Shown here piece after piece: positions 1 through 64,000 of a stretch of DNA of 64,000 nucleotides (position 1 is the first letter of the stretch; each line of letters starts with the position of its first letter). The notes below the pieces were generated by a model that did not search any database, was not told where the DNA came from, and was given only the letters and a program-made list of their open reading frames with translations. The translations under genes were made by a program, and so were the position numbers. The DNA is taken from the NCBI RefSeq assembly GCF_002087085.1, contig NZ_MWQY01000003.1, positions 124,001-188,000 on the forward strand. The letters are read 5' to 3'.

Positions 1-94
1 CCATGTGGATTAAATCTTCCGGGAAATACGGATGCTTATTTTTTGCGTTGTATAATTCGTGTTCGATTAAGCGGTAGTATTGGTGGTGGCTCAT
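1..94 (-). CDS. Phage protein, 5' part only; possibly MazG-like
   Basis: Not in the ORF track. ATG at 94 overlaps the MTase TGA (ATGA) and reads MSHHQYYRLIEHELYNAKNKHPYFPEDLIHM open to the window edge. The EL..A..KHP.FP.D..H pattern resembles small phage MazG-like proteins (recollection). Confidence 0.45.
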   Translation of the reverse strand, partial: MSHHQYYRLIEHELYNAKNKHPYFPEDLIHM

Positions 95-723
95 TTGTAA
101 ATATTCTCCTGTATTTCCTTAACCTGGAACAATTCCGCCTGTGCTATGTGGCGCTTGTAGCGGTCCTCCTGTGCTTGCCAGTAGTCCTGGTCAAGTTCGC
201 ATCCCTCGAAATCGAAGCCGAGATCATGGCAGGCGATGCGGATTGAGCCGCTTCCTACGTGGGAATCGAATATTGTCTGTCCTGGTTTTGCGTAGTTTTT
301 CAAGATCCACTTATAGAGGGCTACGGGCTTTTGGGTGGGGTGGATGCGTTTTTCTTTTTGTGGCCGCATTCTAAAAAAACGTGCGCTTTGATTAAATGAT
401 GTCCATGCATATTCCCCATCGGCAAAGCTTATACCTTGAGGTTGTTTTTTGTCCCAAATTAAAAAACATCTTGTTGGTTGTAAATTGTAATAATTACCGC
501 CCCAAATTATTTGATTTTCACTTACCCTAAAAAGTTCATTGAAATATCTTTGGTCCGGTAAAAATAAATCCCATTTTTTACCAGCGCCACCATAATGCCC
601 AAGCCTCCCTGAGCTGTTTATGTCTATCCCATACGGCGGATCAACAATCGCCAATTCATAGGCGTTATTGGGTAAGTCCTTCATGAACTCCATGCAGTCG
701 CACAGGTGGACGATGTTTTTCAT
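91..723 (-). CDS. Orphan N6-adenine/N4-cytosine DNA methyltransferase (beta class)
   Basis: Catalytic DPPY near the N-terminus, HPTQKP, SAM-binding FDSHVGSG near the C-terminus. Confidence 0.92.
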   Translation of the reverse strand: MKNIVHLCDCMEFMKDLPNNAYELAIVDPPYGIDINSSGRLGHYGGAGKKWDLFLPDQRYFNELFRVSENQIIWGGNYYNLQPTRCFLIWDKKQPQGISFADGEYAWTSFNQSARFFRMRPQKEKRIHPTQKPVALYKWILKNYAKPGQTIFDSHVGSGSIRIACHDLGFDFEGCELDQDYWQAQEDRYKRHIAQAELFQVKEIQENIYK

Positions 724-1505
724 GCGTTCACCCGCCTTCTATTTTTCCGTTCACAAAAAAGCGACGGCTGTGAAAAGGTCAAAATCTGTTCATTACATGC
801 TTTGCAGAATTCTTTTTTTATCTCGAAACCGTACGCTCTCCGGTTCAGATTTTTAGCGGCCAATAAAGTTGTCCCGCTGCCAGCCACCGGGTCAATGACA
901 ACTTCGTCCTCGTCGGTAAATAATTCAATCAGCCTTTCAAGAAGCTGTACGCTCTTCTGCGTCGGGTGTACTTTTGGCGTCTCGTTGTCCCTCGGGTACT
1001 CCATGCAGTTGAAAACCATGTTTCCATGATTGTTAAATTTCGGGAGTTTATCCCGGTAGAAAATCAACGCATATTCTGAATTACCCACAACGCGCATATT
1101 GGCTTTTAAAACCTGGGGGCTGTATTTCTTGTAAAAAACCATGTTGATGTATTTTGGAAAGCCGTGTTTTTTGGCAAGCTCGATCAGCCCGAATTGCTGC
1201 TCAAAGGAACAGAAAATAATCATGGCTCCTGCTTTGCCTTTTTCTTTTGGTTCTGGCTTGAGAAGTTTTCCGCAGAAATGGAAATACTCCGCTATCTTGA
1301 AATTCTTGTCAGTATCGAAAAACTGCTTCCCCGCAAGTTTTGATTCACCGTTTGCGTTATCCCCTCCCTCATACCACATTGGATTTGACGCATAGGCATT
1401 ATTCCCGAGATTGTACGGGATATCCGCAATTATTAACTGAGCCTTTGGAATCCCGTATAATTTATAGTTAGAAAAATGGTCGTTAAATAATTGTATTCTT
1501 TCCAT
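720..1505 (-). CDS. Orphan N6/N4 DNA methyltransferase (beta class)
   Basis: DIPY motif IV, HPTQKS, DPVAGSGTT motif I; AGGGG RBS; ATGA overlap with the next MTase. Confidence 0.92.
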   Translation of the reverse strand: MERIQLFNDHFSNYKLYGIPKAQLIIADIPYNLGNNAYASNPMWYEGGDNANGESKLAGKQFFDTDKNFKIAEYFHFCGKLLKPEPKEKGKAGAMIIFCSFEQQFGLIELAKKHGFPKYINMVFYKKYSPQVLKANMRVVGNSEYALIFYRDKLPKFNNHGNMVFNCMEYPRDNETPKVHPTQKSVQLLERLIELFTDEDEVVIDPVAGSGTTLLAAKNLNRRAYGFEIKKEFCKACNEQILTFSQPSLFCERKNRRRVNA

Positions 1506-1553
1506 GTCCCCTCAATGCGCCCCGGAAAACCGGGGCTTTACCAACCTGGCCTA

Positions 1554-2180
1554 TTAAATGCGCTGACGGATATCTTTCCGGCAGATAACCTTAACGCCTT
1601 CTCCGAGAGCTTCTTGCGCTCGGTCTTTCATCGAACGTACCGCCGCGCCGATTGCTTTTGTGTCGGGGATGAGATATGCGGGGTTAATTTTTGCCTTATC
1701 GACAATCTCAAATTCCCATACGTCAACCGTGTAAGTGCCTTTTGCAAGTTCAGGCTCCGGCGGCTTAACGTACGTGATAGGCTTATCAAGGATTTCCTCT
1801 TCTCCTGTTTCGACTGCCTCGGCAAGTCTCCGCTCTTCTTCTTCGCGCCTTCGCCTTGCCTCTTCTTCTCTTCGCTGTCTTTCCTGCTCGGTAAGGTATG
1901 CGGATATCTGGCTTTTTACCGTTCTTTCAGCTTTTCCGAGTGGTACAGTAAAATGCTCAATTTTCTGGACAACAGCTTTCCGCTCTGCTTCGGCGGCCTT
2001 CTTCTTTTCCTGCGCCTCTTTGAGTTCGTCGGAGAAATGATCCTCTACGAATTTTGAGGTCTGCTTACAGGTGGTCAAAAACAGATTTGCTTTTTCGAGC
2101 GATTCCTGGTCAATGATTTTTATCGTCTGCTGTTCAGCGAGAACAGTTTCAAGCGTTTTTTGTAGATCTTTTTCTGCCAT
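1554..2180 (-). CDS. Phage coiled-coil protein of the recombination module (Gp157/Gam-like)
   Basis: Long charged helix plus C-terminal WEFEIVD..KI...YL.PD.KAI pattern; directly downstream of recT. Confidence 0.6.
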   Translation of the reverse strand: MAEKDLQKTLETVLAEQQTIKIIDQESLEKANLFLTTCKQTSKFVEDHFSDELKEAQEKKKAAEAERKAVVQKIEHFTVPLGKAERTVKSQISAYLTEQERQRREEEARRRREEEERRLAEAVETGEEEILDKPITYVKPPEPELAKGTYTVDVWEFEIVDKAKINPAYLIPDTKAIGAAVRSMKDRAQEALGEGVKVICRKDIRQRI

Positions 2181-2989
2181 TATCTTTCTTCTCCTTCAAG
2201 TTCGAAATCCCCGTCAATCGTGTCAATGTTCAGGTCTGGGTCTTCGGGGTTGATTGTGTGAGTGCGGTTGTCTGCGCTTGTAGCTTTCGCAATTTCAACT
2301 GATTTCGGGGCATACCGGAGCAGGTCGATCATGACAGTCTTACATGCCATCTGGTCAAAATTGGTTTGCCAGGGGCCGGAGGAAAAAGACTTGCTGTACT
2401 GTTTTGCGTGGGCTTCGACCTTTTCACGTGACCAGACACGGAAATCAAAACCGCCGTTTGTCAGGTGGTAGACCGCATAATAATGCGTAATCTTTCCGCT
2501 CGGCTTTTCGGCCGGCACGTGCACAAGGTCTGGATTAAGCCCGTAGGAATACCGGAATTCGTCTGCTTCATCGACCGGGTGAGCGGTGAGCTGCCGGTAC
2601 TGCCCTGAGCGGTGTGCAAGGTCAACGATGCCCTTGTACCCCATCTGGAACTGTGCCTGCATCCCGTTTTTGCTGTTGTACGGGATTATGTAGCACTGTC
2701 CGAGCGGGGTATTCGGTTCAAGGCCGAGCTGTGAAGCCTGTATAATTGACCCCATGAGGGAAACCGCTTCCGCCTGTCCCAGCTTCGGATTATTCCGAAT
2801 CGCGGTCAACGCCATACGTGCCATACGGTCGGGGGTTACGTGTTTAGGAAGTGCCCTTTCAATCTGGGGCTTGAGCTTTTCGATCATTGCGCCGATAGTG
2901 TCAGCGGGCTTATGTGCCTTCGCAGGTGCTTTGCCTTCGGTCGGGGCTGTTGCCGCAGCTCCGGCCTCTTTTGTTCCGTCTGTTCTCAA
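2180..2989 (-). CDS. recT: RecT family single-strand annealing protein
   Basis: ALPKH.TPDRM.R, LGLEPNTPLGQCYIIPY, QFQMGYKG, GPW...FD.MA.KT motifs. Confidence 0.95.
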   Translation of the reverse strand: MRTDGTKEAGAAATAPTEGKAPAKAHKPADTIGAMIEKLKPQIERALPKHVTPDRMARMALTAIRNNPKLGQAEAVSLMGSIIQASQLGLEPNTPLGQCYIIPYNSKNGMQAQFQMGYKGIVDLAHRSGQYRQLTAHPVDEADEFRYSYGLNPDLVHVPAEKPSGKITHYYAVYHLTNGGFDFRVWSREKVEAHAKQYSKSFSSGPWQTNFDQMACKTVMIDLLRYAPKSVEIAKATSADNRTHTINPEDPDLNIDTIDGDFELEGEER

Positions 2990-2998
2990 AACCTTCTC

Positions 2999-3991
2999 CT
3001 ATTCCTTTACCTTCACGGACAGCCGTCCGCTTTCTGACGTGGTGACATACGGGTCAATCATGCCCGGATGATCCTTTTCAAACTGTTCCTTATTGAAAGA
3101 TGAGCGGTTAAACCGCGACCATGTGATTTTATATTTCCCGGTTTCGCCGTATTTTGATCTCTTGAGTTCCATGATGATTTTCTGATTGATGCGCTTCCGC
3201 TCTTCGGTAAGGTCGTCTATCTGGATTTTAAGTTGTAAATAGCGGTCAATTTCTCCCTGCATATCGGACAGGTCAATTGTTTCATCACCCTGTGGATCGC
3301 CGTACTGCATGAGGGCGTCTGTCTCAGCGTCAAGACCCATCGGCAGTGGAAAATAGAGCGGGTCGTTCTTCTGTATCGCTTCCCAGATTTCCCGCTCACG
3401 CTCTGCGAGATCTGCGATGTACCCTTCGTTCCGCGGTACTATACGGAGGAGGCGAGTATTCCCGATAAGACCGAAAACCCACCATTCATTTAAACCGGTT
3501 CCAGCCATGTAATGCTGTACCTGATCATAGTAGGTATCCGGGAGACTATCGCCGTCTTTCCCGCCCCATTCTTTCAGGCGGTAGGAGGATCCCGTCTTGA
3601 TCTCAAGGCCGACGGTGTCGCCCGGTATGTTCAAGAATCCGTCAGGGTTGATAATCATCCATAAGTACTTGATGCTCCGGTAGGTATGCGTCGGGTCAAT
3701 GACGTCAACATTAACCAGGAGTTTTTCCCGGATGTAAGGCCCTACAATTTCACGGCGTATAATCGGTTCAAGGATATTTCCGACCGCGACCGGCTCTTCT
3801 TCGCTTATGTCTTCCGGGACGTATCGCCCCGTCTTCTCAAGGCAGACAGTAAGCGGGGAGCCGTATTTGCTATGCCCCATGATTGCCCCGGCGTCACTTC
3901 CGCCGATTCCAGTCTTACGGAGTGATAGCCATTCTTCCTCGGTTATATCGCTGTATGCTGCGATTGGTTCGCAGTCTGTGAGGTGTATCAT
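2999..3991 (-). CDS. YqaJ-like viral recombinase/exonuclease
   Basis: EWL..RK.GIGGSDA, NPDG, LEIKT, YYDQVQHYM motifs; adjacent to recT. Confidence 0.93.
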   Translation of the reverse strand: MIHLTDCEPIAAYSDITEEEWLSLRKTGIGGSDAGAIMGHSKYGSPLTVCLEKTGRYVPEDISEEEPVAVGNILEPIIRREIVGPYIREKLLVNVDVIDPTHTYRSIKYLWMIINPDGFLNIPGDTVGLEIKTGSSYRLKEWGGKDGDSLPDTYYDQVQHYMAGTGLNEWWVFGLIGNTRLLRIVPRNEGYIADLAEREREIWEAIQKNDPLYFPLPMGLDAETDALMQYGDPQGDETIDLSDMQGEIDRYLQLKIQIDDLTEERKRINQKIIMELKRSKYGETGKYKITWSRFNRSSFNKEQFEKDHPGMIDPYVTTSESGRLSVKVKE

Positions 3992-4209
3992 CTGACCTTC
4001 ACCGCCTTAACCGCTCCTTGGTCTATTATGACCGGGCGTTTTGCCGCCATGATGCTTTTGTACTGGTAACGTGTCGGCGCTCTGTTTCCAAACATCCTGT
4101 CGAGGTTAGCCCGAATGAAGAACGGGTCTCTCCATTTGTTCTGCTTCGGGGTCGCCTTCGTTTTATCCCGTGGCGATCCTGAACTTGTTTTGCTTACGTA
4201 CTTGCTCAT
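3988..4209 (-). CDS. Small basic phage hypothetical protein (73 aa)
   Basis: Start moved to ATG 4209 (MSKYVSK), preceded by AAGGGGG RBS; ATGA coupling at both ends. Confidence 0.6.
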   Translation of the reverse strand: MSKYVSKTSSGSPRDKTKATPKQNKWRDPFFIRANLDRMFGNRAPTRYQYKSIMAAKRPVIIDQGAVKAVKVR

Positions 4210-4373
4210 TTTTCCCCCTTTATAAAAACACCGGTCCTGCAATGCGGGCAGATTGCCATTCTGCCGCCGCCGTATTGGTCGTAAAACTGATGGAACTTTG
4301 CGCCAGATGCTTCCAGCCGGTCTTGCCGGTGGCGTCGAAAAATCAGGCAAATAATTTTTTTGATAATTTTCAC
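4206..4373 (-). CDS. Small phage protein with CPHC motif (55 aa), not in the ORF track
   Basis: AAGGGGGA RBS then GTG; reads MKIIKKIICLIFRRHRQDRLEASGAKFHQFYDQYGGGRMAICPHCRTGVFIKGGK; its stop overlaps the ATG at 4209. Confidence 0.6.
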   Translation of the reverse strand: MKIIKKIICLIFRRHRQDRLEASGAKFHQFYDQYGGGRMAICPHCRTGVFIKGEK

Positions 4374-4555
4374 CGTTCCCCCTTAAAGTGCCCCGGCAAC
4401 CTCTTTAAAGCCGGGGCGTACGAATTAGCTTTTCTACAATATGGCTACTTCTTCACCTGCGCCCCTCTTTGTCGTAATCCTAAGACAACGAAAAAAAAGT
4501 TATTCACCCCGATCAACTCACGGGTGTTGACCATCGCGTACAGCTAAATGGTCTA

Positions 4556-4622
4556 TACCGGCTCCGGGAATTGAACCCGGAAAGGGCCGCCCTGCGTTTG
4601 CAGTCTCATAGGTCCCGCCGGC
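4556..4622 (-). ncRNA. tRNA-like element lacking a D stem (67 nt)
   Basis: Acceptor stem GCCGGCG/AGCCGGT (6 of 7 pairs), canonical T arm CCGGG-TTCAATT-CCCGG, discriminator A, no encoded CCA. The Cys-type loop CTGCAAA is present but its flanking stem does not pair. Confidence 0.55.
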
Positions 4623-4623
4623 G

Positions 4624-4737
4624 ATGGGGACAGGTAGCCTTCGCATCTACCTTCTGGGGTGCGTTCACACAAAGGGAGGTAAGTTCCCGCTTCCCCGCTC
4701 CTGTGGCGAAGTTAAACCAACTCGCTGGAATCCCCAC
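4624..4737 (-). ncRNA. Putative multibranched structured RNA directly 5' of the tRNA-like element
   Basis: Closing stem GTGGGGA/TCCCCAT encloses GCGAGTT/AACTTCGC, a GGGG/CCCC junction with two small hairpins, and AGGTAG/CTACCT. Confidence 0.4.
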
Positions 4738-4757
4738 ACGTTTTTTACATCGCTGTT

Positions 4758-5090
4758 TCATGTTTCGATAAACCTTACCTGATCGCCGTAAAGCTCTAAA
4801 AATCTATGCCGCTTGAGGGTGTATTCTTTTGTCCGCATACCCTTCACGTCTTCGACGGTTCTCACGCCGTTTTGCCAGTACTCAAAATCTGCAACGTAAA
4901 ACCGGGCCCGTAGCGTTTTCCCGTTCCATTTGACGGTCTTGGAAATCTCGTATCTCGGCTGCAACTTAAGCCCCTGGATTTCCCCTGCTCTTTCCAGCAT
5001 CTTGAGTTCCGCATACCGGGCGGCCTCTTTTTTGCTGTCGAAGGTGATCCCGTCGATTGTTGTTTTCCGGTTGCGGTATTTGTTCTTCAA
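4758..5090 (-). CDS. DUF1064 family phage endonuclease-like protein
   Basis: NKY.N.K..IDGITFDSKKEA.RY.EL, LQPRY, YVADF.Y, VEDVKG; TTG start at 5090 after AGGAG. Confidence 0.88.
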   Translation of the reverse strand: MKNKYRNRKTTIDGITFDSKKEAARYAELKMLERAGEIQGLKLQPRYEISKTVKWNGKTLRARFYVADFEYWQNGVRTVEDVKGMRTKEYTLKRHRFLELYGDQVRFIET

Positions 5091-5121
5091 TTTCTCTCCT
5101 TGCCTACCGAGCCCTGCCATA

Positions 5122-5364
5122 TCATCCCTCATCAGGTGCAGTCAGCGGGTCGTCCTCATCCCGGAAAGCCGGGTCACAGACATATTGATTGGAATCGCTT
5201 ATGGAAAGCACTGCCTCATCTAAGAGCGTTCCATACGGTATTCCATGCAGTTTTGCTATCCTCCGTATCAGGTGAGCCTTTACCCATTCGCCGCCTACGG
5301 TTAGACGGAAGGTTTCTTTCAATGCGCCGGAAAGGTCGGGCTCTGCTTTTGCTTTCTTTGACAC
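5122..5364 (-). CDS. Small phage protein, CopG/RHH-like
   Basis: GTG start after AGGAGG; IRRIAKLHGIPYGTLLDEAV resembles CopG-type ribbon-helix-helix helices. Confidence 0.5.
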   Translation of the reverse strand: MSKKAKAEPDLSGALKETFRLTVGGEWVKAHLIRRIAKLHGIPYGTLLDEAVLSISDSNQYVCDPAFRDEDDPLTAPDEG

Positions 5365-5392
5365 TTTTAGCCTCCTTGTGCCGTACAGCTCG

Positions 5393-5761
5393 CTACTTGA
5401 TAGATCGCTCACGGATTGCCGCCTCAGTTTCTTTCAGGTCGTAAAGGATGCGGGAAAACGGATTGTCTGATGCCCGGTAGCCTTTGATGATCCCGGCTTT
5501 GCGCCAGCGGTTTACTGTTTTGACATTGACGCTAAAGTGCCGGGCTATCTCGGTGCCGGTTCTCCAGGTTGTTGTTTTCTGGTCGCGGATGATGTCTTGC
5601 ATTAACCCGACAAGGCTACGAAGCTCCGAGACTTCCCGGGCGCCAGATTCAATCCGGCTGACGGTGTGCCCGATTGCCTCGGTGATCTCTTCCATCTTCT
5701 CAACGGCCTTCTGGTTGATTTCCGTCAACGCCTCAAGCTGGCCCATCATGCGGTCAGACAT
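5393..5761 (-). CDS. Excisionase/MerR-like HTH DNA-binding protein with N-terminal coiled coil
   Basis: WRTGTEIARHFSVNVKTVNRWRKAGII...RILYD winged-HTH pattern; ATG 5761 after AAGGAG. Confidence 0.7.
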   Translation of the reverse strand: MSDRMMGQLEALTEINQKAVEKMEEITEAIGHTVSRIESGAREVSELRSLVGLMQDIIRDQKTTTWRTGTEIARHFSVNVKTVNRWRKAGIIKGYRASDNPFSRILYDLKETEAAIRERSIK

Positions 5762-5871
5762 GCCAGCTCCTTTGCCGCTTTGCGCTGCCAATAGATGGCG
5801 CTTCTCATGTTGCCGGACTGGAAAAAGAACAATGACAATCTTATGGCCCTGCTGTAACGTTGCATGTTCAT
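5746..5871 (-). CDS. Small phage hypothetical protein (41 aa), not in the ORF track
   Basis: GAGGAGG RBS, ATGA overlap with the upstream ORF; MNMQRYSRAIRLSLFFFQSGNMRSAIYWQRKAAKELACLTA fills the gap. Confidence 0.5.
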   Translation of the reverse strand: MNMQRYSRAIRLSLFFFQSGNMRSAIYWQRKAAKELACLTA

Positions 5872-6053
5872 CTCAACACCTCCTCGAATACCGGCTGTCC
5901 GTTGATGGCCAGGAACCGCTCGAAGGTTCCCGCCGGTGAAAAGCCGGTAATTTGCCGGACCTGATCATCGGTTCGGTATTGACGCATTAAAGTTGTCCAT
6001 TGAAAGATTCCGGCCAGCTCGTGAATCGGCCGGGGGTTCGGTAGGATTGTCAT
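5868..6053 (-). CDS. Small phage hypothetical protein (61 aa)
   Basis: ATG 6053 overlaps the antirepressor stop; GAGG RBS. Confidence 0.55.
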   Translation of the reverse strand: MTILPNPRPIHELAGIFQWTTLMRQYRTDDQVRQITGFSPAGTFERFLAINGQPVFEEVLR

Positions 6054-6664
6054 GCTATATACCTCTCTTTCCAAAGGCGACGGATAAAATCGAGACCCTT
6101 CTGATAAACGACTGTTTTTATATTGATTGACGTTGAACCGTCGTTCTTTGTGTACTTCTGTTCAATGGTGCGGAAGTAGCCACGATCAATGAAGCTTTGA
6201 TAAGGCTGGTTGTTCTGCTGTAATACGTTGTTGTCTCTGAGGAAGTTGAACAGTGTATTCCTGCCGACACCGAGGTGCAAAACCTTTGCGGCTGTCGCCA
6301 TGTCCACTGCATCGGTTGAATCGGTTACTTGATCAAAAAACTCTATTTTTGGTTTTGCTCTGTCAAGTTGGGCCTGCAGTTCTTCTATCTCTTCATTAAG
6401 TAGGTTTATGGCCTGACGGACAATAAGACGCTTTTCAAGGGCGGTCTTTGGTAAGACCTCCAGAGTACTCTTGAGGTTATGATGCCCCTCTATTCTTTTC
6501 TTGACCGCAGTTACTTGCGTTTCGTTCAGGTATGTGGTCTTTCCAACATTAAAAATATCAGGAAACATATACTTGGCATTTGCTCGTACTGTTTCCGGTG
6601 CAACGCCAAGCACCATCGCTACTTCCTTGACCGTCATGCTCCCTCTGGATGCTACATCCTTCAT
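6050..6664 (-). CDS. Phage antirepressor, KilAC (ANT) domain with N-terminal HTH-like segment
   Basis: KPK.EFFD.V, AKVL..G.GRN.LF.FLR, PYQ..IDRGYF, T.V..KG..FI; GGAGG RBS. Confidence 0.9.
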   Translation of the reverse strand: MKDVASRGSMTVKEVAMVLGVAPETVRANAKYMFPDIFNVGKTTYLNETQVTAVKKRIEGHHNLKSTLEVLPKTALEKRLIVRQAINLLNEEIEELQAQLDRAKPKIEFFDQVTDSTDAVDMATAAKVLHLGVGRNTLFNFLRDNNVLQQNNQPYQSFIDRGYFRTIEQKYTKNDGSTSINIKTVVYQKGLDFIRRLWKERYIA

Positions 6665-6702
6665 TCCAATACCTCCAATTTCTTAATATTAATCTAAGTA
6701 TT

Positions 6703-6876
6703 TTATGATTTGATTGCTTCCCACTCTTCTACACGTTTCATTGCTTCCACTCGCAGGAATGGTCCAGCCTTTCTCCCGGTTGCCCTTATGAATGCGTTAA
6801 ATCGTTCTTTTTCTTCAGTGGTGAAGGGAACAGACGCCTTGTATCTTCCGTCTGGTTTCCGTTTGGATTCTTTCAT
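6703..6876 (-). CDS. Cro-position small regulator, possibly RHH fold (57 aa), likely leaderless
   Basis: Divergent from the XRE repressor; ATG lies 6 nt after a -10 box; short strand YKASVPF followed by two helices. Confidence 0.6.
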   Translation of the reverse strand: MKESKRKPDGRYKASVPFTTEEKERFNAFIRATGRKAGPFLRVEAMKRVEEWEAIKS

Positions 6877-6882
6877 ATCATC

Positions 6883-6911
6883 AGAATATATCCTCTTGGA
6901 TACCTTGTCAA
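6883..6911 (-). promoter_or_regulatory. Early leftward sigma70 promoter with a palindromic operator in the spacer
   Basis: TTGACA-17 nt-TATTCT; the spacer contains TATCC-TCTT-GGATA (6889-6902). Confidence 0.8.
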
Positions 6912-6955
6912 GAAAAAAAGTATCCATTTGGGGTATATTTTCCGATATAAAGGCT

Positions 6956-7294
6956 ATGGACTTTCTTGATCGCGTAAAAATAGAAGTACGCAAACAAAAA
7001 ATTACTCAAGAGTGGTTGGCAGAGAAGGCAGGTATAAGCTATTCAACCTTCAAGGGATGGAAGTCAAAAGGTAGAGTCCCCAACGTGTATCAAGCTGTTG
7101 ATATCGCCAAGATTCTTGGTACCTCTGTTGAATATTTAGTGACTGGATCTTCTGGTGGTAAGTCTGATCAGAGAATAAAGATCGAACGATTTATTGATCT
7201 TCTCTCTGATAGTGAGATAGAGCGGGCTCAAATAATTCTTGAGGCTTCGTTCCCGAACAAAAAAGTAGGGTGGTCGGAAGGGTCGGCAATGTGA
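6956..7294 (+). CDS. XRE-family HTH repressor (cI-like, 112 aa, no peptidase domain)
   Basis: ITQEWLAEKAGISYSTFKGW...P......IAKILGTSVEYLVTG; true start at ATG 6956. Confidence 0.9.
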   Translation: MDFLDRVKIEVRKQKITQEWLAEKAGISYSTFKGWKSKGRVPNVYQAVDIAKILGTSVEYLVTGSSGGKSDQRIKIERFIDLLSDSEIERAQIILEASFPNKKVGWSEGSAM

Positions 7295-7326
7295 TTAAGG
7301 TATTGTTTTAATAAATGGAGGTATGT

Positions 7327-8001
7327 ATGAGGAAAATTATATTTGTTGTGTTTATATCTTTTACACTTTTGGGCTGCGTAAGAGATCCTATGGATACCGT
7401 TCTTAATAAAGATAATTACACGGAAGTAGTAGAGAATATAAGAAAAAATGCTGACAAGAAGACTTGGGATGCGGTAAATGGTCTAATACAGCTAAATGCT
7501 TTCTCAAACGCTTTCAGCGGGATTTCAACAGAATACGGATCGCTCCCAAAAGAATGGGAAGGTAAGTCTTTTAATGATATCCTAAAAATTATTAAAGAAA
7601 GATTGGATGAAAAAAAGAAGATCAATGAGATTGTTAACAACTCAATAAGAATAAATGGCGTAGAGGTTTGGGGGGATATAAAAAACCCGTACAACTGGTC
7701 TATTGATATATCATTTCACAATATATCAGATATAAGAATATCTAAATTTTATGGAACTTTAACACTAATAGACAACAACGGGAAAGAACATTCAAGCAAA
7801 TCGATCGTATATGAGGCACATGGCGGGGCTCTTAATCCAGGAGAAACGCAAGAAGATACTTATGATTTCGTTGAAACAGGGGATACTGATATTGTCGAGA
7901 TACTTATGACTGGTAAGATCAAACTTACAATAATGCTAACGTGCCATGAATTGATAGACGTTAACGGTAAGTCATACATATACAGCGATATAAATATCTA
8001 A
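7327..8001 (+). CDS. Prophage lipoprotein, candidate superinfection-exclusion factor
   Basis: MRK + hydrophobic stretch + lipobox LLGC; GGAGG RBS; AT-rich; co-oriented downstream of the repressor. Confidence 0.7.
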   Translation: MRKIIFVVFISFTLLGCVRDPMDTVLNKDNYTEVVENIRKNADKKTWDAVNGLIQLNAFSNAFSGISTEYGSLPKEWEGKSFNDILKIIKERLDEKKKINEIVNNSIRINGVEVWGDIKNPYNWSIDISFHNISDIRISKFYGTLTLIDNNGKEHSSKSIVYEAHGGALNPGETQEDTYDFVETGDTDIVEILMTGKIKLTIMLTCHELIDVNGKSYIYSDINI

Positions 8002-8027
8002 TGCAGAGATATCCAGGGCGCTGGGAT

Positions 8028-8059
8028 AAAAAAAGCCCCCGGGTTTCGGGGGCCTTTTT
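8028..8059. terminator. Bidirectional intrinsic terminator
   Basis: A-run, GCCCCCG/CGGGGGC stem, T-run between convergent genes. Confidence 0.85.
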
Positions 8060-8060
8060 G

Positions 8061-8330
8061 TCACTTCTGCTTCCGTGGCCTTCCGCCCTTCTTGCCGTTC
8101 TCGCGGGAGGATGCCGCTTTCTTTTCTGTTTTCGCCGATCCGCCCTTCCTACCTATCTCCTGCGCCTGTGTGCCGTATATCGGGCCGTAATAGTCACGGT
8201 CAATAACGGTGTACACGTTGCCGCCGTGGAGCGCTATCGAGTACTGGCGGCCGTCGTTGTCGATCTTGTCGATAACTTCCGCTTCCCGCTCTATCAGTTT
8301 TCCGCCCTTGGTCTTGATTCTTATTTCCAT
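8061..8330 (-). CDS. Small phage protein with basic GRKGG...NGKKGGRPRK tail (89 aa), likely DNA-binding
   Basis: ATG 8330 after AAGGAG; KGG repeats and an AT-hook-like GRP tail. Confidence 0.7.
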   Translation of the reverse strand: MEIRIKTKGGKLIEREAEVIDKIDNDGRQYSIALHGGNVYTVIDRDYYGPIYGTQAQEIGRKGGSAKTEKKAASSRENGKKGGRPRKQK

Positions 8331-8340
8331 TTTTATCTCC

Positions 8341-8568
8341 TTAAAATGGTTTAATCTCTTCATACAGTTTCACGAGCTCTGCATGCTCGGCTTCATAGGA
8401 TTCCCGCCTGGGGTCGCTATCATTCATCCCGTTAAGCAGGCGTACCAGCTTATCTCTTCTGCTGCTAACCTTGCTCCAAAGAGGCTCCCTTCCGGTCTCA
8501 TCATAGTCATAAGGGTTAAACCCTTCGCCGTTTTCGCAGAAAAGTTCGTTCCATTTCTCTTTGTTCAT
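8341..8568 (-). CDS. Small acidic phage hypothetical protein (75 aa)
   Basis: AAGGGGG RBS; first gene after a near-consensus promoter. Confidence 0.7.
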   Translation of the reverse strand: MNKEKWNELFCENGEGFNPYDYDETGREPLWSKVSSRRDKLVRLLNGMNDSDPRRESYEAEHAELVKLYEEIKPF

Positions 8569-8594
8569 CTCAATCCCCCTTACCTTATATGCAT

Positions 8595-8623
8595 AGTATA
8601 TACCTAACCGCTTAGGTTGTCAA
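8595..8623 (-). promoter_or_regulatory. Strong sigma70 promoter with a palindromic operator in the spacer
   Basis: TTGACA-17 nt-TATACT; the spacer holds ACCTAA-N4-TTAGGT (8602-8617). Confidence 0.85.
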
Positions 8624-8753
8624 GAGAAAAGATAAGTTTTTTCACTTTTTTTTGAAAGTTTTTCCCAGGCAAAGTATCAGATATGACGTCAAAATCCGCT
8701 CACAAACTTTTTCATACATTTTAACGAATTATTTTTACACCATATATAGTGGC

Positions 8754-8783
8754 ATGTCCCCTTATGTCCCCTTATGTACCCAT
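8754..8783 (+). repeat. Three tandem 10-bp direct repeats next to the att core
   Basis: ATGTCCCCTT ATGTCCCCTT ATGTACCCAT. Confidence 0.8.
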
Positions 8784-8801
8784 ATTGGTAGCGTGAAGGT
8801 A

Positions 8802-8823
8802 GGTTCGACTCCCGCCACCTCCA
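8802..8823 (+). other. Prophage att site: displaced 3' fragment of tmRNA (ssrA) or an Ala-type tRNA end
   Basis: GGTTCGACTCCCGCCACCTCCA matches the tmRNA T arm and acceptor 3' strand. The 5' T-stem strand (GTAGG) does not fully pair with CCCGC, and no 5' half of the gene lies upstream. Confidence 0.8.
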
Positions 8824-8824
8824 G

Positions 8825-8851
8825 AAAACCCGCCTTCCGGCGGGTTTTTTT
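8825..8851 (+). terminator. Intrinsic terminator of the original RNA gene
   Basis: AAAACCCGCC-TTCC-GGCGGGTTTTTTT. Confidence 0.9.
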
Positions 8852-9132
8852 ATTCCTGCAGCACCCGGATAATCATGGTACCGGGCACATTCCTGCGTGT
8901 AAGCCGCCAGGCAGTCAGAATTTCTCCTGTAAACAATAACCGTACGCCCCAGCCAAGCGATCTTGCTCCGAAAGCTCCATCACGGGGGAGATCGGTAATC
9001 GGATTTCTATTATCGGTTCCCGTGGATTATTTTGCGGTATATGCATATTCAATATATACTGTACAGGAATCGGTATCCGCAGGAATCAGCGAGGCGGAAT
9101 CGAAGAGAAGGAAATACATATAATGCGGTTAT

Positions 9133-9822
9133 ATGGATAACGAAAAAAGTTCCAGATTTACCAGGCTGAAGGGTTTCCTCCTGGCAGAATTACTGCGATT
9201 ACTGCGCAGAAGCTGGCGGATCTCAATAATCAATAAAGAAGTACTGGACAATCTATACAAGGAGAATACGCCTTTTCTTCTATTTTTCTGGCACGGTAAT
9301 TATGCTCCCGTTTTCCCGATCCTTGAGGGGTATAAAGCCGCGGTTATCAGCAGCAGATCAGAACGCGGCAGTGTAATTGCAGAGGTGTGCCTGAACTTCG
9401 GATATCAAAGCGCGCTGCTCTCGGACAGGCCGAGCCGGGAAGCCTTTGATCAGATGCGGAGGATCTTATCCGACAGCAGGGCTGCGGGAACAGCCGCAGA
9501 CGGTCCGTTGGGCCCCCGGCATCAGGTAAAAGCAGGGCTGATTTATCTGGCTGCCCACCTCAATCTCAGGCTGCTGCCCGTGGCCGTAGCCTGCAGCAGT
9601 AAAATTGTCCTTAAAAAGCGCTGGGATAAACTGGAAATCCCTCTCCCCTGTGCACGAATCGCCCTGGTTTTCGGCGAAGCCTTCGAAATACCCTCAGGCG
9701 GCGGAAAGGAACGGATTCGTCAAACCGCCGCCCATACAGGAGAAACACTCCAGCTGCTGGAAGCACAGGCGGAAGAAATCGTCTCTTCCGGATACCGGAG
9801 GAATCGCAAACCGGCTGGATAG
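9133..9822 (+). CDS. DUF374 / lysophospholipid acyltransferase family protein
   Basis: FFWHG, IS.S..G, ADGP.GP...VK.G, WDK..IPLP motifs. Confidence 0.85.
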   Translation: MDNEKSSRFTRLKGFLLAELLRLLRRSWRISIINKEVLDNLYKENTPFLLFFWHGNYAPVFPILEGYKAAVISSRSERGSVIAEVCLNFGYQSALLSDRPSREAFDQMRRILSDSRAAGTAADGPLGPRHQVKAGLIYLAAHLNLRLLPVAVACSSKIVLKKRWDKLEIPLPCARIALVFGEAFEIPSGGGKERIRQTAAHTGETLQLLEAQAEEIVSSGYRRNRKPAG

Positions 9823-9869
9823 CTTGTAAGGCAAAAGGCAGCAGAGTATGATTGATGTAAAGGATCATT

Positions 9870-10943
9870 ATGATCAAAGGTGAATCAGGAAAAACTCCTG
9901 CAGGCGTATCAAAGAGAATCAGCGGCTATCTGGGATTGACGGCGCTTTTTTTTGCCATATCCCTTGTAACCCTCTATTTTGTACACCGTTTTTTTTCCGG
10001 AGGAACAATCAGGATTCCGGAAGAGTTCTTTTCCCTTCCTGTTTTCGCCGGTCTTTTTGTGCTTCTTGTCCTCTACTTTCTTATGGACGGACTCCGGCTG
10101 TACAGCGTAATTCGTGCCGTCGGATTCCGTATCTCCTTTGCCTATATTCTGCGCCTGGTATTCGTAAATATTTTCATCTCCAACGTTACCCCCCTCGCCA
10201 TCGGGGGTGGATTTATGCAGGTCTTTTTCATGTGCCGGAAAGGAATGCCTGCAGGAGAAGCGACTGCCGCCACCTCCATAAGAACCCTGCTTGCGGCCCT
10301 CGTGCTGTTTATCCTGACACCGATAATAATCTGGTTTGAACCGCAGGAATTCTCCATGTTCTTCCATCCCAACATCCTCTATGCCATTACCGTAATATCC
10401 TGCCTCTACCTTGCGTTCTTCTGGGTCGTTCTGTTCAGAATCCGCTTGATTAAATTCCTGATATTCCATGTCCTTTACGGCCTTCATACAGTGAAAATTC
10501 TTTCGCGGAAACGTTTCAGATCAGCATTTGTCAAAATCTCCCGGGAACTCCGTTCCTTCTCCGGAGGATTCATACGTTTCTTTCAAGGGAGCCCGGGATG
10601 GGCAGCCCTGTCCGTACTTTTTACGGCACTGTTTCTGCTGCTGCTGTTCTCCTTTTCCATTGTTCTAATCCGGATTCTCGGCTATTCGATTCCGGCCTTG
10701 ACCATCCTGGCATTCCAGGTGGTGGTGACTTTTTTCATGTATTTTGCTCCGACCCCCGGTGCTGCCGGTATAGCGGAAGGCGGCTACGGGCTCCTGTTTG
10801 CACAGCTGGTGCGACAAAACGATATAACAATGCTCACCCTTTTATGGCGCTTTCTTACCATCTACATCGGCGTTTTTATCGGGATACTCATAATTTACCT
10901 GGAACTCTACCGTGGAGAAAAAGAAAAGAAGCATGAGACGTAA
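9870..10943 (+). CDS. Lysylphosphatidylglycerol-synthase TM (UPF0104, flippase-like) membrane protein
   Basis: Multiple TM helices; NVTP...GG, PTPGAAG.AE, LWRF.T.Y motifs. Confidence 0.88.
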   Translation: MIKGESGKTPAGVSKRISGYLGLTALFFAISLVTLYFVHRFFSGGTIRIPEEFFSLPVFAGLFVLLVLYFLMDGLRLYSVIRAVGFRISFAYILRLVFVNIFISNVTPLAIGGGFMQVFFMCRKGMPAGEATAATSIRTLLAALVLFILTPIIIWFEPQEFSMFFHPNILYAITVISCLYLAFFWVVLFRIRLIKFLIFHVLYGLHTVKILSRKRFRSAFVKISRELRSFSGGFIRFFQGSPGWAALSVLFTALFLLLLFSFSIVLIRILGYSIPALTILAFQVVVTFFMYFAPTPGAAGIAEGGYGLLFAQLVRQNDITMLTLLWRFLTIYIGVFIGILIIYLELYRGEKEKKHET

Positions 10944-13149
10944 AGTTCGTTTAAAGCTTTGTCTGTTTTTTCTCCTTTCCTTACTTTTTATTTTCATCGC
11001 TTACAGAATTTATCTTTTTATTTATGAAAAGGATTACGAATCCCTCAATGCATACAACATAGAAAAAATTGGAAACGAGATGAGGGGTAAAACATCCCTT
11101 TCCTTTGCCGTTGTCGGAAATATTCGTAATTCCATGAGGATTTTCGAGCAGCGTATCGTTCCCCTCATGAAAGAAACTGAAGTCGATTTCATGATCTCCT
11201 CGGGAAACGCTGTATATGACGGTGCAGAGGGAAAATATCGGCTGCTGTATCGAGGGCTGCGTAAACTCGGGATTCCATACATTCTTGCACCTGGTAAAAA
11301 CGAGGTTGAAGATTTTGGTTCGAAAAATTTTTATCGGCATTTTGGACCCTTCTTTTTCTCTTTTCATATCGATACTGCGTATTTCATCTTTCTCGACGCC
11401 AGCGGCATGACTTCCTGGAAATGGCAGTATAAATGGCTTCAGGATGAACTGGAAAAAGCAGAATCGTTTCAATACAGATTCGTGTTCCTCAGCCGTTCAC
11501 TGCTGCCTTTCCCGGGGGCTGAACAGAAGGGCCAACGTTTCATGCTCGATGAGAATACAAGCTCGATGCTGCAGGGGATATTCTCGAAGCATGACATTAC
11601 CGCCGTCATTTCAAACGGATATCCCTCGTTCAACGAGACAGTAAAAAACGGTGTACGCTATATTGTCTCCGGTGGAGGCGGAGGACTGCTGCTGGAAAAG
11701 GAAGAACAGTACCAGTTTGTAAAAATTGAAATTTCTGAAGATGGAGTCGTAGCCAGAAACATCAGAGCCAGCGGACGAATGCCTTTTTACCTGGAAAACC
11801 TGGAAACAGTAAAACTCTATCTTCACTCTTTTTTATATATGAGTCTTTTCAACATGATTCTGATTATAAGCATTGTCGGGCTGTTCATCCTTGAAATCTA
11901 CTCCCTGATACTTCGGCAGGAACATCTGTACAGGGATTTCAGTATTGGAGAAGCCGAACTCGACATCGCGTCTCTCAAGGTGGCGATGTTCACCAACAAC
12001 TACCTGCCCTTCGTCGGCGGTGTTCCTCTTTCAATTAATCGTCTGTTCCGCGGTCTGCGACGCCTTGGCGTTACGGTGAAAATTTTCGCCCCGGCTTTCA
12101 AGCAGCCATGGCATGATCCGGACAGCGACAGTATCATTCGTTGTCCCGCCATATTTACCCCCCGAAGCTTCAATGTGCCGATAGTCAATATTTTTTCACG
12201 GAAGATCGAAAAGGAGTTCAGGGTCTTCGACTGTGATCTGGTACACATTCACCATCCATACTGGCTTGGAAAAAAGGGATTACGTCTTGCCAGAAAACAG
12301 GGGATCCCGGTTGTCTTCACCTACCATACACGACTTGAACGATACACCCATTATATTCCTCTTCCCGGTACGCCGATTAAAAACCTGGCAGCGCATTTTC
12401 TTATCAAGCATTTTGCCAATAAATGCGATGCCATCATAACTCCCACATCATCCACTGAAGAGTATCTCAGGAATCTCGGAGTCAGTGCTCTGATCGAAAC
12501 CATACCAACGGGCATCATTCTTGAAGACTACAAACGCTGGCTCCCCGGACAGATCCTGAACTTGAGAAAACAGTATGCGGAAAAAAACGAACTCCTTTTA
12601 ATCAGTGTCTCCAGGCTGGCAAAGGAAAAGAATCTGGATTTTCTGATCGATGCCGTATCAAAGGTAAGGAAACTGACCGGCACTCCCTTCAAATGCCTGC
12701 TGGTCGGGGACGGACCAGAGAAAACCCGTCTGACCGAAAAGGTTCGGTCCACAGGAATGCAGAAGATTATCAGGTTCATCGGCAGTCTCACCCCGGAGGA
12801 TGTCATTCGACACTATCTTGCGTCTGATCTTTTTGTTTTCGCCTCAACATCGGAAACCCAGGGAATGGTTCTTGTTGAAGCTATGGCGGGAGGGTGTCCA
12901 GTTGTGGCTGTACGGGCAAGTGGAGTCCATGACGTGGTAGAAGATGGGTACAACGGTTTTAAAACGGCGGAGAGTACCGACAGCTGGGCCAAAACGGTGT
13001 CGAATCTGCTGAATGACCGGGAACTGCTTAAAACCCTTTCCGATAACAGTCGGCGCTATGCAGCAGCCTATGAAGTCGAAAAGATCACGGAGAAAATTAC
13101 CAGGCTTTACCGGCATGTGCTTATTCTCAACAAGTCGCAGAATCTATGA
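10933..13149 (+). CDS. Fusion of a degenerate metallophosphoesterase-like domain and a GT4 glycosyltransferase (diacylglycerol glucosyltransferase-like)
   Basis: Order TM - MPP fold - TM - GT4 (FTNNYLP..GGV, HIHHP, YHT, SRLAKEKN, S.SETQGMV..EAMA.G). Confidence 0.88.
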   Translation: MRRKVRLKLCLFFLLSLLFIFIAYRIYLFIYEKDYESLNAYNIEKIGNEMRGKTSLSFAVVGNIRNSMRIFEQRIVPLMKETEVDFMISSGNAVYDGAEGKYRLLYRGLRKLGIPYILAPGKNEVEDFGSKNFYRHFGPFFFSFHIDTAYFIFLDASGMTSWKWQYKWLQDELEKAESFQYRFVFLSRSLLPFPGAEQKGQRFMLDENTSSMLQGIFSKHDITAVISNGYPSFNETVKNGVRYIVSGGGGGLLLEKEEQYQFVKIEISEDGVVARNIRASGRMPFYLENLETVKLYLHSFLYMSLFNMILIISIVGLFILEIYSLILRQEHLYRDFSIGEAELDIASLKVAMFTNNYLPFVGGVPLSINRLFRGLRRLGVTVKIFAPAFKQPWHDPDSDSIIRCPAIFTPRSFNVPIVNIFSRKIEKEFRVFDCDLVHIHHPYWLGKKGLRLARKQGIPVVFTYHTRLERYTHYIPLPGTPIKNLAAHFLIKHFANKCDAIITPTSSTEEYLRNLGVSALIETIPTGIILEDYKRWLPGQILNLRKQYAEKNELLLISVSRLAKEKNLDFLIDAVSKVRKLTGTPFKCLLVGDGPEKTRLTEKVRSTGMQKIIRFIGSLTPEDVIRHYLASDLFVFASTSETQGMVLVEAMAGGCPVVAVRASGVHDVVEDGYNGFKTAESTDSWAKTVSNLLNDRELLKTLSDNSRRYAAAYEVEKITEKITRLYRHVLILNKSQNL

Positions 13150-13389
13150 ATGCCTGTCAGTGAGCCGACAAAAAACGGCAGGAACCGGCATACAGAGCAT
13201 CCGTCCTTTGAGACTGTATGGGATGAGGTCTGTCTAAGAGCATTGTAAATACAGGCCTGTTTTCTGAAGAGAACTCTTATCCCTCTTTCAAGACCCTGCT
13301 GTTTAACGACGGATCGAAACCATATTTCCATGTTTTCATACACCATAAAAACAATCTGGCTTTTTTCTTTACATAATGATATCCTGATG

Positions 13390-13407
13390 TTGTCTGACCT
13401 CTGACAA
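13390..13407. promoter_or_regulatory. Putative GntR/FadR-type operator upstream of the dehydrogenase
   Basis: TTGTCTGACCTCTGACAA: inverted TTGTC/GACAA with direct TCTGAC repeats. Confidence 0.5.
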
Positions 13408-13459
13408 AAGTCACCAGAGAGGCAGCAGGACTATCCTGCCTGCAGGGGGAGAGAATACG

Positions 13460-14506
13460 ATGAAAGCAGCGGTTAAAAAGAATGAAGAAAAGAAATTCTA
13501 TATCCACGACTTTCCCGATCCCGAACCAGGACCCGATGAGGTTCTGGTCAAGGTAAAAAGCATGGGAATCTGCGGTACCGATGTGGCAATCCGAAACAAC
13601 AGCTTTATCGGGCGGCACGGGAAAGTGCAGATCCCCATAATCCCTGGGCATGAGTTCTGCGGTGAAGTCGTGGAGACCGGTGCCAGGGTACGGAAGCTGT
13701 CCCGGGGAGACAGGGTCGTTACCAGCGCAATCAAGGGATGCGGAAAATGCCGGGCCTGTCTCAAAGGCATGTACAACCGCTGCCAGCACTGGGACCATGT
13801 GGGAATCGACTCCCCCGGGAGTTTCGCTGAATATGTCTGCGTAGCTGAAGATATTCTGTTTCCGGTTCCGGAGTATATTCCCGATATAGAGGCAGCCGTT
13901 CTGGAACCTCTGACCACCGCTGTCCGGGCTTTTCGGGTGAATCCTCTGGAGCCTGGAAGTTTCGTTGCGGTAATCGGCCCCGGCCCCTTCGGGCTCTTTA
14001 TTCTTCAGGCTGCCCGGGCAGCAGGAGCTGAGCGCCTGGCGGTTATCGGACTCAGCCAGGACGAGTCGCGCCTGGAACTGGCCAAAGAGCTCGGCGCCAC
14101 GGATATAATCTATGCTGACCGGAGCGACGCCGTAGAAACGGTTAAAGCCATGACAGCGGGCATGGGAGCAGACCGGACCATAGAAGCAACAGGAAACGTG
14201 GAGGCTGTCACATCCGCAATCAGGATGACCGCTCCGGGGAGCCTTTTTCTGATGGGCGGCAGCGGTTTCAGTGGAAAATCGGTCTGTTTTGAGCCCTGGA
14301 ACGTTGTACGGGACGAAAAGCAGATCAAGGGGCTTCAGGGTTTCGCCATGGAAGACTATCTTGCGGTGCTTGACCTGTACAGGAGCGGAAAAATCGCAAT
14401 CCGCCCCCTCATAAGCGATGTAATGACCCTGGAAAACATTAACCAGGCCTGTGATCTGATGGAGCAGAAGAAGGTACTCAAGATCGTCCTGACTCACGGC
14501 GGCTGA
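13460..14506 (+). CDS. Zn-dependent medium-chain (polyol/threonine-type) dehydrogenase
   Basis: GICGTD, GHE, CGKCRAC...C, GPGPFG. Confidence 0.93.
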
Positions 14507-14513
14507 AACAGGA

Positions 14514-15595
14514 TTATCTGTTCCTGGCAACAACCCTGTTTTTTCCTCCAAGCTTGCCGGTATACATGGCCTCGTCCGCCCTTTTAATACAGTTCTGGAG
14601 AGTCTCGGTATTGTTTAATACCGAGACTCCTATTGTAATCGACAAATACAGGGATTTACCTTCTATTTCATAGGGTGATTCCGTAATACCTTTTAAAACC
14701 TTGTCAGCAGCACGTTCCGCGCCGTTGATATCCGTACCCGGAAGCATGATCAGGAATTTTCCTCCCCACCCCATCTCCCGATTTGATCGGTCAATCGCAG
14801 CGCCGTACTCATACGAAGAACTGTCTCCTTCAACACCTGATCACCAAAGGAGTGGCCATAGCTGTCGTTCACTTTTTTAAAGTCGTCAATGTCGCACATC
14901 AATAACCCGAGACTCGCGTTGGATATGGAATTATGAACTCTTTCATTGGCAAGGACTTCTTCCATTCCCCTTCGATTCAGACAGCCGGTAAGAGGGTCCA
15001 CCTGGCTGAGATGACTGATGTAGGTTTCCGCAGCCCAGGAAGCCCTGGAAAAATAATAGGAGAGCAGGGAGAGCGAGAAAACCACAACGATAATATTGAT
15101 GGTGAAAAAGAGATTCTCCAGGTCAATTGAAAGTACGTATGGGGCGCTGTAGTCAGCGAAAAAAAACCTAAGGGCAGTAAAAGCAATTATTGTACCAAGC
15201 ATGAGCAGCCATTTTCCCAGGTCGCTGGTAAAGGGAAGAAGGAACATACATGGTCCCAGGGTCAGGATAAAGAGATGAAAACCCGGTCCAAGCCCCAGGA
15301 ACAGCGCACTGAGGAATGAATGGACAATGATCTCGGTGGTGCCGAGAAAAAAAGCGCTATAATGATAACCCCGTTTGGTAAGAAAAAGACAGAAAGAAAA
15401 AACTGCCAGACTCAGACCATTAAACATGGCCATTGGATACACTCCGAGACCAAGAAAGAGCATCAATAACAGGAGATGAGCAAGCAGACAGAAGATAAAC
15501 AGGTATTCCGTAACCAGATAAAAGCGGAACAGAGACCGGGAAGGAAATACTTCCGGGGATAAATGTTTAATCATCATTCTCTGGTTCAATCTCAA
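14514..15595 (-). pseudogene. Membrane GGDEF diguanylate cyclase, frameshifted
   Basis: TM region then DPLTG..NRR, DIDDFK.VND.YGH..GD, RWGGEE. Two extra A near 14757-14760 shift FLIMLP...RAD.AMY..K..GKN into another frame. Confidence 0.88.
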
Positions 15596-15645
15596 GTCGC
15601 TCCTCTACGGGTCAATATTGTCCGTTAAGAACCATCCGGTAGTGT

Positions 15646-16743
15646 TCACGACTCCTTTTCAGCATCGATCCCATGCTGAGGGCTTTCCACACCCTGGGAC
15701 CGCAGATACAGTGTCTGGGTGGGATAGGCAAATTCAATGCCTTTTTCTTCGAAAATTTTAAAGAGCTCCATATTTATTCTCTGCTGAACATCCATATAGA
15801 CCAGGTAATCGGGACTCAATACGTAATAGACGGTTTCAAAGGTAAGAGCGAAATCACCGAATCCCTGAAAATGGGACCTGTCGAACTGGGCGCCTTCGAT
15901 ACCCTCGATTATCCCTTTGATAATCTCAGTGATCTGTGCAAGCTGAGCCGCAGTCGTCTGATATACAACCCCGATCCTGAAAACAATTCTTCTGCGTTCC
16001 ATCCTCTTATAGTTATGAAGCCTTGAATTAACCAGGTTCGAATTGGATACGATTAACTGTTCCCCCGAAAGGGTGCGAACCCGGGTTGTTTTTATCCCGA
16101 TCTTTTCAATTACCCCCATTTTGTCGTCAAAGATGACAAAATCCCCCAGCTCAAAGGGACGGTCAAAGAAAATGACAAAATAATTGAACAGATCCCCGAG
16201 AATTCCCTGGGCCGCTATGGCAACGGCAATACCGGAAACCCCCAGCCCTGCAACCAGGGTGGATATATTGAAACCCAGATTATCAAGAAGAAATATGAAG
16301 GCGCTGATCCAGAGGATAAAGGAAACAAAAGACAAGAGGGGTTTGATTCTCTTCTCATCCTCCTCGTGTCCGGTTTTCTGTGCATATTTTCGTAAGGACG
16401 TCTCGAGTAAAAAGACTGTGGCCCGGACTGCGAGAACGGCAATAACAGCCGAGATGAACCCCTGAAAAAATCTGTTCACTGTTTCATTTACGGCAAATCC
16501 TGCAACAGAGAGACGTATTACGACAATGTACAGGAGGGGCACAAGGATCTTTTTAAATCCTGTGCGCACAATCCACCAGCGGTTTCCCTCTGCCCCGGCT
16601 TCACAGCGTCGCTTAAGCCGACGTCCGATAAATATGTGCACTATGGAGACAATGAATAAACCGCAGACAAGAATTATGAGGGCCTGAACATAGACCATAA
16701 GTGGATTACCAAGAAAAGAAAATTCTTTTAACTGATCAAACAT
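15646..16743 (-). CDS. Small-conductance mechanosensitive channel (MscS family)
   Basis: LVAGLGV.GIAVA.AAQ, DRPF..GD, IG.KTTR.RT..GE; start 16743 supported by TATACT 6 nt upstream. Confidence 0.93.
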   Translation of the reverse strand: MFDQLKEFSFLGNPLMVYVQALIILVCGLFIVSIVHIFIGRRLKRRCEAGAEGNRWWIVRTGFKKILVPLLYIVVIRLSVAGFAVNETVNRFFQGFISAVIAVLAVRATVFLLETSLRKYAQKTGHEEDEKRIKPLLSFVSFILWISAFIFLLDNLGFNISTLVAGLGVSGIAVAIAAQGILGDLFNYFVIFFDRPFELGDFVIFDDKMGVIEKIGIKTTRVRTLSGEQLIVSNSNLVNSRLHNYKRMERRRIVFRIGVVYQTTAAQLAQITEIIKGIIEGIEGAQFDRSHFQGFGDFALTFETVYYVLSPDYLVYMDVQQRINMELFKIFEEKGIEFAYPTQTLYLRSQGVESPQHGIDAEKES

Positions 16744-16980
16744 ACTTACAGTATACAGAATGGAAGGGCTGATCGCAACTGAATAAAGGTATACTTCGCG
16801 GACTCCATTCGTCCGAAGCATCTTCCGTATTTGTCTTTCTTCAGCATCCGCAGGCTTATACAACTCCATTATGAAAATACATGGGGAAATGGCCCGGTCC
16901 GTGTGTATTCAGAAGAGGATGGAACAACTTAGCCCCTGGTATGATACAATGAGACATCTTCTTTTTCCGGGAGAAACCAC

Positions 16981-17946
16981 ATGACAACAGCGATCAGTGC
17001 AATCCTTGCCGGTGCTGTACTTCTCTTCTGGAGTGCCGACCGTTTCGTGGAAGGGGCCGCAGGCACCGCACGGCATTTCGGCATGTCCTCACTCATGATC
17101 GGCATGATTATTGTCGGTTTCGGCACATCAGCACCGGAGATGCTGGTTTCCGCCATGGCATCCTTGCAGAATAACGCCGGTATAGCCCTGGGAAACGCCT
17201 TTGGTTCAAACATTGCTAATATCGCGCTGATCCTGGGACTCAGCTCCGTAATCAGTCCCATCAGCGTCCACTCCAGGGTCCTCCGCCGGGAACTTCCGCT
17301 GCTGACTCTGGTAACCGGTCTTGTGATCTTCCTGATTTCCGATCTGACCATCAGCCGGAGCAACGCTCTGGTACTTCTCGCTGTATTCTTGCTGGTTATT
17401 GTCTGGACCCTGCGTCAGGGTACAGCAGCTGACGCCGATCCTCTGGGAACGGAGATTTCCCGGGAAATGGATGTACATTCCATGCCGGTCAGGCGTGCCC
17501 TTTTCTGGCTTTTCGCCGGTCTGATTCTTCTGATCTTCAGTTCAAGAATACTGGTATGGGGCGCCGTGCGCATAGCTGAGGCCCTGGGTATTTCCGACCT
17601 TGTTATCGGCCTCACGATCGTTGCGGTGGGTACCTCGCTGCCCGAACTCGCCTCATCTCTTGTGGCGGCTATAAAAAAGGAGCACGATATTGCTCTGGGC
17701 AATATTATCGGATCCAATATATTCAACACTCTGGCCGTGGTGGGAATCGCAGGCAGTATCCGGCCTTTACACGGCAATCCGGAGCTGCTGTTCAGGGATA
17801 TGCTCCTGATGGGGATACTGACTGTCTCCATTTTTCTGCTCGGCTACGGATACCGGCGCCACGGACGTATTAACCGCGTGGAAGGTGGAATACTCCTTTG
17901 CGTATATTGTGTATATGTATATATACTTATCAGAGGAGTAAGCTGA
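16981..17946 (+). CDS. Calcium/sodium antiporter (YrbG-like)
   Basis: Two alpha repeats GTSAPE / GTSLPE, each followed by GN..GSNI.N. Confidence 0.95.
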   Translation: MTTAISAILAGAVLLFWSADRFVEGAAGTARHFGMSSLMIGMIIVGFGTSAPEMLVSAMASLQNNAGIALGNAFGSNIANIALILGLSSVISPISVHSRVLRRELPLLTLVTGLVIFLISDLTISRSNALVLLAVFLLVIVWTLRQGTAADADPLGTEISREMDVHSMPVRRALFWLFAGLILLIFSSRILVWGAVRIAEALGISDLVIGLTIVAVGTSLPELASSLVAAIKKEHDIALGNIIGSNIFNTLAVVGIAGSIRPLHGNPELLFRDMLLMGILTVSIFLLGYGYRRHGRINRVEGGILLCVYCVYVYILIRGVS

Positions 17947-17982
17947 AAAGGATTACTCAAGACTTATAATCAGGAGCAGCAG

Positions 17983-18981
17983 ATGGAGTACAGAGTTTTT
18001 GGACGCACCGGAGTGATGGTATCATCCCTCTGTTTCGGCACAATGTCTTTCGGCGGAATAGCGGACCGGGAAGAGTCCGCCGGAATGTACGCGGCCTGCC
18101 GTGATGCGGGGGTCAATTTCTTTGATTGCGCGAATTCCTACAACAAAGGCGCATCAGAAGAAATCCTGGGGGATTTGATACACCCTGAACGGGAAAACAT
18201 CATTATAACCAGCAAATATACCGTGCGAACCGGCCCCGATATAAACGCCATTGGATCATCCAGACGTAATGCGGTTCTGGAAGTTGAAAAGAGTCTGAAA
18301 CGCCTGAAAACCGATTACATTGATCTCTATTTCGTACATAATTTCGATCCCTACACTCACATTGAAGAAGTACTGAGGGCCATGGACGACCTCGTGCGGC
18401 AGGGTAAAGTATTATACCTGGGAGTCAGCAACTGGGCGGCATGGCAGATATCAAAGGCGTTGGGACTTTCGTTCCACTACGGCTGGAACCGCTTCGAATG
18501 CATCCAGCCCATGTACAACCTGCTGAAACGCCAGGCTGAAACCGAAATCCTGCCCCTGGCAGCCGCCGAAAATATGGCGGTAATCTCCTACAGTCCCCTG
18601 GCGGGCGGACTCTTGTCGGGAAAGTACAAACCAGGAGAAAAACCGAAGAGCGGGCGTTTTGCGGAACAGGAAATGTATGTGCAGCGCTACGGACGTGAGG
18701 AGTTTCATCTTGCTGCAGCGGAGTTTGCCGCCTACGCCAGGAACCACGGCGTTGATCCGGTCACCCTGATGATCGCCTGGGTCAAGTCACACCCCGCCCT
18801 GACTGCTCCGATTATCGGCGCCCGGAATACCGATCAGCTTCAATATTCCCTGGCAGCCGCCGACTACAGCCTTACCCCGGAAATGAGGGATGAGATAAGC
18901 TCAATCTTTCCCGGACCGCCCCCGGCTCATGACCGGCTTGAGGAGACAGTGGACGATAAATATTTGTTCAGAAACAAATAG
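17983..18981 (+). CDS. Aldo/keto reductase
   Basis: LCFGTMSFG, FFD.AN.Y..G.SE, SLKRLKTDYIDLY, YSPLAGGLL.GKY. Confidence 0.95.
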   Translation: MEYRVFGRTGVMVSSLCFGTMSFGGIADREESAGMYAACRDAGVNFFDCANSYNKGASEEILGDLIHPERENIIITSKYTVRTGPDINAIGSSRRNAVLEVEKSLKRLKTDYIDLYFVHNFDPYTHIEEVLRAMDDLVRQGKVLYLGVSNWAAWQISKALGLSFHYGWNRFECIQPMYNLLKRQAETEILPLAAAENMAVISYSPLAGGLLSGKYKPGEKPKSGRFAEQEMYVQRYGREEFHLAAAEFAAYARNHGVDPVTLMIAWVKSHPALTAPIIGARNTDQLQYSLAAADYSLTPEMRDEISSIFPGPPPAHDRLEETVDDKYLFRNK

Positions 18982-18982
18982 C

Positions 18983-21367
18983 TCATCGCATTCGATATAT
19001 CAGAGCCAGTATGGCTCTCCAGTCAAAGGAGTCACCGGTAAAAAGCGGTGACTCCGCGGCTGGTCCGACGTAGTCCTCCACCTGGCAGCTCAAACTCACC
19101 AGCCAGTTTTCTCCGATACTGCGGGAGATATTGCCGCCATAACTGAACTTTTCCACCAGAAGACCGGTTTTCTGCATATCAGGCAAATAATAGAGGTCTT
19201 CGATATAGCCGGGATCCGTAAGCTGGATTCCAGTATACAAACGTGACTCCACCCCCAGAACAGGAATTTCTCTCAGGGCCGAAAGCTCAGCATAGAAACG
19301 AAATCCGGAATAGATCCGTGTCGACGGATCTGCTGCAATCTCGGCTGCAGCCCAGACCGGGCCGAAAAGTCGGGAACGACCGCGTAATCCTGTCTCGAAA
19401 GCCAAGGGAAGGTAAAAGACATCTGATTTTTCCTCCTCCTCAGGTTCTCCAGGTTTCTCTCTTTCAAACAGTGCCGCTATCTTGAACGAGAAAGAAGAAA
19501 ATGAGGGGCTTCCCCTTCTGAGGGCAACATATTCAAATTCCGGAAAGCGAACATAAAAACGCCGGAGAATTTCCACCTCAAAATGGGGTACAATGGTATT
19601 TTCATACTCCTCAAATCCGCTGATCCTGGGCAGAAAATTTCCGATTCCACCCACCTCGACCCGGGACAATACCGGTGCGGGAATAACATCCTCGGCGACC
19701 GGAGAAAAGGTTCCCGGAGCCTCGGCGGACCCGGATATCCTGCCCCCGGGGCGTTTTTGCACCGGGTTACCCGATTCAACCCGCCGCATGACAAGAAAAC
19801 CGCCGTTTTCCACTATACCCTGACCGTTGATTCTGGAGTCAAAAGCTCGAACCATGCCGCTAAAGGAGACCGCAAGAGGTACATTCACAGTTGAACGCTG
19901 AATAAAACACGAGCTGCCCAGACTGACCGATATAAGGCCATCATCACCGCTGGTTTCGCTGTTTATGATGGTCATGGTGGCATTCCGCCCGGTAATATCT
20001 GCCGTCGAAAAGAGAGAGTTTCTCAGTACCAGAGACGAACCGTTCTCGGCCACAAAATTCCAGTGCCCGAATTTTACCCCTCCTCCGAAACTTATGTCAT
20101 AACCCTCTTCCCCCAGCAAACCTGAAGGCGGGGCCTTCGAATTTCGAACACCGTTAAAATCTCCCTCTTCTCCGTCCCGCAGCACGAGTTCGAGCCCCTG
20201 AAGACGTCCCCTGGAAAGCCGACCGCCGACCCCTTTATAGAGTCTCAACCCCCAGCGCACTGAGCTGCAGTTTTTTATTTCCACTGGAAAAAGTCCGTCT
20301 CCGTTCCAGCTTCTCACTCTGGAGAAAAAAGGAAGAGACCAGGTCTCACGAAGATCGGAGGTTCCGTTCAGCCATATAAGTACGTTTTCGGAATCATGCA
20401 GTTCTACGGCGGCATCCTGGTTGTAACGGATCTCACCGATATTTCTGCAATCCTCGATCAGTATGGAACTTGAATCCTCAGCGTTGTATCGAAAAGTGCC
20501 GTGTGCTCTGGTTTCCTTCATATGCAACCCTGACTCCCCGGAGAGACCTACATCCAGAGGGAAAACCGAAACCAGCTGCGAGGAATGTACGGAGATCTGA
20601 CTTTTTCCATTGATGACAATCCCGTGCTCCCCGGGTCGGGTCTGCAAAAAATCCAGGCGGGAATTATCAATCAGGATCTCACCGTCAAAGGAGATAATTC
20701 TGCCCGTTATCCGGAGGTCCGTGTTCAGTATACGCAATGAGGCGCCCGGTTCCACGATAATATCGCCGTCAATCATCCAGGGATTTTTCAGTTCCAGATC
20801 ATTCCGTACCCGCAGGATTCCCCTGTGAACCGGGAATTCCGGAAGCTGAATACTCAGTTCATGAATCACCAGGCGATTGCGGCGGGGAATAAAGGCGTGG
20901 GAGGTTCCGGCATCATAAACGCTTATGCTCGTTCCGGCATCCTCGGGGTGCAAAGGCTTGAGCCTGTAGGACTGTGCGGGATCGGAGAGAAAATCGGAGG
21001 GCTTCAGACTGAGAATATTGACGACCTGACCGCTGATTCTCCGGACGGCCCGGTACGTCCGCTCTTCACTGTCGTTTATGGAGATTTCCAGCAGCGTGTC
21101 GGTTTCGGAAAAAATTTCCAGCCGAAGCATCTCAAATCCCTTCAAAGCCAGGCGCCCATGCACATAATAGGGAACGGATGAACTGGAATATGGCAGAAAC
21201 AGAAACCTGGGAGACAGCCTGGCACCGGTGGCATCCAGCATAGACCATCCGCCGACCCAGTCCTGAACCGGATCGGCAGCGTTCAGCAAAATACAGCCCA
21301 GGGTCAGGAGGATTATCAGTACGAGACAGAGAGGGCGAAAGAAAAAGCATGGAGGTCCGTAAATCAC
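18983..21367 (-). CDS. Exported multidomain protein: CBM-like domain, beta-helix, C-terminal MipA/OmpV-like barrel
   Basis: Signal-like N-terminus; repetitive short beta strands centrally; alternating amphipathic strands at the C-terminus ending in AILALIYRMR. Confidence 0.55.
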   Translation of the reverse strand: MIYGPPCFFFRPLCLVLIILLTLGCILLNAADPVQDWVGGWSMLDATGARLSPRFLFLPYSSSSVPYYVHGRLALKGFEMLRLEIFSETDTLLEISINDSEERTYRAVRRISGQVVNILSLKPSDFLSDPAQSYRLKPLHPEDAGTSISVYDAGTSHAFIPRRNRLVIHELSIQLPEFPVHRGILRVRNDLELKNPWMIDGDIIVEPGASLRILNTDLRITGRIISFDGEILIDNSRLDFLQTRPGEHGIVINGKSQISVHSSQLVSVFPLDVGLSGESGLHMKETRAHGTFRYNAEDSSSILIEDCRNIGEIRYNQDAAVELHDSENVLIWLNGTSDLRETWSLPFFSRVRSWNGDGLFPVEIKNCSSVRWGLRLYKGVGGRLSRGRLQGLELVLRDGEEGDFNGVRNSKAPPSGLLGEEGYDISFGGGVKFGHWNFVAENGSSLVLRNSLFSTADITGRNATMTIINSETSGDDGLISVSLGSSCFIQRSTVNVPLAVSFSGMVRAFDSRINGQGIVENGGFLVMRRVESGNPVQKRPGGRISGSAEAPGTFSPVAEDVIPAPVLSRVEVGGIGNFLPRISGFEEYENTIVPHFEVEILRRFYVRFPEFEYVALRRGSPSFSSFSFKIAALFEREKPGEPEEEEKSDVFYLPLAFETGLRGRSRLFGPVWAAAEIAADPSTRIYSGFRFYAELSALREIPVLGVESRLYTGIQLTDPGYIEDLYYLPDMQKTGLLVEKFSYGGNISRSIGENWLVSLSCQVEDYVGPAAESPLFTGDSFDWRAILALIYRMR

Positions 21368-21447
21368 CCCTCCATTATAAACGCACTTTGCTGTCTTTAC
21401 TAAGCAGCTTTTATTCCGCTTTGTGCACTCTGTCGCAGGTTATACTT

Positions 21448-22995
21448 CTATTCCCATTCGATTGTTGCCGGAGGTTTCGACGAAATATCATACACCACCC
21501 TGCCGATCTCGCGGACAGAATTGGTTATAAGGCTTGATATCTCCAGCAGGTCCTTCGATTCAAAGGGATAGACATCGGCGGTCATTCCATCCCGACTGAT
21601 AATCGCCCTCAGGGCAAGCACATACCCGTACTCCCGAGCGTCGCCGGTTACCCCCACGGACCGAACGGGGAGCAGAACACTGAAAGCCTGCCAGATCTCG
21701 TCGTAGAGACCGCGCTTTTTCAACTCATCCATGAAGATGGAATCGGCTTCCCGCAGGATTGCACATTTCTCCGGTGTTATTTCGCCGAGGATCCGGACAG
21801 CAAGACCCGGACCGGGAAAGGGATGGCGCCTGATAATCTGGTCGCCTATGCCCAGGGTAGTGCCCAGGCGCCGGACCTCATCCTTGTACAGCCTGTCCAG
21901 GGGTTCAATAATGCGTCCTGCTTCGCGCTTGGCCTCGACCAGAGGCGAGCGCACATTGTGGTGAGACTTGATTACCTTGGCCTTCTTACCGACGCCTTTG
22001 CCGGATTCGATCATATCGGTATAGAGGGTCCCCTGGGCCAGGAAGGCATCCCCGATGGAGAGCTTTTCCACCTCCCGGGCCTGCACGGTAATAAACAGGT
22101 CTCCGATAATGCGCCGCTTTTCCTCAGGATCGTCAATTCCCGCCAGGGCGGAGAGAAACTCATCCTCCGCATGGATGATGGAGAGATTCTTTGCACCCAG
22201 GGAACGCAAGGTCCGTTCGACCTCCACCGATTCGTCCTTTCGCATGAGACCGGTATCGATGTACATAAGGTAGACCTGTTCATGAGGCAGAGCCTGAAGC
22301 AGCAGGCCGCCCACTACGGTGGAATCAACCCCACCGGAGATCAGCAAAAGGACACGCTCCTTTCCTACCCGCTTTCTGATCTCAGCGGAGACCTGTTCAA
22401 GGTAGGCTTCCATGGACCAGGCTGCATCGGCGCCGCAGATCTCCAGAACATAGTTGCGCAGGATTTCAACTCCATACTCGCAGTGGCTCACCTCCGGGTG
22501 AAACTGGATGCCGTAAAGCTGCTTATCCCTGTTCCAGGCCGCTGCAATATGGTGCTCCGACTGGGCGATCAGCTCGAAGTCTTCCCCGGGCTTCTCTATG
22601 CTGTCGCCGTGGCTCATCCAGGAGGTAAACCCATCGGGAATGTTTTTGAACAGGGGGGCTGAACGACGGTACTCGATCCGTGACCGGCCGAACTCCCGCT
22701 TTTCCAGGGGAGAGACCTTTCCGCCGTGGTCCTCGGTCATCCGCTGAAAACCGTAGCATATTCCAAGAACAGGAAGCCCGAGGGAGTAGATCTTTACGTC
22801 AACCCCCGGAGCATCCTTTTCGTAGACGGAGAAGGGGCTGCCGGAAAAAATCAGGCCCTTAACACCATCCAGGGGCAGCTCCGACGCCGGGGTATCTCCG
22901 GGGACTATATCCGTATAGACACCGATCTCCCGTATTCGCCGGGCGATCAGCTGGGTCGTCTGGCTACCGAAATCAAGAATCAGGATCGAATCCAT
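21448..22995 (-). CDS. guaA: GMP synthase (glutamine-hydrolysing)
   Basis: LDFGSQ, GICYG, SGGVDS, IKSHHNV, KPPATIEWE. Confidence 0.98.
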   Translation of the reverse strand: MDSILILDFGSQTTQLIARRIREIGVYTDIVPGDTPASELPLDGVKGLIFSGSPFSVYEKDAPGVDVKIYSLGLPVLGICYGFQRMTEDHGGKVSPLEKREFGRSRIEYRRSAPLFKNIPDGFTSWMSHGDSIEKPGEDFELIAQSEHHIAAAWNRDKQLYGIQFHPEVSHCEYGVEILRNYVLEICGADAAWSMEAYLEQVSAEIRKRVGKERVLLLISGGVDSTVVGGLLLQALPHEQVYLMYIDTGLMRKDESVEVERTLRSLGAKNLSIIHAEDEFLSALAGIDDPEEKRRIIGDLFITVQAREVEKLSIGDAFLAQGTLYTDMIESGKGVGKKAKVIKSHHNVRSPLVEAKREAGRIIEPLDRLYKDEVRRLGTTLGIGDQIIRRHPFPGPGLAVRILGEITPEKCAILREADSIFMDELKKRGLYDEIWQAFSVLLPVRSVGVTGDAREYGYVLALRAIISRDGMTADVYPFESKDLLEISSLITNSVREIGRVVYDISSKPPATIEWE

Positions 22996-24209
22996 GGGTC
23001 CTCACGCAGGATGGTCTGGGTCCTTTCATAACCCACGGAGACGATGGTTACCGGGGTTTCGGTATACTCTTCAATGAAGCGGATATACTCCCGGGCCTCC
23101 CAGGGAAGGTCCTGGTACTCCTTGATATCTCCCAGATTCTGCTGCCAGCCTGGAAAGTCTTTGGTAACAGGTACCGCCTTCTCCAGGTCCTCGATTCGGC
23201 TTGGAAAATCAGTTACCTTTTTCCCGTCGATTTCGTAGGCGGTGCAGAGGGTAACCGTCTTCAGGGTGTCATAAACATCCAGATGGGTCAGAACCAGGGC
23301 ATCGATGGAGTTTGTACGGCATGCGTATTTCAGAGCAACCAGATCAAGGTAACCGCAGCGCCGGGGACGGCCGGTGGTGACGCCGTATTCCCGCCCGGTT
23401 TCACGGACAAGATCGATAAGGCCGCCATGCTCTTCCGGGGCAAACTCGCTGGGAAAGGGACCATTCCCCACCCGGGTGGAATAGGCCTTGAAAACTCCGA
23501 GGATTTTATCCAGATTTCGGGGTCCGATCCCCCCCCCAAGGGCGGCACCGGCGGCATTGGAGTACCCTGAAGAGACAAAAGGATAAGTCCCGGTATCCAG
23601 ATCCAGGAGGATGCCCTGAGCCCCTTCAAAGAGGATATTGGATTTTTTGTGTTTTGCCATGAAGGCGGCCAGGTTGATAACCATTCCCTCGAGGCGTTTT
23701 CTGAAGGGCTCCAGAAATTCCCGGTCGCCGGGAAGCAGGCTGTTCCATACCCGGGAATCCCACAAATCCCCCGCCCGGACCCCTTCCCTCTGGGCCTTCT
23801 CGGCGTAGGCCACGCCGATACCCCGTCCGGTTGTTCCGATGGGCAGGCGCCGGTCCTTTTCCATCTCCAGATCCATTGTCTTGTATCGTGGAAGAACAAG
23901 ATGGGCCCGATCGGAGATAAGGACCCTGCCTTCCCAGTCGACTCCCTGGGATTCGATCATCTCCAGTTCACTGAAAAGAGCCTCGGGATCTATTACCATG
24001 CCCGATCCCAGGACGGCAATCTTGTCTTTGCTGATAACACCGGAAGGAATCAGATGCAGTTTGTACGTGGTATCCCCGATTACTATGGTGTGTCCCGCGT
24101 TGGCGCCGCCGGAAAAGCGGACCACTACCTGGGCATTCCCTGCCATGTAATCGACGAGTTTTCCCTTTCCTTCGTCACCCCATTGAGCACCAATTACAAC
24201 CAGATTCAT
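22980..24209 (-). CDS. purA: Adenylosuccinate synthetase
   Basis: GAQWGDEGKGK, GGANAGHT, EGAQG, EYGVTTGRPRRCG. Confidence 0.98.
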   Translation of the reverse strand: MNLVVIGAQWGDEGKGKLVDYMAGNAQVVVRFSGGANAGHTIVIGDTTYKLHLIPSGVISKDKIAVLGSGMVIDPEALFSELEMIESQGVDWEGRVLISDRAHLVLPRYKTMDLEMEKDRRLPIGTTGRGIGVAYAEKAQREGVRAGDLWDSRVWNSLLPGDREFLEPFRKRLEGMVINLAAFMAKHKKSNILFEGAQGILLDLDTGTYPFVSSGYSNAAGAALGGGIGPRNLDKILGVFKAYSTRVGNGPFPSEFAPEEHGGLIDLVRETGREYGVTTGRPRRCGYLDLVALKYACRTNSIDALVLTHLDVYDTLKTVTLCTAYEIDGKKVTDFPSRIEDLEKAVPVTKDFPGWQQNLGDIKEYQDLPWEAREYIRFIEEYTETPVTIVSVGYERTQTILREDPWIRS

Positions 24210-24217
24210 TATTTCCC

Positions 24218-25657
24218 CTAATTACGTGAATAGTTGGGGGCTTCCTGCGTAATGGAAACATCATGAGCATGACTCTCCTGAAGCCCGGCGCTGGAGATCT
24301 TAACAAAATTCCTGTATAAACGCAATTGATCGATGGTCCTGCAGCCGCAGTAGCCCATTCCCTTTTTAAGGCCGGTCACCAGCTGGTGAAAAAAGTTTTT
24401 CAGTTCTCCCTTGTAGGGGACCTTTCCCTCGATTCCTTCGGGAACCGGAGCCTCTCCTTCCTTCATCTGATATCTGTCTCCGGAACCCTGCTGAATCGAA
24501 GAGAGACTCCCCATTCCGCGGTACTCCTTGAACATACGCCCGTCGTAGATAATCTCCCGACCCGGGGCCTCCTTCAATCCGGCGAATAGGTTCCCGATCA
24601 TCACGGTACCGGCTCCTGCACAGATCGCTTTGGTTATATCACCGGAAAACTTGATACCCCCGTCGGCCACCACGGGTATACCGGATTTCTCCGCTTCCCG
24701 GGCGCATTCGAGAACAGCGGTAAACTGGGGAACTCCTATGCCGGCGACAATCCGGGTAGTACAGATTGAACCCGGACCGACACCGACTTTGACCGCGTCG
24801 GCCCCTGCATCTATAAGACGCCGGGTTCCTTCCGGGGTAGCCACGTTTCCGCCGATAACTGCCGGACTGAAGTTCGCTTTGATGTCCCGTACCGCGTCGA
24901 TAACACTCTTGCTGTCTCCATGGGCGGTATCAAGGACGACAAAATCCACATTGGCAGCCTGCAGCAGAGGCATCCGTACCCGCCAGTCGTTGGGAGATAC
25001 GGCGGCCCCGACAATCAGTCTGCCCCGGGAGTCTACCGCGGCATTGGGGTAATCCTGATGCTTTTCTATGTCCTTTACCGTTACAAGTCCAGTAAGTTTT
25101 CCTTTTTTATCCACCACCGGGAGTTTTTCGATCTTGTGGGTATCGAACTTCTCCTGGGCGCTTTCGTGGGTGGGATCCCCGATTTCAACCACGGGATCAA
25201 CGGTCATGATCTCCTTTACCCTGCGGCTGTCGTCCCGGCAGAAACGCAGATCCCGGCTGGTGATAATCCCCTTCAGATATCCCTCCTTGTCGACAACAGG
25301 AAGTCCGGATACCCGATTGCTGATGGTTTTTCGCTTAACCTCGGCAATTGAATCATCGGGATCAACGGTAATGGGATTGTCGATAACCCAGTTCAGGTAA
25401 CGCTTGACGCTTCCCACGTGGGCAGCCTGATCCTCAGGGCTCAGATTACGGTGGATAACACCGGCCCCCCCGTTCAGGGCCATGGCTATGGCCATCTCCA
25501 TTTCCGTTACCGTGTCCATTGCGGCGGAGATTATGGGGGCTTTTAAATAAATGTCCCGGCACAGACGGGTTCTAACCGATGCTTCACCGGGCAGAAAATC
25601 CGCGTAGGCAGGGATAAGAAGAACATCGTCATAACTCAGGGATTCACGAAACTCCAT
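24218..25657 (-). CDS. guaB: IMP dehydrogenase
   Basis: [12 protein letters not shown] pair, [21 protein letters not shown]. Confidence 0.98.
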
Positions 25658-27085
25658 CTATTTATCCTCCTTCAAAAAATCCTGTATACCTTCGTAGCGG
25701 TCGGCTATCTCCCTGGCCTTCTTGACCGCTGCACCACGGTACTGCTCCTGGCGGGCAAAAAACAGCTCCGCCTCGGGCAGTCCGACTGCCTTAAGGGACC
25801 GGGAGACCAGTTCGCTGACTGCGCTGTTATCCTTAATGGCGGTGGCCAGGCTGATTCCTTCCTTCTCGCAGCGCAGGGTAAGCTGTTTTATGATCTCGTG
25901 GGCCTCAGACTCCCCCGCCGCGGCGAGCAGAATATAGGCGGCTTCCGCGAGGACCAGATCTCCGGAGGAGTGGATATTCTTCATCATCTGGGCTGCATTG
26001 ACGTGGAGGCTTTTGAGAACCTTGAGGCTCCGGGCAGCGGCAGCGGCGAATCCGGCGAGGTAATCCGCGATAAAACGCATGGAGGCGGAATTGCTCAGAT
26101 CCCGCTGATGTTCAGATATCTGATCCATAAAAAAGGTCATGACCCGGGGAGCAAAGGCCTTCCACAGACTCTTTACGTGTTCAGAGTTCCAGGGATTCCT
26201 TTTCTGGGGCATGGTGGAAGATCCGACCTGCTCGCTCTTGAACAGCTCCCGGACCTCGTTGATTTCGGAGCGCTGGAGGTGCCGGAGATCGTCGGCAAGA
26301 TTCGCGAGAATTCCGAAGGCCACATTAATCTCCAGGAGAAGTCTGAGCAGATACTCGGGCTCCACCATCTGGGTCGCGGTTTCCGAGGGTTTTAAACCCA
26401 GGGATTCGAGGATTTCCGCCTCAAAGCCCTCGGGATCGGAGGTCAGCAGGGCTGTTGAATTATAGGACCCCACCGCCCCGGCGATTTTGCCCCGGAGATC
26501 TCCTGCAAGCCGGTTGATCTGGATAATCGATTTTCCAAGCCGGGAAGCATACTCAGCCATGGCAAAACCGAAGGTAATGGGTACGGCATGCTGCCCGTGG
26601 GTCCGGCCCACCTGAGGTACTTCGGCATTGTCCCGGCAGAGACGGACCAGTTCCTCCTCAACCTTGAGCAAGGTTGGAATTATCACATTCCTGACAGCGT
26701 CCCTCATGCGCATTGACTGGGCAGTATCCAGGATATCCACCGAAGTGGCGCCAAGGTGTACATAGGGAGCGGTTTCCTCAGGGACCTTGCGCTTGAGTAC
26801 ATTTACCAGGGCTCGGATATTATGCTGGGTTTTCTCCTCTTCCTCGTAGACCTCTGAGGGACTCACAGACGCCTCCACAGAATCGAGGGCGGACAGCAGA
26901 TCCGGGCGTCCTTTCATGCTCAGGTTTACATGGCTCTTAAGGAGGGCGATTTCTACCTTGATACAGTACTGAATTGAAGCCTCTTCGCTCAGATAGCCGG
27001 TTAGCTGATCGAACAGGTTCCGATTTGCCAGATAATAACGATGGTCCAGGGGGGACAGACAGTGAAAAATGCTTCTCTCTTCCAT
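25658..27085 (-). CDS. purB: Adenylosuccinate lyase
   Basis: SPLD.RY, HLGATS.D, GRTHGQHA, GSSTMPQKRNP. Confidence 0.95.
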   Translation of the reverse strand: MEERSIFHCLSPLDHRYYLANRNLFDQLTGYLSEEASIQYCIKVEIALLKSHVNLSMKGRPDLLSALDSVEASVSPSEVYEEEEKTQHNIRALVNVLKRKVPEETAPYVHLGATSVDILDTAQSMRMRDAVRNVIIPTLLKVEEELVRLCRDNAEVPQVGRTHGQHAVPITFGFAMAEYASRLGKSIIQINRLAGDLRGKIAGAVGSYNSTALLTSDPEGFEAEILESLGLKPSETATQMVEPEYLLRLLLEINVAFGILANLADDLRHLQRSEINEVRELFKSEQVGSSTMPQKRNPWNSEHVKSLWKAFAPRVMTFFMDQISEHQRDLSNSASMRFIADYLAGFAAAAARSLKVLKSLHVNAAQMMKNIHSSGDLVLAEAAYILLAAAGESEAHEIIKQLTLRCEKEGISLATAIKDNSAVSELVSRSLKAVGLPEAELFFARQEQYRGAAVKKAREIADRYEGIQDFLKEDK

Positions 27086-27164
27086 ACGCTACTATGCCGT
27101 AAAAAGAGGCCATTTGTCAAAGCCCGGGTAGTGCATCAGCGCGGTTTCTGAGTACAATGGAGGC

Positions 27165-29051
27165 ATGCAAAAATATGAGGAGCTGCTTCGAAAAGCTGTT
27201 GAGGCTGGGAAACGGCGGGATTACAGTGAATCCATCCGCCTCCTTACAAGAATAGTGACCGAATTCGAGGGCCTTCCCGATGCCTATCTGTACCTCGGCA
27301 GGAGCTATCATGCCCTGAAGGATTACAACAAGGCGGTCATATTTCTCTCCTATTACCGCCGTAAGAAACCCCGATCCTCCGCCGGAGACTTCTTTCTTGG
27401 CCGGGCATATCTTGCAGCGGGGGCCAGCTCCCGGGCAATTCCCCTTCTCAAGCGGGCAAGCCGCCATTCCTCCAACATCAAACCCCTCATTCTTCTTGGT
27501 ATGGCCTATCTCAGGGCCAGGAGGTTTGAAGAAGCGGTACACTACCTGGGCCAGGCTGTTGAAAAAGCCCCTGACAACCGTAGACTCTACGTGGGATACC
27601 TGAACGCGCTTCTGATTTACGGCTTGCGCCGATTCAATGCCGAAGACCTGGAGACCGCCGGGCAGGTCCTTGAGTTCCTGGAAGGTCTGGACCTGAATTC
27701 GGTAACCGTTTACCTCTATCTTGCCAAAATTCTTCGTGAACAGGGAGAGCATGCCAGAGCTGTGGAATACTACCGAAAAGCGGCCGAACTTGAGCAGAAC
27801 GACGAACTTATCAGGCTGCAGCTGGCAGACTCTCTTTTCTCCTGCGGCAGGGTCGACGAGGCACGGGATATCCTGCGGGAAATCCGGCACATTCTCCCCG
27901 AGGGAGAAGGCTTCAGCCTGGGACAGGAGAACGTGGAGCCCCTGCTGGCGGTAAAGAACTTTCAGAACCAGGATTTCCGCAAAGCCGTTTTTCACGGCTG
28001 CCGATCTCTGAAGATTCGCCGGGATGCTGACATGCATCTCCTTGTCGGGGAGGCCTACCGTAACACAGGAAATCTTGATCTGGCGGAAAACCATTTCAAT
28101 CAGGTCCTCAAGGGCAACCCCGGCTCAGGCGAAGCCCGCATGGGCCTTGCCATGATAGCCTGGCAGCGAGGTAACTGGACCCAGGTAATCAGCCGTCTTG
28201 AGGGACTTGTCGGAAACAGCCAGTACGGCGATCTCGCCGGATACTACATTACCTTGAGCCGCTGCCGTCTTGACTATCCAGCCGGGGAACTTCTGGATGA
28301 GGTCAGAGAAGAGGTGCGGAGGAGCGGCCCTGATCCGTACATTCTCTGCGCGCTGGCTGACCAGTATATACGGGCAGGACATACAGACCTGGCGGTAAAA
28401 TGGTACCGGAAGGCTTTGATCCTCAACGAAAACCACACCCCCGCCATGGAGGGTCTGATTACATGTTTCCAGAATTCCGGCGACACCGGGGAACTGATTG
28501 CCCTGTACAGGGAAATCCTCGACCGGGAACCCGACAATCGTGAGCTGCGGGTACAGCTCATTGACCTGCTATACACTGATCAGCACTATGCACAGGCTGC
28601 CCAGGAGGCGGAATTCCTTCTTGGAACCGGCAATCTTGATGTCCGTCTGCAGCGGCTTCTTGCCATCTGCTATAGAAAGACCAGACGTTATCGGGACGCG
28701 GCAATCATTTATCGGGAGCTTCTGAGGGAAGAGCCGGAAAATGAGGTATTCCTCCGGTCCCTGCTCTTTTCCCTTGACAAGTGCAGACGACGCAAGCAGG
28801 CGATCCAGCTGCTTGAAGGCGCCCTGTCATACCTGAAAAAGCCCAGTTCCTCCCTGAAACTGATTCATGGTGTGCTTCTTCACAAGGAAGGTGATACGGA
28901 AGCCGCCATGACGGCCTTCAGATCAGCAATGGAACTCGATCCCCGGGATTGGCGGCCTTACCATAATATCGGTAAAATATATAAAGACCGGGGATTGAGC
29001 TCTTTTGCGGATAAATTCATCAAAAAAGCGCAGGAGCTGAAAGAATTATAA
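27165..29051 (+). CDS. Tetratricopeptide repeat protein
   Basis: Tandem TPR patterns (LG..Y.....Y..A) throughout. Confidence 0.9.
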   Translation: MQKYEELLRKAVEAGKRRDYSESIRLLTRIVTEFEGLPDAYLYLGRSYHALKDYNKAVIFLSYYRRKKPRSSAGDFFLGRAYLAAGASSRAIPLLKRASRHSSNIKPLILLGMAYLRARRFEEAVHYLGQAVEKAPDNRRLYVGYLNALLIYGLRRFNAEDLETAGQVLEFLEGLDLNSVTVYLYLAKILREQGEHARAVEYYRKAAELEQNDELIRLQLADSLFSCGRVDEARDILREIRHILPEGEGFSLGQENVEPLLAVKNFQNQDFRKAVFHGCRSLKIRRDADMHLLVGEAYRNTGNLDLAENHFNQVLKGNPGSGEARMGLAMIAWQRGNWTQVISRLEGLVGNSQYGDLAGYYITLSRCRLDYPAGELLDEVREEVRRSGPDPYILCALADQYIRAGHTDLAVKWYRKALILNENHTPAMEGLITCFQNSGDTGELIALYREILDREPDNRELRVQLIDLLYTDQHYAQAAQEAEFLLGTGNLDVRLQRLLAICYRKTRRYRDAAIIYRELLREEPENEVFLRSLLFSLDKCRRRKQAIQLLEGALSYLKKPSSSLKLIHGVLLHKEGDTEAAMTAFRSAMELDPRDWRPYHNIGKIYKDRGLSSFADKFIKKAQELKEL

Positions 29052-29104
29052 AAATCAGCTTGATATTTTCCCGGCCATATTTATACTGACACAAGGAGGA
29101 AAAG

Positions 29105-29650
29105 ATGGCGACGAAAGCTTTAGATCTCTTCCAGGCATACGCTGAAGACAAACTCCCCAGAGACGGGGGTTATATTGTATCTTCATTCTTCGACCAGAAT
29201 TCGGCATATTCAAAGTATGAGGTTGTCGCCTACAACGGGGTGAAGAATATCTACCTCTCCGAAGAAGGACTCACCTTCCAGACCGACGGCAACAAGCTGT
29301 TTGTCCTGGTTGAACCTACAAACTACCCTGAAAAGCATGTGGAACCTTATGTCCGCAAAATGGCCTACCAGATTCCCCACCGCTTTAATGAACTTGAGAT
29401 TTTTACCGCAAAGAACCAGACCAAGGTAATGGTCAGCAAGATCCCCACAATGACCTATTCGTCCTTTACCATACTCAGGCCCACGGGAATAAACTTTTCC
29501 CTGCTGATTTTCAATACCCCTGACGTTCTCAATACCATGGAGTACTTTTTTACCGAGACCATAAACAAAGAGGCGGGGGTACCGAAGTCCGATGCGAAAA
29601 AGGCCGCCGCTTACATTGTGGAGGGCATCAAAAGGTTCTCCATTTTTTAG
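29105..29650 (+). CDS. Hypothetical protein (181 aa)
   Basis: AAGGAGG RBS, own promoter-like TTGATA..TATACT, downstream terminator; no family recognised. Confidence 0.85.
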   Translation: MATKALDLFQAYAEDKLPRDGGYIVSSFFDQNSAYSKYEVVAYNGVKNIYLSEEGLTFQTDGNKLFVLVEPTNYPEKHVEPYVRKMAYQIPHRFNELEIFTAKNQTKVMVSKIPTMTYSSFTILRPTGINFSLLIFNTPDVLNTMEYFFTETINKEAGVPKSDAKKAAAYIVEGIKRFSIF

Positions 29651-29675
29651 TCAGGCTCTTCATTAATAGACCAAT

Positions 29676-29706
29676 AAAAAAGCTGCCGTTTCACGGCAGC
29701 TTTTTT
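29676..29706. terminator. Bidirectional intrinsic terminator
   Basis: AAAAAA-GCTGCCGT-TTC-ACGGCAGC-TTTTTT between convergent genes. Confidence 0.92.
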
Positions 29707-29722
29707 GCTTCCTAGTGAATTT

Positions 29723-32377
29723 TCAGCCCGCAGCGGCTTCCTGGCGTTCCAGTTCCAGCTGAGCTACTGCAAGCATGGCAATGGGTACGGAATAAACGGA
29801 ACACGATACATAATCCAGTCCGGCCTCCATGCAGAAACTGATATTCTCAGGTACCGCACCGTGTTCGCCGCAGATACCCTTGCTCAGTCCGGGCCGGGTC
29901 ATGAGACCCCGTCGGACTGCAGTCTGAATCAGTTCCTTTACGTTTTTGTCCAGCTGCTGAAAAGGATTCCCGTTCAGTATGTCGAACTGTGTATAGTCGG
30001 GCATAAAGGAGTTGAAATCATCCCTGGAGAGACCAAGGGAAGTCTGGGTGAGATCGTTTGTACCAAAGGAGAAAAACTCGGCATAACGGGCAATCTCTCC
30101 GGCGCTCAGAGCCGCTGCAGGCAGCTCAATCATGGTACCGATCTTGTACGGCAGCTCTTTACCGCCCTTCTCTTTCCGTATGGCCTCTGCCACGGATGTC
30201 AGACCTTCATAGGTATCTCCCTCGATCTTTTTGCCGTACACAATGAGTTTCAGTTCATCGGCATTCATTATGAGGGGGATCATGATCTCCGGCAGCACCT
30301 TGATCTTTTCGTCCCGCAGGGCATAGGCGGCCTCAAAGATAGCTTCGATCTGCATACGGTAAATCTCAGGATATGATACGGCGATACGACAGCCCCGATG
30401 CCCCAGCATGGGATTAAATTCCCGCAGGGAATCGCAGCGGTATCTGATCTCCTTCTGACTCAGGTCCTGATATTTCTTCTGTCCCTTTATGTATTCCAGA
30501 AAGTATCCCATCTCGGCATCATTGTGGGGCAGAAACTCGTGGAGAGGAGCATCCAGAAGACGGATCGTAACCTCCTTACCGTCCATGGCACGGAAGATGC
30601 CGGAAAAATCCTGAACCTGCATCTTTTTAAGCTTCTTAAGGGCCCCTTCCCTGTCGGATGTATTATCCGAAATGATCAGCTCACGGAAAACGTTAATGCG
30701 CTTCTCATCAAAGAACATGTGTTCCGTCCGGCAGAGTCCGATTCCCTGGGCGCCGAAGCGGACAGCCAGTTCGGCGTCATGGGGATTATCGGCATTGACC
30801 CGGACGTGAAAGTCCTTCGTGAAGTTCTTGACTATATCGATATACTCCAGCAGACCCGAACCCTCGGGAGAGGGTTCGATGAGGGATGCCTTTCCAATAA
30901 AGATCTGGGGGTCCCCGTAATGGGGAACATTCATGGTTATATAGTCCCCCTCTTTTACCGTTACCTTATCGATCACGGCCTTTTTTCCGGTAATACGCAT
31001 TTCCGGCTTTACCAGGGAGACCTTTCCGTACTGCCGGGCAACAACCGAAGCGTGGGCCGAATACCCTCCCTCACTGGAAAGTACACCCGTAGCGACTTCG
31101 ATGGCCTTGACATCCTCGGCGAAGGTCGCCGGCATGCACAGAATAAACTTTGTATCCATGCCTTCCAGCTGAGCGGTCTTATAGGCTTCCAGTAGTCCCT
31201 CGGTTGTAAAATAGACCCTGCCCACAGCCGCACCGGGGGCACCGGAGATTCCTCCGCTGATCTCTTCAAAATCCTTGATGGATTTGATATCCACCACAGG
31301 GTGAAGGATCTCATTCAACTGAGCGGGTTTTATACCCTTTATCAGATATTCCTGATCCACAATCCTGCGATTGTGCAGGTCGAGCAGGGTTTTCAGATCC
31401 GCCTGAGTCGATTTTGTCATCACAGGGCGCTGCTCGATAAGCCAAACCTGCTTGTTTTCTATTGTAAAGCGAATGAAGCGGATCTCTTTAAAATGATCCT
31501 CAACAGTTTTGGCGATCTTTTTCAGATCTTTGAGAAAGCCGCTGCCTATCTCGTTAATGTCCTTTCCTTCAATATCGATGGTGTCGAACTCGTTCTGATT
31601 GTACCAGCCCTGCAGCAGATCTTCACCGCTGACGATATCCCGGGTATAGAAACTGCCCGAGGAGCTGTCCTTACCATAATTACCGTAGACCATGGGCTGC
31701 ACCATAATTGCTGCATCCTCATCATCGAGATCGTCCAGTTTCAGCATCAGACTGATTCGCTGAAGTGCCGTCTGCATCTGGGAAAAGGCTGAAGTAAAAA
31801 ACTCCCTGGGCAGCAGTCCCCGGAATTTGGCAAATGCTGCTTTTAGCTCTTTTGCTCCGGCATCTCCTTCCAGAATCTTTTTCAACTCCCCGATTGCCCT
31901 GTTGAGTTCCTGGCGCTGCTTTTCCTTTTTTTCCAGTTCGGCGATTTTCAGTTCGATCTCCAGAAAACCATGCAGCATAAAAAGAACTTCATGGTATCCG
32001 AAGGTCTCCCCCACGAATCCGCAGAATCCCGGAATGGTATCATCGGTTAAACCAAAATTATGCAGCGTCGGATAATGAACAATCGCCAGGTTCGGACTTA
32101 TTACAATCTTCAGAAGAAGAGGATTATCTGGATCATCAAAACGCTTTTTTACCACATCCTCAAATTTCTTGAGATGGATACCCGCCTCTTTTTTAAAATC
32201 GAAATCTTCCAGATGGGCGGCAATTTCGGCATCAATAATAAAACCAGGCAGAATGGGAAGGTCCAGGGATGCAAACTCAAGGGCCTGCTTTCCCCGCAGT
32301 CCGGATTTTTCCATTACCTGCTCATTCTTCGGTCGTATATTTCGACTAAAATAGTGGATATTTTTGTTGGCAGCCAT
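29723..32377 (-). CDS. Pyruvate phosphate dikinase-like protein with a degenerate nucleotide-binding domain
   Basis: PPDK layout; His442 in GGYSAHASVVAR; GLCRTEHMF, TIRLLD.PLHEF, GTMIE, FSFGTNDLTQ and GICGEHG intact; N-terminal ATP motifs altered. Confidence 0.92.
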   Translation of the reverse strand: MAANKNIHYFSRNIRPKNEQVMEKSGLRGKQALEFASLDLPILPGFIIDAEIAAHLEDFDFKKEAGIHLKKFEDVVKKRFDDPDNPLLLKIVISPNLAIVHYPTLHNFGLTDDTIPGFCGFVGETFGYHEVLFMLHGFLEIELKIAELEKKEKQRQELNRAIGELKKILEGDAGAKELKAAFAKFRGLLPREFFTSAFSQMQTALQRISLMLKLDDLDDEDAAIMVQPMVYGNYGKDSSSGSFYTRDIVSGEDLLQGWYNQNEFDTIDIEGKDINEIGSGFLKDLKKIAKTVEDHFKEIRFIRFTIENKQVWLIEQRPVMTKSTQADLKTLLDLHNRRIVDQEYLIKGIKPAQLNEILHPVVDIKSIKDFEEISGGISGAPGAAVGRVYFTTEGLLEAYKTAQLEGMDTKFILCMPATFAEDVKAIEVATGVLSSEGGYSAHASVVARQYGKVSLVKPEMRITGKKAVIDKVTVKEGDYITMNVPHYGDPQIFIGKASLIEPSPEGSGLLEYIDIVKNFTKDFHVRVNADNPHDAELAVRFGAQGIGLCRTEHMFFDEKRINVFRELIISDNTSDREGALKKLKKMQVQDFSGIFRAMDGKEVTIRLLDAPLHEFLPHNDAEMGYFLEYIKGQKKYQDLSQKEIRYRCDSLREFNPMLGHRGCRIAVSYPEIYRMQIEAIFEAAYALRDEKIKVLPEIMIPLIMNADELKLIVYGKKIEGDTYEGLTSVAEAIRKEKGGKELPYKIGTMIELPAAALSAGEIARYAEFFSFGTNDLTQTSLGLSRDDFNSFMPDYTQFDILNGNPFQQLDKNVKELIQTAVRRGLMTRPGLSKGICGEHGAVPENISFCMEAGLDYVSCSVYSVPIAMLAVAQLELERQEAAAG

Positions 32378-32401
32378 AGGTTCTCCCCTTTCAGCTCATT
32401 A

Positions 32402-33409
32402 TTAGAACAGATTCAGCACGGTATTTACCGGGAACCGCAGAAAATCTTCGAACCGGGGACTTGCTCCCTGGCGAAGGTAACGCTGCAGTTTCGCCACATC
32501 CTTGATATCTTCTCCAGCAACAGCGAAAACGATGGTGCTACCGTGTTTGACCTTTCCCCATTTGAAAAGGGCGGCTATATCGTGAATTCTCTCGCCTTCA
32601 TAGAATATATATACCTCGAGACCAGGATGTTTCGCCTGATAACTCTGAATAATCCGTTTCCAGGCCTCAACATTACCATTGTGAAAGAGCTCATTACTGA
32701 CGGGGACAGAGTAGAAAGGCGTCATGCGCTTTTTACCGCCTCCGCTTTCTCTGGCGGGGGTTGGTGCCGTCGCGGCAGTGTCTTTCTGACCTGTCGGTTT
32801 TCTGGCTGTACTGGTTTTCTTTTTTCGTACAGCGGGCTTTTTCGGTTCCTTGATTTCTTTAGGCGGAGAATACTTGAAGGATCCCTTTGTCAGCAGTGCC
32901 GGGGGCTTACCCGGAGAACCATTCAGGTATTTAATGAATGTCTCGACGGCTTTGTCCGCCGTCTGCTGATCGACTCCCCTGTCCATCCCGCCGGCATATA
33001 TTGTTACAATCTCGTTCTTTCTTAGGGTTCCAACGGAGTCCCAGTGGGAACGGTTTTTCGGGTTTACAATCAGATAGCCAAGCTCGGGATGGATATAGGT
33101 CATAACCAGATCCACGGCGTTCCATCCGGCGACAGCTTCATGGATCTCGTCAAAAGCTTCCACAGTATCCTTCAGATTGCATGAATCACAGGCATAGGCG
33201 TATTTGTCCACCAGCAGAGCATAAACAATCGGGCCCAGCTGATTCTGATTCAGAGTATTTTCACCGAGCATCTGATTCAACTGATCGGCAAGATTGTTCT
33301 TCTGTTGAATTTCCGGAATTATATTGGCGACGGCCTGAAAATGTCCCAGGGAAGAATTGAACCCCTCCCGGGTAAAGAAATGTTCGTAAGCGTAGGGTAA
33401 TGTTCCCAT
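32402..33409 (-). CDS. Protein with a novel N-terminal domain, basic linker and C-terminal HPr-like domain
   Basis: Residues ~229-315 align by eye with HPr (V.V.N..FH, ALFK, G..I.....GED). Confidence 0.75.
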   Translation of the reverse strand: MGTLPYAYEHFFTREGFNSSLGHFQAVANIIPEIQQKNNLADQLNQMLGENTLNQNQLGPIVYALLVDKYAYACDSCNLKDTVEAFDEIHEAVAGWNAVDLVMTYIHPELGYLIVNPKNRSHWDSVGTLRKNEIVTIYAGGMDRGVDQQTADKAVETFIKYLNGSPGKPPALLTKGSFKYSPPKEIKEPKKPAVRKKKTSTARKPTGQKDTAATAPTPARESGGGKKRMTPFYSVPVSNELFHNGNVEAWKRIIQSYQAKHPGLEVYIFYEGERIHDIAALFKWGKVKHGSTIVFAVAGEDIKDVAKLQRYLRQGASPRFEDFLRFPVNTVLNLF

Positions 33410-33431
33410 CTTTTGTCCTCTCGCGCAGTTG

Positions 33432-33461
33432 AAAAAAGAGACCCCCTCACGAGGAGGGGGT
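33432..33461 (-). terminator. Terminator/attenuator hairpin after cfpA
   Basis: ACCCCCTC-CTCGT-GAGGGGGT followed by CTCTTTTTT on the minus strand. Confidence 0.7.
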
Positions 33462-33473
33462 ACAACAAACCGC

Positions 33474-35516
33474 TTAGATAGTGGTTAGTCCGGAATCTTT
33501 GGATTTACTTTTTCGAGGGCGTCCTCGCCTGCTCTTTTTCTTCGCGGGAGCGTCCACAACACCTTTGGACTTGGCCTTGCTCTTGGGCTTGGCGGAAGAC
33601 TCCGGAGTCGAGGCTGGCTCAGTATCCGTATTCAGCATATCGAGATACGCCATACCGCCCCCGGCTTCTGCAGCTTCTTCTTCAGCTGAAGAGGAGAAAT
33701 GCATGTCAATATCTTCCCGTACCGTGGATCTTCTGCGGGAGAACGCGGCAAACGCGGCATCCTGGAATCCCTTGGACACACCATGGAGGAATTCATTCAG
33801 AACGTTGGCCATGCCATCCAGGGTAGCCTTCTTCCGCTTGATGGAGGTGATGTCAACATCAAGCAGCAGACCGGGCTGAATATGGTAAGGGTTGATCATG
33901 TAGTCAAACTTGTTGAATTCCCGTTCCAGGAACTGCAGACGGTCTTCCATGACCCGACGCTGCACGGGATACCGGAATCCGTACATATCCTGAAGCTTCT
34001 GCTTCATCAGGATCAGCCGGTTCTTGATCTTGTCCTTCTCGAAGATATAGGTCCGGTTCATCTTCTCAACCTGGGTCTCCGCAGGCTGTACGAAGGAGAT
34101 CTCGTCCCAGCTCTTTTCGATATCTTCGTAGACGGGATCGCCGGTCTTCGCCTTGATTTTCTTGCGGATCTTGTTCTTGTAAATCGCAGCAAGATCATTG
34201 AAATCGGAGATACGTTTCCAGAATTTGGTGTCTTCATAGACCATATCCAGAACGTCCCAGATGTGCTGAACCTCGACCTCCAGGGATTTGATCATAACAT
34301 CGTAGGCTTTACGCTCTTCGATGAGCTGAGCATTGTCGTAATACTTCATCTTGATCTGATACCGTTCGTCGGGCAGGTTGTTGGCGTCGGTATCTTCGTA
34401 CTCCCGGATGATCAGCTCCCGGGTATTCTTGAGGTTCTCGATATACTGATACCCCATCTTGGAGGTATCGAGGATAGAGGTAATCGAGTTGATGGCAGTA
34501 TTGTAACCGCGGTTCCGTATGTTCTCGATGTCGATGATCTCTTTCAGGTTTTCCCGGATATTCAGCTGGTCAAAGGATTCGGGATCGATCTCTGCGCGAA
34601 GACCTTCGATCCTTTCCATCAGACTCTTCGCGAAATAGCGGTACCGGTTCGACTTGGGGTTTTCCTTGTCGTCGGATGTGTGATTCTCCACCCGCTTCAT
34701 TTTTTCGAAGATGATCTCGGAATCATTCAGTTCATCCAGACCTTCATCGATACGCTGATCCTTGATCTGCTCGATTTCCTTGTCGATATTGTCCATAATA
34801 TGCTTGGAAATCAGATCCTTGATCAGGTATTCAACAGTTACCTGGTAGTGAAAAATCGGGCTGATGAGTTCAGAATCGAGGATATTGACGGACAGTTTGA
34901 CGTCCGAAACGGTCTTCGGTTTGTAAATGTTGTCCTTGAAGGCACATTTGACAACGGAATAAGCGTTTTCACCCCGAATGAACGCACCCACATCGGTCTT
35001 CTGACGCAGCAGTGAGTTGGTCAGGTTTTCCAGGTCGTTGACACCCCGCTGGACGTGGCCCTGCAGGTGTCCGTACATATTGACGATGGATTTCTCGATT
35101 TCTCCGGTATTGAACCTGTCGGTACCTCCCACTTCGTCAAGGAGGGCTGCAATCTCCTTCGGCGTGTAGCGGGTAAGAACCTTCATCTCCTCCCGGTCGA
35201 TGAAATTCCTGACCTTTTTAACCATTTCGTCTTCGGTGGTGACGATATAACGGTTAAACATATTCTGGTAGTTCTGGTTGAAGTAGTTGTAAACCTTTTC
35301 CTTCAGCCCGCCCATTACATCGAGCCGTTCCAGAACCTCTTTCGGCAGTTTCGAGGTTACGTGGTTGATAACCTTATCGACTTCTTCCTCGAGAAGTCGG
35401 TCTACTTCGGCCTGTTGATCCCGGCTTTCCTGGGCGAGAGAGTTTCGTGAACCCACCGCGCTTCTCTTTTCCGGGTGAAACACCATCGGACTTTTAGGTA
35501 GATCTATGCTTCCCAT
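33474..35516 (-). CDS. cfpA: Cytoplasmic filament protein A
   Basis: N-terminus [23 protein letters not shown] matches treponemal CfpA as I recall it; 680 aa, helical/coiled-coil; AAGGAG RBS. Confidence 0.93.
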
Positions 35517-35546
35517 GGGACTCTCCTTACATCATTGTTCTCTATA

Positions 35547-35604
35547 AGATTATCAACATGCTATCGGAAATATCAAGCACGTTTTTTTTTTTTTTGTTTT
35601 TTTT
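35547..35604 (-). promoter_or_regulatory. cfpA promoter with an A-tract UP element
   Basis: Minus strand A8-C-A14, then TTGATA, 18 nt, extended TG-n-TAATCT. Confidence 0.6.
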
Positions 35605-35654
35605 CGCTATGTTTAAGATTCAGCGCGTGATAGTATTGAAAAAAAGAGAGTAAG

Positions 35655-37115
35655 GTGTGGTGTATCATGAAAATCACAGAAATATATGATCCTCTTATTT
35701 CTAATATCTCCAAAAAAACCATCCTTATTATAACGCTTGCAGTTCTTTTGCTTAATGCGGCCACGGCGGATCAACGGGACGAGAATATTGACGTCTTTCT
35801 TGTGCTTGATAAATCCCTGTCCATGGTGGAGGAGATAGATTCGGTTAAAGAATATGTTGTTGACGAACTCATCGAGAAAACCCTGATTCCCGGGGATTTT
35901 TTCCTCGTTATCCAGTTCTACGGAACAGCGGAACTCCTGCTGGCAGAAGAGGTAGGCCGGGATAATCGGGAATCCCTTACAGAGGAAATGCGGAGCATAC
36001 TGGCGGACGGTCGGTTTACCGATATCGGCAACGCCCTGGATACCCTTCAGAACACGCTTAAGCGATACGATGAACGGGACCGGCGGCGATATATGCTGCT
36101 GATCACCGACGGTATACAGGAAGCTCCACCGGAGAGTCAGTATTACTCTCCGGACGGAAGCTTCAATCACCAGTTTCTGGAAAACAGCAAGATAATACAG
36201 AAACAGGGATGGAAGATACATATTCTGGGAATCGGTTCGGGAAGCGCAGCCAGGGAACTTGCCGAAACCCTGAGTGGAACCTACACGGAGGTCGAAACCG
36301 GTACCGCCGAAGGGGAAGCGCCATCGGAAACCGAGGTTAAACACCTGACAGAGCAGCTGACGGAAAGTACCGAAGATCTGCTGTCGATAGTAAGCATAAG
36401 CGGCAGGCCGCGAATCGGAGCCTTCAGCGAAGAGGGAAAAAGCAGCCTCGTACTATCCCTGAAAAGCAGCGGCTACAAAAATGAGCAGACAATCCGAATC
36501 AGTACCCTGTACCTGGGCATAGACGGAAGAGAATATTCCGGGGCCAGGAATGTCCGCCTGACGGTGCAGCCGGAGAGTGAAGAGGAGTATGAAATCCCCC
36601 TTTCCGTGGATGCCGCTGCAGGACTTTCATCCACGGAAGTGGAAATACGAGCCGATTTCGCCGGCGGAACTGTCTTTACCCCGGCAATTTTCACGGCTGA
36701 TGTTGCGGCACCGGGATTCATGACCCGTTACTGGCCCTACCTTACTGCCGCCCTTCTTGTCCTGATTCTTATTGCCCTGCTGGTCCTGTTGATCAGCAAG
36801 GGAGTTTTTTCAGGCGGCCGCAAACTGGAACTCGAAATAGACTGGGATGATTCGGATAAGAAGAAATTCATCAGCCTGCCGGCAAAGGAACAGCTCTTTA
36901 TCTCCGAGGGAATCAGCGGCATCGATGTGGGACTCCACAAAACGGGAGAAGTACTGGCAACCCTTCACAGCGAGGGGGATGAGCTGATCATAAGCACCGA
37001 TAAGGATGACCTTTTTCTCGGCGGGGCTCTGAGGGGCAATGTCCTGGGAAAGCCGATGAAGATAAAGGACCGCTACGGTAAATACAAGGGTCTGACCTTT
37101 GTAAGAAGAAAGTAG
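35655..37115 (+). CDS. Membrane-anchored von Willebrand A domain protein (start may be ATG 35667)
   Basis: Signal peptide, MIDAS LVLDKSLSM, FTDIG.AL, LITDG, C-terminal TM and cytoplasmic tail. Confidence 0.88.
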   Translation: MWCIMKITEIYDPLISNISKKTILIITLAVLLLNAATADQRDENIDVFLVLDKSLSMVEEIDSVKEYVVDELIEKTLIPGDFFLVIQFYGTAELLLAEEVGRDNRESLTEEMRSILADGRFTDIGNALDTLQNTLKRYDERDRRRYMLLITDGIQEAPPESQYYSPDGSFNHQFLENSKIIQKQGWKIHILGIGSGSAARELAETLSGTYTEVETGTAEGEAPSETEVKHLTEQLTESTEDLLSIVSISGRPRIGAFSEEGKSSLVLSLKSSGYKNEQTIRISTLYLGIDGREYSGARNVRLTVQPESEEEYEIPLSVDAAAGLSSTEVEIRADFAGGTVFTPAIFTADVAAPGFMTRYWPYLTAALLVLILIALLVLLISKGVFSGGRKLELEIDWDDSDKKKFISLPAKEQLFISEGISGIDVGLHKTGEVLATLHSEGDELIISTDKDDLFLGGALRGNVLGKPMKIKDRYGKYKGLTFVRRK

Positions 37116-37130
37116 GTACAAACGGGCACT

Positions 37131-38114
37131 ATGGCTTTTTCGCAGTTCAAGCGGCTCATCGATACCTACACGAATTTTTTCCTTACCTGCCACGAGACTC
37201 CCGATGGAGATGCAATCGGCGCTGAAGTTGCCCTGTATCATGCCCTCCTTTCCCTGGGAAAGAAGGTCAGGATCATCAATGCAGATCCGGCACCGGATAA
37301 ATACCGCTACCTCTGTAAACCGGATACGGTGGAACTCATCCATTCAATGAAAGCCGCGCCGGATCCGGGGGGTGTCCTCATCATTCTGGATACCAACGAT
37401 ATTCATAATATCGGAGATGTTGCAGAAAAACTGCTTCCCCATGTCGTCGAGTACTTCATTATAGATCACCATGAAAGCGGAGAAGACATCAGCAGCGGTC
37501 GCGTAATTGAAGCCTCTGCCTCGTCCACCTGCGAAATACTCTTCAAGATTTTTTCGGAACTCGGGATCATCGTATCCAGAGAGATGGCAATAGCCCTGTA
37601 CACGGGTATAATCTATGACACGGGTTGTTTTGTGTACCCCAAGACCACAGCCTTTACCTTCAGTGCAGCGGAAAAGCTGGTACAAGCCGGGGCCGGCCCT
37701 TACAATCTGTACACCGCCATATACGAGAGTAATTCCGTATCCTCCCTTAAACTGCATGCCAGAGTCCTCTCCAGTCTGGAGCTTTATTACAATGAGCAGG
37801 TAGCTGTTCTGACCATGCGGAAGGAGTGCATAGACGAAGCCGGAGCCCTCTACGAAGAAGCCGACACCCTGATCAATATCCCCCTGCACTCTGAAAGAAT
37901 CCGGGTAAGCCTCTTTTTCAAAGAGAACACGGAGGGGCTGCTCCGCTGCTCTCTGCGGTCGAAAGGGAATATCAATGTCTCGGATATCGCCCAGAAATAC
38001 GGCGGAGGAGGCCATCGTACCGCCGCCGGCTTCAAATCTCCATTTCCCCTGGATCAGATTCAGAAAATGGTGCTCCAGGATCTTGCCGGGTATTTTCCGG
38101 GGACAATTGTCTGA
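37131..38114 (+). CDS. DHH/DHHA1 phosphoesterase (NrnA-like)
   Basis: H..PDGDA.G, IDHH, YTGI..DTG.F, SLRS, GGGGH..AAG. Confidence 0.95.
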   Translation: MAFSQFKRLIDTYTNFFLTCHETPDGDAIGAEVALYHALLSLGKKVRIINADPAPDKYRYLCKPDTVELIHSMKAAPDPGGVLIILDTNDIHNIGDVAEKLLPHVVEYFIIDHHESGEDISSGRVIEASASSTCEILFKIFSELGIIVSREMAIALYTGIIYDTGCFVYPKTTAFTFSAAEKLVQAGAGPYNLYTAIYESNSVSSLKLHARVLSSLELYYNEQVAVLTMRKECIDEAGALYEEADTLINIPLHSERIRVSLFFKENTEGLLRCSLRSKGNINVSDIAQKYGGGGHRTAAGFKSPFPLDQIQKMVLQDLAGYFPGTIV

Positions 38115-38144
38115 GCCCCGGTTTTACGGTACAATCCTGCCTGT

Positions 38145-39716
38145 ATGAAGAAACGACTCGCCCTCTTCGGCCTCTGTATTTTTATATGTATTGCTGCAAT
38201 TTCCTGCCGCCGGGATCCCGTGCCCGCGGAGGTATCCGCCGAGCCTGTAATTGTGACCCCCTCGGGGGGAGGTTCTGCCGGAGAAAATCTGTCCATGGAG
38301 TTCGAAGGGTCTCTCCAGGAAGACGAAGTTCAGCCGAAGATCGACCTGCCTTCGAACAGCGAGATCATCCAGATTGTCAATGAAAACCTCGATATAGACC
38401 AGATAGAGGAGCAGATAATTGCTTACCGGGAAAAGGATCTGTCCGGTGCCCCGATCCGGCTGCTTGTAGCTGACTACGATGCGATTCAGGACAGCTATTT
38501 TCCCGCCTGGGAATCCGGAGTCGATATTTCAAATGCCATGAGTTTTTCCATGAGCTTCATCGATCTTGTGGGGGACCATGTTCCCGAGATAGTCTGCACC
38601 GGTACGAATCCGGAAAACGGGAACCAGCTGCTCAGGGTTTTCAGAAAGGAGATAAGTCCCAGCGGTTTCGGGCTTCATTTCTCCTCCATATCCTCCCTTT
38701 CGGTTCGCGGTTCCATCGAGATAGTCCAGATCGAACGTGAACAGGCCTATTACAACGGGCAGAAAAACGGAAAGAGTTTTCCCATAGTAAGCTATGAGCA
38801 GGATCAAAACTCGGACAATCTGAGCGATTTGATTAAGACGAGCTACTACTGGCGCTACCAGGAGAACTCCTACGCCCAGGTAATGAGGGAACAGGTTCAG
38901 GGTGAAAGGATCGAGGACGAACGGCTGAACCGCCTGTTCCGTTCCAACGAAAACGATTTCGAGGCATTTCTTCAGGGCCCCTGGCTGAAAACAAGCCAGG
39001 ACGCTTCCGGCAGAGTCAGTCATTCGGTTCTGTACTTTCAGCCGGAGAGCAGGTTTTTTGCAAACTATTCAGGGGATGTTCAGGAAGAGTATATCTGGCA
39101 GGCCTCCAACCGGACCAACTACAATCAGCTCTATATAATCGGGGCCAATGACCTGATCCGCTATATCCGCAAACAACTGTCGATCACCGTAAGGGACATC
39201 CATAACATTCATATCTGGACCAGCGATATCAATGACACCTGGAGCGGAGAGTATCAGAGGATCAGCGGCGATGTGCAGTCCATATTCTTCCCCGAGAGCA
39301 GGACAAGTCAGGAACTTCCCTTTCACCTTTCCGGGGTATTTACCAACGAGTCAGGGGTCTCCGTAGTATTCGATGAACCCCGTTTTCAGTACCGGGATGA
39401 CGGGGGTGAACGAAACGGAGGCTATGCGCTGTATTACTCCGGGGCGGGCTATAACCGCAACCTGATTCTGGAACTGGTTTTTCTGAGCGATGCCGGTCTT
39501 ATTGAGGAGAGACGGGTATATAAGCTTGATTACCTGGAAGAACAGCGGGAACAGGAGATAATCCGAACCCTGTATCTTATTCCAGGCAGGGTCGGGGTTC
39601 GGGGTTTTGTCCCCGATGACGAGGGCTTTATCCAGTATGAACAGATCGAGACCATCGATACCGCCCAGGATGAGGCGGAGGGAGAGTCTGACACCAACGC
39701 CGTCAATGAAGAATAA
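38145..39716 (+). CDS. Lipoprotein, probably a pallilysin-related adhesin family member
   Basis: Spirochaetal lipobox (AISC); ENLD.D..EEQI and DLVGDH motifs; position after the vWA gene recalls the treponemal locus. Confidence 0.6.
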   Translation: MKKRLALFGLCIFICIAAISCRRDPVPAEVSAEPVIVTPSGGGSAGENLSMEFEGSLQEDEVQPKIDLPSNSEIIQIVNENLDIDQIEEQIIAYREKDLSGAPIRLLVADYDAIQDSYFPAWESGVDISNAMSFSMSFIDLVGDHVPEIVCTGTNPENGNQLLRVFRKEISPSGFGLHFSSISSLSVRGSIEIVQIEREQAYYNGQKNGKSFPIVSYEQDQNSDNLSDLIKTSYYWRYQENSYAQVMREQVQGERIEDERLNRLFRSNENDFEAFLQGPWLKTSQDASGRVSHSVLYFQPESRFFANYSGDVQEEYIWQASNRTNYNQLYIIGANDLIRYIRKQLSITVRDIHNIHIWTSDINDTWSGEYQRISGDVQSIFFPESRTSQELPFHLSGVFTNESGVSVVFDEPRFQYRDDGGERNGGYALYYSGAGYNRNLILELVFLSDAGLIEERRVYKLDYLEEQREQEIIRTLYLIPGRVGVRGFVPDDEGFIQYEQIETIDTAQDEAEGESDTNAVNEE

Positions 39717-40494
39717 ATCCCTCAATCCCCTTTTCTTTCAGTCTGATCAATTCGCGCTGGGCTGACGACTGGGGGATTCCGGAAATAACCGTCTTGTACA
39801 CGGTTGCTCCATCCTGTCGTTTCCTCTCAAGTATTTCTGCCCTGATTCCTTTTCCCGCAAGGTATTCGATGTGGGCTGCGGCATTCTCTTCCCGGGAAAA
39901 AGCCCCTACCTGAATACTGATATTTTCAGAATCCTGTGTCTCCCCTGAAGGTACGCCTTCGTTCTGTTCGACAGATGCCGGTGCCTCATACGCTCCATCC
40001 CTGGGAGAGAGGAGAAAGGCTGCAGAAAATATCATTCCCCTCCGGGCGGCATAATATTCAGGACTGCCGGGATTATTTCCTGCCAGTTCTTCCAGGCTGT
40101 CTATATTCAGACCGGGAATCAGCGATCCCTTACTGTCTGTGGAGAGCGGAATTTTACCGTGATTGATGGCAAGCCGTATTCCGAGTTCAGATTGCAGGTT
40201 ACCGGATTCCGCCAGCAGAGTTTCGGCCTCGTCGGTTCTTCCGCTTAAAAGCAGAAGTTCAAGCCGAACGGTATCGGCGGTCTTTTTAAGAGGCTCATAC
40301 TGCACAGCTTCTTCTAGAAAAATCAGTCTGCCGTCCAGGCTCGATATTTCTGCAAGACGTTTCCTGAGTGCTGCTTCCTGCTCCTCTTCATCGCTGATTT
40401 CTGCAATGGCATCAAGAGCAGAAAGGTCCTCCTCCGCCTGCAGAACAGCGCCGGAAAGAATAATGCATGTGCATACCAGGCAGAAATATCGCAT
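39703..40494 (-). CDS. SPOR domain protein
   Basis: Signal peptide; C-terminal IQVGAFSREENA...Y.....A......LK.KGI.GF. Confidence 0.85.
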   Translation of the reverse strand: MRYFCLVCTCIILSGAVLQAEEDLSALDAIAEISDEEEQEAALRKRLAEISSLDGRLIFLEEAVQYEPLKKTADTVRLELLLLSGRTDEAETLLAESGNLQSELGIRLAINHGKIPLSTDSKGSLIPGLNIDSLEELAGNNPGSPEYYAARRGMIFSAAFLLSPRDGAYEAPASVEQNEGVPSGETQDSENISIQVGAFSREENAAAHIEYLAGKGIRAEILERKRQDGATVYKTVISGIPQSSAQRELIRLKEKGIEGFILH

Positions 40495-40512
40495 GGACCT
40501 GCGCCTGAAGGC

Positions 40513-40857
40513 CTATCCTTTTGTCGTCTCTGACCCGGCAGCGGATTCCTCTGTCGCCGGTAAAGCTGCGGCGGGGTCCCTGTTTTTCTTTCCATCCGCT
40601 TTGGCAAGCTTCTCTTTTTTGGCTTTCTTTTCCTGATTCAGCTTGTTTTTAATTTTTCGTTTATGGCGAAAACCGAAGGTGAAAGGCAGCATTACAAGAA
40701 CTCCGGCAAGGAAGGCTACAAACAGGCTTATGAAAATCGGTACCTGGGGAAAAGTATGAAAACCAAAGGATACATCCGCCCGGTTTTCTATATTGAATCC
40801 TACAAAAAAGAGAACAATCCCCATTAAAATAACAACAAATATTAATCTCCAGGGCAT
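40513..40857 (-). CDS. LapA/DUF1049-like small membrane protein
   Basis: ATG 40857 after AAGGAGG; two TM helices around F.GFN....DVSFGF; basic tail. Confidence 0.7.
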   Translation of the reverse strand: MPWRLIFVVILMGIVLFFVGFNIENRADVSFGFHTFPQVPIFISLFVAFLAGVLVMLPFTFGFRHKRKIKNKLNQEKKAKKEKLAKADGKKNRDPAAALPATEESAAGSETTKG

Positions 40858-40885
40858 CTGTAACCTCCTTAAGGTTCTTTTGCTG

Positions 40886-42190
40886 TCAGAACTGCCGGGT
40901 GGCGCGGAAGGTAACCCCTGCCAGGGCATCCAGCCGTACTTCTATGAAATCTCCGATATTTATGCCGGCGGCGGGAAAAACCACCATCTCGTTCCGTTCG
41001 GTCCGCCCCAGCAGCTCATGGGGGTTCTTCTTCGAGACCCCTTCGACAAGAACTTTCACGGTCTTGCCGATACGCTTCTTTTTATTATCCTCGGTGATTT
41101 TACGCTGGAAGTCAATCAGCATGCTCAGGCGTTCATTCTTTTTCTGCTCCGGGACCTGATCTTCATATGACGCTGCTGCAGTACCCTCCCGGGAGTTATA
41201 CTTGTAGGTAAAGGCATCGTCAAAACGCACCCGGTCAAGGAGTTCCAGTGTGGCGGTAAAATCCTCATCCCCTTCCCCGGGAAAGCCGACCAGCAGGTCT
41301 GTGGAGAGGGAACAGCCCGGGACGGCTTTCCGCAGTTTTTCCACCAGGGACAGGTAGTATTCCCGGGTATATCCGCGGTTCATTCTGGAGAGAACAGGAT
41401 TCGACCCGTGCTGAACAGGCAGATGAATATGGCTGCACATCCTGTCGGATTGGGCAATCACATTTATGAGACGGTCACTCAGGTCCTTGGGATGACTGCT
41501 CATGAAGCGTATCCAGTGTATGGACTCCATTCCGTCTTCCAGCTTTTGCAGAAGCGCCGGAAAATCGGCCCCCTTGTCACCGCGATAGGAGTTGACGTTC
41601 TGCCCGATAAGGGTAATTTCCCTGACTCCCCGGGCATCGAGTCGACGAACCTCCTCGAGTATCTCGTCTTCCTTTCTGGAGATCTCACGACCCCGGACAT
41701 ACGGTACTATGCAGTACGTGCAGAAGTTGTTACAGCCATGCATGATGGGCACATAAGCGCTGAAACCACCGGGGGAAACCTCAGCGGAGAGGAACTCGTA
41801 TACCTCTTCGCCAAAAAAATCCTTTAAGCCTTTCCGGAGGTCCTCCGTGCGGCTGACGAAGTTCAGGAAGTCCCTCTTGCCGAAGGTTCCGACCAGCATA
41901 TCCACGGCGGGAAAGCTTTTGCGCAGTGAGCTGTTCATTCTTTCAGTCATGCAGCCCATCACAACAAGAGAAAGGGGTTTTGACTGCTTCAGGTGCTGAT
42001 AATAACCGATCCGTCCATGAATCCGCTGTTCCGCCGAATTCCTGACCGCGCAGGTATTCAGAATTACCAGGTCGGCCTCGGTTTCACTCTCCGCCTGCTG
42101 CCATCCCAGATTTGTCAGTTCCCGTTCCACGGAGAAGGATTCCGCCACGTTCATCTGACAGCCGTATGTTTCCAGAAAAAATTTACCCAT
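40886..42190 (-). CDS. miaB: tRNA-2-methylthio-N6-dimethylallyladenosine synthase
   Basis: TYGCQMN, NTCAVR, GCNNFCTYCIVPYVRGRE, C-terminal TRAM domain. Confidence 0.97.
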   Translation of the reverse strand: MGKFFLETYGCQMNVAESFSVERELTNLGWQQAESETEADLVILNTCAVRNSAEQRIHGRIGYYQHLKQSKPLSLVVMGCMTERMNSSLRKSFPAVDMLVGTFGKRDFLNFVSRTEDLRKGLKDFFGEEVYEFLSAEVSPGGFSAYVPIMHGCNNFCTYCIVPYVRGREISRKEDEILEEVRRLDARGVREITLIGQNVNSYRGDKGADFPALLQKLEDGMESIHWIRFMSSHPKDLSDRLINVIAQSDRMCSHIHLPVQHGSNPVLSRMNRGYTREYYLSLVEKLRKAVPGCSLSTDLLVGFPGEGDEDFTATLELLDRVRFDDAFTYKYNSREGTAAASYEDQVPEQKKNERLSMLIDFQRKITEDNKKKRIGKTVKVLVEGVSKKNPHELLGRTERNEMVVFPAAGINIGDFIEVRLDALAGVTFRATRQF

Positions 42191-42207
42191 ATGGTCTGAT
42201 TATGCCT

Positions 42208-43461
42208 TTAATGCCTGAAAGAACGCTGTCCCGTGTAGACCATGCTGGCACCATACTCATTGACAGCCTCAATTGTTTCAAAGTCCCGCAGGGATCCTCC
42301 GGGCTGGATAATAGCTGAAACGCCTTCCTTAAGTCCCACCTCGGCTCCGTCCCGGAAGGGGAAGAAGGCGTCGGAGACCATGACTGATCCTTTCAAGCCT
42401 CCCTTAAGCGCCCGCACCTCTTCGCGTATAGCCTCTCTGGCGGAAGTATCCTCCAGAAGAGCGAAAGGGGTTCTGTGGCGTTCCCAGCAGATACGGTCTT
42501 CCAGTTTTCGGTAAGCCTTGTCGCGGGCGATCTCCGCCACCCCTACCCGGTCCTGTTCTCCCGTGCCGATTCCAACGGAGACACCGTCTTTTACATAGAT
42601 GACGGAATTGCTGGTAATGCCCGATTCCAGATACCAGCCGAAGAGCATGTCCGCCTTTTCCGCCTCCGTTGGGCTCCGTTTAACCGCAAAGTGCTGCCCC
42701 TTGTATTCGCTTTCCGCGGGAAGAAGTTCATCCGGGCGAAGCTGCTTCGGCACAAAGGACCACTGCAGCACCACTCCACCATCCATCAGGGACTTGAAAT
42801 CCAGTACCCGGGCACCGATGTACTGCTGCAGCCTGAAGATGTTCCCGATCCGCATTACCCGTAAATTCTTTTTCTTTTCGAAGAGTTCCATGACACCCTC
42901 TTCGTAATCCGGCGCCGCCACCACTTCACCGTAGCTTTCACAGATTGCAGCGGCTGTCGCCAGGTCCATCGACCGGTTTACCACCACAGCGCCGCCGAAC
43001 GCGGCAATCCGGTCAGCCATAAGGGCCTTACGATAGGCTGACTCCAGGGTTCCGTCCACAGCGGCACCACAGGGATTATTGTGTTTTACGATTACCGCCG
43101 CGGGCGTATCCGTAAAGTAGCGCAGAATATTCAGGGCGTTATCCACATCGGTAATATTCGTCTTGCCCGGATGCTTTCCGCTCTGAAGCAGTTCAATCTC
43201 CGAGGCCAGGTAGCGTCCGGGTTGAATGGTGCTGAGCTCCCCGATGGTCAGGTTGCCGTTTACCAGCCGATACAAGGCCGCAGGCTGGTCCGGGTTTTCT
43301 CCATAGCGAAGGCCGCGGGTCTCATCCCCGATGGTCCACTGCACCTTTTCGTAGACCAGCTGCTGCTGTCCCCGGTCATCGTGCAGGGTGATGGTCAGCC
43401 CACCGGGAAAATCCTCATCGAGGATCCTGCTGTACTGCTTTCTGTTTGCCTGATTTGCCAT
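42208..43461 (-). CDS. purH: AICAR transformylase half of a split PurH
   Basis: LRYGENP.Q, KHNNPCG, SDAFFPFRDG, IQPGGS.RD; ATG 43461 with its own RBS. Confidence 0.9.
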   Translation of the reverse strand: MANQANRKQYSRILDEDFPGGLTITLHDDRGQQQLVYEKVQWTIGDETRGLRYGENPDQPAALYRLVNGNLTIGELSTIQPGRYLASEIELLQSGKHPGKTNITDVDNALNILRYFTDTPAAVIVKHNNPCGAAVDGTLESAYRKALMADRIAAFGGAVVVNRSMDLATAAAICESYGEVVAAPDYEEGVMELFEKKKNLRVMRIGNIFRLQQYIGARVLDFKSLMDGGVVLQWSFVPKQLRPDELLPAESEYKGQHFAVKRSPTEAEKADMLFGWYLESGITSNSVIYVKDGVSVGIGTGEQDRVGVAEIARDKAYRKLEDRICWERHRTPFALLEDTSAREAIREEVRALKGGLKGSVMVSDAFFPFRDGAEVGLKEGVSAIIQPGGSLRDFETIEAVNEYGASMVYTGQRSFRH

Positions 43462-43474
43462 GTAGCTGTCCTTC

Positions 43475-44164
43475 CTAGGGGCTTTCGCTGATTGAATAGA
43501 GATCGAGTCCCTGCTTCGGATTAATCTTTTCAAGATACGAAGCAATTGTCATATCGTAGTCGGCTGTATGCTGAAAGGCCTTCCGGGCCAGCCGGAAGCG
43601 CTGTTCCAGGTTGGTACAGCCCTGATTGGTCCGGACTTCGCTGAGAATCCCGCTGTAATCCAGGGGATCACAGACCACCGCCACCCGGAGAAAGTTTTTT
43701 GCCGATGCCCGGAGCATGCAGGGGCCGCCGATATCAATATTGGCCCGGGCGTTTTCGAGGGTCGCATCATCCCTGCCGATGGTCTCCCTGAAAGGGTAGA
43801 AGTTGACTATGGTCATATCGAACCTGATTCCCCCGGTGCGCTCCAGGTCCCGTGCGTGGTCCTCATTGAAGGACTCGCTCAAGAGTCCCAGATAGATCTT
43901 GAAATCCAGGGTCTTGACCAGTCCGCCCTGCATCTCCGGCTGACCGGTGTAGTCGGAAACCCGGTGCAGCCTGGATGCAGCCTGTTCTCCAAGGATCTGA
44001 GTGAGCAGGCTGAAGGTTCCCCCGGTGCTGAAAAAATTCACATTCGGGTTGATCTCCAGCAAGGACGGAATAAACTCATCCAGTCCGGATTTATCCGCGG
44101 TACTGACAAGTACATTCCGTACCGCCACCAGGTTTTCGGACCTGCTTACATAGTTCAGATTCAT
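43475..44164 (-). CDS. IMP cyclohydrolase (MGS-like) half of a split PurH
   Basis: LVS..DK.GL, STGGT, TG.PEM.GG.VKTL, NIDIGGP.MLRA.AKN, AF.HTA.YD. Confidence 0.9.
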   Translation of the reverse strand: MNLNYVSRSENLVAVRNVLVSTADKSGLDEFIPSLLEINPNVNFFSTGGTFSLLTQILGEQAASRLHRVSDYTGQPEMQGGLVKTLDFKIYLGLLSESFNEDHARDLERTGGIRFDMTIVNFYPFRETIGRDDATLENARANIDIGGPCMLRASAKNFLRVAVVCDPLDYSGILSEVRTNQGCTNLEQRFRLARKAFQHTADYDMTIASYLEKINPKQGLDLYSISESP

Positions 44165-45036
44165 ACGGACTTCTCCGCTGCCGCCACGGTGTTAAAGAGC
44201 AGCATGGTAATCGTCATGGGCCCGACACCGCCGGGAACCGGAGTAATAAGGGAAGCCTTTTCCGAGACCGAGGAAAAATCAACATCTCCCTCCAGACGGT
44301 AACCCCGCTTTTTGCTGTCGTCGGGAATTCTGTTTACTCCCACATCAATGACCACAGCCCCCTCTTTTACCATATCCCCGGTGACGGTTCGAGCCCGGCC
44401 TGCAGCTACAATCAGGATATCCGCCCTCAGGGTGTGGGCCTTCAGGTCTCTGGTGGCGGTGTGGCAGATGGTAACTGTGGAATTGCCGGGATTCGCCTTG
44501 CGAAACAGCAGGTTCGCCACCGGCTTGCCTACAATATTGCTTCGTCCCAGGACCACGACCTCGGCCCCTCCGGTCTCGACCCCGGACTCCTCCAGAAGTT
44601 TGAGAATCCCGTTGGGCGTACAGGGCAGATAGCAATCCTGTCCCAGAAGCATTTTTCCCGCATTAACGGGATGAAAACCGTCCACGTCCTTCTTCGGATC
44701 AATGGCCATGATGATCTTCTGCTCATCGATATGCCGCGGCAGGGGCAACTGTACCAGAATACCGTGCAGTTGCGGATCCTCATTCATGGATGCGATAAGG
44801 GCGAGGAGTTCCTCCTGTGTTATTTCTGCAGGCAGGCGTGTCTCCCTGGAGAACATTCCGAGTTCCGCGCATGCCCGCTCCTTGCCGGTCACATAGGATA
44901 TACTGGCGGGATCATCCCCCACGAGCACCACTCCCAGTCCCGGGGTTATACCCTTTTTTTTGAGTTTATCGATACGGGACTTCAGCTCTTCCCGGACCTT
45001 CGCAGCTATCTTTTTACCGTCGATCAAATTAGCCAT
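44161..45036 (-). CDS. folD: Methylenetetrahydrofolate dehydrogenase/cyclohydrolase
   Basis: IDGK.IA, VQLPLP, KDVDGFHP, PCTP.G, GRSNIVGKP, PVPGGVGPMT; ATG 45036 after AAGGAG. Confidence 0.97.
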   Translation of the reverse strand: MANLIDGKKIAAKVREELKSRIDKLKKKGITPGLGVVLVGDDPASISYVTGKERACAELGMFSRETRLPAEITQEELLALIASMNEDPQLHGILVQLPLPRHIDEQKIIMAIDPKKDVDGFHPVNAGKMLLGQDCYLPCTPNGILKLLEESGVETGGAEVVVLGRSNIVGKPVANLLFRKANPGNSTVTICHTATRDLKAHTLRADILIVAAGRARTVTGDMVKEGAVVIDVGVNRIPDDSKKRGYRLEGDVDFSSVSEKASLITPVPGGVGPMTITMLLFNTVAAAEKSV

Positions 45037-45157
45037 GTCAGGACTCCTTAGACAGATACCCTGTTTACCATAAAAGCTGCATATAATCAATCAAAGGGCA
45101 ACGAACTGCTTCCCGTACGATACGGGAATCGTTTATGCTGCTGTTTGGCCCCATCTG

Positions 45158-45186
45158 TTGATAAAAGCCCATCGGGGTGATACTAT
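45158..45186 (+). promoter_or_regulatory. sigma70 promoter of the outer-membrane protein gene
   Basis: TTGATA-17 nt-TACTAT with extended TG. Confidence 0.7.
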
Positions 45187-45237
45187 TTGTGAACTTTACG
45201 TGGTATCTTTCAAGTTTTTTGTACAGCGAGGTGACCC

Positions 45238-45885
45238 TTGGACCGCCGTCGACTATTTTTTGTACTTCTGATTCTGTTACTTCTCATACCGGTTTATTCC
45301 CAGAACTCCGAAATGCCCGGCGATGGCTCTGTAGAAGGTGAAGAGAACGGCAATGCCGAGTATTACCGCAGCGTATACGAGCTGGGTGACCAGGTGTTCA
45401 ACATAACCGCCGGCCTGTTCATTCCCCTCTATTACAGAAGACCCGGAGATTTTTCCACCGCCCCGGCCAACCTGAGCCTTGGAGGAACGGGAAGCATCGA
45501 ATACTCCAGCTTTATCAACTCAAACATGACCCTGGGCCTGAGCCTGAAGGGAATGTTCGCCTATACTCCCAATGACAGGCTTCTCTCCATGTTTCCCATA
45601 ACCGGGAAGCTAACCTATTATATTACGGACTCCTATCCCTTTGAGTTTCCCCTCTACGTTCATGCTGGTCTCTGCATCAGCCGTCTTGAATCCGAGACCT
45701 TCTACGGCCCCACTATCATGCCCGGGGCGGGGGCGACCTGGAACATGAACTCCTCCTGGGGATTCGGAATCAACGCCACCTGGTGGTGGGTACCCATGTG
45801 GTACGGGCCGAGCCACGAGGATACCGCCAAGAGCCGCTTCGGGAACTTCCTGGACATTTCCCTTTCGGCCACCTATCACTTCTGA
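45238..45885 (+). CDS. Small outer-membrane beta-barrel protein (TP0733/OmpW-like)
   Basis: Signal peptide, GDQ.F, about 8 amphipathic strands, terminal SLSATYHF barrel signal; divergent from folD. Confidence 0.75.
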   Translation: MDRRRLFFVLLILLLLIPVYSQNSEMPGDGSVEGEENGNAEYYRSVYELGDQVFNITAGLFIPLYYRRPGDFSTAPANLSLGGTGSIEYSSFINSNMTLGLSLKGMFAYTPNDRLLSMFPITGKLTYYITDSYPFEFPLYVHAGLCISRLESETFYGPTIMPGAGATWNMNSSWGFGINATWWWVPMWYGPSHEDTAKSRFGNFLDISLSATYHF

Positions 45886-45904
45886 CCTGAGGACGCTGAC
45901 AACC

Positions 45905-47008
45905 ATGATGCGAAGTATACGGAAATGCAGAAAGATCATACCCCTTTTTCTTCTGATCCTGATGATTTTTACCTCCTGTACCGACGGAGGGGCCGGGATC
46001 TTCTACTCCATCGAGATAGAAGAGGAGATAAAAAACCGCTCCCTGCCGGACTACCTGACGGCTTTCAGTTATGCCACAACCAGTTCGGACAGTATGTATT
46101 ATCTGGCAGGCGGAGGCCTTTACCGATGGGACTCTTTAACCCCGTCCCAGGAGTGGTCGGATCTGTCCCTGCCCTCGGGCTGGAAATACACCTGGCAGGT
46201 AGCGAGTAACGGTACGGACACCCTCTACGTCATACTGGAAAACAGCGACGGAGACCGTTCAGCCCTGTATTCCTGGGACGGCACTGACTGGCAGAAGCCT
46301 ATTGTAGTCTGGGTAGGACGACCTTACCGGCTGTGGTTTGCTGAAAACGAACTGTACGTTGCCACACAGGAGACCGCCAACGAAACCGACAAGATCTACA
46401 ACTACAGGTTGTATCATGCAGATGATGCTTCCAACCTCTCCTCAGGTTTTTCCCAGGTAACTGTCGGCGGTTCGCCTTTTGTCTCGTCCAATAAGCCCAT
46501 CAGGGATCTGGATGCAATTCCTGCCGGAGACTTCTTCTTTATAACATCAGCGAAGGTCTATAGCGGAACCGACGTTACTTTCAATGAATCGGTTTGGCCG
46601 AATCGTTACCTGCGGAAACTTCACTATTCCCCCCTCCTCTCTTCCCTTTTTCTCTCCGCCGGAAGCCAGTCCATCAACGGTTCCGGCTACGTATACAAGT
46701 GGAACGGAGTAGACGATTGGGATTTTGTTGACTCCGTCGGCGACGACCCCAACGATTTTGAGGATGTCACCTTCGGAGGATCAGACTACCTGCTTATAGG
46801 TACGGAGAATGGCTATTACGAAAGCAGCGATGGTAATAGCTTTACCGGGGAATCCGCCACCATCGAGTCCGCGTCGAAATACGAGATTACCGACCTGTCA
46901 TCCGCGGTTGTTCAGGGACTCTTTGACGGCCCCGGAAACATCTTCTTTGCCATGACCTCCGGCAACGGTCTCTGGAGAAACACCGCCGGTACCTGGTCCA
47001 GGGAATAA
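45905..47008 (+). CDS. Surface lipoprotein, predicted beta-propeller (TP0136-like)
   Basis: Lipobox FTSC, GIFYSIE.E motif, repeated Y.W.G..W blades, terminal GNGLW......WS.E. Confidence 0.6.
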   Translation: MMRSIRKCRKIIPLFLLILMIFTSCTDGGAGIFYSIEIEEEIKNRSLPDYLTAFSYATTSSDSMYYLAGGGLYRWDSLTPSQEWSDLSLPSGWKYTWQVASNGTDTLYVILENSDGDRSALYSWDGTDWQKPIVVWVGRPYRLWFAENELYVATQETANETDKIYNYRLYHADDASNLSSGFSQVTVGGSPFVSSNKPIRDLDAIPAGDFFFITSAKVYSGTDVTFNESVWPNRYLRKLHYSPLLSSLFLSAGSQSINGSGYVYKWNGVDDWDFVDSVGDDPNDFEDVTFGGSDYLLIGTENGYYESSDGNSFTGESATIESASKYEITDLSSAVVQGLFDGPGNIFFAMTSGNGLWRNTAGTWSRE

Positions 47009-47017
47009 AAAGGGGAA

Positions 47018-50000
47018 TCAGGGCGCGGCGTAGAACTCGTCGGCCCCGATATCCGGAAAGGGCCTGATTCCGTGGGCGGGATTGGGCCTTTTTTGTCCCT
47101 CCAGATCCGGCAGCCCGATTCCGCTCTCGATACCCGCATCCACACAGGCCGAGTTTTCCCGTAAACGGTAGCCTTCATCGGCAAAGCTGTCCCCGGGAGC
47201 CTCCCCGATATTTCCGTCTATCCAGCCGCCCAGGGGATCCCCATCGAGACTGTTCAGTGCCGCCGGGTCGGGGACCGGACTTCCGCCGTACTCCGCCGTG
47301 CGGGCCCAGTCTCCGAAGTTGCAGTTTCTGATACTCCAGGCATCGTTCTTTTCTCCCCGCAAGGCGGTTCCGGAAGGTCCCCGGCTGTTGGAAACAATGC
47401 TGTTTGTCATAAACAGCTGGGCGCCGCTGCGGCTTATTATACCGGAGGGACGCTCCCGGGAGGACGAAACCAGCAGACTTGAATGAACCATGCTCAGGCG
47501 TCCGCCTTCCAGATCGATGAGAACCGGCTCCCCCCTGGCGGAAAGCGAAGCTGTACAGTTGAGCAGGTCACTGGATCCTTTCCGTTGACGCAGCATGAAG
47601 CTGAAACCGGCTTTCTCCTCCGTACTTACATTGCAGTGGCGCATCGTCATCTGGCTGTCAGCCAGGACAAGAGCGGTATTACCGTTCTGTCCACCCAGTA
47701 TTATCTGCGTCTCCCGGATTTCCAGCCGGGAAGAGTCAGCACGTACGGCAATCGGCGTCTGGGCACCGACGGCATGTATACTGCCACCGGTAATATGCAC
47801 CTGGCCCCTTACCAGCTGCAGAGCGACGGCAGACCTGCTGCCTGAACCGGAATACAGTTCCGCTCCCCGCAGGCGTATATAGGCATCTTCCCCATTCACA
47901 GAGGCTGTACGGGAGCCCTTTCCGGGCCGTATGGTACTTTCCTGCAGAGTAAGGCTTCCCCCTTTCATACTCACCGCCGTCCAGTCTCCGGAGACATCCT
48001 CGGTAAGCGTGAGAGTAGAACCTTCGATGTTAATACTACCTCCGACGCTCTGGAGTATACCGCGTCGACCTCCGCGATAGATCACGGTATCCGTGATAGT
48101 TATGACGCCTCCCTCCTGACGAAGCAAATAATCAAATACGCTCCCCGCTGTTGTATCGATATCCCGAAGACGAACATCGACCTTCCCGACAGTCATGGGA
48201 AGGCCCGCCCTTCCCCGGGGATCGCTGAAAAGGAACCCCTGAATACTGCAATCACTGTTTATCGCGAGAATCTCCCTTCCCTGAGGAAAGTACTCCCCGC
48301 TTTGTATGGTGCTTCTTCCTTTCGGTTTCCAGTCTTCAGGATCAAGACCGCCGATCAGTTCAAGATCCCCGCTTACAACAAGCGGGCGCTGAACAGTGTA
48401 GCTGCCTTCTGCAATGTAGATGGTACCCATCTTCAGAGAAACAGCCCGTTCAAGGGCCTTCTCCAGGGACCTGAAGGGGCGCAGCCTGGTTCCCTCAAAT
48501 AAATCGTTTCCGCTTTCGGCAACATAAATTATGTCTTGATCCAGCAGTACAGTCCATTCAGCTTCCCTGCTCCGGTTCCCCACCCGGTCAAGGGCAACGG
48601 CCCTGACAATAACGGAGCTTCCTGCTTCTCCCCGGGTATCGAGCTTGATGGTTCCGGTATATTCCCTTCGCGGCTCATCACCGTCAAGACTGTAGAGTAT
48701 CCTGTTACCTCCAGCCTCCAGTTCAATCGTTTTTTCCCGCAAACCGGAAACGCCGGAGCCTCCCTCCACCAAATGAGGAAGTCCGGGTCCAAGACGGTCG
48801 ATGGTAAAATCCAGGTATTCCTCCGCCTGAGGAACCCGGGACTCCCTGGTGGGATACAAACCGGCCCGCAGGAAGAACCTTCGCTCCATTCCGGCGGGCA
48901 CATTCAGAACCATCTCGTCCTCCATGAGAGGAGAATACGGTCCCAGCTCGTCGGCTTCCGAATTGATACCGAGTTCAAAGCGCACAAAGCCCTTATCAGC
49001 GGGAATCACCGGTTCGACTACAAGCCGGCCGGGGTATACACCACCCCTTTCCACTCCCCGAATAAGAGCACTCCCTCCTTCGCCGACGGGAGATTTGAGC
49101 CTCATGGTCCTGACTGCAGTGGTGATCCCCGATTCGCTCTCAAGATAATACTGAACTGAAGAGGTCCCGCCTCCCGGGGATCTATCAAGGCTCAGGGGCG
49201 ATGTATAGACCCTCCAGTCACTCCCTTCCTCAAGACGATAAAACAGCCTTGTACCGGGAGGTACCGGCCAGCTGATCTGTACGGGACCTTCGAAATCGTT
49301 ATAATCCACCAGAGGTTCCTCCGGAGTCAGTACAGGACGCCGGTCGATGGTGATGACTTCACGCGGAGTTTTAAGGGATCTGTTTCCGGCTTCGTCAAAG
49401 CTGCGGTACTCAAGCTGAAACACGGTAAGTGCACCTTCGGTTCCGGAAAGTTCGAGGGGATCCTGGTAGGGAACAAAAGGAATCATCCCTTCCCGGGATA
49501 TATCATCCCCGGTAATAAGGCGGTATTCTATCCCTGCATTCTCAGGGGCCCTGAGCTCGACCCGCAGGGGAGCACTGCTTATCCGGCCCTGGGGAATACC
49601 TGAGCTTGCAGGCTCAGGAGGCGCCAAACGGTCGATTCGCAGATGCAGAGAAGGTTCCATGTCCCTGCGGTTTCCCGCAGCGTCAATCATGCTCAAGGCA
49701 ATGGTAAAGGTCCTTTCCAGACCGTCCTGAAGACTGATCCGGCGTGGTCCGGTGTATTTATCGCCATACAGCAGAGGATCAGATTCGCCGGGAGGAGCGG
49801 ACTCCCCGCCGATTAAAATATATGCGGTCTCATCATCCGGCAGTTCACCAAGGGACAGAACAACATCATCAGCACTGATACCGGATTCGGGTATGCCGAA
49901 AATCTCCGGGATCTCCGGTGCTTTTCTGTCCACAACGAACCTGAGAGTAGTAATGCGTCCCGTACGGCCCCGTTCCGGAAAAACGGGAAGCAGTTTAAGC

Positions 50001-52132
50001 TGATAATAGACCTCGGTGCCCTCTTCAGTTGCAATTGCAAGATCCTGAAGCCGCGGCGAGTTAATGTCCGGGTCCGGCGGTTCCCGGGAATCGGTTCCCA
50101 GGGAATAGACGACGTCCAGGTCATCCTCTTCGCTCCTGAATCCCGGATTGAGAACCGGGTCATTATAAACCCGGCGATCCTCCAGACCCATTATACCGGG
50201 CAGTTCAGGCAGCCTTTTATCAATCCTTAGGTCTGACCGGGCGATATCACTTCTGTTTCCCCATTCATCCTCTGCAAAGGCCCGTATCCGGTACAGCTTC
50301 AGTTGTTCAGCCTCTCCTTTCAGCTCGAAAGACTCCTCGTAAAGGGAGAATTCCTCTTCCCCTTCCTCCTGTCCGGTACCTGCAGTCTGTTGGTTACCCT
50401 CCGGTTCAATCAGGGAATAGAACAGAGTACCGCTTCCGGAAATACGGACCGTCCCGCCTTCCAGGGAAATCGAAGGAACAGGCGGCGGCAGACGATGGAT
50501 CTCCGTCCGGATCTGTACCGGAGCGGAGAGGTTTCCCGCAGCGTCCCTGGAGGCGAAGCGAAAAAACCGCCGGGAGTTCATTCCCCAGGGGGTATGCAGT
50601 TCTTCTCCGGACCAGACCGGAGAAATCCCGGAAATCTCCCGGGTGGAGGACTCATCATCTCCGGATTCAAAAACCACCAGCGCGTCGCCCTTTGCAGCGG
50701 CCTCGATGCGGACCGCCCCGTCCCTTTTCTGTTCTCCCACCATAAGCTCCGGCGGTTCCGGAGGAAGAAGGTCATAGGGAATAAGACGTCCGGAGACCGG
50801 ACCGCTGATTCCCTCTGTTGATACCACCGCCGCTTTTATCATCAGGTTGCCTTCCGTATCGGACAGCGGCGGAGTAAAAGGCCCGCTATAAAGGGGAGAG
50901 CCGGCATCGGGATCGGAACCGTCCAGGGTGTAATGGATTCTGCTCTGGTCGGAGGCCAGTATCGATATTAGCGGGGCTTCGGAATAGGGTGCAGTTCCGG
51001 AAACGCTGATTGAAGGGGCTTCCGGTTTGCGGGTGTCAAAAACGTAGAAGTAACGGTAGTGTGGTGCGGTTTTGTCCCCCGAAGCCTGGAGAAAAAAGCG
51101 CAGGCCGTAATAGTGCACCCCCCCCGGGGGCGCCATCAGGGTCAGCACTCCTTCCATGGAAGGATCATCACCGGTGGGCCTTCTTTCTTCAAAGGTATAA
51201 AAAACAGGATTTGCACTGAAATCGAGGGACTGTCCTTCCCGGTATACGCCTGAATCAGGAAGTCCGGGAAGACTCTCATGGTTTCGGTCTTCCTGTACCG
51301 AAAATTTTACGGTCTTCACCTCTGTAAATGTTCCATCCGGAAGCCTGCCCGCGACTGACAGGGTAAGGTCTCCCCGGGCATCTTCCAGCAGGGTTCCACC
51401 GGAAAAACTCTCTCCCGAGCGTCGGGGATCCCTGCCGTCGGTGGTATAAACGAAGTCGGAAAGTCCTGTGCTTTTAACATAGAGAAACTGCGGATTGCGA
51501 TAGACCCCTTCCGCGGGACTGAGAATATCGAAGGAGTACCTGGATTCCCGGGGCTTTGTACTTACCACATATTCCCACTGGACAAGTCTGCTCAGGTTTC
51601 CTGCTGAATCTCTGGAATACGCGGATACCCTGTACGGCTTTATCCTTGGCTGCAGAACGATATCTTCACCCTGCCAGGTACGGGGTTTTTCTGATATATG
51701 TTCGTCCACGGAATAGAAAATCGCATCCTTCCTGGTGTGAAAAGAAAGGCTCAAAGGTCCCGAATAGGTTCCCGGTTTCGGTTCCATTTCCGGTTCCGGA
51801 GGAATCCGTTTATCTATATGGTATTCGAATACTCTGAGATTTTCGTTTCCATCCTGGACCGGCCGGTCGGAGATCTCGATTCGATACGTTCGCTCCTCCC
51901 CCGGAAGGGCACTGAGACGGAGAGGGAACCTGCAGGGAACAAAATGATCAGGGGAAATACCTGTAAAACGATAGTAAAACCGTGTTTCCCCTGTGTCTTT
52001 AAATTCAAGCAGAACGGACTGATTGTATTCTCCCGGGGGATGCGACAGCTGGACTGACTGCCCGTTCAATTCAGGCAGGGAACAGAAAAACAGCAGGAAG
52101 ACCAGAATGTACAGTTCCCGGGTTTTTTTCAT
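47018..52132 (-). CDS. Large secreted protein: Fn3-associated/chitobiase-C-like repeats plus DUF1565 beta-helix and a choice-of-anchor-Q-like end
   Basis: Signal peptide; repeated YT.DG.DP and D.AGN.S; YV..SGND...GT...PF.SL..AL; YRL...S.CVDAG...PDIGADEF. Confidence 0.8.
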   Translation of the reverse strand: MKKTRELYILVFLLFFCSLPELNGQSVQLSHPPGEYNQSVLLEFKDTGETRFYYRFTGISPDHFVPCRFPLRLSALPGEERTYRIEISDRPVQDGNENLRVFEYHIDKRIPPEPEMEPKPGTYSGPLSLSFHTRKDAIFYSVDEHISEKPRTWQGEDIVLQPRIKPYRVSAYSRDSAGNLSRLVQWEYVVSTKPRESRYSFDILSPAEGVYRNPQFLYVKSTGLSDFVYTTDGRDPRRSGESFSGGTLLEDARGDLTLSVAGRLPDGTFTEVKTVKFSVQEDRNHESLPGLPDSGVYREGQSLDFSANPVFYTFEERRPTGDDPSMEGVLTLMAPPGGVHYYGLRFFLQASGDKTAPHYRYFYVFDTRKPEAPSISVSGTAPYSEAPLISILASDQSRIHYTLDGSDPDAGSPLYSGPFTPPLSDTEGNLMIKAAVVSTEGISGPVSGRLIPYDLLPPEPPELMVGEQKRDGAVRIEAAAKGDALVVFESGDDESSTREISGISPVWSGEELHTPWGMNSRRFFRFASRDAAGNLSAPVQIRTEIHRLPPPVPSISLEGGTVRISGSGTLFYSLIEPEGNQQTAGTGQEEGEEEFSLYEESFELKGEAEQLKLYRIRAFAEDEWGNRSDIARSDLRIDKRLPELPGIMGLEDRRVYNDPVLNPGFRSEEDDLDVVYSLGTDSREPPDPDINSPRLQDLAIATEEGTEVYYQLKLLPVFPERGRTGRITTLRFVVDRKAPEIPEIFGIPESGISADDVVLSLGELPDDETAYILIGGESAPPGESDPLLYGDKYTGPRRISLQDGLERTFTIALSMIDAAGNRRDMEPSLHLRIDRLAPPEPASSGIPQGRISSAPLRVELRAPENAGIEYRLITGDDISREGMIPFVPYQDPLELSGTEGALTVFQLEYRSFDEAGNRSLKTPREVITIDRRPVLTPEEPLVDYNDFEGPVQISWPVPPGTRLFYRLEEGSDWRVYTSPLSLDRSPGGGTSSVQYYLESESGITTAVRTMRLKSPVGEGGSALIRGVERGGVYPGRLVVEPVIPADKGFVRFELGINSEADELGPYSPLMEDEMVLNVPAGMERRFFLRAGLYPTRESRVPQAEEYLDFTIDRLGPGLPHLVEGGSGVSGLREKTIELEAGGNRILYSLDGDEPRREYTGTIKLDTRGEAGSSVIVRAVALDRVGNRSREAEWTVLLDQDIIYVAESGNDLFEGTRLRPFRSLEKALERAVSLKMGTIYIAEGSYTVQRPLVVSGDLELIGGLDPEDWKPKGRSTIQSGEYFPQGREILAINSDCSIQGFLFSDPRGRAGLPMTVGKVDVRLRDIDTTAGSVFDYLLRQEGGVITITDTVIYRGGRRGILQSVGGSINIEGSTLTLTEDVSGDWTAVSMKGGSLTLQESTIRPGKGSRTASVNGEDAYIRLRGAELYSGSGSRSAVALQLVRGQVHITGGSIHAVGAQTPIAVRADSSRLEIRETQIILGGQNGNTALVLADSQMTMRHCNVSTEEKAGFSFMLRQRKGSSDLLNCTASLSARGEPVLIDLEGGRLSMVHSSLLVSSSRERPSGIISRSGAQLFMTNSIVSNSRGPSGTALRGEKNDAWSIRNCNFGDWARTAEYGGSPVPDPAALNSLDGDPLGGWIDGNIGEAPGDSFADEGYRLRENSACVDAGIESGIGLPDLEGQKRPNPAHGIRPFPDIGADEFYAAP

Positions 52133-52746
52133 TCCAGCGCGCTCTCCAGGGCCTCCCGCAGAAGAGGATCGTTACTTCCGGCATAGTAGTAGCGTTCCCT
52201 CTCTTCACTGGTGAGCCCGATCAGCTCGTGACTCGCGTAATGGATCCAGTAGTCCTCCTCGGGAGCATTGATACTCAGCTTGCGACAGTAGTAATCAGGC
52301 TGAAGGGGAAGCCGCTTCTGCTCCGGGATATACTCGAGGATCTTGTAGTCATGAACGGCTATCTTGATGTCTTCCCTGGGAATTCCTTTATCGATGATAA
52401 TTTCAGAAAGATGGTTTATCGTGCGGCCGGAATCGAATATATCGTCCACGAGAAGAACCTTATCCCCGTTTCGCAGATACGATGGATTGTAGGTCCATCC
52501 GTCAACCATAACCCGCTCCTGTTGACGTATATCCGTATATGAGCGGGCGACTACGGCGGCATAGAATACGGGCCTGTCGTTTCTGCGGATAGCTTTAAAA
52601 TATTCACTGATGATATTTCCAAGATAGGCTCCGCCCCGCAGGGATACATAGATTACATCGGGGACAAAACCGTCCTTGTAAATGGAATAGGCCAGCTTTA
52701 TGGAATTGTCCCGCATTGTCTGATATGGCAGAAACTCTTTTTTCAT
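52129..52746 (-). CDS. Type I phosphoribosyltransferase
   Basis: SLRGG and the PRPP motif VLLVDDIFDSGRT. Confidence 0.9.
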   Translation of the reverse strand: MKKEFLPYQTMRDNSIKLAYSIYKDGFVPDVIYVSLRGGAYLGNIISEYFKAIRRNDRPVFYAAVVARSYTDIRQQERVMVDGWTYNPSYLRNGDKVLLVDDIFDSGRTINHLSEIIIDKGIPREDIKIAVHDYKILEYIPEQKRLPLQPDYYCRKLSINAPEEDYWIHYASHELIGLTSEERERYYYAGSNDPLLREALESALE

Positions 52747-52766
52747 GTCCTTTACCGTCTCTTTTT

Positions 52767-54221
52767 TCAGTTCTGTTTCATTGGGCCCATCATGAGCTCC
52801 AGATCTTCACCGCCCCTGTGTACACTTAGAGCAAGCGCCTGGTCTTCCGCCAGTTTCAAGGAGGAGTAGAAGGCATCCAGGGAATCTATCTCTGTCTTCC
52901 CCAGACGGGTAATTACGTCGCCGGATTTAAGACCGGCAGACTCCCCCGGGGTGCCCTTATCCACGGCGAGCACATAGACTCCCCTTTCCGGGATCTTCTC
53001 CATCTCCTCCCGCAGTGCATCGGTAATGGGATAGAGACGCAGTCCGGGCCAGAACTTGTCCGACCTGGCACGAATTGTATCATCATCGGCCCGTTCCTCT
53101 ATGGCCACCGGGATTTCCAGGGACTCACCGTCCCGCAGAATAACAAAATCACTGTTGCGGCTGACCGGCAGATCGCTTACCGCCTGGATCAGGTTGTCGG
53201 CATTTTTAATCCGGCGTCGACCTACGTTCAGAATTATATCTCCGGGACGTATGCCGGCTTTCTCCGCCGGACTGTCGACATAAATATTGGTGACCACCGC
53301 ACCGGAAACATCGTCTTCCTTCATGCTTTCAAGGATATCGTGACTCGTATCGGTAATACTGACACCCAGCCAGCCGTAGGCGACCTGTCCGGTTTCAATA
53401 AGCTGATCAATAACGTTTCTGGCACTGTTGATGGGTATGGCGAAACCAAGACCGATACTGCCGCCGGTAGGGGTCGTTATCCAGGTATTTATACCTATTA
53501 CCCGTCCCTTCAGATCCACCAGGGCACCGCCTGAGTTCCCCTGGTTTATGGACGCATCGGTCTGTATAAAATCACTTATATCCGTAGGCCCGGACCTGTG
53601 CAGCCCGGATATGATTCCCTGGGTAACGGTACCGCTGTACCCGAAGGGGTTGCCGAGGGCGACAACAAGGTCGCCTATTCGCAGGGAATCGGAGTCCCCA
53701 AGGCGTGCCTCCTGAATATCCACTCCAGGCGCCGAAAATGAAACCAGAGCCAGGTCCCTCCGGGGGTCCTTTCCTATCAGGTCTGCAGGATAGATTCTGC
53801 CGTTGTGCAGGGTTATGCTTACCTCGTCAGCCTCACCCACCACATGATTATTGGTTACAACGTAGTAGGTATCCCCATTACGACGGACAATAACCCCCGA
53901 CCCCAGACCCTGGGTACGAAACTCCCGTTCTTCCGACTCTCCTTCGCCGTCGGGGTCCGGGAAGAAAAAGTCCCAGCCATCGAGATCAGGGACTTCCTGG
54001 GAGAAGATGTCCACAGTATTTACCTGCACCACAACTGGAAGGGTTTTGTCTGCGATGTCACGAAAATTCTTCTGGATCGTAAGAGAGGTCAATCCCGCAC
54101 AGCCTGAAATCAGGAATACAAGAGCAATAAGAAAAAACAGCATCATTTGCTTTGGTCGAATTGTCATTATTTTTCTCCCAGCCGCAGCGGGCTCCTTTCT
54201 ATTGTCGAACAGGTGATGCAT
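52767..54221 (-). CDS. htrA: HtrA/DegP (Do) serine protease, lipoprotein with 2 PDZ domains (true start probably ~54167 or 54146)
   Basis: GLGSGVI, TNNHVV, DLA, QTDASINQGNSGG. Confidence 0.93.
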   Translation of the reverse strand: MHHLFDNRKEPAAAGRKIMTIRPKQMMLFFLIALVFLISGCAGLTSLTIQKNFRDIADKTLPVVVQVNTVDIFSQEVPDLDGWDFFFPDPDGEGESEEREFRTQGLGSGVIVRRNGDTYYVVTNNHVVGEADEVSITLHNGRIYPADLIGKDPRRDLALVSFSAPGVDIQEARLGDSDSLRIGDLVVALGNPFGYSGTVTQGIISGLHRSGPTDISDFIQTDASINQGNSGGALVDLKGRVIGINTWITTPTGGSIGLGFAIPINSARNVIDQLIETGQVAYGWLGVSITDTSHDILESMKEDDVSGAVVTNIYVDSPAEKAGIRPGDIILNVGRRRIKNADNLIQAVSDLPVSRNSDFVILRDGESLEIPVAIEERADDDTIRARSDKFWPGLRLYPITDALREEMEKIPERGVYVLAVDKGTPGESAGLKSGDVITRLGKTEIDSLDAFYSSLKLAEDQALALSVHRGGEDLELMMGPMKQN

Positions 54222-54225
54222 AATC

Positions 54226-54978
54226 TCAAGTCCGCGGACGGGTCAGTATTTCCGTTCCATCCTCGAGGATGGCAACGGTATGTTCAAAATGGGCCGAGGG
54301 TTTGCGGTCTGCGGTTACCACGGTCCAATCATCATCCAGAATAACGACCTCATGAGTTCCCTGGTTGATCATGGGTTCCAGGGCAATGACCATTCCCGGT
54401 TTTAAACGGGGATTCGGCCCTCTGCCAACGTAATTCGGAACCTGAGGTTCCTCGTGAAGTTCAATACCCGTTCCATGACCGCAGAAGTCCCGCACTACCC
54501 CGTATCCTGCTGAATCGGCATGTTCGAATACTGCCCGTGAAATATCCTTTATCCGGTTCCCCGCTACTGCTTTACTTATCGCGATATCGAGACACTCCCG
54601 GGTTATATCCATGAGCTTCTGCTTCTTTTGATCAATTCTCCCCACCGGCAGCGTCAGAGCCCGGTCACTGTAGTATCCGGAAAGATTGATGCCCATATCA
54701 ATACTGATAATGTCCCCTTCCTTTAGTTTTGTACCGTTGGGTATACCATGTATAACTACTTCATTTACGGAGGCACAGATGCTGGCCGGGTATCCCATGT
54801 ATCCCAGAAAGGCGGGTTCTCCGCCGCCATCACGGATTGCCTTTTCCGCGGCTTCATCGAGTTCCTTTGTACTGATTCCCGGTACAACAAGGGGTTCCAG
54901 GAGATCAAAAACCTCAGCCAGAAGACGACAGGATCGTCGTATTCCTTCCAGCTGGGTCCGGTTTTTCAAACGTATCAT
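54226..54978 (-). CDS. map: Methionine aminopeptidase type I
   Basis: C.SVNE..IHGIP, GHG.G..LHEEP, EPMIN, SAHFEHT. Confidence 0.97.
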   Translation of the reverse strand: MIRLKNRTQLEGIRRSCRLLAEVFDLLEPLVVPGISTKELDEAAEKAIRDGGGEPAFLGYMGYPASICASVNEVVIHGIPNGTKLKEGDIISIDMGINLSGYYSDRALTLPVGRIDQKKQKLMDITRECLDIAISKAVAGNRIKDISRAVFEHADSAGYGVVRDFCGHGTGIELHEEPQVPNYVGRGPNPRLKPGMVIALEPMINQGTHEVVILDDDWTVVTADRKPSAHFEHTVAILEDGTEILTRPRT

Positions 54979-54997
54979 ATATACTCCTCAGTGTGTT

Positions 54998-56632
54998 CTA
55001 TTCCATTTTACCCAGAGCATTGATCATCAGAGTTGCGCGTAAATTGGATGGATCGAGATCCAGGGCATAGCTAAGGGCATTTGCAGCATTCTTTCTGTCC
55101 CCGGCGGCCATATGGGATTCGCCGATTCCAAGCCAGACCATGCTCCGGTTCTGTGCTGATAAATCTTCACGAAGCGTAAATATCTCATCCGCTCTGCTGA
55201 AAGCATTCAGGGCCCTTTCTGCCTCTCCGGCTTCCAGGTACAGACGTCCGGCATCGTAAAGATACTCCCAGTGCTTGTTTTTCTGATATGCCGCTTCGAA
55301 TTTTTCAGCAGCTCCGGCGAAATCGCCTGTAAGGGAAAAATAGAGCCCCTCCAGCAGGTCCTGATCAGGTCCGTTTCTCTGCTTTTGCATAGTCAGAAGA
55401 ACCCGCAACCCCTCCTGGTCCCGATTACCGAAAAGACGCCATCCGAGAAAAAGAGCCAGAGAATCGCCCTGCTCTCCGTGATAGGAGTCCCACAATCTGG
55501 CGGTGCTTCCCTGAGAGCCGGCTCCCAGCTCGAGATCCGCAAGCCGAATCCGTGCCTCGGGATGTCCTTCTGCTACATCAAGAAGCCGCGTGAAGGTCTC
55601 TTTAGCAGAGACAAAAGCTCCTTCCCGGTAATAAAGCTCACCAAGTCTTTCCAACAGCACCCTTGATTCGGGAAATTTTTCCAGACCTTTTTTCAGATAC
55701 TCCTTCGCAGAAGAGTTATCCAGTACAGCCATGTTTAGGTAGGGCAGGACGGAGTATTCGGGCGTATTCTGTATCAGATCCCGATAAATTTCCATGGCCT
55801 CTTTTTGCCGTGCCAGGGCGATGGCGAATTCAGCCTGGTATAGTTTCAGTCCCGGATCCTCCTGTGCCTGTTCCCCCATCATCTCCTGTATAAGGACCAG
55901 TCCATACTGGGGATCAGCTGCATCGTAGGCGATCTGGAGAGAAAGCTCCGGAAAACGGCTTTCCGTTGAGTTTTTCAGAAGCCTGTTCGCCTCCGGGATG
56001 GAACCCTCCTCTGCGTACAACAGGGCTGCATCGGCGATCAGTTCGGGAGAGTTCCACTCCCGTCCGGCGGCGGAAAACAATCGCGGGTCTCTGCTGTTGA
56101 GCAGTTTGATGAGTCCACCGCTGGAGAAACTGCTTTCCCCAGCCTGCTTTTCCAGATACGTGTCAATTTCCATCCCCGATGAAAGCAGACTCTCCGCCCT
56201 CATTCCCAGAAATCGGGGAGAAACAAGTTTTTCCTCGCTGATTTCCACTGCCCGTTCCGGATTACCCTTCATTATAAGAGCCCTGCAGTAGATAAACCAG
56301 AGATCCTCCCTGCCGGGGAAACGTTCAGCCCCGCGGCGGGCAAAATCGGTGAAAATGGAGACACCCCTGCCGTTGACGGCAAGCTGATGGCTTCTCTTTA
56401 GAATCTGGAGATACTGAAAACTCGATAGATCTACCCGTAAAAGGGGGCGCAGTGTTTCAAGTGCCTCACTTTCCCGGCCATAGTCAAGGAGACCGTCGAA
56501 TTCGCTTAGAAGGTCCCTGAATTCAATATCCCGATAGAGGATCTGCCGGTGATCATAGAAGGAGTATGCAAGGATTGAAACAAGAAGGAGTACAAGGATT
56601 TTCGGTAAAATATCCCATTTATCTTTTTTCAT
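54998..56632 (-). CDS. Membrane-anchored TPR protein
   Basis: N-terminal TM followed by TPR-like helical repeats. Confidence 0.8.
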   Translation of the reverse strand: MKKDKWDILPKILVLLLVSILAYSFYDHRQILYRDIEFRDLLSEFDGLLDYGRESEALETLRPLLRVDLSSFQYLQILKRSHQLAVNGRGVSIFTDFARRGAERFPGREDLWFIYCRALIMKGNPERAVEISEEKLVSPRFLGMRAESLLSSGMEIDTYLEKQAGESSFSSGGLIKLLNSRDPRLFSAAGREWNSPELIADAALLYAEEGSIPEANRLLKNSTESRFPELSLQIAYDAADPQYGLVLIQEMMGEQAQEDPGLKLYQAEFAIALARQKEAMEIYRDLIQNTPEYSVLPYLNMAVLDNSSAKEYLKKGLEKFPESRVLLERLGELYYREGAFVSAKETFTRLLDVAEGHPEARIRLADLELGAGSQGSTARLWDSYHGEQGDSLALFLGWRLFGNRDQEGLRVLLTMQKQRNGPDQDLLEGLYFSLTGDFAGAAEKFEAAYQKNKHWEYLYDAGRLYLEAGEAERALNAFSRADEIFTLREDLSAQNRSMVWLGIGESHMAAGDRKNAANALSYALDLDPSNLRATLMINALGKME

Positions 56633-57044
56633 GATGAGATTTCAGTATTCCGTCCAGCACCCCGTTTATAAAGCGGTAGGATTCATCGCTGCCGTAAATT
56701 TTCGCAATATCAACGGCTTCATCGATGGTAACGGTAGCGGGTATATCCTGCTGAAATTTCAGAGCATAGGCACTCATACGCAGTATTGCAAGATCTATCT
56801 TGCCGATGCGCTTGAAATCCCAGTGCTCAAGATGTCCGGAGATACACTCATCAATAAAGTCGAGGTTTTCAATGGTTCCCAGAACTATAAAACGGGCGAA
56901 ATCAAGGGTTTCCTGCTCGTAACGGGCCCGCATCTCCTCATCTATCCAGGGGAAAGTGGCGATCTCTTCCGGAGTCTGAGGATTTAAGTCCCAGCTGAAC
57001 AGGGCCTGAAAGGCCAAAACCCTTCCCTTGCGACGTGATCCCAT
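56619..57044 (-). CDS. nusB: Transcription antitermination factor NusB
   Basis: RR..R..AFQALF, W...R...ID.AILR, IDEAV.IAK.Y, FINGVLD. Confidence 0.97.
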   Translation of the reverse strand: MGSRRKGRVLAFQALFSWDLNPQTPEEIATFPWIDEEMRARYEQETLDFARFIVLGTIENLDFIDECISGHLEHWDFKRIGKIDLAILRMSAYALKFQQDIPATVTIDEAVDIAKIYGSDESYRFINGVLDGILKSHHEKR

Positions 57045-57047
57045 GAG

Positions 57048-58121
57048 CTACTCGAACACCTGAATATCTGCTTCACTTCGCAGGGTACTCACAACACGAC
57101 TGTAGGCATCGTGAAGCGCCTGTTGCTGTTTTTCGTTAATAATCAGTCGGCTTATATATTCCCGTACGGTCATTGGATTTGTAGGACTCAAGGGGTCGTT
57201 CAGGGAAAGAATCTTAGCATCCCGATGTTCGGTTATTTTAACGATGTGAAAACCAATGTTGGAACGCAGTACACCTGAAACCTGATTCGTTTCCAGACTG
57301 AAGAGGCGGGCAAAGAAGTCTTTTCCAAAATATGCTTCGGCCCTGGCGTCATCCCGGGCCAGGTATCCGAAATCACCGCCGGAATATCGTGAACCTGCAT
57401 CATCGGTGTACTCGCTCACCAGGGAACTGAAATCGGCGCCCTGACGGATCTTTTTATGGATATCCTCCGCCTTCTCGCGAAGACCATCTACAGCGGCTTC
57501 ATTCTTGTTCATCGTGGAAATGAAAATCTGACTGAAACGGATAATTTCAGGATTGACCAGGCGGGTAGCTATTCTGTTATACCGCTCCTGAATATCTTTT
57601 TCCGCCGGAGGACTGATAGTATCAATGACATCGGACTGGGTCTGCATTACATATTTCTGCTGAAGCAGCTGTTTGCGGATGGACTCACGGATCTCAACCC
57701 AGCTCATCCGGGTCTGCTGCTCCATAAGCTCCCGGAAGCGATTTTCAGACAGCTGCTCTGATGCTCCCATCTGTCCCCGCTGCTGCAGCTGCAACTCCAC
57801 ACCCTTGCGCTGATTATTCAGCGCTGCGGATATTTCGCTCTCGGATACGTTTATTCCGTCCCGTTCAGCGGCCTGCTCAATGAGGATTTCTGCGATCATG
57901 GCATCCAGGACCTGTTTTTCTGTCTGGGGAGGAATCCCGAGGCGGGCCTGAACCCGGACTTCTTCGGTCTCTTCAACCCGCTGCTGCAGCTGTCCCTTCG
58001 TTATGACCTCGGTGCGAATAAGATTTATCATCGCCGCAGGTCCGTCCAGGGGGGCAGCCGTTATCTGCAGAGAGCAGAAAAATATCAGGACAATGATAAA
58101 CAGGCATCCGACTTTCTTCAT
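57048..58121 (-). CDS. SurA-like parvulin peptidyl-prolyl isomerase
   Basis: Signal peptide, SurA N-domain pattern, DF..L...Y.DD..S...GGD.G, S..GFHI.K. Confidence 0.88.
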   Translation of the reverse strand: MKKVGCLFIIVLIFFCSLQITAAPLDGPAAMINLIRTEVITKGQLQQRVEETEEVRVQARLGIPPQTEKQVLDAMIAEILIEQAAERDGINVSESEISAALNNQRKGVELQLQQRGQMGASEQLSENRFRELMEQQTRMSWVEIRESIRKQLLQQKYVMQTQSDVIDTISPPAEKDIQERYNRIATRLVNPEIIRFSQIFISTMNKNEAAVDGLREKAEDIHKKIRQGADFSSLVSEYTDDAGSRYSGGDFGYLARDDARAEAYFGKDFFARLFSLETNQVSGVLRSNIGFHIVKITEHRDAKILSLNDPLSPTNPMTVREYISRLIINEKQQQALHDAYSRVVSTLRSEADIQVFE

Positions 58122-58130
58122 CCCAGACTC

Positions 58131-58544
58131 CTACTCAAGGTGCAGCTTCTTCCCGATGGCCTCGGCCTCTTCCGGTATACGGAATACATCGGAGAGTTTC
58201 AGGAACATTCCCTCATGCTCCATGGCCTTCATGAGGACCCTCAGGGTCTTGCTGTTCCGCAGACCCTTTTTTGCCAGGAAGGCGAAACTGCGTTTACCCG
58301 CAACCATTCCGGAATTGGATAGGAATCGCGGGATGGACGGATCAATCTTACCGCCGAAAAGGGTGGTTCCGACAGCTCCGAGGGCGATATAATTGTAGAT
58401 CGTCAATTTTGTATTGATATCCCGTTCACCATCGATCAAATCGACGGAGACCCCCTGGCTTTCAATCCCCCGGGCCAGTGACCGGGAGATCTCGGTCATC
58501 TCCTTCTTTTTGGATCCTGGAAAATAGACTACCGCCGCTCTCAC
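58131..58544 (-). CDS. Flavodoxin-like hypothetical protein
   Basis: AVVY..., LARGIE..G..VD, Y.YI..G alpha/beta pattern. Confidence 0.65.
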   Translation of the reverse strand: MRAAVVYFPGSKKKEMTEISRSLARGIESQGVSVDLIDGERDINTKLTIYNYIALGAVGTTLFGGKIDPSIPRFLSNSGMVAGKRSFAFLAKKGLRNSKTLRVLMKAMEHEGMFLKLSDVFRIPEEAEAIGKKLHLE

Positions 58545-58583
58545 TGTAACTCCTTTATCCAGTAAGGCGTGGGCCTCACCGGA

Positions 58584-58931
58584 CTATTCGGCTGCGTCCT
58601 GATTGGCTCCACCCTGATCAGGATTCTGATTCCACCATTCCGTTTGCGCAGCATCATTTGCCATTCTTCGGGCTGCACCTTCCACGTCGCCTTCAGTGTC
58701 ACTTACGTTTATCCAGGCGAGGGCAAAGGCACTTCCCATGAAGATGACACCGAGAATGGATGTAAAGCGGGTAAGAATATTACCGGAGCGTGATCCAAAG
58801 GGCGTGGAGCTTCCTCCGCCGAACATTCCGCCCAGTCCGTCTCCCTGATCGTCCTGGATAAGGACAATAAAAATAAGCAAAAGGGCGCTGATGACAAACA
58901 GAATCATCAGTAATACAGAAACAATTACCAT
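58584..58931 (-). CDS. secG: Preprotein translocase subunit SecG
   Basis: Two TMs, VLIQ...G.GLGG.FGGG, LTR.T. Confidence 0.95.
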   Translation of the reverse strand: MVIVSVLLMILFVISALLLIFIVLIQDDQGDGLGGMFGGGSSTPFGSRSGNILTRFTSILGVIFMGSAFALAWINVSDTEGDVEGAARRMANDAAQTEWWNQNPDQGGANQDAAE

Positions 58932-58943
58932 AGCTGTGTGCTC

Positions 58944-59696
58944 CTAGGCATCAAATTTTACGATCGGAACAAACGAATCAAGCTTCAGGGCAGCTCCGCC
59001 GACGAGGGCCCCGTCGATATTTTCCATACCCATCAACTCTTTCGCATTATCAGGCTTAACGGATCCGCCGTACTGAATGACAAGATCCTCAGCTGCTTGT
59101 GCAGAATACAGCCCGCTTATCTTCTTTCGGACGGCCTTGTGAATAGCATCGGCATCCCCGGGGGTAGCGGTTTTTCCGGTACCGATGGCCCAGACAGGTT
59201 CATAGGCGATGGTGACCTTTTTCAGGTCCGCTTCGCTTACATCCTTGAGGCTGCCTGCGAGCTGCCCTTCCACCACTGCTTCGGCCTTTCCGGCTTCCCG
59301 CTGTTCCAGGGTCTCACCCACGCAGAGAATAACTTCAAGTCCCCGGGAAATAGCCAGGCGGACTTTACGATTGATGAATTCGTCACTTTCTCCGTATATA
59401 AGACGACGTTCCGAGTGTCCAAGGATAACAACCTCAACTCCCAGATCCTTCAGCATAAGAACGGAAACTTCTCCCGTGTGTGCGCCGGATTCCTGGTCTG
59501 ACATATTCTGGGCACCCAGGATTATTTCGGAACCCTTCAGGCTCTTAGCCACCGCATCAAGAGCGGTAAAAGGAGGGGCCACCATAACACGATGGGCGAC
59601 ACCGGAAACCTCCTTCTTGAGCCCTTCCACAAGTTCGAGAGCCTCTGCAACAGTTTTGTTCATCTTCCAGTTGCCGGCAATAAAATATCTTCGCAT
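58944..59696 (-). CDS. tpiA: Triosephosphate isomerase
   Basis: AGNWKMN, GHSERR, AYEPVWAIGTG, YGGSV. Confidence 0.98.
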   Translation of the reverse strand: MRRYFIAGNWKMNKTVAEALELVEGLKKEVSGVAHRVMVAPPFTALDAVAKSLKGSEIILGAQNMSDQESGAHTGEVSVLMLKDLGVEVVILGHSERRLIYGESDEFINRKVRLAISRGLEVILCVGETLEQREAGKAEAVVEGQLAGSLKDVSEADLKKVTIAYEPVWAIGTGKTATPGDADAIHKAVRKKISGLYSAQAAEDLVIQYGGSVKPDNAKELMGMENIDGALVGGAALKLDSFVPIVKFDA

Positions 59697-59776
59697 GTCT
59701 TTTCCTTGTCTTTCGTATAACAGAACTGTAAAGCCCCGGCCTGTACGACCGGGGACCGCAGAACTATTCTATCAGC

Positions 59777-60958
59777 TTATTGTGTTAATGCAACTATTCC
59801 AGGGAGGGCTTTGCCTTCAAGGAATTCGAGCGAGGCTCCCCCTCCGGTAGAAACATGGTCGATGCGATCGGCAAAATTGAATTTATTGACCGCAGCTACG
59901 GAATCTCCGCCGCCCACAACTGTCGTGCCCGGGCACTCCGCGACATAACCGGCGACTTCAAGGGTTCCCCTGGCAAAGGCATCGAACTCAAAGACTCCCA
60001 GAGGTCCGTTCCAGACTACATTTTTGGCAGCAGCAACGGCAGTCCTGATTCCGGCCAGGGTCTTCGGCCCCACGTCCATGCCGATTCTGCCCTGGGGAAT
60101 GTCAATTCCGTCGACCTGTTCGGGTTTTGCAGACTCGGAGAATTCGGAGGCCACAACGTGATCCAGGGGCAGAATCACCTCGACTCCCGCCTCATCCGCC
60201 TTTTTCAGGAGGGATCTGGCTGTGTCAAGGAAGTCCTCTTCCAGAAGAGATTTGCCGATTTCGTGGCCCTGGGCCTTCAGAAAGGTGTATGCCATGCCTC
60301 CCCCGATAACCAGGGTAGTGCATTTCGGCAACAGGGATTCGAGGACAGCGATTTTCGTGGAGACCTTGGCGCCGCCGATGATCGCGACGAAGGGTCGAGC
60401 CGGATTCTCAAGAAGTGGAGAAAAAAACTTCACCTCTTTTTCGATAAGAAACCCTGCGGCCGCCTCCAGATGGTGGGCAACACCTTCGGTGGAAGCGTGT
60501 GCCCGGTGAGCGGTACCGAAGGCATCGTTCACGTATACATCCCCCAGTTTTGCCAGGGACGCTGCGAAACCGGGGTCGTTTTTGGTCTCCCCCTCGTAGA
60601 AGCGAACATTCTCGAGCATCATGACATCCCCGCCTTTGAGGCCGGAAGCAAGCTTTTCGACCTCGGCGCCGATACAGTCGGGAGCCATGATTACGTCTTT
60701 TCCAAGAAGCTCGCCCAGCCGGACAGCAACGGGAGCCAGACTGAAAGCCGGCTCCCGGGCACCCTTGGGCCGCCCCAGATGGGTCATGAGTATTAGTGAC
60801 GCCCCTTCCTGCTCGAGAATATACTTCAGGGTCGGCAGAGCTGCCTTGATACGGGTATCATCGGTAATCGTCCCCTCCTTCAAGGGGACGTTAAAATCAA
60901 CCCGTACCAGAACCCGTTTGTTTTTCAGATCGATATCTTTAACTGTCTTAAGGGACAT
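59777..60958 (-). CDS. pgk: Phosphoglycerate kinase
   Basis: [32 protein letters not shown]. Confidence 0.98.
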
Positions 60959-60985
60959 ACAATATTCCTCTAAAATTTATGCTGA

Positions 60986-61987
60986 TTATACGATCTTCTC
61001 AGCAAGGTCTACTACGCGGTTGGAGTATCCCCATTCGTTGTCGTACCAGGAAACAACCTTGAAAAACCCCTTGCCGAGTTTCATGGTGCAGAGAGAATCG
61101 AAAACTGAAGAGTGGGGATTGCTCTTTACATCCATGGAGACGATGGGTTCATCGCAGTACTCGAGAATTCCCTTCATCGGGCCCTTAGCGGCCTCTGCCA
61201 CAGCTTTATTCACTTCTTCCACGCTGGGATCCTTCTCAAGCTGCACGGTAAGGTCTACAACAGAACCGGTGGGAGTGGGTACCCGCATTGCCATACCGTT
61301 CAGCTTTCCGTTCAGGTCGGGGATTACCAGACCGACAGCCTTTGCTGCACCGGTGGTGGTGGGAATGATTGAAAGCGCTGCGGCGCGGGCCCGGCGCAGA
61401 TCCTTGTGGGGAAGATCAAGAATATTCTGGTCGTTGGTGTAGGCATGAATTGTGTTCATGAGCCCCTGAACAATACCGAAATTGTCATGCAGGACCTTGG
61501 CAAGGGGGGCAAGACAGTTGGTGGTACAGGAAGCGTTGGAGTATGCGACGTACTCATCACTGATCATATCGTCGTTAACGCCGAGAACAATGGTCTTGTC
61601 GATGGTATCCTTGGCGGGAACCGTAAGGATGACCTTCTTCGCGCCGGCTTTGATGTGGTCCTTGTAGCCGCCCCGGGGGCCTTCTGCTGTGGTAAAGATA
61701 CCGGTGGACTCGACAACGACATCGACACCCAACTTGCCCCAGGGCAGGTTTGCGGGTTCGCGGACGGCGAAGATCTTTATCTCCTTTCCGTCTACAACGA
61801 TAGCGTCTTCCTTAACCTCGATCTTTTTATTGTACACACCGAAAGTTGAGTCATATTTCAGCAGGTGTGCCAGGGTCTTGGGATCAGTAATGTCGTTAAT
61901 TGCGACAACTTCAGTGTTGTCACGCTCAAAAGCAACCTTGAAAACATTCCTTCCAATTCGTCCGAAACCATTAATAGCAATCTTCAT
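60986..61987 (-). CDS. gap: Glyceraldehyde-3-phosphate dehydrogenase type I
   Basis: [29 protein letters not shown]. Confidence 0.98.
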
Positions 61988-62023
61988 CCAATTCCTCCTG
62001 GAAATTATTTACCTTTGGTGACC

Positions 62024-62053
62024 AATATATGACAAAGCCCGAACATGTGTCAA
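62024..62053 (-). promoter_or_regulatory. gap operon promoter
   Basis: TTGACA-18 nt-TATATT upstream of the AGGAGG RBS. Confidence 0.65.
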
Positions 62054-62090
62054 TTAACCGGGAAAGGGATATAAAACTGGAAAATATAAT

Positions 62091-64000
62091 TTATTGTATT
62101 GTAAGCAGTTCCTGATAGAGCCCTTCCCTCTGATCGTCTTTCTTCGGTACCGGCGGAGGAGCTTCTCCCGGCATGATCAGAATGTCTCCCTCGTTTATGT
62201 AATCAAAGAATCCCAGGGCTTCGATCGTCCCCTCCGCCACGAGATCATCGATACCATCAACGGTAAAACGCCCCACCATATCATCCTCACTGTAGGCGAA
62301 TCCGAGACGGTCCCGCAGAAGGCTGACAGCCTCGGGAGGAAAAATAAGAAGCTCGTCTCCCTCCTCGAGGCCGTCGAGGGCACCGATATCAAGCAGTCCG
62401 GCATCGAATTCCCGTCGCAGAAGATTGCCCCGCAAGGGCAGTGAAGCGTGAATTCCCCGAACGGCGCGGTCAAGAGCATCGCTAACCCTGTCGTTGCCGG
62501 TTCTGTATACCTTCCGTTCTTCCATTCCTGCACCATTGACAGCGAGATACATGTCCGCGTATACAGAAAAACTGCGCCGGGTTTCATCGAAGGAAAGAAG
62601 CAGGAAATACTCATCTCCCCGGCCTCTCGCAATACCGAAGGCCTCTGCAAAGGAAGATACCATCCGGGCCCGGAGATCCGTTACGGCGACCCTCTCCATT
62701 GAGCTCAGAAAGTCCACAAAAAGATCCGCGGCAATCCTTTCGCCCATATATTTTTCCATGGTTGATTCCGAAGGAATATAGAAAACCCCGAGGCGGTACT
62801 CGTTCCGTTCGATTTCGAACTGCCCGAGCCCCCAGGACTGTGCAATCCCGTCCTCCTGAAGACTGCGCTGAATTTCCAGTTCATCCAGGATATCCTCAGA
62901 CTGAGTTCCTTCATCAACGATTCCCTCAAGATAGCTGAGATACTTTGCGTAATAACCAAGAGTCTTCCAGACCTCCGCATACCGCATACGGTAACGCGCC
63001 TCCGATGGTTGCAGCTGTACTGCAAGACGATACTCCCGTGCCGCCTTGTCCATGAGAAAACGGGATTCGAACTCGATTCCCCTGTTCAGATGATACTCCG
63101 CCAGAGTCTCCCGCAGCGGGTGATCCCCGGGGGTACTGCGCCTGACCAGGGATTCCAGGGCGTAACGGGTCAGTTCGTCGTCCCGGCGGCTGCGAAACAC
63201 GGAGGTATAACTCCGGATCGCCTCCTCAGGTCGACCTGCCATTTCATATGCCATTCCCAGGGAATAGAGGGTACCGGCATCTGCAGGATCCACTTTAAGG
63301 GCGTTCAGAAGATACTCGATCGCTTCGTCAAACTCATTTTTCAACAGCAGAGCCCGGGCAGCTGTAAGCAATGCAGGCTGATAGTCCGGCTGAAGAGAGA
63401 CGGCGATACGGGCATGATGGAGGGCATCGTCAAAGCGCTCCCGCCTGATATAATGCCGGGCGACAGCTACCTGCACCTCGGGACTGTCTCCATGATACCG
63501 CACCGCCGCGGAGACGTAGGTTTGAGAAGCTTCCTGGCGTTCCAGCTCATCGGAGAGAAGCAGAAGCCCCAGAATAATCCGCTTGTCCCCGGGGACCCGG
63601 GCAAGGGCGTCCTCATAGGTCTGCAGTGCATTACCCACCTCCCCCTGAGCCACGTCCAGTTCAGCCAGCCCCAGCAGGGCTTCCATATTGTTGGGCTCCG
63701 CCTCGATAACCTGGGAAAAAATCTTCCTGGCCTCGTCGAATCTTCCCAGACCCACCAGAATCCTTCCATGGAGCACCTGAAGAGAGGTGCTCCCCCGGCG
63801 CAGTCTGATGGCATCCTGTATATAATGGAGGGCGTCCTGATACTCACCAAGAAAGAAGAATGATTCCGCGAGGCCGATCACGGGGTCGGCATAGACCGGA
63901 TACCTGCGTACAAGCTCGGTATAGGCTTCCACGGCCTGATAGTATTTTCTGTTCTCCTGCAGATTTCTTGCCCGCCTGTAGGCCTCGACCTGAGGGGCCT
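62091..64000 (-). CDS. TPR protein, 5' end outside the window
   Basis: Frame is open to the window edge upstream of GTG 63932; multiple TPRs and a non-TPR C-terminal domain. Confidence 0.88.
   Translation of the reverse strand, partial: APQVEAYRRARNLQENRKYYQAVEAYTELVRRYPVYADPVIGLAESFFFLGEYQDALHYIQDAIRLRRGSTSLQVLHGRILVGLGRFDEARKIFSQVIEAEPNNMEALLGLAELDVAQGEVGNALQTYEDALARVPGDKRIILGLLLLSDELERQEASQTYVSAAVRYHGDSPEVQVAVARHYIRRERFDDALHHARIAVSLQPDYQPALLTAARALLLKNEFDEAIEYLLNALKVDPADAGTLYSLGMAYEMAGRPEEAIRSYTSVFRSRRDDELTRYALESLVRRSTPGDHPLRETLAEYHLNRGIEFESRFLMDKAAREYRLAVQLQPSEARYRMRYAEVWKTLGYYAKYLSYLEGIVDEGTQSEDILDELEIQRSLQEDGIAQSWGLGQFEIERNEYRLGVFYIPSESTMEKYMGERIAADLFVDFLSSMERVAVTDLRARMVSSFAEAFGIARGRGDEYFLLLSFDETRRSFSVYADMYLAVNGAGMEERKVYRTGNDRVSDALDRAVRGIHASLPLRGNLLRREFDAGLLDIGALDGLEEGDELLIFPPEAVSLLRDRLGFAYSEDDMVGRFTVDGIDDLVAEGTIEALGFFDYINEGDILIMPGEAPPPVPKKDDQREGLYQELLTIQ

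What the first reader, a model, noticed from the sequence alone, without database searches (positions are those of the whole stretch)
32402..32725. Cryptic HPr-fold domain with His at position 15 from an internal Met
Seen: MTPFYSVPVSNELFH places His243 at position 15 counting from internal Met229. EVYIFYEGER..ALFK...KHGSTIVFAVAGED parallels E. coli HPr EITVTSNGKS..SLFK...TQGTVVTISAEGED. Arg17/Pro18 are replaced (HNGN) and the Ser46 position appears to be Ala. The domain hangs on a Lys/Pro/Thr-rich linker from an unrecognised ~180-aa domain. Inference: a non-canonical phosphocarrier insulated from the sugar PTS and HPr kinase.
Basis: partly seen in the sequence, partly recalled or inferred. Interest (0 to 1): 0.78.

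Follow-up and report, generated by a model that had tools for sequence, protein, structure and literature searches.

The report
Tandem HPr-fold protein beside CfpA
A conserved spirochaete protein encoded between the cytoplasmic-filament gene cfpA and an altered pyruvate-phosphate-dikinase look-alike is predicted to be built from two copies of the HPr phosphocarrier fold, the second keeping the key histidine, which hints at an undescribed phosphate relay or docking link between central metabolism and the cell's internal filament.

Summary
The ORF (32402-33409, minus strand, 335 aa) is real and belongs to a mainly spirochaete family, Pfam TP_0747_N. By sequence alone, likeness to HPr is not above chance: PF00381 gives no hit and profile-profile gives P 0.036.

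For the C-terminal domain (pLDDT 93), HPr/Crh chains top both Foldseek and VIA-align (Z up to 7.8). His243 sits directly before helix 1 and is kept in 77 of 79 relatives.

- Residues 72-165 are a second, better HPr-fold match (Z 8.7) with no conserved His.
- Met229 is not conserved (33 of 79).
- The gene lies in a three-gene module: cfpA, this gene, then a PPDK paralogue. The paralogue keeps its catalytic His and PEP domain but has lost ATP-site residues.

Of 61 genomes holding the gene among 151 scanned, 55 have the paralogue directly downstream and 47 have cfpA directly upstream. The module recurs in a non-spirochaete MAG.

My best reading (about 0.4) is a PEP-driven, ptsH-ptsI-like relay onto His243. 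A non-catalytic adaptor is nearly as likely. Phosphotransfer is untested.

The parts
32402..33409 (-). Whole gene, called X here (TP_0747 family), 335 aa plus stop. A GAGGA ribosome-binding site lies 6 nt before the ATG at 33409.
   Evidence: ORF list and sequence. The best hit is 99% identical to a hypothetical protein named by its source as Marispirochaeta aestuarii. In all, 3210 relatives reach E<=0.001, and all 120 listed carry PF27497.
33203..33409 (-). Residues 1-69: three N-terminal helices (14-35, 40-49, 55-69).
   Evidence: AF2 model m31e90f486596, pLDDT 89.4. Median identity to the window over 20 loci is 33%.
32915..33196 (-). Residues 72-165: HPr-like domain 1 (strand-helix-strand-strand-helix-strand-helix). 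It has no conserved His at the His15-equivalent place, about F86 (F in 25 of 79). It has conserved YxHP and NPKN motifs.
   Evidence: VIA-align against 48,161 chains: E. coli HPr 9s8b_C gives Z 8.7, rmsd 1.9 A, 80 of 85 residues aligned. Further rows are 7ff5_A 8.3, 1pch_A 7.6, 1kkl_H 7.0 and NPr 5t17 6.4. The next row on this domain scores Z 4.7.
32726..32914 (-). Residues 166-228: low-complexity linker. It is Lys/Pro/Thr-rich here and acidic (poly-Glu) in some relatives.
   Evidence: pLDDT is 49-75. Length and charge vary in alignment A1. Median identity is 20%.
32450..32725 (-). It carries the motif N-E-L-F-H243-N-G-N-V-E-A-W.
   Evidence: AF2 C-domain model: pLDDT 93.3, pTM 0.88. Foldseek top hits are Crh/HPr, E 0.0097-0.05, probability 0.97-1.0. 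VIA wide: the top 4 are HPr, Z 7.5-6.7. pdb_via: the top 27 rows are all HPr/Crh, Z 7.8-6.4. Median identity to the window is 64%.
32681..32683 (-). Codon of His243, the residue directly before helix 1 of domain 2.
   Evidence: DSSP starts the helix at 244 in both models. H in 77 of 79; the exceptions are P0159 (S) and P0197 (N).
32405..32449 (-). Residues 321-335: conserved C-terminal tail (E-D-F-L-R-F-P-V-N-T-V-L-N-L-F).
   Evidence: L334 is kept in 74 of 79 and F335 in 78 of 79.
33474..35516 (-). cfpA, the cytoplasmic filament protein gene, directly upstream on the same strand.
   Evidence: NCBIfam NF040882 scores 1229.6 bits against a cut-off of 500.
33431..33461 (-). Terminator-like hairpin (8 pairs, 6 of them G-C) plus a T-run, between cfpA and X.
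   Evidence: Consensus scan and sequence. RNA-library contigs of two studies end at 33412 and 33403, while one contig runs through the hairpin (33280-35526).
29723..32377 (-). PPDK-like paralogue, 884 aa, starting 24 nt after the stop of X. Catalytic His442 and the PEP/pyruvate domain are kept. The ATP-grasp motifs are replaced.
   Evidence: - TIGR01828 scores 633 bits, under its cut-off of 843.
- The genome's canonical PPDK on C24 scores 1340.8 bits.
- Pfam PPDK_N scores 26.7 bits here against 185 bits in the canonical copy.
- The motif table covers 21 paralogues.
- In the tree, paralogues and canonical copies split with 100/100 support.

Best explanation
The ORF encodes the middle protein of a conserved three-gene module: cfpA, then X, then a PPDK-like gene.

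X consists of a short helical head, two domains of the HPr fold joined by a flexible linker of about 60 residues, and a conserved tail.

The likeliest mechanism has these steps:
1. The PPDK paralogue next door takes a phosphoryl group from PEP onto its swivelling His442. The PEP/pyruvate domain and this His are intact. This step is inferred from kept motifs.
2. It no longer hands the phosphoryl group to AMP/PPi, because residues that bind ATP in true PPDKs are replaced. This step is inferred.
3. It passes the phosphoryl group to His243 at the N-cap of helix 1 of X's second HPr-like domain. This mirrors Enzyme I phosphorylating His15 of HPr. The gene order X then PPDK-like mirrors ptsH then ptsI. 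This step is inferred and untested.
4. The His-less first HPr-like domain and the helical head serve as the anchor, to the enzyme or to the CfpA filament. The state of X would then report the PEP/pyruvate ratio to the filament system. This step is speculative.

Shown here: the family, the module, the predicted folds, the place and conservation of His243, and the motif pattern of the paralogue.
For: Fold:
- Two independent aligners rank HPr first for both domains.

His243:
- It sits directly before helix 1 in both models.
- It is conserved in 77 of 79 relatives, within a nearly invariant motif.

Linkage across 151 Spirochaetota genomes:
- X occurs in 61 and cfpA in 60. None of the 60 cfpA genomes lacks X.
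- The PPDK paralogue lies directly downstream of X in 55 of 61. cfpA lies directly upstream in 47 of 61.
- The X-paralogue pair stays together in the seven genomes where both genes are assembled but cfpA lies elsewhere: six genomes of family f17, and G010.
- Intergenic gaps between X and the paralogue are 3-296 nt in 20 loci that I picked for diversity.

The paralogue:
- The catalytic His motif, RTEHMFF, NPMLGH/NRG, GTNDLTQ and CGE are kept in 21 of 21.
- GGKGANL, RSG..SMPGMMDT and DxEFT..LQxR are replaced in 21 of 21.
- Val92 and Arg303 stand where maize PPDK has R97 and E326. With an offset of 2 that I inferred from chain lengths, these would be Arg95 and Glu324 of Flaveria PPDK. [quoted passage not shown]
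- At least 55 of the 61 X-bearing genomes also hold a canonical-type PPDK (58 show two or more matches, and matches are not copy numbers). The paralogue is therefore not simply the cell's PPDK.
- Paralogues and canonical copies split with 100/100 support.

Outside the phylum:
- A MAG-derived contig holds cfpA homologue, X homologue and PPDK-like in the same order, with a 4-nt overlap. Its protein cluster is named Candidatus Lambdaproteobacteria. X keeps the His and the enzyme keeps its His.
- Free-standing 118-aa homologues of the C-domain in four non-spirochaete MAG loci (SAR324 and others) have no PPDK-like or cfpA neighbour, and they lack the His.

Expression:
- RNA-library contigs of two studies bridge the X/PPDK-like junction.
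- In T. denticola, TDE0842-44 (cfpA, hypothetical, PPDK) are repressed together (PMC3914990, Table 5 rows seen).
Against: - There is no significant sequence similarity to HPr.
- Arg17 is absent (H-N-G-N). I recall Arg17 as important for HPr phosphotransfer.
- The structural Z-scores of the C-domain (up to 7.8) are only about 1.5 above unrelated alpha/beta sandwiches (6.3). They lie in the range the tool calls common.
- His243 = His15 rests on helix boundaries, not on a residue-level superposition, because no coordinates were available.
- PPDK-like proteins lack the helical HPr-binding subdomain of Enzyme I (recalled).
- The remodelled N-domain is itself conserved and might still bind a nucleotide in another way.
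- One 1.14-Mb genome (G102) has only the paralogue at E<=1e-50. There it may have to act as the PEP-to-pyruvate enzyme.
- Two of 79 relatives lack the His.
- No fused X-PPDK form was found (weak evidence).
- Nothing here measures phosphorylation.
Confidence: 0.4

Rival explanations
1. Non-catalytic adaptor. The two HPr-fold domains are protein-binding modules. HPr and Crh also act as binding regulators of enzymes and transcription factors. Here the domains would tether or regulate the PPDK-like enzyme on the CfpA filament. His243 would be an interface or structural residue and would never be phosphorylated.
For: - The same linkage data apply as for the best explanation.
- The C-domain evolves as slowly as the CfpA core (64% against 67% median identity). 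X's N-part is at 33-34%. That pattern fits a surface locked to a polymer.
- Domain 1 has the fold without any His.
- Arg17 is absent.
- PDB rows in the fold searches include HPr bound as a regulator to glycogen phosphorylase, Rsd, FruR and CcpA.
Against: - The His is kept in 77 of 79, exactly at the helix N-cap.
- It is lost in the free-standing homologues that have no PPDK-like neighbour.
- The enzyme keeps precisely the parts needed to make a phospho-His from PEP while losing the ATP site. A mere scaffold does not explain this.
Confidence: 0.35
2. The fold likeness is a common alpha/beta arrangement and carries no functional meaning. X is a CfpA assembly, bundling or anchoring factor. Its link to the PPDK-like gene is only operonic.
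For: - Z under 8 for the C-domain, with PGM domain 4 and the aIF2-alpha C-domain at Z 6.0-6.3.
- No sequence signal.
- Presence of X and cfpA coincides almost perfectly (61 and 60 of 151).
Against: - Domain 1 matches HPr at Z 8.7 and rmsd 1.9 A over 80 of 85 residues, while the next unrelated row scores 4.7.
- HPr tops every search for both domains.
- The X-PPDK-like pairing is tighter than X-cfpA (55 against 47 of 61).
- The pairing survives where cfpA has moved away.
Confidence: 0.13
3. X is an extra HPr served by the ordinary PTS. The cell's Enzyme I would phosphorylate His243, and HPr kinase might act on a Ser/Thr near helix 2.
For: - The genome has Enzyme I-like and HPr genes.
- All 61 of 61 spirochaete genomes searched have a canonical HPr.
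- Position 280 is Ser/Thr in 52 of 79 relatives.
Against: - The HPr surface motifs (G-x-H-A-R-P) are absent.
- The occurrence of X follows cfpA and the paralogue, not the PTS, which is found in all 61 genomes searched, with or without X.
- This protein has Ala at position 280.
Confidence: 0.07
4. The C-terminal domain is made as a separate protein from an internal start at Met229.
For: An ATG is present, with a GGAGG 13 nt upstream. A 130-aa database entry (P0175) starts exactly there, but it may be a fragment.
Against: Met229 is M in only 33 of 79 relatives; others have L, K or I. The GGAGG encodes the Gly run. The two-domain architecture is kept throughout the family. Contigs cannot show starts.
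Confidence: 0.05

Closest known systems
HPr (PtsH, Pfam PF00381), phosphocarrier of the bacterial PTS
   Same: - The predicted fold and order of elements (strand-helix-strand-strand-helix-strand-helix) match in both domains.
- Nearly the whole HPr chain (77-83 of 83-89 residues) superposes at 1.9-3.0 A.
- Domain 2 has a conserved His directly before helix 1, where HPr has His15 (the place of His15 is recalled).
   Different: - No detectable sequence relationship.
- No Arg17/Pro18.
- Two copies in one chain, plus a helical head and a conserved tail.
- Its occurrence follows cfpA, not the PTS.
Crh, the His15-less HPr paralogue of Bacillus that acts only as a binding regulator
   Same: Crh (1zvv_J) is the top Foldseek hit of the C-domain. 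Domain 1 of X, like Crh, has the fold without the His.
   Different: Crh is a clear sequence relative of HPr and is regulated at Ser46 (recalled). No such site could be fixed in X.
The ptsH-ptsI operon, and Enzyme I
   Same: The gene order is small HPr-fold protein, then PEP-utilising enzyme with a mobile phospho-His domain and a PEP-binding barrel. The PPDK-like protein matches PF00391 and PF02896, the same two families as in Enzyme I. The genes are separated by 24 nt here and overlap by 4 nt in locus L064.
   Different: The enzyme is a PPDK derivative with a remodelled ATP-grasp domain. It does not have the HPr-binding helical subdomain of Enzyme I (recalled). Transfer to X is not shown.
Pyruvate, phosphate dikinase (TIGR01828; C. 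symbiosum 1DIK/1KBL, maize 1VBG, Flaveria 5JVJ)
   Same: The neighbour aligns over its full length, at 37% identity to the genome's own PPDK. It keeps the catalytic His, RTEHMFF, NPMLGHRGCR, FGTNDLTQ and CGEHG.
   Different: It scores 633 bits against a cut-off of 843. The N-terminal 260 residues score only 31 bits against T. brucei PPDK, while the rest scores 448 bits. The ATP-site motifs are replaced in 21 of 21. It forms a separate clade with 100/100 support.
Pfam PF27497, TP_0747_N
   Same: All 120 listed relatives carry it. An Atlas cluster is named 'TP_0747 N-terminal domain-containing protein'.
   Different: This is only a family label for the N-terminal part. My Pfam copy does not hold it, so I could not read its description. 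I found no function in print.

Membership tests
HPr family (PF00381) | Significant match to the family profile | tested here: not met
   Pfam finds no family at E<=1 for the whole protein, and only PDZ_6 (E 0.12) for residues 229-335. The PF00381 genome scan hits 4 other places in this genome and none here. In 61 of 61 spirochaete genomes it hits elsewhere. For G015 and G042, which I checked by eye, the HPr hit lies far from the X coordinates. hhalign gives P 0.036 (C-domain) and 0.019 (N-domain).
HPr family (PF00381) | HPr fold: four-stranded sheet with three helices on one face, in the order strand-helix-strand-strand-helix-strand-helix | tested here: met
   This holds for predicted models only. 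Domain 1: Z 8.7, rmsd 1.9 A, 80 of 85 residues. Domain 2: Z 7.5-7.8, rmsd 2.2-2.5 A, 80 of 84-85 residues. Foldseek top hits are HPr/Crh. I could not inspect strand order directly.
HPr family (PF00381) | Active-site His at the N-cap of helix 1 (His15) | tested here: met
   Domain 2: His243 directly precedes the helix that starts at 244 in both models, and it is H in 77 of 79. The equivalence rests on helix boundaries, not on a residue-level superposition. Domain 1 does not meet this feature: the place is about F86, F in 25 of 79.
HPr family (PF00381) | Arg17 next to the His (G-x-H-A-R-P motif) | tested here: not met
   The sequence reads H243-N-G-N. N244 is kept in 71 of 79, G245 in 77 of 79 and N246 in 79 of 79. 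The 31 spirochaete HPr sequences read H-A-R-P, with one H-V-R-P.
HPr family (PF00381) | Regulatory Ser46 at the N-cap of helix 2 | tested here: inconclusive
   The register is uncertain by about 3 residues. Candidates are D277 (D/N in 71 of 79), position 279 (N in 61 of 79, Ala here) and position 280 (S/T in 52 of 79, Ala here).
HPr family (PF00381) | Phosphorylated by a PEP-dependent enzyme on the His | not testable with these tools
   This needs biochemistry.
Pyruvate, phosphate dikinase (TIGR01828), for the neighbouring gene | Score over the curated cut-off | tested here: not met
   It scores 633 bits against a cut-off of 843.45. The genome's other copy scores 1340.8 bits.
Pyruvate, phosphate dikinase (TIGR01828), for the neighbouring gene | Catalytic His on the mobile domain, and the PEP/pyruvate-domain motifs | tested here: met
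   GG(Y/F)xxHAxV(V/A/S/C)R, RTEHMFF, NPMLG(H/N)RG, GTNDLTQ and CGE are kept in 21 of 21. PF00391 scores 33.7 bits and PF02896 scores 236 bits.
Pyruvate, phosphate dikinase (TIGR01828), for the neighbouring gene | ATP-binding residues of the ATP-grasp domain (Flaveria Arg95 and Glu324) | tested here: not met
   Window Val92 and Arg303 align with maize R97 and E326. V92 is invariant in 20 of 20. The Glu place is R or K in 19 of 21. The role of the two residues comes from PMC5507339 (passages). The offset of 2 between maize and Flaveria numbering is my inference from chain lengths.
CfpA-linked module (cfpA, TP_0747-like, PPDK-like) | Gene lies between cfpA and the PPDK paralogue on one strand | tested here: met
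   In the window: 33474-35516, 32402-33409 and 29723-32377, all on the minus strand. The same order is seen in 17 of the 20 fetched loci that included upstream DNA with cfpA, and in L064.

The most novel reading that the evidence does not exclude
Spirochaetes, and at least one lineage outside the phylum, carry a PTS-like phosphorelay that is not part of the PTS. A PPDK-derived enzyme that has given up ATP acts as an 'Enzyme I'. It uses PEP to phosphorylate His243 of a tandem HPr-fold protein. That protein sits on, or controls, the CfpA cytoplasmic filament. The PEP/pyruvate ratio would then be read out by the cytoskeleton that governs cell division and chromosome handling. A corollary: the gene annotated as PPDK in small-genome treponemes that have only this paralogue may not be a normal PPDK.
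Probability: 0.3. Interest if true: 0.85.

Novelty: new variant of a known kind. Interest (0 to 1): 0.65.

Why it matters
CfpA filaments are a hallmark of treponemes and related spirochaetes. As I recall, their loss disturbs cell division and chromosome structure in T. denticola. No partner or regulator has been named in the papers I could search.

This gene is present in every cfpA-bearing genome searched (60 of 60). It is tied even more tightly to an altered PEP-utilising enzyme. That offers a concrete, testable link between central carbon metabolism and a bacterial cytoskeleton.

It would also extend the HPr fold and the ptsH-ptsI logic to a system with no sequence relationship to the PTS. 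Finally, it questions the 'pyruvate phosphate dikinase' annotation used in metabolic reconstructions of organisms that hold only this paralogue.

Tried and rejected
Searches and predictions that gave nothing usable:
- Complex prediction of the PPDK-like protein (884 aa, alignment A5) with the C-domain (112 aa, A3). After many queue refusals the job ran. It returned 'no answer', score 0.00 against a mark of 0.32, and no controls were folded. This is no evidence either way.
- Search for fused forms, meaning proteins of 588-2000 aa that hold the C-domain. There were 34 candidates and none reached E<=0.001. This is weak evidence.
- phmmer of X against PDB sequences gave one hit, E 0.67, a cytochrome c. 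The family profile against PDB gave 17 hits at E<=10, none of them HPr.
- hhalign of domain 1 against domain 2 gave P 0.11 over 10 columns, so there is no sign of an internal duplication by sequence.
- ESM Atlas for the C-domain gave scores of 0.81-0.89, which are leads only. For residues 1-170 it gave no usable hit. No Atlas structure was available.
- Paper searches: 'TP0747' gave 0 papers and 'PF27497' gave 0. 'HPr' plus 'CfpA' gave 40 papers, and the 10 listed were unrelated, mostly the CFPAC cell line. 'CfpA' plus spirochete plus filament since 2015 gave 10 papers (8 listed); by title and abstract start none concerns this gene. A search for PPDK ATP-site residues by number gave nothing useful.
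- Earlier-notes look-ups by place and by sequence found nothing.
- Residue-level superposition was not possible, because model coordinates are not exposed to scripts.

Ideas considered and dropped:
- The Lys-rich linker as a DNA-binding element. I rejected it as a family feature because the linker is acidic in several relatives.
- RNA-library contigs cannot show starts or levels. Depth differences between cfpA and X contigs are therefore not used.
Full report
**The object**

The finding lies inside one ORF, window 32402..33409 on the minus strand, 335 aa. M229-T-P-F-Y-S-V-P-V-S-N-E-L-F-H243 is followed by N-G-N. EVYIFYEGER, ALFK and KHGSTIVFAVAGED are all there. A Lys/Pro/Thr-rich stretch (residues 166-228) precedes them.

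The best database hit is 99% identical and is named by its source as a hypothetical protein of Marispirochaeta aestuarii. In all, 3210 relatives reach E<=0.001 among 6580 candidates, and all 120 listed carry the precomputed Pfam family PF27497. The Atlas output names that family TP_0747_N. At 50% clustering the family has only 194 representatives.

**Is the HPr likeness in the sequence more than chance?**

By sequence it is not.
- Pfam gives no family for X at E<=1. For residues 229-335 alone it gives only PDZ_6 at E 0.12.
- PF00381 run over the whole genome finds four other places and not this one.
- Over 61 spirochaete genomes PF00381 finds a canonical HPr in 61 of 61, always elsewhere as far as I compared coordinates.
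- I built a profile of 31 spirochaete HPr sequences from those loci and compared it with a C-domain profile. The local match covers 48 columns at P 0.036, probability 1.4%. In global mode there is nothing.
- A family profile against all PDB sequences gives 17 hits at E<=10, none of them HPr.

**Structure prediction**

I made a diverse alignment of 79 full-length relatives (A2). With it AlphaFold2 gives a confident model: pLDDT 89.4, pTM 0.69. The C-terminal 112 residues alone give pLDDT 93.3 and pTM 0.88.

In the full model the C-domain runs strand 233-236, helix 244-260, strands 265-270 and 273-275, helix 280-283, strand 292-299, helix 305-315, then a short helix at 318-323. This is the order of elements in HPr.

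Search results for the C-domain:
- Foldseek against the PDB puts HPr or Crh first, both for the full model (E 0.035-0.1, probability 0.97-0.99) and for the C-domain model (1zvv_J: E 0.0097, probability 1.00, TM 0.51/0.64). Ranks 1-4 and 6-15 are HPr, with MoaE at rank 5. No Foldseek row reaches E<=0.001.
- VIA-align against 48,161 representative chains, which does not depend on Foldseek, ranks four HPr chains first: 7ff5_A Z 7.5, 9s8b_C 7.1, 1pch_A 6.8 and 1kkl_H 6.7, at rmsd 2.5-2.8 A over 80 residues. Next come phosphoglucosamine mutase domain 4 (6.3) and the aIF2-alpha C-domain (6.0).
- The second-look mode gives HPr/Crh in all of the top 27 rows (Z 7.8-6.4).

The tool warns that Z under 8 can be a common arrangement. 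For the C-domain the margin over unrelated folds is only about 1.5.

**The His**

In both models the helix starts at residue 244, so His243 is the residue directly before it. I recall that His15 caps helix 1 of HPr in the same way.

Model residue 7 (protein 230) aligns with HPr residue 1.

Conservation across the 79 relatives:
- His243 is H in 77. The two exceptions are P0159 (S) and P0197 (N).
- The surrounding N-E-L-F-H-N-G-N-V-E-A-W is nearly invariant.
- Met229 is M in only 33 of 79.

I could not superpose coordinates. The equivalence His243 = His15 therefore rests on helix boundaries. The Ser46 equivalent stays open: D277, position 279 or position 280.

**A second HPr fold**

VIA-align on the full model shows that residues 72-165 match HPr better than the C-domain does:
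- E. coli HPr 9s8b_C: Z 8.7, rmsd 1.9 A, 80 of 85 residues.
- 7ff5_A 8.3, 1pch_A 7.6, 1kkl_H 7.0, NPr 6.4.
- The next row on that domain scores only Z 4.7.

This domain has no conserved His at the equivalent place, about F86 (F in 25 of 79). It has no sequence signal to HPr (P 0.019 over 30 columns) or to the C-domain (P 0.11).

X is therefore a helical head, HPr-like 1, a variable linker, HPr-like 2 and a conserved tail.

**Context in the window**

- Directly upstream on the same strand lies cfpA (NF040882, 1229.6 bits against a cut-off of 500).
- Starting 24 nt downstream lies a PPDK homologue that scores 633 bits against TIGR01828's cut-off of 843.
- A strong terminator-like hairpin with a T-run stands between cfpA and X. 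There is none between X and the PPDK-like gene.

**The neighbour is a divergent paralogue**

- The same genome has a canonical PPDK elsewhere (C24, 1340.8 bits). It is 37% identical to the window's copy.
- Pfam's PPDK_N scores 185 bits in the canonical copy and 26.7 bits in the window's.
- Against T. brucei PPDK the first 260 residues score 31 bits and the rest 448 bits.
- In 21 of 21 paralogues (the window plus 20 loci) the motifs GGKGANL, RSG..SMPGMMDT and DxEFT..LQxR are replaced by other, themselves conserved, motifs. The catalytic His motif, RTEHMFF, NPMLG(H/N)RG, GTNDLTQ and CGE are kept.
- Window Val92 and Arg303 align with maize R97 and E326. With an offset of 2 these would be Arg95 and Glu324 of Flaveria PPDK. 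PMC5507339 describes those two as directly involved in ATP binding (passages read). The offset is my inference.
- In a careful ML tree of 14 canonical and 22 linked copies, the two groups split with 100/100 support. The one non-spirochaete row is on a very long branch, and its place is unsure.

**Linkage across genomes**

I scanned 151 Spirochaetota genomes.
- X is found in 61 and cfpA in 60. None of the 60 cfpA genomes lacks X, and one X genome (G048) shows no cfpA.
- From the coordinates, cfpA lies directly upstream of X in 47 of 61.
- The 14 others are: six genomes of family f17 and four of f41 (on other contigs), G010 (7 kb away on the other strand), G036 and G070 (contig ends), and G048.
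- The PPDK paralogue lies directly downstream in 55 of 61. The exceptions are the four f41 genomes, plus G140 and G105, for which no paralogue row stood among the 60 rows I entered.
- In the seven genomes where both genes are assembled but cfpA lies elsewhere (six f17 genomes and G010), X and the paralogue still sit together.
- In 20 loci that I chose for family diversity, the gap from X to the paralogue is 3-296 nt.
- At least 55 of the 61 X-bearing genomes also hold a canonical-type PPDK (36-40% identity). In the table, 58 show two or more matches, but matches are not copy numbers: G148's two matches are pieces of one paralogue.
- Genomes without X hold only that canonical type or none. The 1.14-Mb genome G102 and the 73%-complete G017 show only the paralogue at E<=1e-50.

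**Outside the phylum**

Two results bear on the meaning of the His.
1. A distant X homologue (P0266) belongs to a cluster whose member is named Candidatus Lambdaproteobacteria. It lies in a metagenome contig in the order cfpA homologue (626 aa, 2e-158), X homologue (262 aa), PPDK-like (884 aa, 2.8e-89). The last two overlap by 4 nt. There X keeps the His (L-L-H-H-G-N-V-E-A-L). The enzyme keeps its His and most PEP-domain motifs, while the ATP-grasp motifs are unrecognisable.
2. Free-standing 118-aa homologues of the C-domain occur in four MAG loci whose records or protein clusters are labelled Deltaproteobacteria, Pseudomonadota, SAR324 or simply 'bacterium'. In the three loci long enough to show both neighbours, they lie between an AICARFT/IMPCHase-like gene and a UbiE-type methyltransferase gene. 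No cfpA or PPDK-like gene is nearby, and they lack the His.

The His therefore goes with the PPDK-like neighbour. The sample is small.

**Expression**

- Near-identical contigs from metatranscriptome libraries of three studies cover all three genes.
- Contigs from two of these studies bridge the X/PPDK-like junction (31608-32515 and 32216-33097).
- One contig runs from cfpA through the hairpin into X (33280-35526). Two others end at 33412 and 33403.
- Such libraries can hold DNA, and contigs show neither starts nor levels.
- In T. denticola the three genes TDE0842-44 (cfpA, conserved hypothetical, PPDK putative) are repressed together in co-culture (PMC3914990, text passage and Table 5 rows seen).

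**How it most likely works**

The enzyme keeps exactly what is needed to make a phospho-His from PEP. It has lost what a PPDK needs in order to use ATP. Its constant upstream partner carries an HPr-fold domain with a conserved His in the HPr position, on a flexible arm of about 60 residues.

My preferred reading, at about 0.4, is a ptsH-ptsI-like relay: PEP, then His442 of the enzyme, then His243 of X. Domain 1 and the helical head would act as the anchor to the enzyme or to CfpA.

Nearly as likely, at 0.35, X is a non-phosphorylated adaptor or regulator, as HPr and Crh are for several enzymes. The slow evolution of the C-domain fits a locked interface. Its median identity to the window is 64%, against 67% for the CfpA core, 33-34% for X's N-part, and 39%, 56% and 58% for the three parts of the enzyme.

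Points against phosphotransfer:
- Arg17 is absent.
- The enzyme lacks Enzyme I's HPr-binding subdomain (recalled).
- The structural Z-scores of the C-domain are modest.
- Nothing here measures phosphorylation.

**Earlier notes of this scan**

Two AI notes on another genome (e1-5048467 and e1-5048468) describe the same tandem HPr-fold partner of CfpA and the same ATP-site-less PPDK look-alike. I saw them only after reaching the same reading. They are not independent evidence.

**Novelty and verdict**

The family is catalogued, but I found no function or fold assignment in print. Subscription journals, Pfam's own text for PF27497 and supplementary files were not seen.

I rate this a new variant of a known kind: the HPr fold and the ptsH-ptsI layout, re-used with a PPDK-derived enzyme and a cytoskeletal filament. 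Its functional claim remains open. The idea of an internal Met start is unlikely.

Noticed in passing
window 29723-32377 (-): The gene that would be annotated as pyruvate phosphate dikinase is a divergent paralogue. Its catalytic His442 and PEP domain are kept, but its ATP-grasp motifs are replaced in all 21 copies examined. A canonical PPDK lies elsewhere in the genome (C24). One 1.14-Mb genome of the same class (G102) has only the paralogue at E<=1e-50.
   Followed up: yes
window 33431-33461 (-): A terminator-like hairpin (8 pairs, 6 of them G-C) with a T-run lies between cfpA and the next gene. Contigs from RNA libraries of two studies end about 20-40 nt past it, and one contig reads through. 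It may attenuate transcription after the abundant filament gene.
   Followed up: partly
window 35655-39713 (+): Divergently from cfpA lie a VWA-domain protein (35655-37112), a DHH/DHHA1 protein (37131-38111) and a protein with a Pallilysin beta-barrel domain (38145-39713, PF18663, 42 bits). As I recall, a VWA protein and pallilysin lie near cfpA in T. pallidum too. This neighbourhood may therefore be old and not specific to pathogens.
   Followed up: no
L064 5010-10353; L063: A complete module of cfpA homologue, X homologue and PPDK-like gene lies on metagenome contigs. Their X protein clusters with a MAG protein named Candidatus Lambdaproteobacteria. This places CfpA-type filament genes outside Spirochaetota, or else reflects a transfer or a binning error.
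   Followed up: partly
L055-L058 (e.g. L056 5986-6357): Free-standing 118-aa homologues of the C-terminal domain, without the His, occur in four non-spirochaete MAG loci. In the three loci long enough to show both sides (L056-L058), each lies between an AICARFT/IMPCHase-like gene and a UbiE-type methyltransferase gene, next to an SLT/LysM protein.
   Followed up: partly
L059-L062 (family f41 genomes, e.g. L059 4986-6308): In four small genomes (1.7-1.8 Mb) X is not followed by the PPDK paralogue, which lies on another contig. Instead a conserved gene of about 440 aa follows, with no Pfam family, starting 11-14 nt after X.
   Followed up: no
G005: C97, C69, C102: One genome shows three full-length cfpA matches (974, 854 and 843 bits). 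Only the first is next to X.
   Followed up: no
window 33474-33701 (-), CfpA residues 606-680: The C-terminal tail of CfpA is a low-complexity Lys/Ser/Pro/Ala-rich stretch. It is poorly conserved (23% median identity) and lies outside the NF040882 model, which covers residues 5-609.
   Followed up: no
window 32060-33025 (+): A 321-aa ORF lies antisense to X and to the start of the PPDK-like gene. It has no support and is most likely a chance open frame opposite real genes.
   Followed up: no
window 22983-27085 (-): A purine-nucleotide gene cluster lies a few kb downstream: adenylosuccinate synthetase, IMP dehydrogenase and adenylosuccinate lyase. The free-standing C-domain homologues also sit beside a purine gene. 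This is probably coincidence.
   Followed up: no
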